Part shown: positions 1-64,000 of the stretch, in pieces | Layout: each line of letters starts with the position of its first letter | Position numbering within the stretch: the stretch's first letter is position 1 | Assembly (NCBI RefSeq): GCF_902652985.1 | Contig: NC_047019.1 | Coordinates: forward strand, 35,464,001 to 35,528,000 | Direction of reading: 5' to 3' | DNA: 64,000 bases | Origin: Pecten maximus | Lineage: Eukaryota | The notes under the pieces: generated by a model | The model's database searches: none | Told to the model about the DNA's origin: nothing | What the model saw: only the letters and a program-made list of their open reading frames with translations | Program-made: the position numbers and the translations under genes

Positions 1-1195
1 GACAGCACATTCATATAATAAAGTTACCATACCTTCATTCACACTCGCATACAAAAACATTTTCACGTTAGTTATTTGAGACTTAAAATAAATTATTTAA
101 CAGGGTTGTTTTAACTTACAAATAGTAACTTTTTTCTTTATAGTGTCCACGCAATATATTTCACATAAAAAATATCTCCAAGTTTCTAAGAAATAAACAT
201 TAAAGACATAGAGTGACAGAACTTTAAATATAGATCCGTTTCCACCGGGAGCATTTTCTATTCAGAATCAACAGAAAATTTGGCAAGAGCTCACCAACAA
301 TTCATACGACAAAGTACTGACACCGATTTATCCAGGGGGATTGTGTTGTCAAAAACAAAATATACAGCTCAATCAAGTTATACCATCATGACACTTAATT
401 TTTTCCACTTCTTTTAAATACATTACAACCTGTTGAACATTGGAGTATCTTTAACTAAACCTTCATTTTGAAATAACAAAAGAAATACTAATCAAAAGAT
501 GTTCAACATTTTACATACAAATCACACATCTTTCTGATGTTATAACATGCATATTATTATGTACATGAATTAAGTGTCAATATTGATTGAGGCCTGTTTC
601 CTTGCAAACTTTGTTGCAAAAGCACAAAGATATTTGGTGCTTATGTTACACGAACATGATGTAATTCCCGATGTCAACCCTATTATCCTAAAGCAACTGT
701 TATTAATTACAGGATTGTTTCTTCTTTGTTCTTTTATGATAATTAAGGTCATGACCCCTTCACTAGTTCATGCAAACATGCAATATATGCTTGAAAATCC
801 ACAATATATATTACCTCTGAAGCCAATACATCCGAAAAGATATAGCTTTTAGCACGAGTTGACATACAGCTGAGGTTTGTTACACAACATACATTTGCAA
901 CATGTCAGCTCGCATGGACTATAGAAGGGGTCAAATACATCTCATTCCATATACAACTTATTCTTAAAACATAAATATATGCAATAATATCAATTCATTT
1001 TCATTATTTTCCAGGGAAACTCCTGAACCCCTTTATATATATATCTAAAAAAATCTGTTAAAATCATAATGCATTACTGTACAAGTTATTAATATTTTAA
1101 ATGTAAAACCAAATTTCTGTACAATATTATTATTTACAAATCAAATAACTGGTGCCATAACTTAATTAGTCACATCAAAGTGAAGCAGCAGATAG

Positions 1196-2857
1196 AACAA
1201 GAGATCCCAGAGGGATCTTGGCGCCCACCATTGAATGATCTTCATAGGTTCCATGTCAGATTGATCTTTTCTCTACTTTTCCCTTCATTTTACTAATCTG
1301 TGCAAATTGAGACATCTCTCCAGTACTTTCCAAACAAGGGAATCCTAGCTATATAAGAAATTTGAGATTTAACGATAATGGCTGTTTGTTTGCAGGTTGT
1401 TTTCAGGACAGACTGGTCCGACAATGCAATACAAGGGACATAGGGGAACCTACTTATGAAATTTGAGAAAGATCCATTCAGTACTTTGAGAAATAGAGAT
1501 AACAAACTTCAATTGTCAAAATCCAAGATGGCGGTCTGTCGGCCATATTGTTTTCCAATTGATCTCAAAATGCAATAAGCATAACTAGGCACCAAGGGGA
1601 ACCTCCATATGAAATTTCAGAAAGATCCCTTCAGCACTTTCTCAGAAATAGTAATAACAAACTTTAATTGTCAAAATCCAAGATGGCTGCCTGTCGGCCA
1701 TGTTATTTTCAGAATGGTCTCAAAATGCAATATGCATGACTAGGCACTAAGGGAAACTTACATATGAAATTTGAGAAAGATCCCTCAAATACTTTCTCAG
1801 AAATAGCGATAACAAACTTCAATTGTCAAAATCCAAGATGGCTGCCTGTCGGCCATGTTGTTTTCCGATTGGTCTCAAAACGCAATATGCATAACTAGGC
1901 ACCAAGGGGAACCTTCATATGAAATTTGAGAAAGATCCCTTCAGTACTTTCTCAGAAATAGCGATAACAAACTTCAATTGTCAAAATCCAAGATGGCTGC
2001 CTGTCGGCCATGTTGTTTTCCGATTGGTCTCAAATCGCAATATGCATAACTAGGCACCAAGGGGAACCTTCATATGAAATTTGAGAAAGATCCCTTCAGT
2101 ACTTTCTCAGAAATAGCGATAACAAACTTCAATTGTCAAAATCCAAGATGGCTGCCTGTCGGCCATGTTGTTTTCCGATTGGTCTCAAATCGCAATATGC
2201 ATAACTAGGCACCAAGGGAAACCTACATATGAAATTTGAGAAATATCCCTTCAGTACTTTCTCAGAAATAGCGATAACAAACTTCAATGGTCAAAATCCA
2301 AGATGGCTGCCTGTCGGCCATGTTGTTTTCCGATTGGTCTCAAAACGCAATATGCATAACTAGGCACCAAGGGGAACCTACATATGAAATTTGAGAAATA
2401 TCCCTTCAGTACTTTCTCAGAAATAGCGATAACAAACTTCAATTGTCAAAATCCAAGATGGCTGCCTGTTGGCCATGTTGTTTTCCGATTGGTCTCAAAT
2501 CGCAATATGCATAACTAGGCACCAAGGGAAACCTACATATGAAATTTGAGAAATATCCCTTCAGTACTTTCTCAGAAATAGCGATAACAAACTTCAATGG
2601 TCAAAATCCAAGATGGCTGCCTGTCGGCCATGTTGTTTTCCGATTGGTCTCAAAACGCAATATGCATAACTAGGCACCAAGGGGAACCTTCATATGAAAT
2701 TTGAGAAAGATCCCTTCAGTACTTTCTCAGAAATAGCGATAACAAGAATTGTTTACGGACGGACGGACGGACGGACGGAGGGACGGACGGACGGACGACG
2801 GACCACGGACGCAGGGCGATTTGAATAGCCCACCATCTGATGATGGTGGGCTAAAAA
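1196..2857 (-). mobile_element. Non-autonomous Helentron-type element (HINE/DINE-1/pearl-like), copy 1, with internal 155-bp tandem array
   Basis: Read on the - strand it shows a T-run, a 12-bp hairpin TAGCCCACCATC-atca-GATGGTGGGCTA, a (GTCC)n microsatellite (about 2755-2800), about 9 units of 155 bp (phase marks 1496, 1651, 1806, 1961, 2116, 2271, 2426, 2581, 2736), a subterminal TGGTGGGC, and a 3' palindrome AGATCCC-tct-GGGATCT then CTTGTT. It is a reverse-complement copy of 44637-46563. The family assignment comes from the known HINE architecture. Confidence 0.85.
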
Positions 2858-5800
2858 GAGGAAATAGAAAGAAAAATTGTTTGATCCTGTATACACAGGT
2901 AGCAATTAGAAAGCTTCTGGCCAACAACATGCTTGTTTTTACTGATTTGGTAAAGGACTTGAGGTTAATACATGCAGGCTTCCTTGATAATAGACCGAAG
3001 TTGTGGAGATCACCACTTTCACTTCTCAAGATATAGAATATTTGCTAACTTGAGAGCCGATAGAAAATAGAAAAACATTTTAACATGTTACAGATTTCCA
3101 TGTAGCATGTAATTATGAAAAATAATTATTTCTGAAATTGGACCGAGTCACAAATCTAAATCTACAGTACTTTCAATTGCAGACACACATTCACATTTGG
3201 AGGCTGAAAATAAATGACAATGTTGGAACAATTACAAATGCACATGAATTTTCCATTCACAATAAGATCCACAACACCTGAACAGAAGTTTAACCCTTGC
3301 AACATCCACAATGGCTACATAGTCACACTCAGGTACACTTACATCTATTTAGTTTTTCTTTGCTCATAGATATTTCTTCGCAAAAATGTATATATTAGAA
3401 TACTCGGGTCATACCCGTTACAATCTTCAGAATATCTGTGCAATTTGTTTTTATCGATAAGAAAAAAGCACACAGGTGTTTCACAATCCGATAATAGCAC
3501 AGGACAACACAGAACAGCAATGTATCATATCAAAGTAATGTTAGTTTAATACTGCATTAAGAAATTATTTCTTTACACAATATTGAAACTAACAAAACGT
3601 GGAACATCCAGCACCGCACTGTTTAAATTATTGTGTGTAACTTTTGCCACCAATGTGAAATGATATGCTTATTACAGGTCACAAATGGAAAATGGGTGAC
3701 TAGTCAATGGCAAATGCTTAAAAAACCTGATGTGCAATGAAGGCTATTGCTATCATAATATAAAATACTAGTAGCGGTTTGGCTAGTTCAGCACGCAACA
3801 TTTTCCTTTCTCATGATTAGATATATTCATTCCTTTTCACAAATCTATCAATATAAAAGTACAAAAACACTCAAAATCACTTGCATTGTATGTAAAAAAA
3901 AAAAAAAAACTTTTAAAAATTCATCATGCATCTTTCAATATTTATTATAATCAAATAAAAATGATGAGCATTTTTGGCAGTAACTGCATGAGAAATTATC
4001 CTACTACTATGGTTAATTTTAATGCAAGGTGAATGGTTTACAACCAAGTTTGTGATTCAGGGAATATCTGGACTTAATAAAAACAAAAACAAAATAATTA
4101 TGATGCTTTATAAAGCATGGATGAGTCTGAACTTGACAGTATAACACCATGTGATATATATCTATCATACACTACTAGTGGTGTTGCATGAATATATACT
4201 GGAACAAATTTAGAGTGTGAACCTTGCAAAAAGTACAAATTGACCAATTATTGAACATTATCTAGCACAACATACAATTAATTGCTACAGAATTCACACT
4301 GACCATATTAATCATAAAATAAAATATTTTTGGTAAAAAAAAATGTTGAAGTTGCAGGTGATATTGGGAATGACAAAGCATTAGGTACACACAAGTTCAA
4401 AAGCTTGCATTACCATCGAAAGCACCCTAACTTGACTACACCAAGTTTCTTGCATAACCCTTAAAAGCACCCTATCTTAACTATACCATTTGTACAGAAA
4501 ACAAAATTAAATTATGATGATGAGAAATCAAGAAGAAAGAAATTCTATTATGCAAAATCCTGGGACATGTCTTGTCAAAACTATTCAGATGTAGTAAGCA
4601 CAGTAAATAAGTTTCTATCCTGAATAATGTCCTTTAGTGGAAGAAGATGAACAGATGTGTAGTAGGCTATCACTTCTAGAAGCAGAACAAATCTAAGGAC
4701 TGGGAATGTGCAGTGGGAGTGGAGAAGACATTGTCAGTAGGGAGCTGTATTGTGATGGTCACAGACCATCAGAGACACTGTGATCCACCCATTGTGATAA
4801 TAACCCAGTAACACAGAACTAGGTCAGGCACAGGCTGATCCCAACCTCTCAATAACCACCACATTTAAATGTATAAAAATAGTGCTTTTAAATCTGACAA
4901 GTTTATGTTTAAAGAATAGTACTTGAAATATCATTTTGTTAGATTGATCCCCCCCCCCCCCCCTTTTTTTGTATATACAATTTCTTCAATCCCTGCCTCA
5001 TTGCAAAAGAGTTTTTCCATTTTCTAAAACCAAAGCTTAAATTATGCATGACAATTCTTCAATTAGGAATGTCAGGCCTGAAGTGAAACAAAATCCAGAT
5101 AGGTTCAGAGAAGGTAACGGCCTCATCTAATGGAGTCTAGTGAAATATGATAAGCTTACTTTGAAAAAAGAAAGTCTGCAGATTTGATCCATATCAAAAC
5201 CTGGCCCAAGAACTAGGTCACATCAGAGTTGCAACCGAGAACCATTAAATCTCTGACATATATATATACATGTACAAACTCCCCTTTCTTTGCCAGTAAA
5301 GGATCACATGATGAACCCTGTAAACACCATCCCCCTCTTCACCCTCACAAGGAGCAGGCTTTCTTATCAGACCTAAACCTTCCCTTTGCACAAACAGCAG
5401 CTTCACATTTCAAGTTTATTTTCAAAGCATCATCCACCTTTCATTTATCAGAGAACAAAGCTCATCAAATTTGTACAAATTTATACTACATCACTGATCA
5501 AAACTGTTTCTGTTAAAATTTCTAATTAAGAAAACACTACAACAGGTGCATCGTTCCTGATCAATCTGGCAAGCTTTCTTTGAAATGACAGAAAATGGCA
5601 TGATATGGCTTCTTGTACATACAGAATAATGATCCAGTCCATTGTAGAGGAATATTAACACTGAAATATGTGAATTTGAATTCTTTGGTTGACGCATGCG
5701 CATGCAGAGAATATTGCACATGTCTGAGGTAGCAATCTATAATCAATTAAGCAGAATTTCTTGCAAGCACTGAATGTTCAATATTTCCTTTTCACTTGAA

Positions 5801-7591
5801 AAACAAATTTTAAGACATTACAATAACTCATTTTAACATCAAACCAACCCTTAAGTCCCTATTAGCCACCAAAGAATTACTGTTCAACATTAATGGGGCA
5901 TGTAGAGGTCTAAAGAGCATTACCTGGCTTTACATCAAAATATATTCCAACTTTTTGGGGGATATGAACATGTGTGCTAATACACGAAATGAAAACAGTG
6001 CACAAACATCCTATAATTTTCAACAAACCAACAACTTTAATATAACTTCTATAAATAAATTCTTCCCTGATTCAAAACAGATCTGGAGAACTGATTAAAA
6101 AAATTAAATTTTTTGTTTTCAATTTCAGATATTAACAAATGGAATATCTTTCCTCAAATTGAATGAGCAATTTGAGCAGATTTTATCCTAGGAGGAGTGT
6201 ATTTTGTCTGCGAGGGGACCATAACACAGCTTTTTTTTCAAAAATAAAAGATATGTAAATAAATAAAAATATCTTGCATTGTGTTTACATCAACTGCATG
6301 ATTTTCAGGCAGTTGCAGTCAGGAAATGTTAGTGATAAGTATGTAAATGTGTTGGAAGACTCAGTAGGAGACGATTCTACACTGCTATGTTTACAGGATA
6401 AGGCCAACACACAGGGACATGGCTAGACTCAATACAGAATTCTATTATTTTTTGTGCGTATGTATCAGTGAAGCAGGACAGCTGAATAGTTTTAGAGTGA
6501 CACAGTCCTCATGTATAAATCACATGTTTTGGTCACGTCCTCCAAACTACACAACCCTCACTCAGTAAATCATGAAAGGCCAACAGATATCTTTTCTCCA
6601 ACATCCAAACCCTCTAGGCTTTTAATTTGATGAGAAAGCATGGGGTTTTTCAGGGACCTCAAGTTTTGATGTAAGAACTTGTGCAAGTGTTGTTGGTCTG
6701 TTGTGGAGTCCTGCACTCTATACACAGCCGAGAAATGATGCACCAACCCATCATGCCCTGTACAGGGCCCTATAGTCCCACTACAGGACACATGTGATAC
6801 CACTAACCATCCCCAAGGGATGAGCAGTAACAGAGACCCACTAGTCTTATCTGTAGCTGGTGTGCTGTCCTCTGCTGCTGCTACAGTAGCAGTGTAAATA
6901 TATATTTTTATTTTCTCTCTCCCACGCTCTCTCTCTCTGTTGCATACCACTTTAGTGTTCCTAGCTCTCATCAGCTTCAGCAGGTGTGCTTATTACTGCC
7001 TTCAAGTGTTCCACATAAATAATCTCCCAAAACACAAAATCAGATTAACTGGTTCTCCCAAAACACAAATTTGAGATTAACTTTTCAGAGATCAATTGAA
7101 TAGTTCTTTTCTTTTTTTTCCTATTACATGTTTTATATAAAATAACGGAGAAGACATTGTTTGGGGAAAAAAAAGAACATAAAAAAATCTTTGTATTTTT
7201 GGACTTGGCTTCACATGAGAGAGTTGTTTTCTCTCACTACCAAGTCCTGACTAGACTTTACAGTTGGTGTGTAATACAGTCATACACCTGTGTTAATGCA
7301 GATCTGCTATTTATAGCACTTGAATCTTACCTTGGCAAGATATAAATAATTACACTGAACTTTGTAGATGTAGGCCCACTCACAAGCTACATCTGAAGTA
7401 CACAGTAGTTAATGTCACTTGTATGGAAGAAAGGTATAAATTCCTGGGCAAATTGTATTGGGTATTGCAAGTTTGGCAGAGCTCACAACACATTGATTCA
7501 AATAAATAAAGGAATTGTGGGAATAATGTCTCTTTTCTGATGAGAACTGGTTTGTTTTTTTCATAATGAAACGTTGAGATGATATTTTGAA

Positions 7592-10500
7592 CTAGCACTC
7601 CATGGCTAGAGGTGGTGGCGTGGGAAATGCACTGAGAGCTGTGTCTGTACATGGAAATGAGGATAGAGGTATTGTAGTAGCGGTTCCGCTGTCAGGTAAA
7701 CTGTCTGTATCAACACAATTTGTGTCCAAGAACTCGGAGTCTCCATCTCCATACCCACTGTTACTACTGGAGTTACTCTCAGTCTCATCAGTAGACTGAG
7801 AACGGTGGATCTTTGAGCTGGGAGTCTGGACGTCTTTGCGGCAGCTAAGACAGGGCTGTAACAACTGGGGATCCACCAACACTTCCCCATTCAGTCCTTT
7901 GAATATAGTTCCACAACACACCTGAGTTCTGAAAGTAAACCAAAAACATTGATAACAATCCATGTAGAAATCAAAATCCTTTAAGTTTGGTGTTAAGCTT
8001 AAGACATCTAACACCAATAATTCCTCTATGTACTTCTCATAAGAGATTTATCAGGAATCAAGGCCTTTCTTTAATACCCGAATTATAATCAATTAACATT
8101 AGCTTATAGAGTATATATACATCAAGTTATTGGAGGATTATCAGATTTGCTGGCACTTGGTGTTATGTAACTATAACTTTCCAGCCAAAAGTTAAATACT
8201 CCAGGTGAGCCAAACTCAACACTTGAACTTACTTTTTCCAGTAGCTGAGATCTAGGAATGAGCTGATTCTAGGATCACTCTGTTTGCGCTTGTGCTTTGA
8301 TGGTCGATCCATGTGGGCTGTACTTTCATCTATGTCTGAATCGTCACTATCACTCCCTCCAAACACATCCTTGTCACAACTATCTTCATTCACTTCATAG
8401 AGTAAAATCATAAATCATGTTACAGTGTATCAGAAAATTCAAATTTATTTTTTTTTAATTCAAAAATTGTGTAAGGCATGAAACATGAAGTAGGTAGTGC
8501 AAGTTACCACTATATGTATTTAAAATACTTTGTAATAATTGCATGTAAAAACAGTAATAACCTTCATTCGTATACATGTATACATTAATATAAAAATGTC
8601 TGGGTCATTAAATTCCTTAGATGATATGATGATTCATCATGCAGAAGTCTAGATATTTATTTCCTGGTTACTGTGTATATAATCTAGCTCTCTATAAAAT
8701 GCCTTTGTACATAACTACACATGCATACTGTACTGGTGTTTGGACATCTGTTGTTAATTCTATTTCCAAGCCATTTCAATATAGAAACTAGAGACTATGT
8801 ACCTCTATTATACAATTATTCATTTCTGATGTTTCTGTCTTTCCTTCCTAAAAACTATCAGTTTTTATTTCTAGTTACCAGTATTGGTTGTATATGCTAG
8901 GACAAAGAACCCCACCTTCTGACAGAGATGGATATTGGATTAAAAACACTGTACACATGACATTTGACATACCTTATATTTCAAGAATTCAGGTGTATAA
9001 TGTAAACAAAAGAAGACATGAAAAACGGTAATGTGCACAGAAAATTTGTCATTTGTATAACATATACTGGTACACAAACACATGTATAGAGTATGTGATG
9101 TACATTAGGGACACAAGCTTGTGTAGTACAATTATAGTCACAAACTTAAAATTTCCGATAACGTTTTGTGTCAAGTTCATAGGGCAAAACTTCAAATAAT
9201 ATGTAGATTTACAACCATAATGCAAGGGTCATGACAAGGGTGAGATATTTATGAGCACAATAATGATACTGATAATTATTCTTTAACCCTGAAAACAATA
9301 ACTTAAGTACTAAAACTATCCATGGCATAACAACTTTCCATCATGACAGTAATAGTCTAAATAACAACTTCTTTTACACATATTTTACAAATGGACAGTA
9401 TGGTCAGCTAAGGCAGGCAAAGACATGTTAAAATAAATTGGGCCTTGATGAGTCAACATTCCCAGCAAGCCCCAACGCCACCCAGACTGACCTGTGATGA
9501 CCGACCCAGAGCCCATGCCAAGTTTAGAGTGATATGACCTAGGGACAATCTGGTACTGGCCTGCCAGGGCTAATAGAGCAGATAAAATTATATCCCTCAA
9601 CAGATATGGGGCAGGCAGGAACCCCTCTGACATACAGCTGTAGCAATAACCAGGCAACTTATGATGAATGTGTATGCATTGGTGAAAGATGATATTTGGA
9701 GAGATTTTTATCTCTGGAGTTGAATCTATAAACACCATATATGGTAGATACCAATTACAAGCAGGGGGTGTGTATTGAGGAGGAACAAACAGAGCAGCTA
9801 GAAATGTAGAGCAGATGTGGTACTATACAGCATGTTATCAAACCCCGAGAGGTTTACAATTACATTCCTTAGTAGATATGGGGAGCTTGGTACCACCATA
9901 CCTATTGGTAAGGTTCCTAGGATAGACAGGGTATTGGGTTACTCTCCAATGACCCATCTACTAACTGCTCTTAATTAACATTACTAATCACTAAAATCCT
10001 GCACAGCTTGCATCTTTCCCCATATACCAAACCCTATGTACAATTTCAATATGGCCTCCACAGGAATTTTGCCTAGCTCCAGTTTACAAATCTTCTGCAT
10101 CTAATCTAACCTACATCAAAAAATATTGTTTTCATTAGGGACCTATAGATAGAGGATAGCAGGATGTTACATTAAAAGAAGGATGGCATCCAACAGATGA
10201 ATTGCAGGAATTTTATTGTAAACATATAAGTTTTATGTCAATTTTCCTTCAAACGAGATTACCTGATAAATCATCAAAATAGCCCCGGGGACTTGGAATG
10301 GCATAGGACTTTTTGGTTTTCAGTGGAGACTTGTATTTGTTGTTTGTTGGACTTTTGCTTTTTATCTTGAGCGTTGATTTGATTCCTGGTCCAGCCCTAG
10401 CATCAACAACCTGAAAAGGACAAAGTAACGGATGACATCAGATTATATGTAATGCAGGAAGTAGCATATAATAGTTCACAGATATACAGCTAATAAATAA

Positions 10501-13500
10501 GATAAAATATATCAAGTACCTTTGGATCAATATTTAAACAAAACTTAAATCATATGGCCTGAAATAGATCAGTGATATCAGCACTATTTTTATTTATACC
10601 AGGAATGTACCCTTTACAAACCCAAAATAGATATCTACATCATGTTTAAACATACGTCAAGATAATGGCTTTATCTAAACATTATCCTTCAACAAATCAA
10701 TGAAATTCAGTTATTCAGACAACATATAAAAGTTGGGCTGCTTTAGAAACTGATACACCTGCAAGTTCTTGGAAATTACCAGATATCAACTTTGAACTGG
10801 TAATAAAGTGGTGTGCACATGTAGTACACATGTACAATGTAATTCCCTGGTAGAAGTGAAACGCTTCGCTACACATTTACAGCGCAGCCCAGACACCCAC
10901 TGACCCAGATTCTGCCAGTTTCTAGCACAGTTTATTCTGTTTTTTTTTTTTTTTTAATTGAGCAATGAGGGGTCTGATGTAACAAGTGGGGTTCAGTTCA
11001 AGTGAATTGTTAGCCTATGTCATCCAATTAGCACAAAGGTTTTAGCTAAATATTCAGTATAGTGCCTTTATACACACAAGAGTTTTGTTTTTGTAGTGAG
11101 TAATAGGCCAACAATAATGTAACTGTGTACTTGGGTGTGGTATTATGACTAACTCAATTTAGTGGGATACCCTAGATATACATAGCAGTAAGAAACTTGT
11201 CACATAACCATACAGAGATACGATGTCTGCTTCAACCATCATGATCACAAAATAACTATTAGTGATAGTTGATGTTTCTAATAGGTGTTTGCATCTATCA
11301 TACATTTGAATCTATTAATGAGGAAAAACAAAAATCCCATTGAAAATAATTAATTTCTCCTGATTTGTCTAAATTGAAGGCTTAACAATTACCCCATAAA
11401 AGAAAGCATGACCATTTGTAATTTCCATATTTTCCTTACAAGTTACACTGCTGTAAATCTCATTTACTCCAAAAAATGGGTGATGTATTAGTTTCATGTT
11501 AAACTGTAAAGATGCATTGTTTTAATTAAATGTAATAAATTTGAGAATTAGTGGATTCTTCGAACAATTAATGTTGTCAAATGTCTTGTGGCCATTTCTT
11601 ATAAAAAAACACACCCATAAATCTTTCGCTTAAAAACATTTTGTCCTCAACTGTATTTGTTGTTCAATAATTGTGTCGGGTCTGGAAATAAATATGATTT
11701 ATCTGAAAACAGGAAACATACAGCTTGTGTTTTGTTCCGAGTTCATTTACTGAATGAACAAACAGACCCCAGCAAGTGTTTTGTACAGGGGTATTTATCC
11801 AGCATACAAAGTGGCTATCATATGAGTTAGCACTGATGGCTTTTCCATCACAGAGGTGTGCTACAGCCTAACATTTCAAAATCCTGGGCGAGTTGATGAA
11901 AGGAAGTTGTACAATATGTGTAATAGTGGTAGTGTGTACAGTAGACAATCAATGACTACAGCCAGCACACAACACATCCACCAGTACCAGCATAATGCTG
12001 TACTGGCAAGGAAATCAATTCTCTCTAATAGCCTTCAGCGAAATTTAATAATGATTCCAATGATATTTTTCTACTTCAAAATAAACATGATTATCAGTTG
12101 TGTTAGTAAGCAGCTTAAATGTAGCTAGTCCTTTTAGTAGACTACAGCTTGATATGTCAAAAATGTATATACTGTATATGAAAAAAAAAAATCTTCATGG
12201 ACAAAAAATTTCACCTGCATCCCTATGATACCCTCAGTTAGAAAACATTCTGTTTTCTTTTTAATTCAATGGTGCCTTCTTAAACAAGACTCAAGAATCA
12301 ATGTAAAGTGAGTACTTTTACTATAGTATTTTCATCACTTCTGGCATTAGCAAAACTGGTTACATGGGTTTGAGACAGTTCACTTAATTATGTATGGAAT
12401 GAAAATATTTGTGTCTCTTTTATGTCAGCACTTTAAAATTCCTTTGAAATAACTTGAGCATTTACTGGCCTATGACTGCCATGTGTGTATTTTAAACCTC
12501 TAGCCTACAGGTCAAGTGTTATTGATTTCAAAAGAAAGGTCAGTGAGAGGGTCAACCTGACAACCTTTATTAGCCCTAACCAGAGTGAAAGCCTTGAGCA
12601 AACCTATTATTCAACATATTACTGTCAAAGGGTCAGAATAAGCCCTACCTAGTTTTACAGTGCCCTGTGGCAATGACTTAATCTATTATTCAAGGACACA
12701 AAAGGTTTTTTAGTGGGCCATTCTAAAAATATTTCAAGAGTAGAAAGGGGGGAAATTCTTTGAATTATGCAAAGCAATGATATGGTTATGACTAAAGCAA
12801 TCTGTTTTATTCATAATATCTAAAAATTGACAGCATCATAGATTATATTTGACAAAGATCTTAAGAAAAACAAATGCTTTGAACTATTTTTGTGGAAATA
12901 AATAGCCCAAGGATTAAGCTATATCTAGCATAATTAGAAATACAACATGACAGTTTCATTGTCAGATTCTATATCATATTTGTGGCAGAGGTCATTACTG
13001 ATATTAGACTTGATTGATAGATCATGACTTGAAGGGATCATACCAGGTATTATGCGGTATACCACCATCACCATGCATTAATTTTATTTATAATACAATA
13101 AGGGCATCAGTTCATTGTTGAATAGGTAACAATAGCAGTTGCCAATAGGGATCTATATGTTAGGCAGGATACTTCAATTATCATCCATCTTGCATATGTC
13201 ACCTGTCACTTTCTTGACTGGTGACCACTGACCAGTTACCCTACAGGGGAAATACCAAGGGAAATATTTAACCAATAACCCAAACTACTAAAACTCAATA
13301 TAACAGTGCTCAGAAAACAATATTGACAAACCTTTCTTATCATTAATATCTACTATATTGTCAGAGTTTGGGTTACACTGGAAGTCCGCGGGGAAGCAAA
13401 TGAATCTCATTAACTGTATGCTTGTACTTGTCTTAATTACACTGATGGTGTGTGTATTGTATTTGACATGAACATGCCATGTGTTCTGTGTATTGGATAC

Positions 13501-15864
13501 AAACTGTGTATATGTCCCAGGGAATTCCTGGAATTTAGACTTAAGTGTTTATAAATCCAAACTGTCAAATCTGACATCTTTTTATCGGCCTCATTTTGTT
13601 ATAGCAGAAAATTATCAGAATCAAATATTTTTCTTCATCACAATGCATTTGATTGTTTTATGTAGGAGTTCACAGGCATATATATAATATTATTAAATGT
13701 CTACACAAATATATTAATAGAAAAATATGGTACTGTTGTTATTTTTTCTTCCTTATACCTCGATCAGCACTGCGCAGATAGATATGACTTGGACAATGTA
13801 TAGGAACTGAAAGTTGCAAGTCAATCATGAATCTAATGTTAGCCTTACATGATTGACTTAATGCCAACATGTATAGTAGTGTAGTACACCAACACATTAC
13901 TTCCTCGCTTGTTTTTTTCTTCTTATCTGGGTCACCCAGGGTGCCTTAATTATTTCTGTGTTATGAATCCTGATGTATTTACATTAAATTTTCATAATGA
14001 TACCGATATGTGGTTAAGAACTGTGACAGAAGGTAACAAAGCTTACATGTGCAGGCAACCGAGACTAGCATACCTTGACTAGCATACCTTGTACTACATA
14101 ACGGCTAGGGTGACCTCATCTGGTACAGATCAATAACACAAGCCTAGGTACACTCATTAAGTTTTGTTTAACTAAGTAATCAATAGATCCTAGTCAATCA
14201 TGGGAACTCTTTGTTTGCAGGGGACAGGAGCAGATGGTTTATAGGTCCATCACTGACCGAAGCCTTGTGTGGACAGGAGAAATCTACTGGACCTTTGTTA
14301 AATATCTCCACATTACCAAGATTTATTGATTTAGCCAATAACTAATAAATCATCACATTTAGCCAAACGGTCAGCTCAACCCCTTTATCCCAACAGATGG
14401 TTGCTATTGTAGGGGTAAGAGTTACAGGTCAAGCAATTTGATGGGGACAACTATGGTATTATAAGGGCACCAGGGGCAACTCCATAGACACCGATAGTAT
14501 GTGGGCAGGCAACAGATAGTTCATGACATCTGTCATTCTTGTCAATGTCATCATACCAATGTGTCAATAAAATGAATAATGTCATATTGAATTTATATTG
14601 TTCTGACACAGAAGGATCAATATTATCAAATTTTCTTGAACAAAACACCCAAAACTAAAATGTGCACCATATCTAATTTCATTATACATACTGAAAGTTC
14701 TGAACGTCATCCTGATAAATTATTAATTTGTAACAATTGTACAGTTATAATTATGAATTCATTATACGAAAGGACCTAATAAAAAGTAACAGACATTAAT
14801 GAAAGTGTTTAGGACTGTGCCAACATAATAGTGGGCTGATTACAATGGTAGAAACATGGAAATATATTACCTATAAGTACTGTCTGACCTTGTGATGTGG
14901 TCTGGTATTTTATATCATTGATTTTTTTAAACCAGTAAAAACCTTGCCTGAGTCACAGTCATGTTGTGTAGAGCTTTGCAACAATATGGATTCCACAACC
15001 ATCAAATGTACAGCTTATGAAAAAAAATTAATTTTACTGGGATGTTTTTATGTACTGAATTAATGTAGATCTATGTACACCTGTTCTGGAAAATGACATC
15101 CTAAGTGCCAAAAGGAATTTAAATTATGGGAAAGAAATACATTTCAATTATCGGTCTTGGGATTATGATTGGAGATAAAATATACAGAATGTCTGATTGT
15201 CAGATGAAAAACCATCCAACCAACAAATACTTTGAATGACTCGATGGGTGTGAGACTACCATCAGGAATGTTGAATGGGGTCAGGTAGTATGAGTATGCC
15301 TACGCGCCTAGCTGTTGAAAGCCCTCTGCTGACCTACTTGTGTAGGCGAAAGTGGGAAAACAAGCATGAACTTGGTGAAATCTTTTTTAAATGACTGTAC
15401 ACTTTCATGTAAACATGTATGTGTGGGACATTTAAATTTTAATTGCATGACTTAAATACCAAATAAGATAATCTAATGATGTCATGCTGTCACTCTATCA
15501 CTCTATCAACAGTGTTTAATGTACAATACATGTTCAATAAAAACAAAATAAAATATATATGTAATTAATTAGAGTATCTGCCAACTAAAGTGAACTTGAA
15601 ATTAATTTACATAAATTGAAATGAAATAAAACTTACATGATGCCAATGACGACTAGTCCCAGCTGGTAGTTTTTTCCAACGTTTAACCAACAAAACACAA
15701 GCATTGCAAATTTCTCCAGCTCTTTTTTCGTTTATCCTGAAGCACTTTTCAAATTCACATTCGTACCTCTTACTGTCAGTGAACCGTGAGCTAGAGGACT
15801 TTGCCCTACATATACAACATCCATTGATGCTCCTGTAGATTTTAGGTTTGTGAAAACTGAACAT
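7592..15864 (-). CDS. SINHCAF: SIN3-HDAC complex-associated factor (FAM60A), 4 coding exons, about 290 aa
   Basis: Exons 15864-15637 (MFSFHKPKIYRSINGCCICRAKSSSSRFTDSKRYE...CNACVLLVKRWKKLP), 10410-10263 (VVDARAGPG...), 8392-8233 (...SFLDLSYWK) and 7928-7592 (KTQVCCGTIFKGLNGEVLVDP...stop). All junctions are GT-AG and in phase, totalling 873 nt. Both signature FAM60A blocks are recognisable. Confidence 0.95.
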
Positions 15865-16955
15865 TTTGCATCAATAGCAAAATTCTGAAATAGAAAGAAA
15901 AAATTCTTAGCTTCATTGCATTAATGATGACAGTTATATCATCTGAACTATGCATAAATTATTAACATAAGCACATAGTGATAATTTAAAAGGGCGTAAC
16001 GTGCTCTACACACTAACTTAGTATAATTGGACAGATGAGTGCAGAAACAAAATGCAATCAGTGAATCATACTTACACAGTCTCAGACCTAGGCCTACTAG
16101 ACCCAACTTCAGGACACATATGCAAAATGCCTGTGTGTACAATTATGACAAGTGTCAATATGCAGATGTTGCTGCTAACAGCCTGTTACACACATCTAAG
16201 TGTAATGCAAGAGTGTCCAATTGATTCAATCTAAATTATCCGTTGCACATACTGCCCTAAACTGAAGGTCTATGCACGGGGTAAAAACCCATATATCTTC
16301 TGTGACCTCGGATAAAAATAGCCCCCTCAGCAGACGCCGGGCCGAAATTGTAATGAAAATAGGCCTACTGTAGTAATGCAGCGAAATATAAACCATTGAT
16401 TTTTGTTTCGTTTCCAATCGCTGGTCAGAATCACGTACATGTGCACGCTTGACACCTCGTATCCAATGAGAGGAATCGATAAAATGGGGGACTTTCCCGG
16501 TAACTGTGTCACTGACCGACGGGTTACGGCTCACAGCGTTTTCCTATTTTGGAACAAAGGAATTTCTTTGTAGGCCAAGCGCAGACTCAGTCCCGATTCG
16601 TGCACATACATGTGTCTGGCAACCCAATAGATTTGCCGCTAATGTACAATATGTTATGTCAAATTAAAAACGTTAAAAGTAATGTAAATTGTTTGAAAAC
16701 ATACTATAAGAGTAAATAAAGTGTAATCTTCCCATTACGTAGACTGTCAACTACTAAAAATCCATTTTACGGTCAGTGTCCCCGAGGATCTGTTGCGAAC
16801 CTCTTCTTCGCACCGAACACTCCCATTCTCAACGTCGCTAGGTCAAACGAAATCGAAGTCGAATTTCAACTATACCAGGAAATAACAACTCATGAACTTG
16901 ATTGGAAAAGTTAAATATACTCTTTAGAAATATATTAAGCATAAAATATTCTTAC

Positions 16956-17505
16956 CGATTTCGTTCTTTTCGTTGTTTCCAGAGAAAATATTCAACCGCA
17001 CGTAATGATATCCTCAGTTGAACTGATATCAGATGATCAATGAACACGCATGTGCGCGGCCTTTTGTTATGCAAATCATGAACTCTGTACAAAATCCTTC
17101 GAAATACATCAGAAATACCTTTTATTACAGGAAAAGACAAAATACTTAAAATCTGGACGTATAATGTGTAAATAAATAATAAATTCTTTAAATTTATAAT
17201 ATTGAATTAAATCTCGCGAGAGCTAGATTGGCAAGTTATTATGGGATAGGAGAAAGATCGTTGATCCGCCATATTGAATGAAACTGCAGAGGAATTCCCG
17301 CCTGAGATGTTGATTTTCTCGTAGATTTGCCGAATTTAAGAGTGCATCGTTGCCTTCAATTGCTTGTTGATAACAATATGACATTCAGTTTCCTGGTGAA
17401 CGTTTCATGATTTAAAAGATTGAGTGACACTTGCTTTCAGATTATCAAATGTGACGGAAGACGAGAGCTTCTAGCAGTTTATTTTTGTTTCTTGTTTTCA
17501 CATAG
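16956..17505. promoter_or_regulatory. Putative bidirectional promoter with non-coding first exons of SINHCAF (-) and PPP6R3 (+)
   Basis: CpG-enriched stretch between the divergent genes. It has a - strand donor (G|GTAAG at 16956/16955) and a + strand donor (AG|GTGAG at 17505/17506). Motifs include TCTCGCGAGA (17212-17221), ATTGG CCAAT box (17227), YY1-type CCGCCATATT (17266-17275) and NRF1-like CGCATGTGCGC (17047-17057). TSS positions are inferred. Confidence 0.6.
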
Positions 17506-18513
17506 GTGAGCGATCACTCCCCTCTATCGTTTGATACACTGTGTTGTGATAATCAGAATTGTTAACTATACGAATGTTTTGATATTTTATTGATGTCTTG
17601 TTTATTGTTTGCATTTCTGTATTATGAGATGAAAATGAATACCAACATGACCCTGTTGTTATCAGTATCATACAAATAAAAATACGTGACATTCTGAACT
17701 TTTAATTAATTACGACTGTCATCAGGTACTGAATCATCGTCTAATTAGGATATGGTTATGTATTGTGAAATCTTAACGTGTCTGGTTCAAAGAACGATCG
17801 ATTCGAACCATCTAGAGGAATGCTTTCAAGAGTAAAGTTCGAAGACTGCGCCTTATTATAATCGTCATATTATAATTTGATAACTCTAACTCGACAGCGA
17901 ATCTCAAGACGTAATAAACTAATAATACAGCTGATATATGGTAATACATTATATACATCTTAAATTCTTTAATCATTATGTAACAGGAAATTAAATAGTG
18001 TGTCTCTACTGGGAATCAAATCTGATCTTTGGCCTGCAAGCCAAATGGAGACCCCCCTTCAAACCCCACGGTACCAAAACTAAAGGGAAATCATATGCAA
18101 TTAAAATCTGTCCTCCTACTTCTGCCTTTCATAGGTCTTTAACCCAAAACACAACATAGTGCCCTAACAAGGGAGCCAATCTGCGACCTTTCATTACTTG
18201 CCATCCAATAGGTTCACATTACTGATGTAATGTGTAAAAATGGCAAGTTTATGGTACTGCAATTGATGGTTGTTGGCAAAACACTCTATCCATTCATCTG
18301 TTTGAAATGCTAACAGTTTTCAAAATATTATAAATTCAGATAACCTTTGGGTTCTAGGTTGGCCTGTCATATCTTAAAAATGATAGAGTTCAAAATGACT
18401 GACTGTAGTCGTTTCAAATTTTGTCATGTGAAATTAACTAGACAAAAGGCAATATCTTATTACAAATTGCCATTCTAATCAAAAGATTGCAGGATGGTGC
18501 ACTCTCATTGAGA

Positions 18514-18730
18514 GGGGCTGTGGCGGCTCAGTTGGTTAGAGTGTCAACTACATAACTGAAGGTGAAGGTGCATGGTTTGATGCTCCCTAACAGTGTTTGT
18601 TTGTGTTTCTCTGGAAGCTAAGAAAGGGCTAGCCTATCTTGCCATGCTTGTGTCCTTGGGCAAGACACTTTAACCCTTTTGCTCCAGATGGCATGCAGTG
18701 AGCCTCCTGTATGTTCTGTGATTTTCCTAG
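18514..18730 (+). mobile_element. Degenerate tRNA-derived SINE with CORE/MIR-like segment
   Basis: A-box-like GGCGGCTCAGTTGG, degenerate B-box GGTTTGATGC, and GTGTCCTTGGGCAAGACACTTTAACC resembling the CORE-SINE consensus. Confidence 0.55.
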
Positions 18731-19696
18731 TAAGCTACCCTTATTGTACAGGGGCCTGTACCTTTTCTTTTGGGATTTTTTTTTTCTATCTTTGCTAACT
18801 GAGGAAATATTATCAACAGATCTTGATCTATAAATAATCTATAGCTTCTATAAATAAAAATCAGTGGCATTATTACATCTGCTCGTGAAACATTACATGG
18901 AATACATGTACATGGACAAAAACAAATTCTGATTGGGAAAATATGAACATGGAACTGGGCAAAACAATGAAATTTCACTATGGGTAAAGGCCTTTATTTC
19001 GGCCAAAATGTACCCTGAAAAAAAGTGGCTGTTTAGTGAGGTACTCGCCAACTACAAGGAGACCATGCCTCAAAATGACCTTGGCTGTTCATGGGGCAAT
19101 AAACACAGCAAACTTAACAAATAAACTTTCAATTAAAAAGACAATTTCAAACTTGATTGTTAATAAGTGGATACCCTATATTATATTGCTTTAATCATTT
19201 GATTTAATGATGTATTAACACAAGACAGTGGTATACATGACGGAGCACTGCTCAACAATTGTCTATATGATCATTTCTTATTATTATAAACAAGAAGAAC
19301 CGGAAAGAGTCATGGTTCTGCAATGTCTAGCGAATGATGGTGTTTTTATTAATAAACAATGAGAAATATTTCAACTTACATTTTCAAGTTGTTGTGAACT
19401 TATAATATTAGAATTATATAACAGTTCCTTTTACTAAATTTGTACACATAAAATGCATAATTTCTTGCAAAATAAAATTTCAAACAGACCCTTAAATCAA
19501 GTGAGGGCCATGTTTATCAACTCATTACAAACAGTGTGCTGTGAAGCTACCAAAAGGTTTATAATGTCTTATAATCATTAATGTAATCTGCATTATTGAA
19601 TCAACCGTAACCAGAGTCCAACATTATTTAGAATTGTATCCATATCATATAATTAAAATGATTAACCTGTCTCCATTTATCTTTTCAGCTGCCAAG

Positions 19697-22600
19697 ATGT
19701 TTTGGAAGTTTAATTTATTAACATCTTCTCATATCGACACCTTACTGGAAAAGGAGGTAATTGCTCTACAGCTTATAAAACTATGTGCAGGGCTTCCAGT
19801 AACCTTTGAGAGTATGTTTTTCACTCCTTAAAATGAGATATGACTCTTTGGATTAAAGGGACATATCTCAGGGCATTTTCTAGGGGCTTTTGGGGGCCAT
19901 TAATAGGCCCCATTCCCAATTGAAATTATTTCAAATTTAAGCCAAATTCCCAAAATTTGCAGTTTACTCCTGAAAAAATCTTTCCCAATTCATTCATTTT
20001 CTTCCCCAAATGAGACAAAAAGGCCCCTTCCCAAACCAGTTAGAAAAAGCCCTGTATCTACTTATCATGTTTTGACCCTTCATTCATTCTTAGAAATAAT
20101 CATTTGACCACCTAAACTGTTAAAAATCAAGGGTCAACTGGATGCCCTGATCATGCGATTACAATTATATAGACATTAAGCTGACCATAAGATGGTTGGC
20201 TGGTTCATTCCAGGATCATCTGTACTAAAGTAGTTGTTTCTGATGTTTCTCCAGAGACATGTCAGATTTTAGGTGTAGATTCTTTTGGGTCTGTGATTTG
20301 CATGTTGGCTTTTTTTTTTATTGATGGTAACCATGGCTATGAGATGGTCATCCCTGAATTTGATAGTTAAATGATGTAATTTGAATTTTTTAGAAAGTAC
20401 TTGATGTATCTTTTATCTTATTTCAGAAATATATTCATCTTGATTCTTATTACAACATAAGTGTTTAATATTGAGATGTAAGAACAAGGTGAATTGCCAG
20501 AACGCTGGTGGCCATCTAGATTTGCCTGACACTGGTTTACACTGGCTAACAAATATGAGAGGATTGTCGTTGACTAAACTGTTTTAAAATTAATTGGATC
20601 ACCAGTATTTCTAATGAATTTACACAGAATTGTAGACATTGTCAGTAAAGATATGACCAGCATACTCTTTATAGAGTTGTATCATTATAGGAGTTCGGCA
20701 GCAATCAGCTCACAAAAAAAGTATATTAAAAGCATTATTTAGGCCTAAGTCACACTGCCAATTTTCTAAAATTCTTGCATCATGATAGAAGAGTTCAAAG
20801 TTTATAGAGCATTTGTAAAATACTTCAAGATTAAAATGTTAAGTTTATGGATTTTCTTCAGAAACTTGAGAAAGATGTATTGAGTTAGTTGATTAATATT
20901 ATTTGGTTGACATTATGATGTTACAGGATGTGACCCTACATGAGCTGATGGATGAAGATGACATCCTACAAGAATGTAAAGCACAGAATAGAAAGCTCAT
21001 TGACTTGTAAGTTTGGTGTTGATTTAGTTCTACTGTAATGAGAGTGTTTTCAAGTTCATTTAAATCTGTTTCATTGTGAAGTTTATTTTTTCATTTGTTC
21101 ACATTTATTAATGATAGAAAATTTCTTTCAGCATCATCCGTCCGGAGCACATGGAGGAAATGGTTAATATGATAACAGTAGAACCCTCAGAAGATGTGGA
21201 AGAGAAAGTCAAATACAAGTAAGTTTATGTATAACACATAACATTTGTAATGTTTACAAAAAAGATGTGCTCTAAATATGGTTTGTTATTGGTCAAGTTA
21301 AACTTTTTGATAGATTGCATCTTACGGTTTCTTGTTTCTGAGGACAATGCATGCATTCCCAAGGAATGAATGGGGTGTTCAACAATCCACAGTTTCCAGC
21401 ATCATTGATTTACATATTATTCTTTTATATAATTTACTTTCATGTGTTATGAACATTTTCTTCATATGCTGTGTTAGCAGTTCCTGCATAGGGAATAAAA
21501 ATTGCCCCTGGTAACGACTGTTTGAATAGGATTTGTTTTCAAATGATGTTGTTAGTGTACAATATGTTTTTTTATTCTGTAGATACCCAAACACTTCATG
21601 TGAGCTGTTGACATCAGATGTTTCCCAAATCAATGATGCTCTGGCAGGTAGTGAGGCTCTGATACACAAGTTGTATGCCTTTCTAGAGACAAACGAGACC
21701 CTGAACCCTCTCTTGGCCAGCTTCTTCAGCAAGGTCATGGGTCTCCTCATCACAAGAAAAAGTGAAATGGTAAGTCTAGTCTTACCGCACTGGTAACTTT
21801 TATATCTGATTTATGGGCCTATCATTACAGTTCCATTTGTGATACCGTAATACAGCATTCTGTTTACCATAGATTTCTTCAAAGAAGTTTCTACTGTTCA
21901 GCAGCGATCTGCACTTTTTCAATTAGTGTACTTGCTTACAGTAATATTTTGAAAAATGAAGCCCAGTACATATTTTCAAATTGGATATTGAATATTTTCA
22001 GCAGATTTACCTAAAAAAACATTTTGCTAGTGAAATTGTCAGCTTTTCTAATCTGTATGTGTTGAATGGAAAATCAAATTATGATTTGAAGGGAAAATAG
22101 ATACTTAAATACTGACAAATTGAAAAAAAAAGAAAGTGGAGACAAGCAAGATTTACCTCTTTGTAAAAGATCAATGGCAATTGATCAATAGTTACTGAAA
22201 ATATGTAACTGATACTGGCCGCAGGAAGGACAGAGGGTGATAGTCTGTTGCTAACAGTTCTACATCCAGTTTTTAACGTCGGGATGCCTTTGGCACCTGC
22301 CGTTATAGTCGTGGTGGGAAAATGTTGTTGGTGACACTTTTGTTTCCGGCTCACAATTCCTCTTTTCTGTCATACAAATGATATACATCCGCAGCCTAAT
22401 ATAGTTCCTATTTTGATAGCAATTATTGACACGATTTAACTGATATAAACCGTGTTGATTTAACTGATATAAACCGTGTTTATTGCAATTATTTAAAATG
22501 AAATGTGAATGTTTGGCGTTGTAGACTATTTTAGAGTATAAATATAAACATTTTCCTCGTCAGTATATGCAATTTGTTGGCGTATGATTACGTAGTTCTG

Positions 22601-25600
22601 TCTCGATCCTGCCTTGAAAACCAAAGTAAAAAAACCAGTTTGATCGTCGTGGAAATTTACATGCATTCACAGAGAAACTATACACATGTCTTAGACTCAT
22701 AATTATGTTCATCCTGAGTTCATATGCAGGAACATTTCATATAAGCCTAAAACCAACCCTATTTACGTAGTCAAATGCACCCGAGCATTCCACGAGATAA
22801 CTTCAGCTGTCACGTTACTCGTCACTAATCGGCCAAAATGGCTGTTATGTCTAATGTAACTAAACCAACGACCGTTCGCAGTTTCATATTCATTTGTTTG
22901 TCGCTAGAATATGCAAGAAATATCACCAGGAATTGAAGGCAAGTTGTAACAAACTACATTGCCGTTTTTCGTGAGGATTTCATTAAATAAGGTTATTATT
23001 TGTTTATTTGAAAAGAATCTAACTATTATGATCCGTGACTGATGTATTGGCGTCTTGTCAAAACTAGATATGTCTCGTCGGACAATGCGACCGCAATTTT
23101 CTATCTGAGTTAAAATATGGTATTAGGGGTCATAAAATGTATGTTTGCTAGGCCTAATTAACATCTTATAGTATAAATAAAATAATAAAACTTAGGCAGT
23201 GTACATCTTGGATTTTATCTTTGGTTGTACAACATGTTCTGTTAATAGACCGATTTGTTGTTCAGTTGATTTTTTTCAAAGTTTACAAGCAGCTTTACTG
23301 ATTCAGGAGTACAGTTGTATATCAATAATCTTCCACAAGCATTAAAGAAATAGGGAAAGAACTATACTCAGCTATTGGAAAGTTGTCAGCAGATAAATTT
23401 GTCATAGATTTACATGTTTTCTTGAATATATATAGAATAGGAATAACCAGATTAAGACATTTCATCTGATACAAATGTAGCTGTCTGACTATAAAATCCA
23501 ATGTTAAATTTCATATTATATGACCTCAGACCCTGACGTTTCTCAGGGCCTTTGGTCCTTTGATTTTTGCTAGTCTTTGGCAAAAATATTGAAATATTGG
23601 TGAATTTTAGAGTTTACTTATAACTTACTATACTGACATAGTGTAATAGACAGGACAAGTGATTATGTGTAACGCATCGTATTCTTACTTCTGAATTTTC
23701 TTTTACAGATATTTGAATTTTTAAAGTCCAGAGATGATTTTATTGGGACACTTTTAAAACACATTGGCACCTCAGCAATAATGGACCTTCTTCTCAGGCT
23801 TCTTACTTGTGTTGAGTCACCTGAAATCAGGAGAGCTGTGATAGAGGTAAGGGCATGTTTGACATGGATATTTCTAAAGGTATTGTATAATTTATGGTTA
23901 AGCACATAAGTTCTTCTGTTGATAAAGTACACAGGTCAAAGTACATTATTACAATGAAATATTGGCACAGAAATTGAATATATTAGGCAAAAAATTTAAA
24001 AAAAAAATTACTTGGTCCTCAGGCCCGTCAGCATCCAAAAAAATGTAGCCGCATTACCGATTATATATTGCAAAAACAATCAAATAAAATTGCTCTAAGG
24101 TAAACTTGGCAGAAAAAAGTCCGGAAAAATTGTTCCGTATTCCGGTTCGTGCTTCAGTCTCACCAAGCGTATGAACGAAAAGCAGTTACAAGCGCTAAAA
24201 AGACCTTGCTAGTTGATGCAAATGGCTGACTGGTCTATCTCCACGCAGACAATGGCTTTGATATCCGTGTACACACTGTGCAGAATTGGAAAGCATCAAC
24301 AATAATACTGCCATGGAATATACTTGGGGGGGGGGGGGGGGGGGGGTCGAAAGCTTGTACAATGGCAGAAATATACACTTTGATACAGGATGGACCCATG
24401 GCGATTGCAGCCTTCAACGTTTCTGGACAAACTGATAGAATGCCATGTTTTGTTTTTGTAAAAAATTTTGATTGAAATTGATAATACAGAAGTTCCCTCA
24501 AAGAACATATTAAAATATTTCATTTTGATAGGAATAAGAAATGCAAAAAAAAAATCCTTTATTCTTTTAAAAATTGGCCTGAGAACCAACTAATTGATTT
24601 TATATGGCCTTAGTTTGTATATATTGATTTCAAAGTGTTTCTGTTGTTGTTTCAGTGGTTAAATGAGAACCAGATTGTAGAAAAATTGGTTGGATGCTTT
24701 AAGACATCAACTGATGAAGATGTAAGTAAAATATTGAATATGCAGGAAATATTACCTTTGAAGACTACTATTTCTCTCCCAATGGTATGTAATGTGTAAT
24801 GTCTAAGATAGTCTTACTTGGCATTTCAATTTAATTGTGATGTCACAAGGATGAGATTGACCAGAATATTTTTTTGGTTTACCTGTTGTAAATGTCATGT
24901 CAAGAATTATGTTGACAGGCAAATATTGTTTTTCTCACAATACATAGAATTTTATTGAGTTATTTACTTATCTATGCAAGTATAGAAAGAGAAATGTTAA
25001 ATTCTGTCATTAGATATTCAGACTCAGAATGATGTGTAGCATTTCATAAATCTGCTTTGCTTGTACTTTATAAATGATGTTGCATTAAAATATCAGAATT
25101 AACATTGATAAATTTGAGAATGCTGTTTATTAATATGGTTTCAGGTTCACTGCAATGCAGCTCAGTCTCTATGTGATATTGTACGACTAGGGAGGGAACA
25201 GCTTTCACAACTACAGGACAAGCCAGAGCCTGACCCTCTGCTCAACACAGTGGAAATGTAATTTCTCATTTTTTACATTCCTTAGGTTTGGGACAGGGGA
25301 CTTTAGAAACAAACTATGAGAACATTGTGGTAATATACCCAAAATGTATCATGTGTCTACAAAAAAAATTGAAAATGAATACACTGATCATATTTCTTTA
25401 ATTCCGAGCCCACCATCATCAGATTGATTATCAAATGTGCTTTTCTCCAGTGGTGGGTCATCCCTTTATAATTATTTGTTTTTGACATAATGAGATATGT
25501 TGAATGATCTCGTTTTAAAATGCAAAAGAAATGAAGATTCAGCTTCCTATCAACACTTAATTACCTTTCATTAGTTGGTGATAAGATCTGTTTTTGGTGT

Positions 25601-28600
25601 GGCACTGCTGTGGACAAATTGAAAGGGCAGTGGTCGTTCATTACAACATTTAAAATGATATCTCATGAACTCGTGGACAGATTTATTTTATGGGTGAGGG
25701 GAAGGGGGAATATATATATATATGTGTGAGCCGCTACTGGCTTTTATTTTATTTTTTTGTACAAAAAATGTATTGCTCCATTACAGGGAGGAGACAGTGT
25801 CCGACCTGCTCAGCAACATGTTGGACACTGAACGCAACGAGTCTGTTATAGTAAATGGTTTATCTGTGATACAAACCCTTTTAGAATTTAGGAAACAAGG
25901 GTGAGTAGTTGAAACTCATTGTGTCTTTAAAAAAATAATTTACTTTTCATTTAATGATAAACAGTTATCAAGAATTTAATTGTTATACCTCTTGCATAGA
26001 TCTGAGTCTGACAGATTCCAATTAGTTGACTTAAAGTTTTGAAATGATTCTAATTTCATTATTAAGCATCCATACCTTCATGTGACATAGGCATCAGTCG
26101 TCAGGCTGCTGAGTTGAAATATAACAGCAACTTGTATAACTTCTTTTGAAGGTGTTATGCTGACTAAAGTTTATATGTGGCTATCGTCCTGAGAGCCACA
26201 TTTCAATAAATGTGTAAATATTGAGGTTACTGATGCTACCAGTGAGGTATGCAAACTTGCCATTGTTAATATATATGTATGTAACTATGTATTTTCAGTC
26301 CTGAAGGATCAACAGAACATATTTCAACACTAGACACAGAACGATTAGCCCAAGGTGTTAGTAATGTTTTGTTAGCAATTACACCCAGACTACGGGATTT
26401 CCATAATTTACTCACAGATCCACCCAAGGTAGGTATCCTTTTATTAGCTCATCTGGCCTGAAGGTCCAAGTGAGCTTATGGCATGGTTGGGCATCTGTCG
26501 TCTGTCAGTCCATCCAGCTTCAACATTTCTATTTAAACCATTTCTTATTAACCAAGAGTCCCAGAGTCATATTTGGCTGGTGGGTTCCTGAGATTGAGGC
26601 AGACACAGTTGGTGAAAAGAAATTACCTTGACCTGTATAAAAGTTGTTAAAACATTAGAAAGATGTCTTGACACAAACCAAAAAGGCCTAGAATCATGAT
26701 ATTTGGCTGGTTGGTTCCTGGAACAGAGCTCAACAGAGTATAAAAAAACCCTGAACCATGTTAAGTCAAAGAAGTGTATTAACAGGTCTATAATAAAATA
26801 CATTAGTTTAGAAATAAGAATTTAGGGAAAAGTGGCAGCAATACAAAGTATCCCGTGATATATTGATGATGAAATTGTCATTGTTGGTAAAATCTCAGAA
26901 TAAGTTCTGGATATAAAAAAAATGTTTACAAGCCTGACTATCTGTTGAATATGTAATTCATGAATTTTAAATGCCTTATGTAAGTTTTCTTTTCATCTTT
27001 GCAGCAAAAGTTTTGTACGATGCCTACATCAATAGGGACACTTGAACCACCGCTGGGAAACACCAGACTGCAAATAGCCCGTCTTGTATCAGCACTCACG
27101 TTAACCAATTCACATTCTGTTACTGTAGAATTAGCCAATTTGGGGACCATGGGGGTTTTAGTAGTAAGTATTTTATGCTGTACTAGAAATGGAGTTCCGT
27201 ACATTGTGTCAAACAAATTGATTAATTAGGGCTGAGAAACTGTTGTAGAAGCCCTTTTAAGTAATCAGTGTCCCTTAGTCTCCCCACTACTAGCACTTTG
27301 TCAATAGAAGTTTTCTCAGAGTCCTGAATGTTAACATTTCAGATATTACACAGTGATATGTAAATGTACAATAGGTTGGAGTCAACAGGTCTTGGTAATG
27401 AGTCATGATGAAATTTTGTATCTTAACTAAATAACTAATACCTAATAGGCAAAAAAATTCTTCATCTGGTCATAATCAAACAACAATAAAATTTTGTAAA
27501 TGGCATGAAGCAAAGTTGATTGTAATCAAACAATTAGTTTGTTATGATACTTTTCAAAGGAAAGTTAACATGGGAAATAAATGAGCAAAAGGTCAAATAC
27601 CAAAGTGGCTGGTACCTTGGATGTGCATGACTCCTACTTGATGATTATGGGGGATATTACATTAGTATAATGTATACACCTGGCCCTTCCTGAACTTAGA
27701 CAGTATCACTTGTGAAGAAAAAACTTAATTGGAAGAATTATTTAAGATTTCAACAAAAGTCCCTGGTGAACCAAATAGAATGTTCATTAAAATGATATGG
27801 AGTATGTACTTAAGTGTAATGTAAATTGTTTTTGCAGGATTTATATTTCAAGTACTGTTGGAACAATTTTCTTCATACGCATGTTTCTCAATGCATCAAC
27901 ACTGTGTTATATAATTCTCCTATTGAATCTGATGGAAAGAAGGAGCACCTACTTTTAGTCCAGGTAAGTTTTCATTGTAAATCCTGTTCATTCCATCTAA
28001 ATTAACTGCTCTCTCTTAAACGAATTATGTCTTAATTGGATTCAATGCAACATCATGATTGGTCCTCAATTTCAATGCAACATCATGATTGGTCCTCAAT
28101 TAATAGTTCCTGCTGTTACTGGTTTATAATAATGTATATATGTTTGGTAGGCTTATCATACATAAAAAATATCAATAATATACTTGACAAATACTTCCTT
28201 GGCATTTTAGTTAACAGATAGGCACTTTAAATTCTAAATATAACACACAAAACATGTCCATTAAAATGTTTGTTTTGTCTGAAGTTATTTTCAGAATTCC
28301 ACCTCCTTCAGCGAATAATGGATGTGTGGGAAGAGAACGATCAGCAACAGTAAGTTTTTTTTTCTTAAGATTAGTAATGATTTGTTCTAGAGTTAACCTC
28401 ATCACAATGGCTGAGCAATAAGGTAGTCAAATTTGGTATACTTAATTCCTCATTCATGATAGAAAGAAACCTCTTGATTTTCTGAGGAGGTAAAAGGTCA
28501 AGGTCACTTTGATTCATGTCACAAAATCAGCTCCATGTAGATTATTCCAGGCAGTCATAATTTCATTTTGTAAATTACATGAAATGGAAAACAATGTAAG

Positions 28601-31600
28601 ATTCTGTCTATAACATATTTAAGATATTTTTGAAAACAGTGTGAAAACAGCATTTTATTAGAGTCTGAGTGATACAACATCTGAAAGAGTGAATCCTGCT
28701 TCTGTTTGGAGATGACACAATACATTTAATGTCATGAAGCTCTAATGTCGCAATGCAAACAATTCAAACCTTTAAAGAATTAAAGCTCCACTGGGCATTA
28801 TGTAAAAAGTCTCCCAGAATTATTATCTTATCATTTGTGAAATAATGAATTTCTTGATAAATAAATGTTATTATACAAACATCTAAATTGGATCTGTTTA
28901 TGCAGAAATGTTTTAGTTGTAGAAATAGTTAATATTAAAACTACTAAAGTAGCTTTTCACCAGGTTTTGAAATTGAAAAAAGTTTAATGTTGTGGTATTT
29001 GTTGTGATAACTTTTAGAAGTCGAGAAAAGGGTCGACGCCGAGGCTACATGGGCCACTTAACCAAGATAGCCAATGATGTGGTAGCTGTTCTAGAAAAGG
29101 GGGAGAACACAGACTTACTCAAGGAGCAGATCAATGGTTTGTTTAGATAATAATCATTACATACGGAAAACAATGAATCATAAAGTTACATTAGTGAACT
29201 GTTATTTTAACTTGATATTTTGATAAAGTTTGTATGATTATCCTATACTTGACTTATAAGTATGCTTAGTCAATGATGAAATAAACATTGGATGGTTGGG
29301 TGGTGCAGCGGTAACACACTTGCTTTTCATGGATGTGAAAAGGTCACCTGCCAACCATGTGGGTTTCTCTGGTTACTCCAGTTTCCTCCCACAATAAGAC
29401 CTCTCATGCACTTCCATTCGGGCCAGCAAGCGTGATTAATATAAGTTGATGTAACTTGTTTCACAATTGTTGTAAAATTTAGAATTTATTTGGAAAATCA
29501 TTTAAATTGAATAACATGTTACATGTGATTGATCAAAGTAACTATCATCTACATTATCATGAAAATTTAAACTAATACCCACAGTAATGAATTTAATGCA
29601 AGCACGATTTCATCAGGTTTCTGTACACCAGTCTTATGTTTTTCCAAAAAATACTACAATCGGCTTTCTGCACATTGCTGCTAAAGAATTCGGAAATCAT
29701 TTGTCAACATTTGAAACCTCTCATTTCAGAACTGGGAGAAGAACACAGAGAAAAATGGGAAGCTTTTGTCTCTGGTAGCTTATCAGATTTAAACAAGAAA
29801 AATACAATAGAATTGGTAAGTCAGAATAATTCTGTCATACAATGCTGATACAATGGAATTGTTAAAATTTTCATTGTATTGATTATTGTCGTGCCATAGG
29901 AAAAACTTTCCATTGTTTTGATTTAAGGATATTGAAATAGTCTTGAGTAAATAAAATAATAGATACATGTAATATTCACCATTTGACATATGCATTAAAA
30001 GGAACAATGTACAACATTTAGTGACCATCATTTTTCTGCACAGGTTCGGGGTCATCCGATTGCCTCTAGTAGCGATGATGAGGACCCCGACTTTAGAGAC
30101 ATTCCCTTCCCACAAGACGAGGCAATACAGCAGGTATGTTTGTACTTTATCTACTCACTTGTTTAATTGATTGTGGAATTGTGAAAATGAAACTCAAATA
30201 TTTTAAATATTACAAAATTCTTTTTAAAGTTAAAGCTGAAATGATGCAATAACCATCAACGATTTATGTATATCTGCTTCTGCTTCTTGTAATATTGTTC
30301 TTTGGAGCTAAACATGAGCATGTCACACTTTTTCCAGTAGTTTATGCATGTAACATGAAGTGTCTGTAGAGTGTTAAAGATATAGATAAAAATGAGGAGG
30401 TGAAGTAATGCTTGATAATTAGAAGTGGTTTTTCAATACATGTTGAGAATTATATATTCTTATTGAATGTTGAGACTTTCCATAGAAGTAAATGACATTT
30501 GTATCATAATTGCACTGCCCCTGTAAACCAAAGACAATGTTAAGATTTCATCTGAACCGAAAAAAAAATTCTCCATGCAAATGACTCCTAAGAAATGATT
30601 AGGTTTTGTGTCACCTAGGTAATTTGTCATTGACAGTAAGGTTGTATGCACTTAAGTTTTCTGTGCAAAAGATTAGTTCAGTCATACTAAGAAACAAAAA
30701 CTTAACAGAAAGTGCTTTGATGGGAATAGTTCTGAAGGTCAAAAGTCAAGGTCATAAAATATTTCTTGAATTAACTGTTGAACTGTTAATATGGCCCCCA
30801 GAAGTCACTGCATTGTGGCACTGTAACTCTTTTCTCTGTGACAACTTATAAAATCTCTTTAACTGCCTAAAATCTTTCTTGTGTGATAACTTAAAAAAAA
30901 CTTTAACTGCTTTATTTGATCAAAATTAGATTGTCGGTTATAGTTAAAAAAAATTCCCTTTGATTTTGGCATACTTTTGTTATCAGTAAGATACTGATAT
31001 ATCAAAAAATGGTTAAAACGAAAATATTTTAATTTAAATTTGTATCTTTTTGGTGTTCTGTCATACATGCATTTACATTGAACCTGGCCCTTATAAAGCA
31101 TGGTGTTTAATTAGATATGATATTAGGATTATATCATATTAGTAGGTGATTGCTAGATTTACTTTTGAAAATGCCTGGCATAATCAATGAAATATGATTT
31201 AGCTGAAAAGGCTAATGTGTGTTATTCGATTGAATTTTGAGAAACTTGTTCTTCCTAAGAATTGTGTTGCTAGCTTACAGTAGTAGACACTAGGCATGGG
31301 CAGGTGATAGCTAACTTACTGTAGTACAGACAGGTGTGTCCACTCCAGACATGGGCAGGTGATAGCTAACTTACTGTAGTACAGACAGGTGTGTCCACTC
31401 CTGACATGGTTGGGTGATGGCTAACTTACTGTAGTACAGACAGGTGTGTCCACTCCTGACATGGATGTGTGGTGGCTAACTTACTGTAGTACAGACAGGT
31501 GTGTCCACTCCTGACATGGTTGGGTGATGGCTAACTTACTGTAGTACAGACAGGTGTGTCCACTCCTGACATGGATGTGTGGTGGCTAACTTACTGTAGT

Positions 31601-34600
31601 ACAGACAAGTGTGTCCACTCCTGACATGGGTGGGTGATGGCTAACTTACTGTAGTACAGACAGGTGTGTCCACTCCTGACATGGATGGGTGATGGCTAAC
31701 TTACTGTAGTACAGACAGGTGTGTCCACTCCTGACATGGATGTGTGGTGGCTAACTTACTGTAGTACAGACAGGTGTGTCCACTCCTGACATGGGTGGGT
31801 GGTGGCTAACTTACTGTAGTACAGACAGGTGTGTCCACTCCTGACATGGGTGGGTGGTGGCTAACTTAATGTAGTACAGACAGATGTGTCCACTCCTGAC
31901 ATGGGTGGGTGGTGGCTAACTTACTGTAGTACAGACAGGTGTGTCCACTCCTGACATGGGTGGTTGATGGCTAACTTACTGTAGTACAGACAGGTGTGTC
32001 CACTCCTGACACGGGTGGGTGATGGTTAACTTACTGTAGTACAGACAGGTGTGTCCACTCCAGACATGGATGGGTGATGGCTAACTTACTGTAGTACAGA
32101 CAGGTGTGTCCACTCCTGACATGGGTGGGTAATGGCTAACTTACTGTAGTACAGACAGATGTGTCCACTCCTGACATGGGTGGGTGGTGGCTAACTTACT
32201 GTAGTACAGACAGGCGTGTCCACTCCTGACATAGGCAGTTGACAGCTAGCTTACTGTAGTACAGACAGGTGTGTCCACTCCTGACATGGGTGGGTGATGG
32301 CTAACTTACTGTAGTACAGACAGGTGTGTCCACTCCTGACATGGGTGGGTGACAGCTAGCTTACTGAAGTAGACAGGTGTGTGCACTCTTTGCATTGGTG
32401 GTAATGGTTAACTAACTGTAGTACAGACAGGTGTGTCCACTCCTGGCATGGGTGGGTGGGTACACAGATGTTCGTGGCTGCTGATGTGCCGCCTGATTTA
32501 TTATTCATCAGGCCTTCTCTGATTACCAGCTGCAACAAATGACCAGCAACTTCATCGACCAATTCGGCTTCAATGAGGAAGAGTTCGCAGAGCAGGAAGG
32601 CAAACTAGAGTGAGTGATGGATTTGTATTCTTTATTGATGTAACTTATTGAAGCCTTTGTACCCTCTTTGTAAATTATTGTCTTCCGAGTTTTTTGCCAC
32701 AGTTTTTGTATTTATTTTTTCAAGTGACAATTTTACATTTTAAACATGACCTCTTGTTTGCACACTCACTTTTATTCAAATTTTAAATAGTAATTGTTGA
32801 CATATTATCAAGGATTTTACATGTGTAACATGTAATTAATTACAGAAACCTGTCAAATATGCTCTAAAAGGTTATCAAAAACTTGATGGATTAATTATGC
32901 AAATTATTGGATTACTTTCAGCTCACTTTTCACAGAGAGGATATCTAGTATAGACTTTAACATTCAAGCTAATGAGGATCATGTAAGTATTTGTTTATAT
33001 TGTTTGTGACAAGATGACACCTATAATTAGTATATTAGTATTAGAATTACTAGTTTAGTATACATGAAAAAGTCACAGGATTATTTGTAATGATCTAGTC
33101 AGTAATAATGTGTTACTTGCCCAGAGTGCTTAACATGTCCCAACACTTTATCTCTATCCTTCTACCTCTTGGTTGCGAGTTTGAAACCCTCGTGGGGCAG
33201 TTGCCTGGTACTGACTGTACTCCGGCTTTCCTCAACCTCCAAAACCTGGCATGTCCATAAATGACCCTGGCTGTGAATAGGACGTAAACAAAATAAACCA
33301 AGTAACTTGCCATTAACACAACAGTACAATTTGTACAAAACATCCTACTATGGTTTATCAAGAAACTAGTACAATATGATTTTAGTATGTAATATCATTG
33401 GTGTCCAGTCCATAGAACTTGCAGGTACTATACATACGCTCTGTCTGTGAGTCACATTGTCCATTGTCCAGTGTGTAACTCATAAAAACACTTTAACTGC
33501 TAATTATATATGTGAGTGCATCCTGACACATTAGAGTGTCAGTGGAATTTGATCGTGTGCTGTACATGTAGATTTCCATAACTCTAAACTTGGACAATAA
33601 CATTCAGTCAGTGACCAGAAACCTGTTCGGGCGTAATCTTTTGTCTTGCTGCAGTATAATTTAGATGTTGAAATAATTGAAAGTACAGAGCAACCCGCTT
33701 ATTTGCATAGCCCTTTTTCCATGACAAAATATGCAAATAACCGGAGTATTCGTATAGGCGGAGTTGGTTTTTGGCCCCTCTTATACACTATGTAGATCGT
33801 CAGGTAGGTACTCAAAACGGGCGCTATATGATTGTTTACGTTATTTGCATTAAAAACATATTTAAAAAAAAACATTATTTAAAATACGAAATAAATGGGT
33901 TGTTATTCTTTGTAAATGTACAAATATTTGCATATACATTTGTACTTCGTCGTTTACTACTTGTCACTCCGAGTTTGTGGGTCCGAAATCGGTCATACAC
34001 GCGTGGGTTGGCACTACGATGTACAATGTGATCGTTTCAATAAACATTCATTATCGTCTTGAGATGTGTTTTGTTCCTGCTATGAGTATATTAGTTGTTT
34101 GATCATAGATGATGAACTGCTTAAGCAATAGACTGTCTTAAATGACCGTGAGATGGGCATTGTCGTTTGGGTTTGTTTTGGAAAATGGCGCACACACTCA
34201 AAGAGTTGTCGTTCCTTACACATATGCCCCCACAATGCAACGCGCCTAGTAAACAATCATGGCGATCGCAACCTGCCTCAGCGAGTGTTCAAGTGCACAG
34301 AACACAGGTTTGGATCGATGCTATAATAAATAAACAAATCTCATCAAAAGATGAGACATATCAATATTTTATTCAGTAATTTTTCTTCACAATGCTACTG
34401 ATATGGTCTGGATAATAACTAAATGTCGATATCGATGCATCGAACATAACCTGTTTTGACGAAGTGGGAACCAATGATTAGATAACGTTGTACATCGTGT
34501 CGAATCAATATGCAAGTTAAAAACACTTTTCATAAAACTTTTATAACGGGAAAATCACAAAAATACCCCAAAATCAATTAAATTTTTTTCGATTTTTTGG

Positions 34601-37600
34601 AATTTTTATATGCATATAAGCGGGAGTCGGTGTTTTAGTCGATGCAAATACACGGGATTAAAATACAAAGATAAAGAAGAAAAAAATCGGGACCTAAGAA
34701 TTTTATGCAAATAAGCGGGATATTCAAATAACCGATATGCAAATAAGTGGGCTCCTCTGTACATACAAATGCTACTTTTCCTTATTTTTACAGAATCTGA
34801 ACTGCAACTTTCCCAGCATAATATGTTTTTGCTGTTATGCAATCTCCCATCTGAGCATCTGTATTACCAAACAAACTATGTGTCAGTTGTGTGGTTCAAA
34901 ATTGCGACATTCTAGTGATCAATAAAAATAGTTCTATACCATTCATATTGATATTTACAACAGATTGACTACTGTTGTTTTTAGTTTGCCAGGATGAAAT
35001 GGACCTGCTGATCTTAGTCGTGACATTTGACCTTTTAAAAAACTAATTCTGAATTTCAACCCTCTTGGCGAGCTATGTTGTCTTCTGATAACTCTTTGTT
35101 ATGATAAACTGATCACTTGTTTTCACAGGCAGCAAGCTCTTCAATGTTTGGCCAGGCTTGTAATGAAAAAATACAGCAGTTTGATGACAATGATGACAGT
35201 GATGAGGACATATGGGAAGAGAAGGAAATAACATATTCACCAAGCTCACAGGCTAAAAGGCCAGGGTAAGTGTCAACACATTGCATAGATCACAGGTATA
35301 GAATTGTGAAAAAGATGTTGTTGGTGAAATCTTACTTTTGCATGGAAGTGCTCTATAATAATCATAGGGTTCACCTGCCCATCAGCAATTTAATTTCCAT
35401 CTGGGAATCCAGAAGTTCAAAATTGTGTGATACGGTTCCCAAGGTTAAGGTCACTACTTAGAAACATAAGTGGGAATTACAGATTACTTTCAGAAAAAAA
35501 CAACAACATATAAGGCCTTACAGAAGGCCAATCTTCTTGATTGCTCATGATGATACACTAATAAGCAGAGACTGGGTTTATTGGATATGAGTGGTCATCA
35601 TTCAGGTGAAAGGCCAGGTTCAAAGGTCACACTTGACCACTTTAGAAATAAGGAGATTGTGAACAAAATGTCTCACGAACCTTTCAACCGATTTGGTACA
35701 ACATTGTAAAACACATTTTGTTATTTGTATATTCGGAGCATTTAAGCAGCAATTCATTATAAATACAGCACCCAGTTTAGATACACATTGCAAGGCCTTT
35801 CAGGAGTGTCAGTACTCTAGACAATCTGATTTAAAGACTAGACACCATAAATAGGCCATTGTTGAGAGTAACATGTCTTCCTGCCATTAGTTTTACATCA
35901 GTTTGAGGCAAGAAGTAGAAAAGTGATATTTACTTCTGCTATACCATTTGAGACAAAGATTTGAAAAAAAACTGGCAATGCTTTGTTCGCAGACGTTTGA
36001 CAGAAACCTCAGGTGATGACAGTGATACCAGCACGGATAGCGAGGAGGAACTTACCTCACCGAAGAGGATTCTACAACAACCAAGTGAGAACATGGACGT
36101 TGACTCCAGTCAGGATGGTAGGCTATATAGAGACACAAAACTAATCCCAAATTTACAATAGTCGGACATCAAACTAGCTCAAAAGATTTTGGTGTTAGAG
36201 GCAGATGGGGCGGGGGAGTGTCATTTCCAGACAAATTGAACTCCATTAGCTTTTAGTTATAGAAATGTTATGTGTTGTGGTGTGTTGTTCATTCCCTTTC
36301 CTTATATTCCCCATACTGTTAGGTTCAGTAATAAGTATTTAAAAAGTTTAATGGAAATTAGATTGTTATAACTAATAAATACACTCTCATGGGTAAAAGC
36401 TCAGTATGATCACTGAATTCAGTTTTTTAGGAACAGCTACCTTTCAATATGTGACTTTGTAATTTAGGCAAAGCCATCTATTTCATTATTTCAAGAATCT
36501 GACAGTTTCATTTTCACCCATGTTTAACCTTGAGGTGATTTTAATTTTCGAAAATAATTTTTCTCAAAAAAAAAGAAGAAGAAAAAAAAGAGAAGAAATG
36601 CAGAATTTTATGACTTTTATATCACCAATTGAAATATGGTCAGGGCCCAGGTGTATTAATGTATTGTTTTGTGTACAGCTTGGCAAGCCAGTTTTGACGA
36701 AGAATCAACACCTGTTGCCATGGACACTTCACCATGGAACAATGCTCAGCAACAACAGCAAGAACAACCAAATCAAACAGATGGAGAGAATTGGGCACAG
36801 TTCACCAACAAAATACCAGTACCGCCACAAAATGAGGACAACTGGGCAGACTTCAGTAATATAAATGATCTTAGCAGGTAAGTGATTAAATGATCTAAAC
36901 AGGTAACTGATTAAATGATCTAATAGCAGGTAAGTGATTAAATTATCTAAACAGGTAACTGATTAAATGATCTAAACAGGTAACTGATTAAATGATCTGA
37001 ACAGGTAAATGATTAAATGATCTAAACAGGTAACTGATTAAATGATCTAAACAGGTAACTGATTAAATGATCTAAACAGGTAACTGATTAAATGATCTAA
37101 ACAGGTAACTGATTAAATGATCTAAACAGGTAATTGATTAAATGATCTAAACAGGTAGCTGATTAAATGATCTAAACTGGTAACTGATTTACTAATAATG
37201 CGTAGTGCTGCAGGTGAAATCTTTGCATGTTATGTTTAGGAAATTCTTCTTTTGTTTGCTTGCTTTGATATCAAAATGAGGCATTTACAATACTTAAAGA
37301 TAAACATATTCTGAAAAGGAAAGAAAATAGTTCAAATTTAATAAGAAGTCAACTGAACAGTGGTCAAGGTCATTGAGTGAAATGTCAAGGACGACTTTTG
37401 TATCTTTTAAATGGTGAAGATATTGTTATATTATTCTGAAACAGATGGAAGAAATCAAACGAGAAGTAGTTACTGGATCAAAGGTCCCAAATTTGTATCT
37501 CTTAACTAGCAAGCATTTCAAATATGACATGGTATAACCTTGGTTTAAATCTGACAGCACCATGTAGTCATAAAATATTACTTTGTGTTTAAAGTTCTGC

Positions 37601-40600
37601 CCCTGGACCCAGGAGCAGTTCCCCAGTGGAGATGGATACTACTGACATCAACTCTCGGCCTGCTGCATACTGTAAGTTGGACCAGTATTCATTGTTACTT
37701 CTCTATACCTTTCTGTACAACATCTTGCACCCTCGGCTCATCCACCCACCTATAAGTCATTGATAATATGTAAAATATGCATAATGTGATTAATACTGCA
37801 AGTTACCCTCAATATTTTTCTTTCCCATGTATTTGCAGGATCAGCAAGTTTGAATGCTACCATATCTTGGTATGTCTTTGGGATAGATACATTGTGCTTT
37901 ATTGTATGTTTTCTTGTTTCAGTGGCCAGAAGTGCCCCACCAGACCTTGCATCATCTTTAGAACAGGTTAGCAACAACATTAAGACTGATGATCTGGAGG
38001 TGGAGTCGTCAGAGGAACATGTACAAGGCAGCGAAGTTACATCGACATCTGACATTGTCACTTCGCCAAAGTCTCCAACTACCCCTCGTTCTCCATTATC
38101 TTCATCCAGCGACGCAACACCAGAGTCCTCCAGTCAGAAAACCACTGGTGTGGGGTAAGTCACACTTCGAAAAATGTTTCTATTAAACTGAGCATTTAAA
38201 TCATGTTTGTGAATTAGAGCTTTTCTAGTAGAAACAAGTGTTGGTTGTAAAAAGACATAAATGTGTTATTAAAAATAAAAGATTTAATACGAAAATAATT
38301 TAACTGATCAGAAATGTTGACGTTAAAAATGTAACATTTGTGGAAGATGTGTGAAATAACTTGAAACGGTAATTGTGTAGTTGTTGGTTTTGACAACACT
38401 TCTGTGGAATGAATGCTTAATTTATGGTTTGATGGACATTTAATCCCCAACCCCACCCACCCATTAAGTAATGAAATAGTGAAGGACTCAAGAAAGAAAG
38501 AAATTATGAAATCACCTTATTGGAAGTACAGTGGAACTTCGTTAACTCGAAGTCGACGGGACCACGAAAAAACTTTGAGTTATCCGAGTGTTCGAATTAA
38601 GCGAGTTATCATTTTTGGTGAAAAGTTTGGTCAATATTTGTCAACATTATATAATCATTATAACTTCGCTCCGTCGCTCATCAGTTTAGTGTGAAGACTG
38701 GTCAATACATGTAAATATATATGTAATGTTTCGTTATGTCACTTGTAATTTGGTGTAGTTTTGCCGATATACAGTCACGATAAAGTTTCTTTCACTTAGT
38801 CACTTCAATAACGATCTGATGTGCAAGTCATGTTTGCAAAAGGTAAACGATAAAACGGAATTCGACAAAATAACAAGTTATTAATGTCAAAACAAATAAC
38901 CGTTTAAGTTTAACACAGATTGCATACAAAACGTAACAGAACCATTACCTTTTATTGGACATATATAAAATACTGTTTGATCGGCCTACTTACTTTTTAT
39001 TGATAACCACGCCATTTCCCATTCGGAACTCCTCGGGTATTCTTTTCAATAATCCACTTACCCGAGGTTATCCGATTGGCCATTTCCATGTGTATTAGCA
39101 CCGGAAGTTGGGCTGCGCATGTGCGTATAAAATGTTACTGTAACTGAGTTGGCGTTTTATCCGATTTAATAGGCGGCACTGACCGTTACAGTTGTACTCT
39201 GAACACCTCGGCAGTAATTACGCTATTGTTTCAGCAGTTTAAAGATTTAATAGGCGCCGGTGACTGTGTCATTTCTACACCTGTAAAAACATGTGTCATT
39301 TCTACACCTGTAAAAACATCAGCCGGGTAGATCTACCGGTGTGTCAGAGATTAGTTCCGCTTGAGCGAACGGGTAGATGAGTTGTTGACTATCGTGTGTA
39401 CTGATATCGGCGACCGCCTTGGGAAATTACCTGATGTAAGGAAAGCAGTACTTTTTATCACCAAGACTTGTTGTTATAAGATTCAACCGACAATTTCTTT
39501 TATGAATTTATGAAACACTTATAATAGCATGTAGGTTAGTAGTGCCGATATGTTCAGTATTACAAACGGAATTTAGCTCTTAAAAAATGTCGGCGTTTGC
39601 CACCGACCGACGAAAATTATACTTCGAGTTATTCGACCATTTCAAGTAGGATTTTTATTGTTGGGACCAAATTTTTACTTCGTATTATCCGAGTTTTTCG
39701 AGTTATCCGAATTCGAATTTTCCGAGTTTTTTTTACTAAGATAAAGAGAGAATTCGGCCGGGACCGGCGAGGTACTTCGAGTTAAGCGGGGTATTCGAGT
39801 TTTCCGAGTTCGAGTTAACGAAGTTCCACTGTACATGTTTGATAAACCAGTGTCCTTCTGTTGCGTAAATATTTTACTGGAATAGTCCTTAGCAGCAGGA
39901 TTCTTGCATGCTACTTTTTATGGGCATTCTGTGAGTGAGGTGAATACTCCTCTTAAGTGTACATGTACATATGTAGTATACAAGCTTTCATGTGTTAAAC
40001 TCCAACAAATGTTTAAGCTGTTCAAATATGAGTGAAACTGGTATCGGCGCAGTGTGATTTATAAGGAAATATCTTTCTTAATGTCAGTGAGAAAAGTGAG
40101 GAGCCCTCCTCATCCACGACTGACGTAGCAAGTGACAGTGGGGAGGACAAGGCTGATGTATCCCCGACGAAGAAAGAAGCCAATGGCAGTAGTGGCAATA
40201 ACCAGGAGGAGAGGCCTTCATCATCAACTGAGGAGGCTGTAGGTGCTGACAGTCCTAGGTAGGTCACCATTCAACAAGTTAGTTCAGCATCAGCTATAGA
40301 AATGTTCTATAGATATACTTCTCTCAAATACAGAGGCTTGTCGGTTATATTAGATGTAGAATTTTAAAGCTTCAAATTCCATTGGAAAATTTTTGATGAA
40401 ATCAGCTGTATTTGCAACAAAATTAATGGGGAGGTAGCAATATCTAGTGCACTCTCAACCCATAATCACTATGTTAATATTAATAATTATACAGGAATCA
40501 GGTTGTCTGTTACTCTGTCCGTCCGTCTGTAGACACAACAATCTGCTGACTACTCTGTCCGTCCGTCTGTAGACACAACAATCTGCTGACTACTCTTTTC

Positions 40601-41516
40601 GTCCGTCTGTAGACACAACAATCTGCCGGCTATTGCTCCTTAACTATTGAGGGGATTTCAATAAAACTTTCTGGCAATAATCCTTTTCAGCATTTAGCAG
40701 TTAAAATAAAACAATGAAAACTGTGCATGAAGTCTCGAGTCCTACTAGGATCTCCTAGTTTCCTGTTTTTCCAATGATTCTTCTATACTGATTTGTATTC
40801 TATTGGCGTTCCAGTTTAGTGAGCACAGTTGGGAAGGATACTTCACAGAAGACTCTGGAGACCCCTGACCATATAGGAACCAATGGACCAGTAGATGTAC
40901 CCCAGTTGATAGAGGAGCATGCTAGTCTGTCTCAGGAACAAGTGGAAAACAGGTAATCAACTTATCATAATTCAAGATAATCCAGACAGCTATGTAATTA
41001 AGACCTAAACTAGATCACATGTAGGCATCCAGGTCACCAACAGTTGAAAAGTCTGTGGGTATAGTCTCCACTACTTTACTTCTGTTGCTGACCTAACATC
41101 AGACCAGGGTGTCTCCTCTCTAAGGATTACCTTTGTAATTGGGATAGGAATTAGTATTAGCTTTTAGCTTGTTTTCCAATCCTACATGTATATATGATTT
41201 GTATTGTTATGTCGTGTGTAAGTACTTGAATATGAATAAAATATTGTTTTACTAATTAAAACAAAATTTTGTTTTGGTCTTCTCTGAGGATGTGTATTTC
41301 TCAAATAAGAGGCGAGAATGAGTTTTAAGTTCAGGAAATGTATCAATGTGCCATAATGAGATTAAAACTTTCCTTTGTACTTTTTCAGTTAAAATATACT
41401 GTAACTTACAATTTTATTTTTACAGTAATCAGGCCAAAGATTGCCTAGAGAAGAAGGACAGTTCAATGTCCAGTGCCTCTCCAGCTACCAACGTTGTTCA
41501 GAATGGTCCAGTTTGA
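19697..41516 (+). CDS. PPP6R3: Serine/threonine-protein phosphatase 6 regulatory subunit (SAPS domain; PPP6R3-like), 25 coding exons, about 982 aa
   Basis: Exons 19697-19756, 20927-21006, 21132-21218, 21583-21769, 23709-23846, 24656-24721, 25145-25257, 25787-25900, 26299-26428, 27005-27163, 27838-27963, 28285-28349, 29018-29136, 29730-29815, 30044-30133, 32512-32609, 32922-32982, 35129-35265, 35993-36117, 36679-36877, 37595-37671, 37923-38154, 40088-40258, 40815-40952, 41426-41516. All are GT-AG and phase-consistent (2949 nt). SAPS motifs seen: [96 protein letters not shown], and C-terminal NGPV. It is probably the single invertebrate co-orthologue of PPP6R1/2/3. Confidence 0.93.
19869..20054. 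mobile_element. Small MITE (186 bp), CAGGGC termini, 5-bp TSD (hAT5-like?)
   Basis: Terminal inverted repeats (TIRs) CAGGGCATTTTCTA ... TAGAAAAAGCCCTG, with TATCT directly on both flanks. Superfamily is tentative. Confidence 0.6.
23985..24612. mobile_element. Degenerate MITE-like insertion with imperfect TIRs and a poly-G tract
   Basis: Left TTAGGC...AATTACTTGGTCCTCAGGCC versus the reverse complement of the right end TAAGGCC...AATTAGTTGGTTCTCAGGCC. The interior is richer in CpG than the host intron. Confidence 0.4.
26440..26720 (+). mobile_element. Truncated HINE-type remnant (second family)
   Basis: Head TTATTAGCTCA...GTGAGCT inverted repeat, then GTCGTCTGTCAGTCCATCC microsatellite-like sequence and a repeated ATATTTGGCTGGT.GGTTCCTG core. 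Confidence 0.5.
29300..29480 (+). mobile_element. Degenerate tRNA-derived SINE (V-domain-like)
   Basis: A-box-like TGGTGCAGCGG followed by GTGGGTTTCTCTGGTTACTCCAGTTTCCTCCCAC, resembling the conserved V-SINE core. Confidence 0.55.
31270..32460 (+). repeat. 55-bp minisatellite, about 21 copies, in the PPP6R3 intron before exon 32512
   Basis: Unit GCTAACTTACTGTAGTACAGACAGGTGTGTCCACTCCTGACATGGGTGGGTGATG, period 55 (CTAAC at 31311, 31366, 31421...). Confidence 0.95.
33117..33300 (+). mobile_element. Degenerate tRNA-derived SINE
   Basis: B-box-like GAGTTTGAAACCC, internal GTACTCCGGCTTTCCTC, and tail CTGGCTGTGAATAGGACGTAAACAAAATAAACC. Confidence 0.5.
33686..34759. mobile_element. Non-autonomous Tc1/mariner-pogo (Tigger-like) DNA transposon
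   Basis: TA|CAGAGCAACCCGCTTATTTGCATA ... TATGCAAATAAGTGGGCTCCTCTG|TA: imperfect 24-bp TIRs, TA TSD, subterminal ATGCAAATAA repeats, no transposase ORF. Confidence 0.75.
36862..37188 (+). repeat. 25-bp tandem repeat (13 copies) amplified from the PPP6R3 exon 36679-36877 end and its splice donor
   Basis: Unit TAAATGATCTAAACAG|GTAACTGAT. The first copy, TAAATGATCTTAGCAG|GTAAGTGAT, spans the real exon/intron junction at 36877/36878. Confidence 0.95.
38529..39831. mobile_element. Non-autonomous Tc1/mariner-pogo (Tigger-like) DNA transposon
   Basis: TA|CAGTGGAACTTCGTTAACTCGAA ... TTCGAGTTAACGAAGTTCCACTG|TA: perfect 23-bp TIRs, TA TSD, repeated subterminal TTCGAGTT/TCCGAG motifs, no transposase. 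Confidence 0.9.
40511..40630 (+). repeat. 40-bp tandem repeat, 3 copies
   Basis: TACTCTGTCCGTCCGTCTGTAGACACAACAATCTGCTGAC repeated three times. It is probably derived from a HINE microsatellite region. Confidence 0.8.
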
Positions 41517-44500
41517 TTCCACATGTGTACATCGGTCGAATTGCATGTGAACCAGTGATAGGTTGGCAGCAAATTGTCACAATTCAAGCCTTAGAAATTA
41601 CCCTGTAAAATCTGTTGATGTAGGCCGAGACCCAGTGGACTGCTCAGCAGCATTGTGACTCATTAATGGCTTTTCACAATGGCTTTTTTACAAAAATATG
41701 GGCTCTTACTTGCCCAGTGTTCAGTGATTAATCTGTCACCAATACTTAACCTACCAAACAACCATACAGATATCAGTATTGACATGTATTTATTGATTGC
41801 CATTGGAGAGTGGAATGTAACACTGAATGAATACTGGTAGTCTGATGAAGCTGGTATTGAAGCTCATCCTGAGGGAGGTCGGTGTCGGGAAGAGCTCCCC
41901 CACCTGGTAGTCAGCCAGTCTGCTGTTTGTGTGTTGGTGCTGTGTATATATACCACCTGATGATGTTAAAGACAAGTTTGTGCTGACAATGAGTAGTGGA
42001 AACTTGCCAAAATAATATTTTTTATTCCAAAATGATAAAATTAAAAATATTCATGAAAATAGAAAATAGAGAAAGTGATGTTTGACGCATGTTTTAATTA
42101 GTTATTGTCACAGAGATTAGGACCTGGTTACGACGGGAGATCTGTCATGTCTGTGTTATATGTTATGTGAATCGAATCACTGTAGCTAGCTGTGATCACT
42201 GTGTATGGCCAGGCATTTTTAGTCTGGCCTCAGTATACATGACTTAGGGCTGCTTCTGCTCACTACTGGCAGGGCATTGGTCATTATTCATCTCATCATC
42301 AACCTTCTCATTTCTCATTGTACTGTACTCTGGAATGGATGTAGCCTGACCAAGGACAGGGTAGTTGTCAGTGCTGTTACAGCCCTGGCTTGGTGCTGGT
42401 CGGAACAAATGCTATTTATTGATGTAAAGGTTGTCTGTGAGTGCAAGATTGTGCCGTATTGATGATATATATATTGGTATTGTTTCCATTGAATCAACCC
42501 AAGAGTACAAATCTGTTGTGCTGTAGGTGTTTGGTCTTAGTTTGAAGAGAGCTTGTGTGCATGTAGGGTGGAATACAAGTCAAATTTGACATGTATTGAT
42601 TGTGAGAAGAAGGAAGAGTACTGTTTGAAATTATACGACTCAAATTTTTCTAAAAATTCAATTCTTTTCCCTGTCTGTGCTTGAAATGCAACATTGCAAA
42701 ATGCAATTTATATCTCAAATTTATTTTTCACTTTATTATGTCCAACATTAGCTGAGATATATTTTACACATCAATGTGATGTACCTCAAAGGTTAAGTTA
42801 TTCAACTGCAGAAATGTTGTGTGAGAGTAACCCTGATGTTAAGTTTCTTTATCTGAAGATGCTTTATAAGATGTTAAATGAAAACTAATGTTCAAGTGTT
42901 GAGTAGAAGGTCCATTATTAACAAGGTTGTGATATGTTTCTCTCTTGTATTTGGAGTCAAACTAGCTATGGTTTGTACTGAACTGACCCACTTCCTCCAT
43001 TAAGTAAACCTTCATATAGAGTACAACACCTGCCTCACCGAGGTGGCCGATGTCCACATCCCATTATTATCAGTAACTATTGCACCAATTAAATTTTGCA
43101 TCTTCATAAAAACTAACTATTCACATATGGTATTGATTATTGCATGAACTAGTCTTAACAATTATAAGAAAATGTTTCTAATTATGTGCAAAAAATGATT
43201 TTGATACCGAATGCTGTTAAGCCGGGTTCCCGGTGATTTTTCAAGTCATACTGGCTACTGTGTTACTAGCAGTGTTCATCTTTTTATATCATAATTTCTA
43301 GATTAATGAGATTACTTACAAAAAATATGAATTGTATGCTTGTAACAATCCTTACAGTGTTATATATCTTGCGATTTCATGCTGTTGCCTTGACCCTTTC
43401 ACTTGGTCACTATTCATCCTTTGTAAAACTCTTGAGGTTTCTAGGTTTAACATGATTAAACAGGTTTCAGTCTTGTGTCATTCACAATTGTTCCTTGCTT
43501 GTTTTCAGTAACATGAACTGTGCTGGTCACTGTCATTCGTGTCTGAAACACAACTCTCATTCTAACAACTCATCATTTGTAGGAGGATAAACATTTTTGA
43601 AATCAGTGGGACTTCAGTTGTACTGCAGGAACCTAAAAATAGCTCCTATTTTCATCTGTTTTATATAACGTAAGGTGTGTATGCTTACATGCGCAGCCGT
43701 CTGGAAACACTGAACAATTCTCACTGCATATTGATACCTCAGGGACAGAAAATGTGCAAGGATATCAACGATTCATTTTGATGTTGCTATTTTGTTCAAG
43801 TGAAAATCCAAACATTAAAAAACAGAAATTGATCTTCAAATTGATCTTCCTGTCTACAGATTAGTTTTTAAAAGTAGAAAGAGAGCAAAAAAAAGATTGG
43901 TAATTCTAGATAGTCCAACTGTACATGATATTGAGTGGTTAATTGAACTGGTTTTATATAATGAACATTCACGTAATGATGTTAACAGGTATTGGTGATA
44001 ATTAACCTTCCAATAACCAACCCTAAAGGGGTATTTATAGTAGTACCATTTAACAAGTGTTTGCTTTAACTGAAAACCTGTGTGCTGTACAGCCAAAGGT
44101 GTAGCCAGTAGTGTCAAGTATGGCTGTTTTATATACTTCCCTGTTGATAATACTGTTCTAATATTAGGTGCTGCAGTGTATTGTACATATATAAACATGT
44201 TTATGGCTCTTTCACATTTGTGGCCAAGATTTCTGTTTTAATTTGAAAATATTTTAAAACATGTGATTTCGAGATTTGTGTCAAAAGTTATACTTGTAGT
44301 TCTAGCATTCCTATCCCTTCCCTGTATTGATTTAAACGAGCTAAATGCTGAATGTTGAAATTTTACGTTCATGCATTGATGCAGGAAGAGGATGATGATT
44401 ATACAAGTAGTAAAAAAATAGAATTGAGTAGATGCAAGTCATACTTGTTAGAATGGCAGTGTTGATGGCAACAGCTTATTCATTTAAGATCAGTATTTGA

Positions 44501-44636
44501 TGGCAGTTAAACTGCCTGTTTAGATAACTACTCTAGTGTTGTAATTTCAAAGCAACGGAAAAAATTTAATTGCTTGTCAATTCCAGGTAGTATTAAAATA
44601 CAATGCTTTGCTGACAATATTACCTCAGAATATGCA

Positions 44637-46563
44637 TTTTTAGCCCACCATCATCAGATGGTGGGCTATTCAAATCGCCCTGCGTCCGTGGTCCGTCGTC
44701 CGTCCGTCCGTCCGTCCCTCCCTCCGTCCGTCCGTCCGTCCGTCCGTCCGTAAACAATTCTTGTTATCGCTAATCCTCAGAAAGTACTGAAGGGATCTTT
44801 CTCAAATTTCATATGTAGGTTCACCATGGTGCCTAGTTATGCATATTGCATTTTGGGACCGATCGGAAAACAACATGGCCGACAGGCAGCCATCTTGGAT
44901 TTTGACCATTGAAGTTTGTTATCGCTATTTCTGAGAAAGAGCTGAAGGGATCTTTCTCAAATTTCATATGTTGGTTTCCCTTGGTGCCTAGTTATGCATA
45001 TTGCATTTTGGGACCGATCGGAAAACAACATGGCCGACAGGCAGCCATCTTGGATTTTGACAATTGAAGTTTGTTATCGCTATTTCTAAGAAAGTACTGA
45101 AGGGATCTTTCTCAAATTTGATATGTGGGTTTCCCTTGGTGCCTAGTTATGCATATTGCATTTTGGGACCGATCGGAAAACAACATGGCCGACGGGCAGC
45201 CATCTTGGATTTTGACCATTGAAGTTTGTTATCGCTATTTCTGAGAAAGTACTGAAGGGATCTTTCTCAAATTTGATATGTAGGTTTCCCTTGGTGCCTA
45301 GTTATGCATATTGCATTTTGGGACCGATCGGAAAACAACATGGCCGACGGGCAGCCATCTTGGATTTTGACCATTGAAGTTTGTTATCGCTATTTCTAAG
45401 AAAGTACTGAAGGGATCTTTCTCAAATTTCATATGTAGGTTCCCCTTGGTGCCTAGTTATGCATATTGCATTTTGAGACCAATCGGAAAACAACATGGCC
45501 GACAGGCAGCCATCTTGGATTTTGACAATTGAAGATTGTTATCGCTATTTCTCAAAAAGCACAGAAGGGATCTTTCTCAAATTTCATATGTAGGTTCCCC
45601 TTAGTGCCTAGTTATGCATATTGCATTTTGAGACCGATCTGAAAACAACATGGCCGACAGACAGCCATCTTGGATTTTGACAATTGAAGTTTGTTATCGC
45701 TATTTCTGTGAAAGTACGAAGGGATCTTTTTCATATTTGTTATGTAGGTTCCCCTTGGTGCTTAGTTATGCATATAGCATTTTGAGACCAATCCGAAAAC
45801 AACATGGCCGACAGGCAGCCATCTTGGATTTTGACCATTAAAGTTTGTTATTGCCATTTCTGAGAAAGTACTGAAGGGATCTTTCTCAAATTTCATATGT
45901 AGGTTCCCCTTGGTGCCTAGTAATGCATATCGCATTTTGGGATTGATCGGAAAACAACATGGCCGACAGGCAGCCATCTTGGATTTTGACCATAGAAGTT
46001 TGTTATCGCTATTTCTGAGAAAGTTCTGATTGGATCTTTCTCCAATTTCATATGTAGGTTCCCCTTGGTGCCTAGTTATGCATATTGCATTTTGATACCA
46101 ATCAGAAAACAACGTGGCCGACAGGCAGCCATCTTGGATTTCGAAAATTGAAACTGGTTATCACTATTACTAAGAAACTAATGAAGGGATCTTCCTGAAA
46201 TTTCATATGTAGGTTCCCCCAGGTGCCTAGTTATGCATATTGCATTTTGAGACCAATCGGAAAACAACATGGCCGACAAGCAGCCATCTTGGATTTTGAC
46301 AATTGAAGTTTGTTATCACTGTTTCTGAGAAAGCACTGAAGGAATCTTTCTCAAATTCCATATATATAGGTTCCCCTTGGTGCCTAAATCTTAAATTTTA
46401 TATATAGGTTTCCCTTGTTTGAAAAGTACTAGAGGTTTCTTCTGAGTTTACACAGATTAGTAAGACTTAGAAGAAGAGAAAAGTAGAGAAAAGATCAATC
46501 TGACATGGAACCTATAAAGAACATTCAATGGTGGGCGCCAAGATCCCTCTGGGATCTCTTGTT
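44637..46563 (+). mobile_element. Non-autonomous Helentron-type element (HINE-like), copy 2, with about 10.5 units of 155 bp
   Basis: 5' hairpin 44641-44668, (GTCC)n at about 44686-44750, 155-bp period (GTTATCGC at 44763, 44918, 45073...), and 3' ATGGTGGGCGCCAAGATCCCTCTGGGATCTCTTGTT. Same family as 1196-2857, inverted. Confidence 0.85.
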
Positions 46564-49379
46564 GGTGTATTAAACTGCTGGTATTTAAAATTGAGAGCAC
46601 CTGTTGTGAGAGGTCTGTTGCTATCAACAATGTAATTCCCAAGGTAATAGGAAATGGTGTTAGTTCTATCTAGTGTGACTGAATGCTTCATTGAAGCTGA
46701 AAACCAAAGATGCCGAGAACAAAACTGAATATCGAGGACCCTGCTGTACCATGTGTTGTTTTGTCATTTGCTTCTGACTTTGTTGTTAAGTAATATTATT
46801 ACTTTACTATTGTTTACTTTGGACTTTCCATCTTTTTGTTTTACTAATCTAAAAGTTTCTGTGGTTAAGTAGTATTTATTACTTTACTATGCAACAGTGG
46901 TATTGATTTTACCTCCTAGACCTGGTTTAACATTATAATGACTCAATTATCGCTAGGTCATGATTAGATTTTACCACGTAAAGTATGACACTTTTATCTG
47001 TGCCAGAACGTTTTGTACTGGTTGAATTGAAAAACAAAATGGTCAAACATGACATTATATCCACTTGATAGTGCTATGTGTTTTGTGCCGTTATGTCTGA
47101 TATTTTATTGGTTTGTGTGGGTTGTCGGGGCGAATTCTTATCAGTATAGTCAATGCATTAATAGAAATTATATAGCTGTCCATTTTTGTTTGTGAAACAT
47201 ATCTCTAACGAATGACAATGTATATTGACATGATCTTTGATTAATTTGAGCACTAATGGAAAAATATAACTCTTATTGAAATGTAGAAAATACTCTAGTT
47301 ACAGTTAATACAGTTAACTGTCATTTAAAACAATATCAATCAAAACACTGAAGGCAAAAGTAGTCCCAATATTACAAAAACAGAATAGGACAAATCTCAG
47401 CAGTAGTAATTTATGTTGGTGAAAATATTATTTTATGTGATATTACATTATATTCAATATTTTTGAATATTTTTTTAGTCATATTTCCCACTCCCATTCA
47501 TTTCCCATGTTAATCATTGATGAGAGTTCTGGCATCATTTTATACTAATGAAAACATTCCTGGAAATGCAATGATGTAGCTGTGCCATGCATGTCGACTT
47601 CAAAGTCTTAATTTGATCTGTTGATCAAACTTGTTACGAGTTTATTTGCCATTTTCCTATCCTGACCAATAATACTTTGAGTTTGGTTATTTTGAGTTTT
47701 TATTCCGACTTGTTTTATTATGGCCAGCCTGTAAATGTTTTCCCCTTCTTTCCTTTTGTTTTCTCCCTACCTGTCTCTCCAGTATATAACTAGCGCAACA
47801 ATTTGCCTGTGATTTTACAATGAGTATAGTATTACCTATTCTTGGGACAAACAGCTTTAGAAGCTCAAGTCTCGAGTCATTGTTTATGTGGACAAGTTTT
47901 AATAATTTTTTTTTAATATCCCGTCTTTCTATGTACAGAACAGGGACAGACTGGTGACCATTGGTCAGTGTGTTATATATATATATATATAAAATATATA
48001 TTATGCAATTCCAGGGAAAAGACATTTTAAAAACTGCAGACATTGTAGATATATTGAATCACACGTTTTGTTGATTATGATTAGTTACAAAAGGTGTGAC
48101 AAATGATGAAGCGTTGTAAATTTTCAACAAGAAAGTGTTTATTTTGTCTGATCATAGATATCCATTCAGATGTACATGTATGATAAATACAAGACTATAT
48201 TAAACTGATGAAATATTTTATCAGCATTGTTTTTGTTTATTGGTGAAAATGGGAAATTCGGCCCACTCAGTTTTCCGCACTTTTCTCCGCCATGCTTCAA
48301 GGTATGTTGGTGAAAGTTAGTAACTTAAGTATAAGTAGCTACAGATCAAGTTGGAGTTTCAGGTTTTGGGGTTGTGGTCGAGTTCACTGTTTCTATTTTT
48401 AGTGGGGGCAAGTATGGGGCGTGGGAACCATTCAGGTAGTCATAATATTGGGTAAACTGCTTGGTAGTATGAACCTCAACAATTTTCAAAAGAGAAAAAA
48501 AGACCCTCACATTTTCCCCAAAGTCACATGCTGTGGACCTGTGATTAGTACAGAGAATAAAGGGGGCGTTTTCAAAAAAAATTAATTCCAGATAAAATTA
48601 TTCTTGATCATTGTTCATTTTGAAGGAATCGATTTCTACAAATTTTGTGAAAATAAATTACCTTGACCATGCAAGGTAATAAGTTGAATATTATTCAAAT
48701 GACTCTTTCTGAAGAACTTCTTCATAATACATGGCCATCACTTTCCAATCAATCAAGTGGCGGTTACCAACATTGCGATTTGAGATCAAAGGTATCAATT
48801 TTGTTGAAGTAAATTACGGAAACATCAATAAAATTCACAATCATAGTCCGAGTGGCATATTATGTTACAAAGTTTACGAAAAAACTATTTTTCATCATCT
48901 TTGATGGTTACATTTCAAGTTTGTTTAAAAAATTAAAATTTCTAATGAAGAAAAAAATAACTACCTGTACCTCACGATACTTTGCTGGTAGATTGCATTT
49001 TGTGCTAATAACGATAATATATGAAGTCAAGATGTTTAGCTAGTGATTTACGAACAGAAATGGCCCGATATTTATTAATTTTCGCATAGTTGTATCTTTC
49101 TAGGAAAAATGGTTGTTTCTCAAAAAAGAAATGAAATTGACTAGCCTACAAGCTATAGACTTGTGAATACATGTAGGTGAATTGTAGATGGATGCATCAG
49201 TCACTATGATGTTTGCCTTGAGAGCGAGAGGTTGCTAGTTTGAGTTCAAGCGCAGGCAGGGTGTATGGAGTTATGGAGCCTGGGGTTGTGGTTGTCTTTT
49301 GGGGTGAAGACATTGTGAAGGAGAGAGTAGCGTAAAATAAGGTCACCAGCTGACAAGGCTACACAAGTGGGAATTTCCC

Positions 49380-49772
49380 TTTAGCCCAGTGGTAGCTAGG
49401 ATACTTCTAGAATTCTTAATGGATTGTTCTCAAATTTCACATGTAGGTTCCTCTTGACACCCATTTGTGTAGACTGATTGGAAAATTATATGTCCAACCG
49501 GTGGTCATTTTGAATTTTGTCGGTTAAAATTTTGTATTGCTTTTCCCAGAGACCTATAATAGGTCTATTTCTCGGAAAGTTTCTTATGGATATTTCTTGA
49601 ATTTCATTTAGATTCGTCTTGTATTAATTGAAGTTTGTTAGCTCTATTTCAAAGGAGTTCTTGACGGATCTGTCTCAGATTTATGATGTAGGTTCAGCTT
49701 GTTTTCAAATGATTAAAAGGAAGAAGAGAAAAGATCAGTAAGAGATCCAATGAAGGTCATTCAGTGGCGGGT
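49380..49772 (+). mobile_element. Old, degenerate remnant of the 155-bp HINE family
   Basis: Starts TTTAGCCCA and contains CTCAAATTTCACATGTAGGTTCC, TTGAAGTTTGTTA, AGAGAAAAGATCA and CATTCAGTGGCGGG, matching the head, core and tail of the intact copies. Confidence 0.6.
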
Positions 49773-50070
49773 GTTTGTTTGATACCAGAAAATATTTCTA
49801 AATTTCAAGAATTACTTTTGATATCTAGACTAATATTTTGACAAAAAAATATATGATATCAAGCACCCATTTTTTATACCAGAAAATGCATGCTTAGGTT
49901 TTTCATATCAAGAATTCATTCATTTATAACAAAAATAAATTTTCTGAAACATGTTACATTTATTATTGATAAAAAATAGTGCCGTTTTACTATATTTTTA
50001 TATCAAGAGTTATGTTTTTGATTCTGGTTCAGAATAATGAAATATTCGGCAAGTCAAAATCAAGTGCACC

Positions 50071-50319
50071 TGTTGTGACTCTATGGGGCGAGTTGGTTTG
50101 CGGTGGTCCGAGTCTGTAGGTATATCTGGACAACTCGCCCGAAGGTGATGTGTGGAAGTACTCGTCACTCGTCCAGGTTAGTCTACATATGGTTGTTCTG
50201 GTATACGGACGTGTTTCACACACCGCACCTGACTGACCGTAGGCTCGCCGTATTGCACGGCATTATATATATACTATATCCTAGCAGATATTGCATATTC
50301 ACGGCTATCTTGCACAACA
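50071..50319 (+). repeat. 5' LTR
   Basis: TGTTGTG...CACAACA 7-bp inverted termini; direct repeat of 56322-56570. Confidence 0.97.
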
Positions 50320-50320
50320 T

Positions 50321-50330
50321 TGGTGTCAGA
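50321..50330 (+). other. Primer-binding site, probably tRNA-Leu
   Basis: TGGTGTCAGA 1 nt after the LTR, complementary to the ...TCTGACACCA 3' end of metazoan tRNA-Leu(CAA) as recalled. The match is only about 10 nt. Confidence 0.7.
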
Positions 50331-50651
50331 GTTTAAACGGGTTTATATAGGCAAATTTATTTTCACTGTCGATACAGTCTTACTGTTCAGTGACAGCTGT
50401 TTATAGTGTGTAATAGCCCCGGGCCGTTACTCGGCGCACGGTAATACGGCTATTTTTAGAATTAAAAAAGTGCTTACTGGCCAGTGATATCTACACGTAT
50501 ATCACTCTCTACGGAAATTGTCCATATATTTGGTTTGGAGTTTGTTTTTTGGTAATCATTTGTTCTATATCTCTGCTGTATTATATCGGTACGTCATATA
50601 TTTATATATAGGAATTTTCAGGAGAATTAGGTTGTATTATTCATTGGAGTT

Positions 50652-52121
50652 ATGGATATCAATACGGCTTCGGAGGCAGATCTTGGTACTATCCACCAAA
50701 TTGGAAAAAAACGAGCTAGAGCTATTATAGAGAAAAGGGAGGAGTTGGGGGAACTAACCCTGGCGGATCTCAAGCAGATACAGGGGGTGCCTAGCACAAT
50801 TTGGGATCCCTTGCTCAAGACGGGGGTTATAGTTATCCCATTGGATGAGTCGGAAGGGGTTCCGAGGGAACCTAGCGCGGACATCAAAACCATGAGAGCG
50901 GCTCTAGAGAAGATGGAAAATGTTATCGATCAGCAAAAGCGGGAAATGGGGGAGGCTAGAGAGGAATTTCGGAGGCAACTCCAAGACGCCGAGATCGATT
51001 ATAAGAATCGTGTGGAAAACCAATGTAGGCGTTATGAAGCCATGTTGGCAGAGGAAGAGAAGAAGCGAGAGGTGAAGCTACAGGCAGATATCCTTAATAA
51101 AATTGAAGAGGTGGCTCCCAGTAATCAGTATGGTGGGCCGACTCACAGATCAGCTGGGAATGAGGAGGCGACACAAGGCAGCAGGAATAGCCATTCCAGT
51201 GTAAGGCCGGACGGAAAGGATGTGGAAAAAAGCCTGAGGGTGAAGGTGCCGCCCTATGACGGGAAGAGCGAATGGAAACCGTATTTGATCCAGTTTCAGC
51301 ATATCGCGAATCGACATAGGTGGTCAGAGGCACAGAAATTGGACAAGATGGTTGAATGCCTTAGGGAGAAAGCTCTGAAGTTTTTTAGCTCCCGGCCCCT
51401 GTCTGTACAAAATAATTTTGCCCTTTTATGTTTGAAGATGAACAGTAGATTTGGCAAAACCGATCTTCCGCACATTGTGCGCAGGCAGTTACAGGATATC
51501 CGACAGTCCACAGAGGAGTCGCTTGAGGAGTATGCTGAGAGGGCCCAGGTACTGGCTTCGGAGGGTTACGCTGACTTTTCCGAAGAAGGAATTGAGACTC
51601 TAGCAATAGATGCCTTCCTGAAGGGTGTTCAGGATAAACATGCTGCATTTTCCGCAATAGAAAAGAATCCTCGATCATTGGATGAAGCAGTCAAGTATGT
51701 CCGGAGCGCAATGACGAACCAGAAGATTATTTTTGGTAGCAAATCCAGGACAGAAATCAAAAGAGTTTCTTTTGATGAGGAGAACATCAACCACGAGTTG
51801 TTGGCTAGGGTCGTTCACAACGTTGATAGGTCACAGTCACGTCTAGGGTTGGGACTGGAGGAGCGTATGCGGCGGACTGAGTGTGACATCCATGATATAA
51901 AGGAGGAGCTCCGGAAGTTGGGTATTCCTGGGAATACAGGTAGAGGTCAGTCTGTCCAGGGTTCACCATCGAAGAGGCTCTCGGTGTGTTTCTTTTGTAA
52001 TAAAGAGGGCCATTTTGTCAAGGATTGTCCTGTGAAGGCCTCCTGTGTTGCTGATAGATCTCGCTCCCCTTCCCCATCAGCTGCCAGGAAGAATTTAAAC
52101 TTCAAAGGGTCGCAGATGTAG
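50652..52121 (+). CDS. gag: Gag (489 aa): N-terminal ComEA-like HhH domain, coiled coil, capsid domain, CCHC zinc knuckle
   Basis: MDINTASEADLGTIHQIGKKRARAIIEKREELG...DLKQIQGV; capsid-type PPYDGKSEWKPYLIQF and IRQSTEESLEEYAER; CFFCNKEGHFVKDC knuckle. Confidence 0.93.
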   Translation: MDINTASEADLGTIHQIGKKRARAIIEKREELGELTLADLKQIQGVPSTIWDPLLKTGVIVIPLDESEGVPREPSADIKTMRAALEKMENVIDQQKREMGEAREEFRRQLQDAEIDYKNRVENQCRRYEAMLAEEEKKREVKLQADILNKIEEVAPSNQYGGPTHRSAGNEEATQGSRNSHSSVRPDGKDVEKSLRVKVPPYDGKSEWKPYLIQFQHIANRHRWSEAQKLDKMVECLREKALKFFSSRPLSVQNNFALLCLKMNSRFGKTDLPHIVRRQLQDIRQSTEESLEEYAERAQVLASEGYADFSEEGIETLAIDAFLKGVQDKHAAFSAIEKNPRSLDEAVKYVRSAMTNQKIIFGSKSRTEIKRVSFDEENINHELLARVVHNVDRSQSRLGLGLEERMRRTECDIHDIKEELRKLGIPGNTGRGQSVQGSPSKRLSVCFFCNKEGHFVKDCPVKASCVADRSRSPSPSAARKNLNFKGSQM

Positions 52122-52137
52122 GCCGATCAGCGACCCT
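52094..52137 (+). promoter_or_regulatory. Programmed -1 ribosomal frameshift signal (T TTA AAC plus stem-loop)
   Basis: Heptamer 52094-52100 is in the correct gag phase, followed by a 5-nt spacer and stem AGGGTCGC (52106-52113) / GCGACCCT (52130-52137). The -1 frame is stop-free from the heptamer into pol. Confidence 0.85.
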
Positions 52138-52165
52138 CCCTGATGACAATAGCAGGCCATCTCCT

Positions 52166-55100
52166 TTGGCGTCACATCAGCCAGTTGTGAGACAAGTAGG
52201 GGTGAAGGACCGGGATGTTGAGAATATAGAGGTCGCGTATAGGGGATTAATGATAGAGGGCGGTCCTAGGACTATGATACTGAATGTCGTGGTTGGGCTT
52301 CGCGTCATACCCGCTGTAGTAGACACTGCAGCTCAGGCCTCTATAATTAATCGGAGCATATTTAAGCAGTTGCTGCCCGACAAACAATCTGTCGGCCGAT
52401 ATGGTCTAAAGGGTGTAGGGCAACAGTCTCTTCTTGAAGCTCAACGGGCGTCCGATGTGCATATGAGCATTGGGGATTCAAACTTTAAAATTGATCTCCT
52501 GGTAGCTAATATAGCTGATGAGCTTATCTTAGGAATAGATTTCCTAGAACGACATCGAGCAGTCATAGACTTCTCAAACTATTCAGTCATGTTGAATGGC
52601 TACCGGTTTCAGGCGGAGTGCATGCTTAATAATGGGAAGGAGCCTGTGAAAGTGTACAGATTGGTCGTTGGGAAGAGAGCAGTTGTCCCACCAGACTCAG
52701 TGAAGTTTATTGTGGTAAGGACGACAGGGCGAGAATCGCCGGAAGGGGATATCTTAGTCCAGCCTTATCAGGAATTGGAAGGCCTGCTCATTCCTCGCGT
52801 ACTTCATCGTGGTTCCTCAGTCATGACTGTTGTCGTGTGTAATCTGTCGGATAAGTTCATCACCCTCAAGGCGGGACTTCCTTTTGGGACGGGGATGCAG
52901 TCCGAGGTTACGCCCGAGGTTACCACCGAGGAAGACACGGCGGAAAGAGGACAGTTTAGTGTCAGACACACAAAGATGGATCGGTACGGCAACCCAGACG
53001 ATGGATTACGAGCGCTGGTCGAGGAGCTGCCGGAATATTTGCAGGACCTTTTCTTTCGTTCTACTGCCAACCTACCAGCCGGCCAGTCAATACGGGTCGC
53101 TGAACTGTTGATCCGCTTCAAGGGCGTGTTCGCCAAAGATGACCTGGACTTGGGGCTTTTCAATGGGGGTATTAAGCACCGCATAGACACGGGAGACTCT
53201 AGACCGGTTAGACAGAAGATGAGACGTACTCCGTTGGGGTTCGAGGAGGAGGAGGAGGACCACATTCACAAGATGTTGGAGAAGGGGGTGATCCAGATGT
53301 CCACATCGGAATGGGCTGCCCCGCCTGTTTTGGTCCGGAAGAAGGATGGCAGTCTCAGATACTGTATAGACTACCGGCTTCTTAACAAGGCAACTGTCAA
53401 GGACGCTTTTCCTCTTCCTGCCATCGGAGCCTGTATAGATACCATCGCAGGAAGTATGTTCATGAGCACTCTAGATATGGCAGCCGGGTATTGGCAAGTC
53501 GAAGTGGCCGAACGAGATCGTCATAAGACAGCTTTTATTACGAAACACGGGTTGTTTGAACATGTGCGGTTGCCATTTGGCTTATGTAACAGCCCAGCGA
53601 CCTTCAACAGAGTTATAGAACTAGTGCTTCGTGGACTGACTTGGAGGGATTGTTTGGCGTACTTGGATGATGTCATGGTCCTTGGGAATGATTTTGACTC
53701 TCATATTCGCAACCTAGGTGAAGTACTGACGAGGTTCCAGAAGTACAACCTCAAGTTAAAACCAAAGAAATGTCACCTTTTCCAGACAGAGGTCAAGTTC
53801 CTTGGGAAGATCGTGAGCGCAAGCGGTGTATCAGTTAATCCTGAGAGTACAGAGGCTGTCCGTAACTGGAAGGTTCCGGTGAATAAGCGTGACGTAGAGT
53901 CCTTCCTGGGATATGTGAACTACCATCGCGAACATATTCCAGGATTTGCTCAGCTAGCGATACCTCTCCATGACCTTACGGGTAAAGCTGATTTCTGCTG
54001 GGTCGAGCGGCATCAACAGGCATTTGAGGACTTGAAGAATGCTCTCATCAATGCCGTGGTATTGGCCTATCCGAATCCAAAGGACCCCTTCATCCTGGAT
54101 ACTGATGCCTCCGACGGAGCAATTGGTGCTGAGCTGAGTCAGGTCCAGGATGGAAGAGAGAAGACCATCTGCTTTGCTAGTAGAGCTTTAACACCAGCGC
54201 AAAAGAGATATTGTACCACACGGAAGGAACTGTTGGCTATAGTTTCCTTTACACGGCAGTTCAGACATTATCTTCTCGGAAAAACGTTTGTGGTCAGGAC
54301 AGACCATAATAGTTTGAGATGGTTGTTAAATTTCCGGAACGTTCAGGGTCAGCTAGCAAGATGGTTAGAGGAACTCTCTTCATACAATATGGTTATTCAG
54401 CATCGGGCGGGTGCGGACCATGTCAATGCGGACGTGCTCTCACGATTGTCCGATCCCCTCGAAAGCTGTTCTAGCTATCAATGTGGGGTTCCATTATCCG
54501 CGTTGCCTTGTGGAGGCTGTGCATTCTGCACCCGAGCTCGTAACCAGTGGGAGGTGTTTGAGGAGGAGGTTGATTATGTGGTTCCGCTAACTGTTAGGCG
54601 GGTGTCGTCGCCTGACACCGAAGTCAGCTCCTTGATATATCCGACATGGACGGATCACCTCTCAGAGGAGGAGCTGCGAGCTAGACAGTTGGAAGACCCA
54701 GACTTGCGACTTGTCATTGGGTGGTTGGAGAACGAGGAGAGTCCATCAGAGGTCGATCTCAGGGTCGCGGGTAAAGAAGTCCGACATTGGTGGAATTGTC
54801 GAGATCAATGGTGCAAGCGGGGTCAAGTCTGGTTTTATCGCTGGGAGGACCCTATTACTCCGAGACTGTTACTTCTTCTTCCTAGGTCCTTACGGCTTCT
54901 GGCCCTTCAGAAGTCTCATGATCTGCCCAACTCGGGACACCTAGGGGAAACAAAGACCCTTCAACGTGTTAAACAGAGTGTTATCTGGTACGGGATGTCT
55001 GGTGACGGCAAGAAGTACGTATCGTCTTGCAGGGTCTGCGGACTCAACAAGAAAGCAAGTATCAAACCCAAAGCTGCCCTCGGACAATACCATTCTGGGA

Positions 55101-56206
55101 ACCCAATGGAGAGGGTTCACATGGACATTTTGGGGCCTCTTCCCGTTACCCCACGAGGGAACAAGTACATCCTCATGGTGATTGACCAATTTTCAAAGTG
55201 GTTAGAATGCTACCCATTGCCGGACCAGAGCGCAGAAAGTGTCGCACGGGCTGTGGTGGATGAATTCATCTCCAGATTCGGCTGTCCACTGGAAATCCAC
55301 ACGGATCAAGGCAGAAATATGGATGGGTCTCTTGTAAGGACAGTTTGCAAATTGCTTCAGATCACAAAGACGAGAACAACTCCATACCATCCAGCTTCCA
55401 ATGGTCAGATCGAAAGGTATAACCGGACTATTCTACAGTCACTCCGATGTTTTATCGACGGGAAACAAGGTAGTTGGGATCAACATCTACAGCAGCTTGC
55501 AGGGGCCATAAGAGCAACTGTGCACCGGCAAACCGGGTTCACTCCTAATCGGATGATGTTGGGTAGGGAGGTAACCCAGCCTCTTGACATCTATCTGGGC
55601 ACATCTAATGTTAAGTCTCAGGTAGAGAGTCCCGCTGAGTATGTGCTCGGTTTGGAGGAAGTGTTAGAGGAAGTCCATCGGATTGCACGCCAGAATCTTG
55701 GCGGCGCGCAGCACAGGCAGAAGAGGGATTATGATCTCCGAGTTCACCAAAGAGCCTACCAGGTGGGGGATGTAGTTCTGAAGGTGGATTCTTCTACGAC
55801 AGTTGGGGTATCGAAGAAGCTGAAGGCTCCTTGGAAGGGGCCCTATTTGGTGACCACGGTAAAATCGCCTGTGTTGTACACCATCACCGACCGGAAGGGC
55901 AGTAGTGTTATCCATCACGATCGCCTAAAACTTTGTAAGGACAGAGAGTTTCCGGTCTGGCTGAGGAGAATGAGGAACGAACTCCTCAAGGAGCTGGAAG
56001 TGGAGTCGTCGGCTGATTCCCGGGAGCGTGAACATGAGGGTGATATGGGACTACGGAAGTTGTTTTCTGGTCCTGGTTCCACGGCAGGGGCAGGAGAACC
56101 CGATGAGAACGGTCAGGTAACACAGAACTCTCCGACCCCGCGGAGTTCCCGCCGGAGGAGGTCCCCTAGGTATCTGCAGGATTACGACCTGTCATTCGGG
56201 AAGTGA
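52166..56206 (+). CDS. pol: Pol polyprotein (protease, reverse transcriptase, RNase H, integrase); probably entered by -1 frameshift at about 52100 rather than at the TTG
   Basis: VVDTAAQASII and ILGIDFL (protease); RYCIDYRLLN, LPFGLCNSPATF and YLDD (RT); TDASDGAIGAEL and TRKELLA (RNase H); H-x6-H...CRVC, HMDILGP, HTDQGRN, SNGQIER and GPY motif (integrase). Confidence 0.97.
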   Translation: MASHQPVVRQVGVKDRDVENIEVAYRGLMIEGGPRTMILNVVVGLRVIPAVVDTAAQASIINRSIFKQLLPDKQSVGRYGLKGVGQQSLLEAQRASDVHMSIGDSNFKIDLLVANIADELILGIDFLERHRAVIDFSNYSVMLNGYRFQAECMLNNGKEPVKVYRLVVGKRAVVPPDSVKFIVVRTTGRESPEGDILVQPYQELEGLLIPRVLHRGSSVMTVVVCNLSDKFITLKAGLPFGTGMQSEVTPEVTTEEDTAERGQFSVRHTKMDRYGNPDDGLRALVEELPEYLQDLFFRSTANLPAGQSIRVAELLIRFKGVFAKDDLDLGLFNGGIKHRIDTGDSRPVRQKMRRTPLGFEEEEEDHIHKMLEKGVIQMSTSEWAAPPVLVRKKDGSLRYCIDYRLLNKATVKDAFPLPAIGACIDTIAGSMFMSTLDMAAGYWQVEVAERDRHKTAFITKHGLFEHVRLPFGLCNSPATFNRVIELVLRGLTWRDCLAYLDDVMVLGNDFDSHIRNLGEVLTRFQKYNLKLKPKKCHLFQTEVKFLGKIVSASGVSVNPESTEAVRNWKVPVNKRDVESFLGYVNYHREHIPGFAQLAIPLHDLTGKADFCWVERHQQAFEDLKNALINAVVLAYPNPKDPFILDTDASDGAIGAELSQVQDGREKTICFASRALTPAQKRYCTTRKELLAIVSFTRQFRHYLLGKTFVVRTDHNSLRWLLNFRNVQGQLARWLEELSSYNMVIQHRAGADHVNADVLSRLSDPLESCSSYQCGVPLSALPCGGCAFCTRARNQWEVFEEEVDYVVPLTVRRVSSPDTEVSSLIYPTWTDHLSEEELRARQLEDPDLRLVIGWLENEESPSEVDLRVAGKEVRHWWNCRDQWCKRGQVWFYRWEDPITPRLLLLLPRSLRLLALQKSHDLPNSGHLGETKTLQRVKQSVIWYGMSGDGKKYVSSCRVCGLNKKASIKPKAALGQYHSGNPMERVHMDILGPLPVTPRGNKYILMVIDQFSKWLECYPLPDQSAESVARAVVDEFISRFGCPLEIHTDQGRNMDGSLVRTVCKLLQITKTRTTPYHPASNGQIERYNRTILQSLRCFIDGKQGSWDQHLQQLAGAIRATVHRQTGFTPNRMMLGREVTQPLDIYLGTSNVKSQVESPAEYVLGLEEVLEEVHRIARQNLGGAQHRQKRDYDLRVHQRAYQVGDVVLKVDSSTTVGVSKKLKAPWKGPYLVTTVKSPVLYTITDRKGSSVIHHDRLKLCKDREFPVWLRRMRNELLKELEVESSADSREREHEGDMGLRKLFSGPGSTAGAGEPDENGQVTQNSPTPRSSRRRRSPRYLQDYDLSFGK

Positions 56207-56307
56207 TGGGCTTTGTCGTATGAATCTGGATAGGACATGCGAGTTGCTCAGCAACTGTCGAGGACATGGAACTTGGTCTTTGTTCCAGCGACTAGTCGAC
56301 ATTTTAT

Positions 56308-56321
56308 AAAATGGGGAGGAG
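56308..56321 (+). other. Polypurine tract
   Basis: AAAATGGGGAGGAG abutting the 3' LTR. Confidence 0.85.
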
Positions 56322-56570
56322 TGTTGTGACTCTATGGGGCGAGTTGGTTTGCGGTGGTCCGAGTCTGTAGGTATATCTGGACAACTCGCCCGAAGGTGAT
56401 GTGTGGAAGTACTCGTCACTCGTCCAGGTTAGTCTACATATGGTTGTTCTGGTATACGGACGTGTTTCACACACCGCACCTGACTGACCGTAGGCTCGCC
56501 GTATTGCACGGCATTATATATATACTATATCCTAGCAGATATTGCATATTCACGGCTATCTTGCACAACA
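56322..56570 (+). repeat. 3' LTR
   Basis: Identical to 50071-50319 on manual comparison; followed by TSD GCACC. Confidence 0.97.
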
Positions 56571-56646
56571 GCACCCACTGTAAGAATGAAACTTCCCATT
56601 GATCGAGACTGTAAGCGTTTGTGCGACGAAGACTGAAATAGAAAAA

Positions 56647-59600
56647 ATGGCGGACGAAGACGGAGATAAGTATGCACAGTCTATTTTTCACGCTTTACCA
56701 ACACCGTATATTCTTTTAAGTAAAATATATCGATTAGTATTTGAAGAGTTCAATTTACGTTATGATTCGAAACAAAGTATGTTTCAGTTTATGGCCGACG
56801 TTCCGGTTTTTTCATCCTTATTATTTATTGCACAACGAGCCATGCTGCACGCGTGCTTGTAAATAAAATGTAGACCATTCGTTATTCGACGACGTTTATT
56901 TACATTCGTACCCGGTACTTAAACGGGTCCCTGAAGCCATCTTTCAATTAAGGTATAACTATGTTATTACGATGAAAAAGGTTATTAACTTAAATATGAA
57001 TAGTAATCTGAACATGATCAGGTCGGGGAAACCCCTAGATCGGCGTATAATACCTCGATCGGCCTATTATACGCCGATTGAGGTATGGATTTGTTACTAG
57101 AAATAGCTCAAATCAATTTAAACTCATCTTTTTAAAAATTTCTATCCAAGTCGCATGAATTTATGACAAAATAAATAATATTTTGCTGAAATATGTTTAA
57201 TGGAAGCAGTGGCTACTTAGAAACTTGATGTTACAATCGCCGCCGTAGTAACACTACCATCGTAACATAGGCCATATAGACCGGAAGTATTACATCTGTT
57301 TTCAGTTCTTTCCCGCACTCAAATAAATTTAATTTTTGTATTTGTATAACGTTTAATGCCTAAATAAATGCGACTTGGATAGAAATTTTTAAAAAAGATG
57401 AGTTTAAATTGATTTGAGCTATTTTTAGTAACAAATCCATACCTCAATCGGCGTATAATAGGCCGATCGAGGTATTATACGCCGATCTAGGGGTTTCCCC
57501 GACCTGATGATGATCAGCGTTATACGGTAACGTTAAGTAGGTACTGTATACTAATATAGGTTTAGCTTTATACGATCACAATGTTTAAACCACTTGATTT
57601 GTTTGCAGTTTTGATGACGATTTAGATGAAGTAGAAGATGAAGAGCCACTTGATGAACCTATTAGTCAGGTAATTAATAATTATGTAACATATTTTTACA
57701 ATCTACTAATTAAAATATATAGATGCTCATTCTCACTACGTTATATGAACATCTAACGACATCGCATAAGGGGTCACGTTCTGGTGAGTGGTGACCTTTG
57801 TTACCTCAATATTTCTCTTTCAGGTCGAATTGACAAATTTTTGATGTCATCAATCTCACCCACTTATCACATCATGCATCTGAAGTAGCCCTGAGTTTCC
57901 TCTGGTGTAGGGCCAGAGCGCACTACTATATGAAAACGTGGAATTATCCGACACCGTATGGTGCCGCTAAGAATTTTGTGCAAATACAATAAAATTGGGT
58001 TTGACATAACACCTACCTTACATATATGGATAACTGAGATATTTATTTACCCCAGAACACCCATTAGTCCCTATCTTGCATTATTCCAGCCGTATATACC
58101 CTATACCTAGCTTTACGCTAGTCAAAATTTCATACTTGACTCAGCGCCATATTGCTAACTATGTAGGTCACAGGCGGACTAATTACCCCAATCAGACAGT
58201 GCAAGGTGGAGCGAAAAGAAAAGAAATACTACATTTATTTTTTTATATATTTTACCGCTTATAATTTATAAAATTATAAAAAAAAATAATGAATTTTTAA
58301 ATTGAATATAACAGGTTTTGGTAAATAATAAGCTTAGTTTTCTTGATTTAAACTATGTAAAAAGAAAAACACATTAAATGATACATGAACTTTTCGGTCC
58401 ATTGCATTCCAATTCGGGTGGTTAGTGGTACTGTCACTTACAAAATTGAGGGTCAACAGTATGAAATTTTGAGTAGCGTAAAGCGAGGGTTCTATACGGA
58501 TGTACGGGTGTTCAAGGGATAAATAAATATCTCATTTATCCATATATGTAAGGTAGGTGTTATGTCACACTCGATTTTATTGTATTTGCACCAAATTCTT
58601 AGCGACGCCAAACAGTGTTGGATAATTCCACATTTTCATATAGTAGTGCGCTCTGGCCCTACACCAGACATGGTGTCGGGGCCAGAGGAAACTCGGGCTA
58701 GCATCTGAAGCTAACCATTTCGGTTATGCACTTTAGTCATGCTATTTTCACTTTCAAGATTCTGTAAGTAGTAATTTGATTGGGGTAATCCAAAAGGTCA
58801 CCCTGACATGAGTCACATGACCCATTATCCAATGTTTTTAGATGTTCATGTAACACAGTGAGAATGACCATCTAGATTTTAATTAGATTGCATATTTTTA
58901 CATAATTATATGATATTTATCAAAATCATCTAGCAGGAAATCCATGCTACATGTATATCCATGTATATTGTATATAACTTAGCAACACAAATGATGAAGG
59001 AAGACAACTTTTTGACTCGTGCCCTGACCGGGCCTCAAACTCACGATCTACGGCACCCAATCGTCTAGCCAGAAATACCCGCAGCCTATACCGCTGCGCC
59101 ACATCAGCGTTCTTAAAAAAAGAACGTTTCAATGGCGCAGAGATGGTTGGCCCGATACCCTGACATGATCATTGTGGAAGTTGTCTATAAGATGATATGA
59201 ATACCTGGATCGCCATGTATTTACATACATGGATACGAATTGTACATATATTATATATATTTCTCTCGGTACAACTACGACAGGAAATTCAAATCTTTAT
59301 CTTCGGATCACCAACACAAAGTGTATATGATACATTGTGCTAATAAATAGATACCCACGATCTACGGCACCATGTATATTGTATATATATATATATACAA
59401 TGATAGTATTGTTCAATACGCGGGATGGATGACTTCTCTGACCAGTCCAAATTGGTAAAGAGTCTATGAGCAAGAGTTTCCAAATTCCTCTGGCCCTGAC
59501 ACCATTTCTGGTGTAGGCCAGAGCAAAGCCAAGACTAAATGGGTGTGGTGGGGTAAATAAATATCTCTTTATCTTTATGTATAAGGTAGGTGTTATGTCA

Positions 59601-61482
59601 CACCCAATTTTATTTATCTGCACCGAAATCTTAATTACACCAATCAGTGTCGGAGAATTCTACATTTCCATATAGTAGTGTGTTTGCCCTACACCAGACA
59701 GTGTTAGGGCCAGAGGAAACTCAGACTAAGAGCCTATCAGTTCTGCTGTTTTCAACATTCTATTCTTTTGTGAAAGTATCAGACCTCTATAGAGTGCAAT
59801 AGTTCATAAAAAATGCAACACAATTTGATAAGATGTTGTCGGAAAAAATGCTTTTCAGTTGTGACCATTTTTAAAGTATTTATGTAAGATTCATCCCTGT
59901 TATAGGGAGGTGAGTTCTTGCTTGATAAGAAATAAATGATCTGATGTTTATTTGTATGTCAACAGCCACAAGACCAGGTTGAAGTGCTGTCCTCTGATGC
60001 TGGTCTGGCAGTTCCACCTGAGAAGAGGATCACTACACCTTACCTAACTAAATATGAAAGAGCAAGAGTGCTTGGGACCAGAGCACTGCAAATAGCGTAT
60101 GTATTATAAACACTTCAAAGTGACTCTGATAAATCAAAAACCCAAATGAGTTTTGAATTACATGCTAAGTACAATGAAACTATGTTAACTGTAATTCTCT
60201 GTACAAATTGGCAATATTTCAATTAATCAGTAAATGTGCTTGGCTGGATGTAGACTTGATTAACACATCATCTTTAATCATCCATACATCAGACAATGTG
60301 ATTACATAATTACAGAATGTGTGCCCCGGTGATGGTAGAATTGGAAGGAGAAACCGATCCTCTACTCATTGCCATGAAAGAGTTAAAGTAAGTTAATCAG
60401 AAAGCACTGTGTGATGTAGATCAGTCTGCTATTGACAGAATACCAACCTGTGTTAAATGTAGAAATTAGTGACAAAAAAGATAACACAAACTGATGACTG
60501 TAAAAACACCTGAAATTCAGGAAAAATAATGAGTTTGAATTTAAAAAAAACCTTTTAAAACACTTCCATGAAACTTTGACTGTTACTGTACAATTGACCT
60601 AGGATATTTTCACACTAATGGATGAAATAGATTCTTTAGTATTAATATGGATTTTCTGAATAAAGTTATCAAGTTTTTTTTATTATCCCTCATGAGGAAG
60701 TGGGAAAGGGGAAACATTGTTCCATTTATATGTGCATATACACGTTCACCTTTTTGTCAACACTGATGCAGTGGTCAAGTATCAAAATAGTGAGAATACC
60801 TCAAACAAGTTTGTGTTTCACGGTGCCAAGGGAAATGACAAGGTCACTGTTACTATTTAATGAAAATCTTTGTCAACACTCGAGTGACATCCTTAATTTG
60901 ATTTTGATCAAAATTCATATTATGGTCGAGTATGAAAATACCTCTAACAAGTTCATGATTCAGGGAGACAAGGTCACTGATACTATTTAAAGAAAACAGT
61001 TGTCAGTACTCTAAGTAAGGACTTCACATGAGGGGATTTGATTTGCTTGTGATGCCTTGTTCAACTCTCTATTTGCTAATTAATTTGTAGATATTTCAAA
61101 AATCACACCTGTACTACTCTTGTCAGTTCAATCCAAGGTATACTCGGTACTCTATGGAAAAATAATAGAAACTTGTGGATTCCTTGTAGGGAAAATGATC
61201 TTGAATGCAAGATGATCTTGAAAATAAGCCATTTAATTTGACCCAAGTCATTAGCCTGATTTGTACTAAAAATTATGACACCCTGATCATTTCAGTAACT
61301 AGAATTGTATATAATGAATTAATTTAGTTTAAGCAAATGAATATTTTACACATTTCCTATATGTAATTACTTGTTCTGATAACTGTTTCAGAGCAAGAAA
61401 GGTTCCACTCATCATTCGACGATATCTTCCTGATGGAAGTTTCGAGGACTGGGCTGTGGATGAACTTTTAATGACAGAATGA
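56647..61482 (+). CDS. POLR2F: DNA-directed RNA polymerases I, II and III subunit RPABC2 (RPB6), 5 exons, about 125 aa
   Basis: Exons 56647-56669, 57609-57669, 59966-60096, 60316-60387 and 61392-61482, all GT-AG and in phase (378 nt). Encodes an acidic N-terminus [20 protein letters not shown] and [69 protein letters not shown]. It is absent from the ORF track because the exons are short. Confidence 0.96.
57019..57506. mobile_element. Foldback MITE (488 bp) with about 137-bp near-perfect TIRs, in POLR2F intron 1
   Basis: CAGGTCGGGGAAACCCCTAGATCGGCG... / ...CGCCGATCTAGGGGTTTCCCCGACCTG, flanked by ATGAT on both sides. Confidence 0.9.
57678..58908. mobile_element. Older MITE-like element with diverged long TIRs, host of a nested insertion
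   Basis: TAATTATGTAA...TAATTAAAAT..TAGATG.TCATTCTCACT..GTTA.ATGAACATCTAA on the left matches the reverse complement of 58790-58908. Confidence 0.6.
57886..58700. mobile_element. Non-autonomous DNA transposon with TAG...CTA ends, long TIRs and 10-bp TSD (AcademH-like; MULE not excluded)
   Basis: GCATCTGAAG directly flanks both ends (57876-57885 and 58701-58710); about 165-bp imperfect TIRs starting TAGCCC.GAGTTTCCTCTGG. Confidence 0.8.
58950..59108 (-). mobile_element. tRNA-derived SINE or tRNA pseudogene-like head
   Basis: On the - strand: A-box TGGCGCAGCGG and B-box-like GAGTTTGAGGCCCG. The spacing and stems do not give a clean cloverleaf. Confidence 0.5.
59480..59728. mobile_element. Internally deleted relative of the 57886-58700 element
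   Basis: Shares TAAATAAATATCTC, AAGGTAGGTGTTATGTCACAC and GGGCCAGAGGAAACTC.G.CTA right-end sequence. Confidence 0.7.
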
Positions 61483-61964
61483 AAGAATCACTTCCAAGCA
61501 ATTTTCATTTCATTTGTGAAAGATTGTGAGAGAGAAAGATGATTGATGACAGAATCAGGGAGATTTCAAAAGTAAGGCATAGTGAGAGAGAAAGATGAAT
61601 GATGACAGAATCCGTGAGTGTTCAGAAGAAAGTCAGATCAATGTTTTCTGTCCATGTGTTTTGATCATTTCATTTTACGTGTAATTTTGTATTTGTCCAA
61701 GATATATGTATTAAAACAAGTTTTACATAATAATTTGAGTAGTCCTTATCTCTTAATTTCATTCTTTCCTCTCATAAATTCTGTAGGTTTCCTTATTCCT
61801 TCCATACCTAATCACAATATCTTCAAAACTATTATTTAACAGACAATATAAAACTGAAGAGACAGAGAATGGGATGTGAAGTGTTTACATTCTGGCTGGC
61901 ATTGTACCAATCTTTTAAGTTTTAGGAGATTATCTATCCTAAAAGGAGTAAGAGTTGCATTGCA

Positions 61965-62950
61965 GATACCAGACGTGGATACAGCCTTCGACCTCAAGTG
62001 GGCGGATTGTCACGATACCAGATACGGACACAGCCTTCAAGTGGGAGGATTGTCGTGATACCAGACGCAGACACAGCCTTCTATTGGGAAGAGTGTCACG
62101 ATACCAGACACGGACACAGCCTTCGACCTCAAGTGGGCGGATTGTCACGATACCAGACACGGACACAGCCTTCAAGTGGGAGGATTGTCGTGATACCAGA
62201 CGCAGACACAGCCTTCTATTGGGAGGAGTGTCACGATACCAGACACGGACACAGCCTTCGACCTCAAGTGGGCGGATTGTCACGATACCAGACACGGACA
62301 CAGCCTTCAAGTGGGAGGATTGTCGTGATACCAGACGCAGACACAGCCTTCGAGTGGGAGGAGTGTAGCGATACCAGACGCGGACACAGCCTTCGACCTC
62401 AAGTGGGCGGATTGTCACGATACCAGACAAGGACACTCTCAAGTGGGAGGATTGTCGTGATACCAGATGCAGACACAGCCTTCGACCTCAAGTGGGCGGA
62501 TTGTCACGATACCAGACACAGACACAGCCTTCAAGTGGGAGGATTGTCGTGATACCAGATGCAGACACAGCCTTTGACCTCAAGTGGGCGGATTGTCACG
62601 ATACCAGACACAGACACAGCCTTCAAGTGGGAGGATTGTCGTGATACCAGATGCAGACACAGCCTTCGACCTCAAGTGGGCGGATTGTCACGATACCAGA
62701 CACGGACACAGCCTTCCATTTGGAGGATTGTCATGATACCAGATGCTGACACATCCTTCAAGTGGGAGGAGTGTCGCGATACCAGACGCGGACACAGCCT
62801 TCGAGTGGGAGGAGTGTCGCGATACCAGATGCGGACACAGCCTTCGAGTGAGAGGAGTGTCGGGATACCAGACACGGGAACATCCTTTGAGTGGGAGGAG
62901 TGTCGCGATACCAGACGTGGACACAGTCTTCGAGTGGGAGGAGTGTCGCG
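61965..62950 (+). repeat. Compound minisatellite of 43- and 49-bp monomers with 135-bp and 92-bp higher-order units
   Basis: GATACCAGA recurs at 62014, 62057, 62100, 62149, 62192, 62235, 62284, 62327, 62370, 62419 (spacing 43, 43, 49). About 22 monomers in total. Confidence 0.93.
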
Positions 62951-63069
62951 AAAGGCCTGTATCAGTTGGATTTGACCAAACGTCAAAATAATGTTCTTGT
63001 TCACGTCGTTAATATGTTAATAACACTATTTGTTGAAGTCAAACAATGTTATGTATGGTTATGGATGGG

Positions 63070-63430
63070 GGTCTCAACTGCTTTAAAGATGAAGTCCAGA
63101 CTCCATAGGGGTGTGAAAAGATCTCGGGGATTGTTTTTACAACCTGATTTTGTTTAAAGAAACTTAAGTCCCTATGGATGGGGAAAGACCCCTGGACCTA
63201 TTTTTACATCAGGATTGTGTTTATCTCTTGATGCTTAACAATACTACATGTATATTTGGTTAAAGGGCAGGGATCTCAACCGTTTTCAAAACTATAACCA
63301 AGAAACTAAGTCCCTTGGGGTGGGGAAAGACCCCAGGGCCCATTTTTACAACAGGGTTGTGTTTATCTCTTTATGATACAATGCTATATATGGTTATATG
63401 GTGGGGATCTGAACGGTTTCAAAACTACAT
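63070..63430 (+). repeat. Diverged tandem repeat of about 140 bp (about 2.5 copies)
   Basis: GAAACT.AAGTCCCT..GG.TGGGGAAAGACCCC...ATTTTTACA.CAGG.TTGTGTTTATCTCT at about 63159 and about 63302. Confidence 0.7.
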
Positions 63431-63439
63431 GTAGCAATG

Positions 63440-64000
63440 AAAAGGACTTACTTCTACTGGGCCCCGTCCTTTGGCCTCAGGGGGGTCAGTCTCCATTTAT
63501 GCAAAATCTGTTCCATTTCCCTTAAGGATGTTTTGACCATATTTGGTTCAAATCCATTCAGTACTTCGTGACAAGTAGCGATTTAAAGGACTTGCCCCTA
63601 TTTCCCCTATTGGACCCGTCCCCTCTTGCCCCAGGGGTGTCAGTCACCATTTATTCAAAATCTGTTCCCCCTTCCCGAAGAATGTTTCTGACCAAATTTG
63701 ATGAAAATCCATTACTTTACTTTATGACAAGTAACGATTTAAAGGATTTGCTTCTATTTCCTTTATTGAGCCCAGTCCCTCTCATGGCCCCAGGGGGGTC
63801 AGGGTAACAATTTATGCAAAATCTGTTTATCTTCTAATAAGGATGTTTCTGACCAAATTTGGTTAAATCCATTCAGTACTTTGTGAGAAATAGTGATTTA
63901 AAGGACTTGCCTCTATTTCCCCTATTGGGCTCTGGCCCAAGGGGGTGGGGGTGTGTGTGTCAGAGGCACCATGCAAAATCTGTACCTTCCCCTAAGAATG
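63440..64000 (+). repeat. Diverged tandem array of about 150-160 bp (HINE-type satellite), running off the window end
   Basis: AAAGGACTTGC...TTTCCCCTATTG...CAGGGGG...CAAAATCTGT...GATGTTT.TGACCAAATTTGGTT.AAATCCATT recurs about 3.5 times. Confidence 0.7.

What the first reader, a model, noticed from the sequence alone, without database searches (positions are those of the whole stretch)
50071..56669. Very recent, intact retrotransposon inserted 76 bp upstream of the start codon of essential POLR2F
Seen: identical LTRs, a perfect GCACC TSD and uninterrupted ORFs. The 3' LTR ends at 56570 and the POLR2F ATG is at 56647, in the same orientation. Any promoter sequence further upstream is displaced by 6.5 kb; only 76 bp remain, plus the YY1-type AAAATGGCGG over the ATG. 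Established: RPB6 is shared by Pol I, II and III and is essential. Inference: this is a heterozygous or deleterious insertion, or the gene has a very compact promoter, or the LTR drives it. It may also indicate a preference for nucleosome-free housekeeping promoters.
Basis: partly seen in the sequence, partly recalled or inferred. Interest (0 to 1): 0.7.

Follow-up and report, generated by a model that had tools for sequence, protein, structure and literature searches.

The report
Young retrotransposon beside essential polymerase gene
A young jumping gene sits 76 bases before the start of an essential RNA-polymerase gene in this genome but is missing from three other samples of the species; the gene likely survives because its own start signals lie downstream of the insertion, and this family shows no sign of aiming at gene starts.

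Summary
A 6,500-bp Ty3/Gypsy element with identical 249-bp LTRs, open gag and pol frames and a GCACC duplication ends 76 bp before the ATG of the single-copy POLR2F gene. It is polymorphic: contigs from 3 of 3 DNA samples (three studies) carry the empty site and none shows the junction. It is not an assembly artefact: 1 of 5 RNA-type runs has a contig running from the LTR through the junction to the exon-1 donor. The displaced 300 bp are AT-rich and CpG-poor; the CpG-rich DNA lies downstream and is kept. The native start is likely within the 76 bp (TISU-like), so the gene likely keeps working, with some LTR-led read-in. Zygosity and allelic expression were not measurable. Promoter targeting is not supported: 0 of 9 other family sites lie at a recognisable gene start (3 are in tandem arrays). 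Two oddities: relatives make 4-bp duplications, this copy 5 bp; and Gag begins with a ComEA-like helix-hairpin-helix domain shared by many relatives, which this scan noted before in a sea urchin (e1-7881707). Verdict: a real but ordinary kind of event. Interest 0.35.

The parts
49409..49773 (.). Dispersed repeat in the displaced 5' flank
   Evidence: 50 matches elsewhere in the genome over query positions 30-394
49771..50070 (+). Displaced proximal flank: GC 25%, 2 CpG in 300 bp; joins 56571 in the empty allele
   Evidence: loose ends before 56571 in X1, X3, X5 read as window 50036-50065
50066..50070 (+). Left copy of the 5-bp target duplication GCACC (4-bp GCAC plus one C is the alternative reading)
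   Evidence: relatives have 4-bp duplications; this junction was not checked against reads
50071..50319 (+). 5' LTR, 249 bp; G at LTR position 32 is private to this copy and present in both LTRs
50321..50330 (+). Short primer-binding site, 10 nt complementary to a tRNA 3' end
   Evidence: 7 nt exact after TGG against intron-containing tRNA genes; isoacceptor not settled
50652..52121 (+). gag (489 aa from the first ATG): N-terminal HhH domain, coiled coil, capsid, CCHC knuckle
50652..50846 (+). ComEA-like helix-hairpin-helix domain at the Gag N-terminus
   Evidence: Pfam HHH_3 E 3.7e-8; EEPD1, KIF22, ComEA by sequence; ComEA 8dss rmsd 1.7 A over 64 columns
52094..52137 (+). Predicted -1 frameshift signal: slippery heptamer 52094-52100 in gag frame and an 8-bp stem
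   Evidence: frame check; fold z -2.0, 8 of 200 shuffles as stable
52058..56206 (+). pol frame, 1,382 codons stop to stop: protease, RT, RNase H, integrase; no env, no chromodomain hit
56313..56321 (+). Polypurine tract
   Evidence: sequence
56322..56570 (+). 3' LTR, pointing at POLR2F; holds three ATGs, each closed by a stop before the gene
56571..56646 (+). 76-bp remnant: right duplication copy, a 16-codon upstream ORF (56586-56636), likely native start site
   Evidence: start site inferred and PMC2518114, not mapped
56644..56653 (+). YY1/TISU-like motif over the start codon (one base off the human core AAGATGGC)
   Evidence: sequence; PMC2518114 section 5
56325..56669 (+). Span of the LTR-to-exon-1 contig in run X8
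   Evidence: record 22: 368 nt, 3 other letters, 7-nt gap, 30 nt left over after the donor
56647..56669 (+). POLR2F coding exon 1
   Evidence: X10 loose end before exon 2 reads as exon 1
57609..57669 (+). POLR2F exon 2
59966..60096 (+). POLR2F exon 3
60316..60387 (+). POLR2F exon 4
61392..61482 (+). POLR2F exon 5, coding part

Best explanation
A young Ty3/Gypsy retrotransposon, present in this genome and absent from three other samples, sits at the upstream edge of the POLR2F promoter, where it likely landed opportunistically and likely leaves the gene working because the gene's own start site and CpG-rich DNA lie downstream of it. Shown: the anatomy, the empty allele elsewhere, the junction in an RNA-type contig, the CpG asymmetry, and the lack of gene starts at the family's other sites. 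Inferred: the native start lies within the 76 bp and uses the YY1/TISU-like motif; the 3' LTR adds a minor longer transcript whose upstream ATGs would make it a poor RPB6 message; any loss is mild or covered by a second, empty allele; the allele is rare and likely transient.
For: Empty site in 3 of 3 DNA runs, each an unbroken contig across 56571 with no branch to the LTR and with other letters than the window at 56609, 56621 and 56756. Junction in X8. 18 CpG in the 300 bp downstream against 2 upstream; window median 3, 95th percentile 14 of 190 bins. Spliced contigs of X10 and X19 begin inside exon 1 (15 and 7 nt before the donor) at depth 367 and 107, a weak hint of a very short leader. In human genes this motif lies +5 to +30 from the start site, median leader 12 nt when it holds the start codon (PMC2518114, section 5). 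A native upstream ATG at 56586 also argues for a start downstream of it. X8 holds the junction and spliced POLR2F contigs at depth 723-955. 0 of 9 other sites at a gene start. In Drosophila new LTR insertions favour promoters but inherited ones are 5.6-6.9-fold depleted there (PMC10018349, abstract and section 23).
Against: No start site was mapped; RNA-seq contigs lose 5' ends and the two short contigs do not stop at the same base. TISU data are human. The displaced 300 bp are unique sequence and may hold AT-rich activators that CpG counts miss. Expression in X8 may come wholly from an empty second allele. The X8 contig's LTR 5' part carries letters of another copy (the solo LTR at C3:42.1M), so it may be a graph merge and does not place the LTR start. 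The 30 leftover letters are inferred to be exon 2, not shown. Four other RNA-type runs show no junction; two of them (X6, X7) look like one data set.
Confidence: 0.55

Rival explanations
1. The insertion cripples its allele (lost upstream activators, interference or silencing spreading from the LTR) and survives only as a heterozygous, recessive deleterious variant.
For: Single-copy gene that is essential (established knowledge). Absent in 3 of 3 other DNA samples. Inherited LTR insertions are depleted at promoters in Drosophila. LTR-led RNA would carry up to four upstream ATGs.
Against: RNA crosses the junction and reaches the exon-1 donor, so the allele is not wholly silent. The CpG-rich DNA is kept. 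Intron-1 contigs of X6 and X8 show only the window's letter at 56756, though assemblers drop alleles.
Confidence: 0.27
2. The 3' LTR has become the main promoter of this allele, an exaptation caught at birth.
For: Same orientation; X8 contig runs from inside the LTR to the exon-1 donor, and no X8 contig covers the polypurine tract side (56250-56324), which fits a start in the LTR rather than read-through from the element body.
Against: Seen in 1 of 5 RNA-type runs; X6/X7 share the window's intron-1 letters but show no LTR contig. Contig depth 30 against 723 for downstream exons (not a valid ratio, but no sign of dominance). Upstream ATGs in the leader.
Confidence: 0.08
3. The family aims at nucleosome-free housekeeping promoters, perhaps through the Gag helix-hairpin-helix domain.
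For: One of 10 sites within 100 bp of a start codon has about a 2-3% chance at random for an assumed 20,000-30,000 genes, but the site was picked for that reason. Gag has a DNA-binding-type domain.
Against: 0 of 9 other sites at a gene start: 3 in tandem arrays, 1 in a mid-gene intron, 1 inside a LINE, 4 among repeats or without a gene call. The two other equally young full copies are both in tandem arrays. No YY1/TISU-like motif within 700 bp, or the shorter flank held, at 11 sister-family elements. No chromodomain hit.
Confidence: 0.07
4. Assembly artefact.
For: No DNA run laid here shows the junction (0 of 3); the 5' junction was not checked.
Against: X8 contig crosses the 3' junction; target duplication; a private base shared by both LTRs; the empty site in other samples matches exactly.
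Confidence: 0.03

Closest known systems
Ty3/Gypsy LTR retrotransposons of bivalves (clades listed in PMC6238403; passages seen)
   Same: LTRs, PBS, PPT, gag then PR-RT-RH-INT, no env; Gag relatives named from Mytilus and Saccostrea at 34-45% identity
   Different: Clade not assigned here; Gag starts with an HhH domain, which that paper's main text does not mention (0 hits for 'helix-hairpin')
De novo Drosophila LTR insertions in promoters, removed by selection (PMC10018349; abstract, section 23)
   Same: A young promoter-proximal copy while other surviving copies lie in repeats and introns
   Different: That pattern comes from 43,316 new insertions; here one site, no new-insertion data
Precision TSS-targeting elements (PMC7337890, abstract; Tf1 of fission yeast, recalled)
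   Same: Position just upstream of a Pol II gene start
   Different: Those elements hit gene starts as a rule; this family does so at 1 of 10 sites
TISU/YY1 short-leader promoters (PMC2518114; abstract, section 5)
   Same: Motif over the ATG of a basic-function gene
   Different: One base off the human core; function not shown in molluscs; start site not mapped
HhH-Gag Ty3/Gypsy element of a sea urchin (scan note e1-7881707)
   Same: ComEA-like HhH domain at the Gag N-terminus
   Different: Another phylum; here several families in one bivalve genome with 4-bp duplications

Membership tests
Ty3/Gypsy LTR retrotransposon | Two direct LTRs with TG...CA ends | tested here: met
Ty3/Gypsy LTR retrotransposon | pol order PR-RT-RH-INT with Gypsy-type RNase H and integrase profiles | tested here: met
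   protease 74-171, RT 426-584, RT_RNaseH 648-776, Integrase_H2C2 942-999, rve 1016-1112
Ty3/Gypsy LTR retrotransposon | Gag with capsid fold and CCHC knuckle | tested here: met
   Retrotrans_gag and zf-CCHC; best fold matches PNMA2 and Arc capsids
Ty3/Gypsy LTR retrotransposon | PBS, PPT and 4-6 bp target duplication | tested here: met
   PBS only 10 nt, isoacceptor unsettled; duplication 5 bp against 4 bp in relatives
Named mollusc Gypsy clade (C-clade, MolGy1-16 etc.) | RT/RNase H tree placement with reference elements | not tested
env-bearing element (errantivirus or retrovirus) | env frame between pol and the 3' LTR | tested here: not met
   pol stop at 56206, 3' LTR at 56322; no frame there
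TSS-targeting retrotransposon (Tf1-like) | Most insertions just upstream of Pol II genes | tested here: not met
   0 of 9 other sites; no gene annotation, 140 of 476 flank ORFs scanned; surviving copies only
TSS-targeting retrotransposon (Tf1-like) | Enrichment of new insertions at start sites | not testable with these tools
   needs new-insertion or population mapping
POLR2F/RPB6 | Rpb6 domain, acidic N-terminus, spliced full frame | tested here: met
TISU/YY1 promoter | Core motif over the ATG | tested here: inconclusive
   AAAATGGC against human core AAGATGGC
TISU/YY1 promoter | Start site 5-30 nt upstream of the motif | tested here: inconclusive
   contigs cannot show a start; X10 and X19 begin inside exon 1
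LTR-exapted host promoter | Transcripts start in the LTR and splice into the gene; allele fixed or common | tested here: inconclusive
   LTR-to-exon-1 contig in X8 only; allele absent in 3 of 3 DNA runs, so not fixed

The most novel reading that the evidence does not exclude
The HhH-Gag Gypsy lineage of marine invertebrates carries its own naked-DNA-binding module that steers the integration complex to nucleosome-free DNA (promoter edges, AT-rich arrays); selection purges most promoter hits, and this allele is one caught early, with its LTR already serving as a second promoter of an essential polymerase subunit.
Probability: 0.1. Interest if true: 0.7.

Novelty: new member of a known kind. Interest (0 to 1): 0.35.

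Why it matters
As a class, young polymorphic LTR insertions at promoters are well known. This one is useful as a natural experiment: a segregating or private allele at a single-copy essential gene, with three linked marker bases and an RNA junction already seen, so allele-specific tests could show how small a mollusc housekeeping promoter can be and whether an LTR helps or harms at birth. The wider lead is the Gag HhH domain: it is conserved (28 of 47 relatives), is labelled 'comEA' in a mussel annotation, and I found no description of it in three literature searches. If it guides integration or protects the cDNA, that would be a new part in the Gypsy life cycle.

Tried and rejected
Empty-allele haplotig in the assembly: none, one match only for the 3' flank, so zygosity is open. 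Start of the X6/X7 contig at 56640 as a start site: rejected, it lies exactly 30 nt before the donor, the mark of a graph branch. X6 and X7 as two witnesses: rejected, same 517-nt contig and depth. Contig depths as copy number or expression ratio: not used. Apparent gene starts near the C18 and C19:13.36M solo LTRs: rejected on reading; the motifs lie in dispersed repeats, and the C18 'exon' lies just past the end of a reverse-transcriptase fragment on the other strand (read by eye). A second POLR2F copy as buffer: none found. A divergent partner gene at the promoter: none among 130 of 207 upstream ORFs scanned; the hits were SAPS (+, 23.7-27.2 kb) and FAM60A (-, 7.6-15.9 kb) plus one weak below-cut-off hit. 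LTR identity as proof of extreme youth: allows up to 1.2% divergence. PBS isoacceptor: ARAGORN without introns found 0 genes in 7 loci; with introns it called tRNA-Met(CAT) in 3 of 7 loci; the long mature length suggests Leu to me (recalled), unsettled. Sigma-70 scan: irrelevant to an animal promoter. Sister families: 9 of 20 fetched stretches gave no LTR pair and 4 of the other 11 no duplication. Literature: HhH+Gag searches gave 1 unrelated paper (Cer1 CERV passage), 0 papers and 69 papers of which the 10 listed titles were off-topic; POLR2F+retrotransposon gave 7 listings, none on this subject by title; one search listed general reviews only.
Full report
1. Observation. The element spans 50071-56570. 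Its LTRs are 249 bp and identical, GCACC flanks both ends, and gag and pol are open. Pfam gives HHH_3, Retrotrans_gag and zf-CCHC in gag, and protease, RT, RNase H, integrase in that order in pol: a Ty3/Gypsy element without env. pol is in the -1 frame; a slippery heptamer at 52094-52100 and a stem follow (z -2.0). The ATG at 56647 is 76 bp from the LTR end. It opens a five-exon, 126-codon frame; exon 3 hits RNA_pol_Rpb6, introns 2-4 are spliced as predicted in 4 of 4 runs, and the gene has one match in the 918-Mb assembly. That RPB6 is shared by Pol I, II and III and essential is established knowledge, not tested here. The host is a bivalve by the names of Gag relatives (Mytilus, Saccostrea); earlier scan notes on this genome point to the great scallop (not tested).

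2. Is it real and recent? I laid 8 of 24 listed runs. All 3 DNA runs (three samples, three studies) have one unbroken contig that crosses 56571 and continues into window 50036-50065: the empty site with a single GCACC. These contigs differ from the window at 56609, 56621 and 56756, no contig joins the LTR to this flank, and none has the G at LTR position 32 that is private to this copy. So none of the three appears to carry the allele; contigs drop rare variants. Of 5 RNA-type runs (X6 and X7 look like one data set), X8 has a 368-nt contig lying on 56325-56669, through the LTR end, the 76 bp and exon 1 (record 22). The junction therefore exists in reads. Thirty letters are left after the donor; a separate unspliced contig ends 30 nt into exon 2, so I infer the 30 letters are exon 2; the joint itself was not among the rows shown. 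X8 holds RNA: it shows GT-AG joints and A-to-G clusters. Cautions: the first third of that contig carries two substitutions and a 7-nt gap that match the solo LTR at C3:42.1M, so it may be a graph merge and cannot place a start; and X8 shares the window's intron-1 letters, so it may not be a second animal. On age: 0 of 249 differences allows up to 1.2% divergence. Stronger evidence is the polymorphism and the C3 copy, which differs by 3 independent changes in 6,251 bp.

3. What is displaced? The 300 bp upstream of the site have GC 25% and 2 CpG; beyond them lies a dispersed repeat. The 300 bp downstream have 18 CpG, above the 95th percentile (14) of 190 window bins, and 3-7 CpG per 100 bp continue for 1 kb. 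The insertion is at the upstream edge of the CpG-rich zone. The ATG sits in a YY1/TISU-like motif; in human genes that motif lies +5 to +30 from the start site with a median leader of 12 nt (PMC2518114, abstract and section 5). Spliced contigs of X10 and X19 begin inside exon 1 despite depths of 367 and 107, and an upstream ATG at 56586 would burden any longer leader. These hints place the native start downstream of the insertion; none maps it. No divergent neighbour was found (130 of 207 upstream ORFs scanned).

4. Does the family aim at promoters? The LTR search gave 15 matches: this copy's two and 13 more at 10 places, two of which are one duplicated site, so 9 other sites (counts are lower bounds). 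Three lie in tandem arrays of 29, 36 and about 54 bp, among them both other full-length copies with identical LTRs. One is antisense in a mid-gene intron, one inside a LINE, and four lie among repeats or have no gene call (140 of 476 flank ORFs scanned, no annotation available). So 0 of 9 are at a recognisable gene start. Eleven sister-family elements had no YY1/TISU-like motif within 700 bp or the shorter flank held. One hit in 10 within 100 bp of a start codon would have a 2-3% chance for an assumed 20,000-30,000 genes, but this site was chosen because it is one. Surviving copies are filtered: in Drosophila new LTR insertions favour promoters while inherited ones are 5.6-6.9-fold depleted there (PMC10018349, abstract and section 23). 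A mild open-chromatin bias is thus possible; precision targeting as in PMC7337890 (abstract) is not supported.

5. Mechanism. Best reading (0.55): an opportunistic, young, unfixed insertion that leaves a compact downstream promoter intact and adds some LTR-led RNA. That RNA would carry up to three LTR ATGs and the native one, all closed by stops before the gene, so it is likely a poor message; interference is as plausible as rescue. Rivals: crippled allele held as a heterozygote (0.27), LTR as main promoter (0.08), promoter targeting (0.07), artefact (0.03). Zygosity and allelic expression decide among the first three and cannot be read from contigs; the assembly holds no second haplotype of the flank.

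6. The duplication is 5 bp, but 4 of 4 clean family sites and 7 of 7 sister elements have 4 bp; 4-bp duplications are also reported for animal Helenus elements linked to Gypsy (PMC10886601, passages). And Gag begins with a helix-hairpin-helix domain: Pfam E 3.7e-8, EEPD1, KIF22 and ComEA by sequence, pLDDT 85-91 and ComEA at rmsd 1.7 A, Foldseek E 0.1 within the whole-Gag search. It is present in 28 of 47 relatives and gives 27 matches in this genome. Three searches found no description; subscription journals, Repbase and the supplements of PMC6238403 (passages seen) were not seen and may name the family or the domain. This scan noted the same fusion in a sea urchin. A role as DNA tether or cDNA shield is my inference only.

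7. Verdict. Observation confirmed; interpretation partly supported. A new member of a known kind: real, young, polymorphic, with an RNA junction, but no sign of targeting and no evidence yet of effect. Interest 0.35. The boldest reading, HhH-guided insertion into open DNA with the LTR as a newborn second promoter, has probability about 0.1 and would deserve 0.7.

Noticed in passing
window 50652-50846: Gag starts with a ComEA-like helix-hairpin-helix domain; 28 of 47 relatives carry PF12836 and 27 matches lie in this genome. Model pLDDT 85-91 there, ComEA match rmsd 1.7 A. Noted before by this scan in a sea urchin.
   Followed up: partly
window 57008-57141 and 57384-57517 (POLR2F intron 1): 134-bp inverted repeat with clusters of A-to-G differences in both arms in RNA-type runs X7, X8, X10; likely ADAR editing of an intronic hairpin; no matched DNA run.
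   Followed up: no
window 50066-50070: 5-bp duplication where relatives make 4 bp; GCAC fits the relatives' mostly purine-pyrimidine pattern, leaving one extra C at the 5' junction (rare stagger or assembly slip).
   Followed up: partly
L003:1750-1800 (G000:C3006:202438 onward): A 5' half copy with about 30 nt complementary to a tRNA 3' end after the LTR (1 mismatch in 26), then a piece like the LTR end: looks like a fossil of reverse transcription running on into the primer tRNA.
   Followed up: partly
window 52094-52170: Slippery heptamer and stem at the gag-pol overlap; loop bases could pair downstream as a pseudoknot (by eye, not tested).
   Followed up: partly
L028 (G000:C3:42130500-42140499): Solo LTR of this family antisense in an intron of a G-patch plus FtsJ gene (CMTR1-like, name recalled).
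   Followed up: partly
L018 (G000:C14:28256382-28262885): Full-length copy with identical LTRs but 45 differences from the window copy and a frame break in gag: two sub-lineages moved recently.
   Followed up: partly
L014 and L015 (C3641 and C19:13.36M): Same truncated LTR and near-identical flanks on two contigs: likely a duplicated haplotig.
   Followed up: no
window 7595-15870 (-) and 23673-27226 (+): FAM60A and SAPS-domain (PPP6R3-like, name recalled) genes point away from each other around CpG-rich DNA at 16-18 kb: likely a bidirectional promoter.
   Followed up: no
window 44640-46560 and 61960-62950: Two tandem-array repeats flank the locus (about 180-bp units upstream, about 40-bp units after the POLR2F 3' end); read by eye.
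   Followed up: no
window 60358-61421 and 57368-57666: Unspliced intron-4 contigs in X7 and X8, and an X7 contig joining the end of intron 1 to spliced exons 2-4: intron 1 may be removed last.
   Followed up: no

What the first reader, a model, noticed from the sequence alone, without database searches (positions are those of the whole stretch)
50652..50825. Gypsy Gag fused to an N-terminal ComEA/EEPD1-like helix-hairpin-helix DNA-binding domain
Seen: Gag starts MDINTASEADLGTIHQIGKKRARAIIEKREELGELTLADLKQIQGVPSTIW, followed by a coiled coil, the capsid domain and the CCHC knuckle in one ORF. Established: this follows the (HhH)2 pattern of the bacterial competence DNA receptor ComEA (ININTAs.eeL..lpGIG...A.aIi.yRe..G.f....dL..v.Gig), also present in metazoan EEPD1. 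These domains bind dsDNA without sequence specificity. Standard Ty3/Gypsy Gag has only capsid and nucleocapsid domains. Inference: a captured dsDNA-binding module displayed in hundreds of copies at the matrix position of the particle. It could tether particles to naked (promoter) DNA, coat or protect the cDNA, or package DNA. Since the element looks active and landed in a core promoter, this is a candidate Gag-based targeting or DNA-handling system. I do not know of a characterised example but cannot exclude prior database annotation.
Basis: partly seen in the sequence, partly recalled or inferred. Interest (0 to 1): 0.88.

Follow-up and report, generated by a model that had tools for sequence, protein, structure and literature searches.

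The report
Gypsy retrotransposon Gag with ComEA-type DNA-binding head
An intact, recently inserted Gypsy-type jumping gene makes a capsid protein whose first 62 residues are a real ComEA-like helix-hairpin-helix DNA-binding fold; a whole lineage of invertebrate elements shares this head, which probably lets particles hold on to DNA or chromatin, though that is not yet tested.

Summary
Window 50652-52121 is one 489-aa gag ORF inside a complete 6.5-kb Ty3/Gypsy element. The element has identical 249-bp LTRs, a 5-bp target duplication, a -1 slippery site and an intact pol. Gag residues 2-46 pass Pfam HHH_3 (33.1 bits against a cut-off of 27). The AlphaFold model is a four-helix ComEA-type fold whose best PDB match is Geobacillus ComEA (TM 0.75, 1.8 A, 33% identity).

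The head is not a one-off. About 30 homologous Gags carry it at the same N-terminal position, from Mytilus, Saccostrea, Procambarus and unnamed contigs. It is as conserved as the capsid domain (52-63% identity), while the helical spacer behind it is only 12-21% identical. The residue essential for ComEA DNA binding is basic in 22 of 24 members. The second hairpin, however, is remodelled (Pro replaces Gly, with a conserved WDPL motif), and the net charge is about zero.

Capsid topology puts the head on the outside of the particle. The best reading is therefore an avidity-driven, sequence-independent DNA or chromatin tether, functionally like MLV p12. The bacterial versus host origin of the domain is unresolved. 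The promoter-targeting claim is untestable from a single insertion. Databases auto-label some members "comEA", but I found no paper describing the fusion. Separately, several relatives carry a conserved TatD-nuclease ORF3.

The parts
50066..50070 (+). Target-site duplication, left copy (GCACC)
   Evidence: Read directly from the sequence; identical to 56571-56575
50071..50319 (+). 5' LTR, 249 bp, TGT...ACA termini
   Evidence: 100% identical to the 3' LTR
50321..50338 (+). Primer-binding-site-like sequence starting TGG, one base after the LTR
   Evidence: Read directly from the sequence; the priming tRNA was not identified
50652..52121 (+). gag ORF, 489 aa, TAG stop
50652..50837 (+). N-terminal ComEA-type double helix-hairpin-helix module (aa 1-62). 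HhH1 has hairpin Q-I-G followed by K20 and R21. HhH2 is remodelled to G-V-P-S-T-I-W-D-P-L
   Evidence: Pfam HHH_3 33.1/37.7 bits. PDB sequence and profile hits to EEPD1, ComEA and KIF22. Four-helix model with ComEA 8dss_B as top hit, TM 0.75. Residue conservation
50871..51113 (+). Single long alpha-helix (aa 74-154). Coiled-coil heptads in aa 74-108, E/K/R-rich after that. Length and sequence vary between relatives
   Evidence: AF2 pLDDT about 90; heptad count; 12-21% identity between lineages; HhH-to-CA distance ranges from about 90 to 300 aa
51126..51236 (+). Predicted disordered linker (aa 159-195) between the helix and the capsid domain
   Evidence: pLDDT below 50
51237..51737 (+). Two-lobed capsid (CA) domain, aa 196-362
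   Evidence: Pfam Retrotrans_gag and PNMA. Foldseek matches to PNMA2, Arc, dArc1, Copia and Ty3 capsids
51984..52031 (+). CCHC zinc knuckle (nucleocapsid), aa 445-460
   Evidence: Pfam zf-CCHC 25 bits against a cut-off of 20.8. C446, C449, H454 and C459 are invariant in the family
52094..52100 (+). -1 frameshift slippery heptamer T TTA AAC, in the correct phase of the gag frame
   Evidence: the pol frame is open from 52058 and overlaps gag
52058..56206 (+). pol frame, in the order protease, reverse transcriptase, RNase H, integrase (H2C2 zinc domain, rve core, p58-type C-terminal domain). No chromodomain
   Evidence: Pfam RVT_1 107 bits, RT_RNaseH 117, rve 58, Integrase_H2C2 56, Integrase_p58_C 27.3
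56308..56321 (+). Polypurine tract abutting the 3' LTR
   Evidence: Read directly from the sequence
56322..56570 (+). 3' LTR
56571..56575 (+). Target-site duplication, right copy (GCACC)

Best explanation
SHOWN. A complete, apparently active Ty3/Gypsy LTR retrotransposon (window 50071-56570) encodes a Gag with this order: a ComEA-type double HhH module (aa 1-62), an 81-residue helix, a roughly 40-residue disordered linker, a two-lobed capsid domain and a CCHC nucleocapsid knuckle. The HhH head is inherited within a lineage of invertebrate Gypsy elements. It is held under constraint comparable to that on the capsid domain.

INFERRED. In Ty3-type shells the CA N-terminal lobe and the residues before it face outward. 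The head is therefore displayed on a stalk on the outside of the particle, in up to hundreds of copies. Through HhH1 (the hairpin, the conserved Arg at the ComEA K63/K164 position, and a basic neighbour) it contacts the phosphate backbone of double-stranded DNA without sequence preference. Each head probably binds weakly. Multimerisation through the helix and the capsid lattice would supply avidity, much as the oligomerisation domain does for Gram-positive ComEA.

The most likely role is to tether Gag, particles or capsid-containing pre-integration complexes to chromosomal DNA. One example would be mitotic chromosomes after nuclear-envelope breakdown. That is the job done by MLV p12 and the foamy-virus Gag chromatin-binding sequence through nucleosomes, and by the same type of HhH module for the chromokinesin KIF22. 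Domain identity, position and constraint: about 0.95. The tether mechanism: about 0.45.
For: Element integrity:
- Identical LTRs, a 5-bp target duplication, PBS-like sequence and polypurine tract.
- Slippery site in the correct phase and an open pol frame with all enzymatic domains.

Domain identity:
- HHH_3 above the gathering score.
- Family profile against PDB: ComEA 44.1 and 40.3 bits, EEPD1 32.6 + 27.2, KIF22 27.7.
- Four-helix model without a connector helix. Best structural match is ComEA 8dss_B (TM 0.75, rmsd 1.8 A, 33% identity), then Tex, KIF22 and Thermus ComEA-related protein. ComEA is described as exactly this atypical connector-less HhH pair (PMC9747964).

Conservation:
- 30 of 47 homologues carry the head at aa ~5-70. 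Six N-termini taken from genomic loci all match HHH_3.
- The head is 52-63% identical between lineages, against 53-66% for CA and 12-21% for the spacer. dN is 0.38-0.45 for the head, 0.24-0.38 for CA and 1.0-1.35 for the spacer.

DNA-contact residues:
- The position equivalent to V. cholerae K63 / B. subtilis K164, which is required for DNA binding (PMC3879209; PMC9747964), is Arg or Lys in 22/24.
- The K62 equivalent is basic in 17/24, the hairpin Gly is kept in 19/24 and the R71 equivalent is invariant.

Topology and precedent:
- In Ty3 the CA-NTD forms the protruding outer capsomers and the N-terminal residues run outward; there are 540 CA copies per T=9 particle (PMC6525542).
- MLV p12, a Gag segment N-terminal to CA, tethers CA-containing pre-integration complexes to mitotic chromatin, and heterologous chromatin-binding sequences can replace its C-terminal domain (PMC6021111).
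- Pol has no chromodomain or other recognised targeting module.
Against: - No binding data exist.
- HhH2 has lost its second hairpin glycine (Pro in 20/24). It also lacks the basic residues equivalent to Geobacillus K195 and K201.
- The net charge of the head is -3 to +4, and -1 in the window copy.
- The window copy has Gln rather than Gly at the first hairpin position.
- The window element's nearest relatives (P0020, P0033) appear to lack the head while keeping gag and pol. The head may therefore be dispensable, or those copies may be defective.
- External display is inferred from Ty3, not shown for this element. A protease cleavage could release the head.
Confidence: 0.5

Rival explanations
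1. The head has been repurposed as a protein-protein module. It would drive Gag oligomerisation or dock a host factor, with the HhH fold serving only as a scaffold, as in the ERCC1-XPF (HhH)2 dimerisation domains.
For: HhH2 is remodelled into a family-specific, strongly conserved I-P-[NS]-T-x-W-D-P-L...G-x-I motif: W in 22/24, D in 20/24, P in 18-20/24. The net charge is near zero. XPF/ERCC1-type HhH domains appear among the weaker structural and profile hits.
Against: The residues that ComEA mutagenesis ties specifically to DNA binding are the ones best kept in HhH1. The Trp aligns with a hydrophobic core position of ComEA (Phe in the alignment), so part of the motif may simply be structural.
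Confidence: 0.2
2. The head handles the element's own nucleic acid. It could bind the double-stranded cDNA as the shell opens, or hold Gag in the nucleus near transcription sites to capture genomic RNA.
For: HhH modules bind duplex backbones of any sequence (PMC9747964). Some HhH modules sit in RNA-associated proteins such as Tex. Nuclear trafficking of Gag is common in retroelements (abstract of PMC6042332).
Against: The CCHC nucleocapsid already sits on the inner side with the genome. The segment N-terminal to CA is on the outer face in Ty3, so it cannot reach packaged cDNA unless the shell opens or the head is cleaved off.
Confidence: 0.2
3. The head is one half of an older DNA-handling toolkit. 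It was acquired together with, or to work with, the TatD-family nuclease ORF3 found in relatives, and it is a leftover in the window element, which lacks ORF3.
For: A TatD_DNase ORF3 lies inside the LTRs of L006 and L008 and is also present in L001 and L004. The ORF3 proteins of distant lineages align over their whole length with the metal-binding motifs kept. These are all HhH-Gag elements.
Against: In the window element the head is intact with the key residues kept, and the element inserted recently without ORF3. No physical or functional link between Gag and ORF3 is known.
Confidence: 0.07
4. The fusion is an artefact or a neutral passenger: a chance motif, a chimeric ORF or a mis-called start.
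For: Many database gene models of this family are truncated or oddly named, for example 'myosin-11-like' and 'DNA ligase 1-like'.
Against: There is one continuous ORF between identical LTRs. The same architecture occurs in independent loci with pol downstream. Conservation equals that of the capsid domain.
Confidence: 0.03

Closest known systems
Bacterial competence protein ComEA, DNA-binding domain (Pfam HHH_3; PDB 8dss, 8dfk, 2duy)
   Same: Same connector-less four-helix double-HhH fold (TM 0.75, 33% identity). It gives the highest per-domain profile score (44 bits). It shares the I-N-x-N-T-A cap, the G-I-G hairpin, the essential basic residue before the conserved Ala, and the conserved Arg. 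Gram-positive ComEA also pairs the domain with an oligomerisation module through a flexible linker.
   Different: The Gag head has no signal peptide or membrane anchor, is not periplasmic and has no competence role. It is N-terminal rather than C-terminal. Its second hairpin is remodelled (Pro for Gly, WDPL motif) and lacks the ComEA lysines. It sits in a eukaryotic retroelement.
Metazoan EEPD1 (PDB 9yi2) and the chromokinesin KIF22/Kid C-terminal domain (PDB 2edu)
   Same: Eukaryotic proteins with the same HHH_3-type module. EEPD1 is the best whole-protein PDB sequence hit (E 6.3e-6 for the single sequence, 2.3e-16 for the profile). KIF22 is the third-ranked structural hit. From general knowledge, KIF22 uses its module to hold on to chromosome arms.
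   Different: EEPD1 has two tandem modules plus a nuclease domain, and KIF22 has a kinesin motor. Their per-domain scores (32.6, 27.2 and 27.7 bits) are lower than ComEA's. No capsid or retroelement context.
MLV p12 and the prototype foamy virus Gag chromatin-binding sequence
   Same: Both are Gag-borne tethers that attach capsid-containing complexes to host chromatin. p12 lies N-terminal to CA, as the head does here (PMC6021111).
   Different: They are short, unstructured peptides that bind nucleosomes. There is no sequence or fold relationship, and they do not contact DNA directly through a folded domain. This is a functional analogy only, and it is inferred.
Canonical Ty3/Gypsy Gag (Ty3 Gag3) and its domesticated relatives Arc, dArc1 and PNMA2
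   Same: Two-lobed CA fold (Foldseek hits 8rb3, 7r24, 6s7y, 6tap, 6r24), a CCHC knuckle and gag-pol linked by a -1 frameshift.
   Different: These have no folded DNA-binding head. Ty3 has only about 36 N-terminal residues before CA. Mammalian Arc has an unrelated N-terminal helical domain.
Chromoviruses (Gypsy elements with an integrase chromodomain)
   Same: Gypsy elements that carry an added chromatin or DNA-directed module.
   Different: In chromoviruses the module is a histone-mark reader at the C-terminus of integrase. In the window element Pol has no such domain, and the added module sits on Gag and is of a DNA-backbone-binding type.

Membership tests
Ty3/Gypsy (Metaviridae) LTR retrotransposon | Paired LTRs with TG...CA-type ends, a target-site duplication, a PBS and a polypurine tract | tested here: met
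   249-bp LTRs 100% identical, TGT...ACA ends, 5-bp duplication GCACC, TGG-start PBS-like site, purine tract
Ty3/Gypsy (Metaviridae) LTR retrotransposon | pol domain order protease, RT, RNase H, integrase | tested here: met
   Pfam hits in that order along the 1346-aa ORF
Ty3/Gypsy (Metaviridae) LTR retrotransposon | Gag with a retroviral-type two-lobed capsid fold and a zinc knuckle | tested here: met
   Retrotrans_gag and zf-CCHC; Foldseek matches to PNMA2, Arc, dArc1 and Ty3 capsids
Pfam HHH_3 / ComEA-type double HhH domain | Profile score at or above the curated gathering threshold | tested here: met
   33.1 bits in the whole Gag and 37.7 bits alone, against a cut-off of 27. Relatives score 33-44 bits; two divergent ones score 23.6 and 25.7
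Pfam HHH_3 / ComEA-type double HhH domain | Two HhH motifs packed as four helices without a connector helix | tested here: met
   AF2 helices at 8-12, 18-32, 37-42 and 48-57; superposes on ComEA 8dss_B at 1.8 A. This is a predicted model, not an experimental structure
Pfam HHH_3 / ComEA-type double HhH domain | Glycine-containing hairpin (G-h-G) in both HhH motifs | tested here: not met
   HhH1 is Q-I-G in the window and G/N/D-I-G in the family, with the second Gly kept in 19/24. In HhH2 the second Gly is replaced by Pro in 20/24. So one hairpin is canonical and one is degenerate
Pfam HHH_3 / ComEA-type double HhH domain | Basic residue at the DNA-contact position (V. cholerae K63 / B. subtilis K164) | tested here: met
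   R21 in the window; Arg or Lys in 22/24 family members. Residue role taken from PMC3879209 and PMC9747964
Pfam HHH_3 / ComEA-type double HhH domain | Sequence-independent dsDNA binding | not testable with these tools
   Needs EMSA, fluorescence anisotropy or similar on recombinant protein
ComEA competence receptor (the protein family, not just its domain) | Secreted or membrane-anchored periplasmic protein of a bacterial DNA-uptake system | tested here: not met
   The domain is the N-terminus of a eukaryotic retroelement Gag with no signal or transmembrane segment before it. Database labels 'comEA [Mytilus ...]' are domain-driven misnomers
EEPD1 | Two tandem HhH pairs followed by an endonuclease/exonuclease/phosphatase domain | tested here: not met
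   Only one HhH pair and no EEP domain. EEPD1 matches through each of its two modules separately
Retroviral Gag chromatin tethers (MLV p12, PFV CBS) | Nucleosome-binding peptide motif in Gag that is required for chromatin association of the incoming complex | not tested
   No sequence similarity was sought or expected. The resemblance is positional and functional only
Chromovirus | Chromodomain at the integrase C-terminus | tested here: not met
   No chromodomain hit in Pol at E <= 1

The most novel reading that the evidence does not exclude
An invertebrate Gypsy lineage carries a two-part DNA-handling toolkit that no described retroelement has. One part is a folded, ComEA-derived DNA-binding head displayed on the capsid exterior. 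It tethers or targets particles directly to DNA, a capsid-level targeting principle distinct from integrase-borne readers. The other part, ancestrally, is a TatD-family nuclease ORF3. On this reading the head was originally acquired by horizontal transfer from a bacterial or giant-virus ComEA-like gene.
Probability: 0.15. Interest if true: 0.8.

Novelty: new variant of a known kind. Interest (0 to 1): 0.6.

Why it matters
How LTR retrotransposons without an integrase chromodomain reach and choose chromosomal DNA is largely unknown outside yeast. A folded, sequence-independent DNA-binding domain on the outside of the capsid would be a simple and experimentally tractable answer. It would be a direct-DNA counterpart of the p12 and CBS nucleosome tethers of retroviruses.

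It would also be a clear case of a retroelement Gag acquiring a ComEA-type module that is best known from bacterial DNA uptake. The family is abundant in mussels and oysters, whose genomes are rich in active Gypsy elements. Natural lineages with the head, without the head, with ORF3 and without ORF3 already exist for comparison.

On the practical side, genome annotations currently mislabel these Gags as 'comEA', 'myosin-11-like', 'interaptin-like' or 'DNA ligase 1-like'.

Tried and rejected
- A word-index search restricted to residues 1-65 found nothing. This is a sensitivity limit of the tool, not a biological result.
- The exhaustive profile search with the head alone returned 35,426 hits. 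Its top 150 were swamped by prokaryotic multi-repeat 'competence protein ComEA' entries, whose repeats add up in score. It could neither rank candidate donors nor list further HhH-Gags.
- A second alignment-based homologue search added only three more Mytilus polyprotein models and no new phyla.
- dN/dS failed at both ends. The three close copies (L007, L008, L009) differ at too few sites, and distant pairs are saturated at synonymous sites. I therefore report relative dN and identity by region instead of omega.
- The careful maximum-likelihood tree did not finish, so the quick tree was used. The deep placement of the three divergent HhH+ Gags is on long branches and is not trusted. Single versus multiple gain is left open.
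- I did not build a donor phylogeny of the head against named EEPD1, KIF22 and ComEA sequences. No tool gave me those sequences by reference, and I did not type them.
- Literature searches for HhH, HHH_3 or ComEA together with Gag or retrotransposon found nothing relevant. One search was polluted by the author name 'Comeau'. The Cer1 CERV 'helix-hairpin-helix' is a leucine-zipper hairpin, not this domain.
- Rejected: the reading that the head coats packaged cDNA (topology), and the promoter-targeting reading (a single insertion next to an unannotated flank).
Full report
THE OBSERVATION. The ORF listing shows one uninterrupted 489-aa frame at window 50652-52121 (+). Pfam finds HHH_3 at residues 2-46 with 33.1 bits (curated cut-off 27, E 5.9e-8), or 37.7 bits when the first 70 residues are scored alone. 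It also finds Retrotrans_gag at 234-327 and a CCHC zinc knuckle at 445-460.

THE ELEMENT AROUND IT.
- The gag ORF lies inside a complete 6,500-bp LTR retrotransposon at 50071-56570.
- The two 249-bp LTRs are 100% identical and end TGT...ACA.
- They are flanked by a 5-bp duplication, GCACC, at 50066-50070 and 56571-56575.
- A TGG-initiated primer-binding-like site follows the 5' LTR, and a purine tract abuts the 3' LTR.
- gag ends with TAG at 52119-52121.
- The pol frame is open from 52058 in the -1 frame. The classical slippery heptamer T TTA AAC sits at 52094-52100 in the correct phase.
- Pol (1346 aa from the first listed start) has protease, reverse transcriptase, RNase H, the integrase zinc domain, the integrase core and a Ty3 p58-type C-terminal domain, in Gypsy order. 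It has no chromodomain.
- There is only one copy in the window, and the window has no N.

WHAT THE HEAD IS. A sequence search of the first 70 residues against the PDB finds EEPD1 (E 6.3e-6, through each of its two HhH pairs), the KIF22 C-terminal domain and B. subtilis ComEA. A profile built from seven heads taken by reference from genomic loci (alignment A1) raises these scores:
- ComEA: 44.1 and 40.3 bits per domain.
- EEPD1: 32.6 + 27.2 bits.
- Thermus ComEA-related protein: 32.1 bits.
- KIF22: 27.7 bits.

AlphaFold2 with 24 family members gives pLDDT 85-91 for residues 1-62. The domain-only model (pLDDT 81, pTM 0.63) has four helices at 8-12, 18-32, 37-42 and 48-57. Its best PDB match is Geobacillus ComEA 8dss_B (TM 0.75, rmsd 1.8 A over 64 columns, 33% identity). 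Tex, KIF22, PolC and Thermus ComEA-related protein follow. Foldseek E-values are modest because the domain is tiny, but every top hit is an HhH module. ComEA's DNA-binding domain has been described as an atypical HhH pair joined by a loop rather than a connector helix (PMC9747964), and that is what the model shows. Against predicted viral structures, only giant-virus ComEA-like proteins match (TM 0.72-0.73). No retroviral or retroelement protein matches.

THE REST OF GAG.
- After the head comes a single 81-residue helix (aa 74-154, pLDDT about 90). The heptad pattern is clear in aa 74-108, where a/d positions are 75-88% hydrophobic. Further on the helix is rich in E/K/R/Q/D (53%).
- A disordered stretch follows (aa 159-195).
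- Then comes a two-lobed capsid domain (aa 196-362), which matches PNMA2, Arc, dArc1, Copia and Ty3 capsid structures.
- A further helix (aa 400-422) and the zinc knuckle complete the protein.

IS IT CONSERVED IN RELATIVES? Yes.
- The homologue search returned 47 Gags, and most have precomputed Pfam HHH_3 + gag + zf-CCHC. The named ones come from Mytilus edulis, M. coruscus, Saccostrea echinata and the crayfish Procambarus clarkii. Their automatic names include 'comEA', 'myosin-11-like' and 'DNA ligase 1-like'.
- Thirty of the 47 have the head at residues ~5-70. Most of the others start inside the helix or the capsid domain.
- Genomic loci confirm gag followed by a Gypsy pol in L001, L004, L005, L006, L007, L008 and L009. 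The six N-termini tested (L001-L006) all match HHH_3, four of them above the threshold.
- Between divergent lineages the head is 52-63% identical, the capsid domain 53-66%, the C-terminal part 38-49% and the helix plus linker only 12-21%. dN follows the same ranking: 0.38-0.45, 0.24-0.38 and 1.0-1.35 for head, capsid and spacer. Synonymous sites are saturated, so I give no omega.
- The distance from head to capsid domain varies from about 90 to 300 residues. That fits a spacer or stalk role for the helix.

TREE OF THE CAPSID REGION. This is a quick IQ-TREE run, because the careful search did not finish. All 25 clear HhH-Gags fall in one clade with SH-aLRT 98. Most rows without a head inside that clade are identical or nearly identical to a head-bearing row, so they are truncated gene models.

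There is one exception, and it matters. The window's Gag groups (support 95) with P0020 and P0033, which lack the head. The P0020 contig starts 112 nt before its ATG, with stops in the gag frame and nothing HhH-like in any frame. This is probably a real loss in a sister lineage. It could also be a defective copy.

Three divergent head-bearing Gags (P0041, P0043, P0046) sit outside the core clade on long branches, among Gags without a head. One gain with losses versus several gains is therefore not resolved. P0041 and, partly, P0043 share the family-specific tail motif (W...G-x-I). That argues for common descent of their heads with the core clade's.

RESIDUE-LEVEL TEST OF DNA BINDING. Mutagenesis shows that V. 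cholerae ComEA needs K63 (and K62) next to the HhH1 hairpin for DNA binding in vivo and in vitro. G60 substitutions by bulky residues also abolish function, and R71 matters too (PMC3879209). The equivalent B. subtilis K164 / Geobacillus K166 is the best-conserved residue in ComEA and is required for binding (PMC9747964). By the HMMER alignments these positions map onto Gag as follows:
- G60 to G18: Gly in 19/24.
- K62 to K20: basic in 17/24.
- K63 to R21: Arg or Lys in 22/24.
- R71 to R29: invariant in 24/24.

HhH1 therefore keeps the known DNA-contact apparatus. HhH2 does not. The second hairpin glycine is Pro in 20/24. The positions of Geobacillus K195 and K201 are Thr and a hydrophobic residue. 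The segment is a conserved I-P-[NS]-T-x-W-D-P-L motif. The net charge of the head is -3 to +4, and -1 in the window copy. A single head is thus likely to be a weak DNA binder at best.

HOW IT MOST LIKELY WORKS. In the Ty3 capsid the CA N-terminal lobe forms the protruding outer capsomers. The C-terminal lobe forms the inner layer, and NC and the genome lie beneath. The residues before CA run outward over the surface. A T=9 particle has 540 CA copies (PMC6525542).

By inference, the head and its stalk project from the outside of this element's particles in many copies. Avidity from the lattice, and perhaps from helix-mediated oligomers, would turn weak, sequence-independent backbone contacts into stable attachment to DNA. 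Gram-positive ComEA uses the same logic: an oligomerisation domain, a flexible linker and an HhH domain give cooperative binding.

The most plausible use is to tether Gag, particles or capsid-containing pre-integration complexes to chromosomes. MLV p12 is also a Gag segment N-terminal to CA. It does this through nucleosomes, and heterologous chromatin-binding sequences can substitute for its C-terminal domain (PMC6021111). From general knowledge, KIF22 uses the same type of module to hold chromosome arms. I put this mechanism at about 0.45. The structural and evolutionary statements are near certain.

RIVALS.
- A protein-protein or host-factor docking role, favoured by the remodelled HhH2 and the neutral charge.
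- Handling of the element's own cDNA or RNA, disfavoured by topology.
- A partnership with the TatD ORF3 of relatives.
- An artefact, which is effectively excluded.

WHAT IS NOT SUPPORTED.
- Origin of the domain. Per-domain scores and the structural ranking lean towards bacterial-type ComEA over EEPD1 and KIF22. The domain is only 60 residues long, the exhaustive search was uninformative, and I could not build a named-donor phylogeny. Origin is open.
- The 'core promoter' claim. The insertion lies about 76 bp upstream of an ATG that opens a 71-codon ORF with no family match. There is no annotation or transcript evidence, and one insertion cannot show a preference.

NOVELTY. This is an ordinary Gypsy element with an unusual accessory domain, conserved across a lineage, on Gag. 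Databases already tag the domain automatically. Six literature searches found no description of an HhH or ComEA-type domain in any retroelement Gag, within the limits of the open-access library searched. I rate it a new variant of a known kind, of moderate-to-good interest because the hypothesis is cheap to test.

SIDE FINDING. Four relatives carry a third ORF after pol that encodes a full-length TatD-family nuclease domain (135-173 bits) behind a 210-290-aa N-terminal extension.
- In L006 and L008 this ORF lies inside the LTR pair.
- The ORF3 proteins of the deep-branching L006 and the core-clade L008 align over their whole length (25% identity, E 4e-34), with the H-x-H and E-T-D-A-P-Y motifs kept. 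The ORF is therefore old in this lineage.
- The window element has lost it or never had it: only 115 bp separate the pol stop from the 3' LTR.
- I found no literature on this either.

SAFEGUARDS. Copies were only compared. Nothing in the window looked human, and there are no N stretches.

Noticed in passing
L001:5975-7453; L004:2-1438; L006:13362-15050; L008:6630-8102: Relatives of the window element encode a third ORF after pol with a full-length TatD_DNase domain (135-173 bits) behind a 210-290-aa extension of unknown fold. In L006 and L008 it lies inside the LTR pair. The L006 and L008 proteins align end to end (25% identity, E 4e-34) with the metal-binding motifs kept. A nuclease ORF3 in a Gypsy lineage appears to be undescribed. 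The window element has no ORF3.
   Followed up: partly
L006:11932-13218: The integrase part of this relative's pol carries a zf-CW domain (a histone-tail reader type) next to rve, according to the precomputed Pfam hits. So some members of the lineage have a chromatin-reading module on integrase in addition to the HhH head on Gag.
   Followed up: no
L010:1-1255 (protein P0020) and protein P0033: The window Gag's nearest relatives lack the HhH head and most of the helix but keep gag and pol. The 112 nt upstream of the P0020 start hold stops and nothing HhH-like. This is a natural head-less lineage that would be useful as a comparison.
   Followed up: partly
L002:7001-8575 (Procambarus clarkii) and L003:7001-8785 (Saccostrea echinata): These HhH-gag genes have no intact pol ORF of 200 aa or more downstream within 7 kb. 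They are either decayed copies or candidates for domesticated Gag genes. The crayfish head lacks the basic DNA-contact residues and the WDPL motif.
   Followed up: no
window 7592-8014 (-): An ORF with a significant match to the C-terminal end of FAM60A/SINHCAF (37.1 bits against a cut-off of 27). It is probably an exon of a metazoan host gene, which fits an animal genome.
   Followed up: no
window 56647-56862 (+): A short ATG-initiated ORF (starting MADEDGDK) begins about 76 bp downstream of the element's 3' end. It has no Pfam match, so whether it is a first exon is unknown.
   Followed up: partly
window 57034-57078 and 57453-57491: Short 19-bp repeats occur about 400 bp apart and look reverse-complementary to each other. 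The flanking sequence also reads as an inverted pair (compare 57100-57170 with 57340-57400). This suggests a small inverted-repeat (MITE-like) element just downstream of the Gypsy insertion.
   Followed up: no
L007 (ENA ERZ940687, hydrothermal vent metagenome); L004 and L008 (JGI 3300006079 and 3300006078): Several near-identical copies of one HhH-Gag subfamily come from 'metagenome' assemblies. They are presumably host DNA of an invertebrate sampled together with its symbionts, so eukaryotic retroelements are being filed among microbial metagenome proteins.
   Followed up: no
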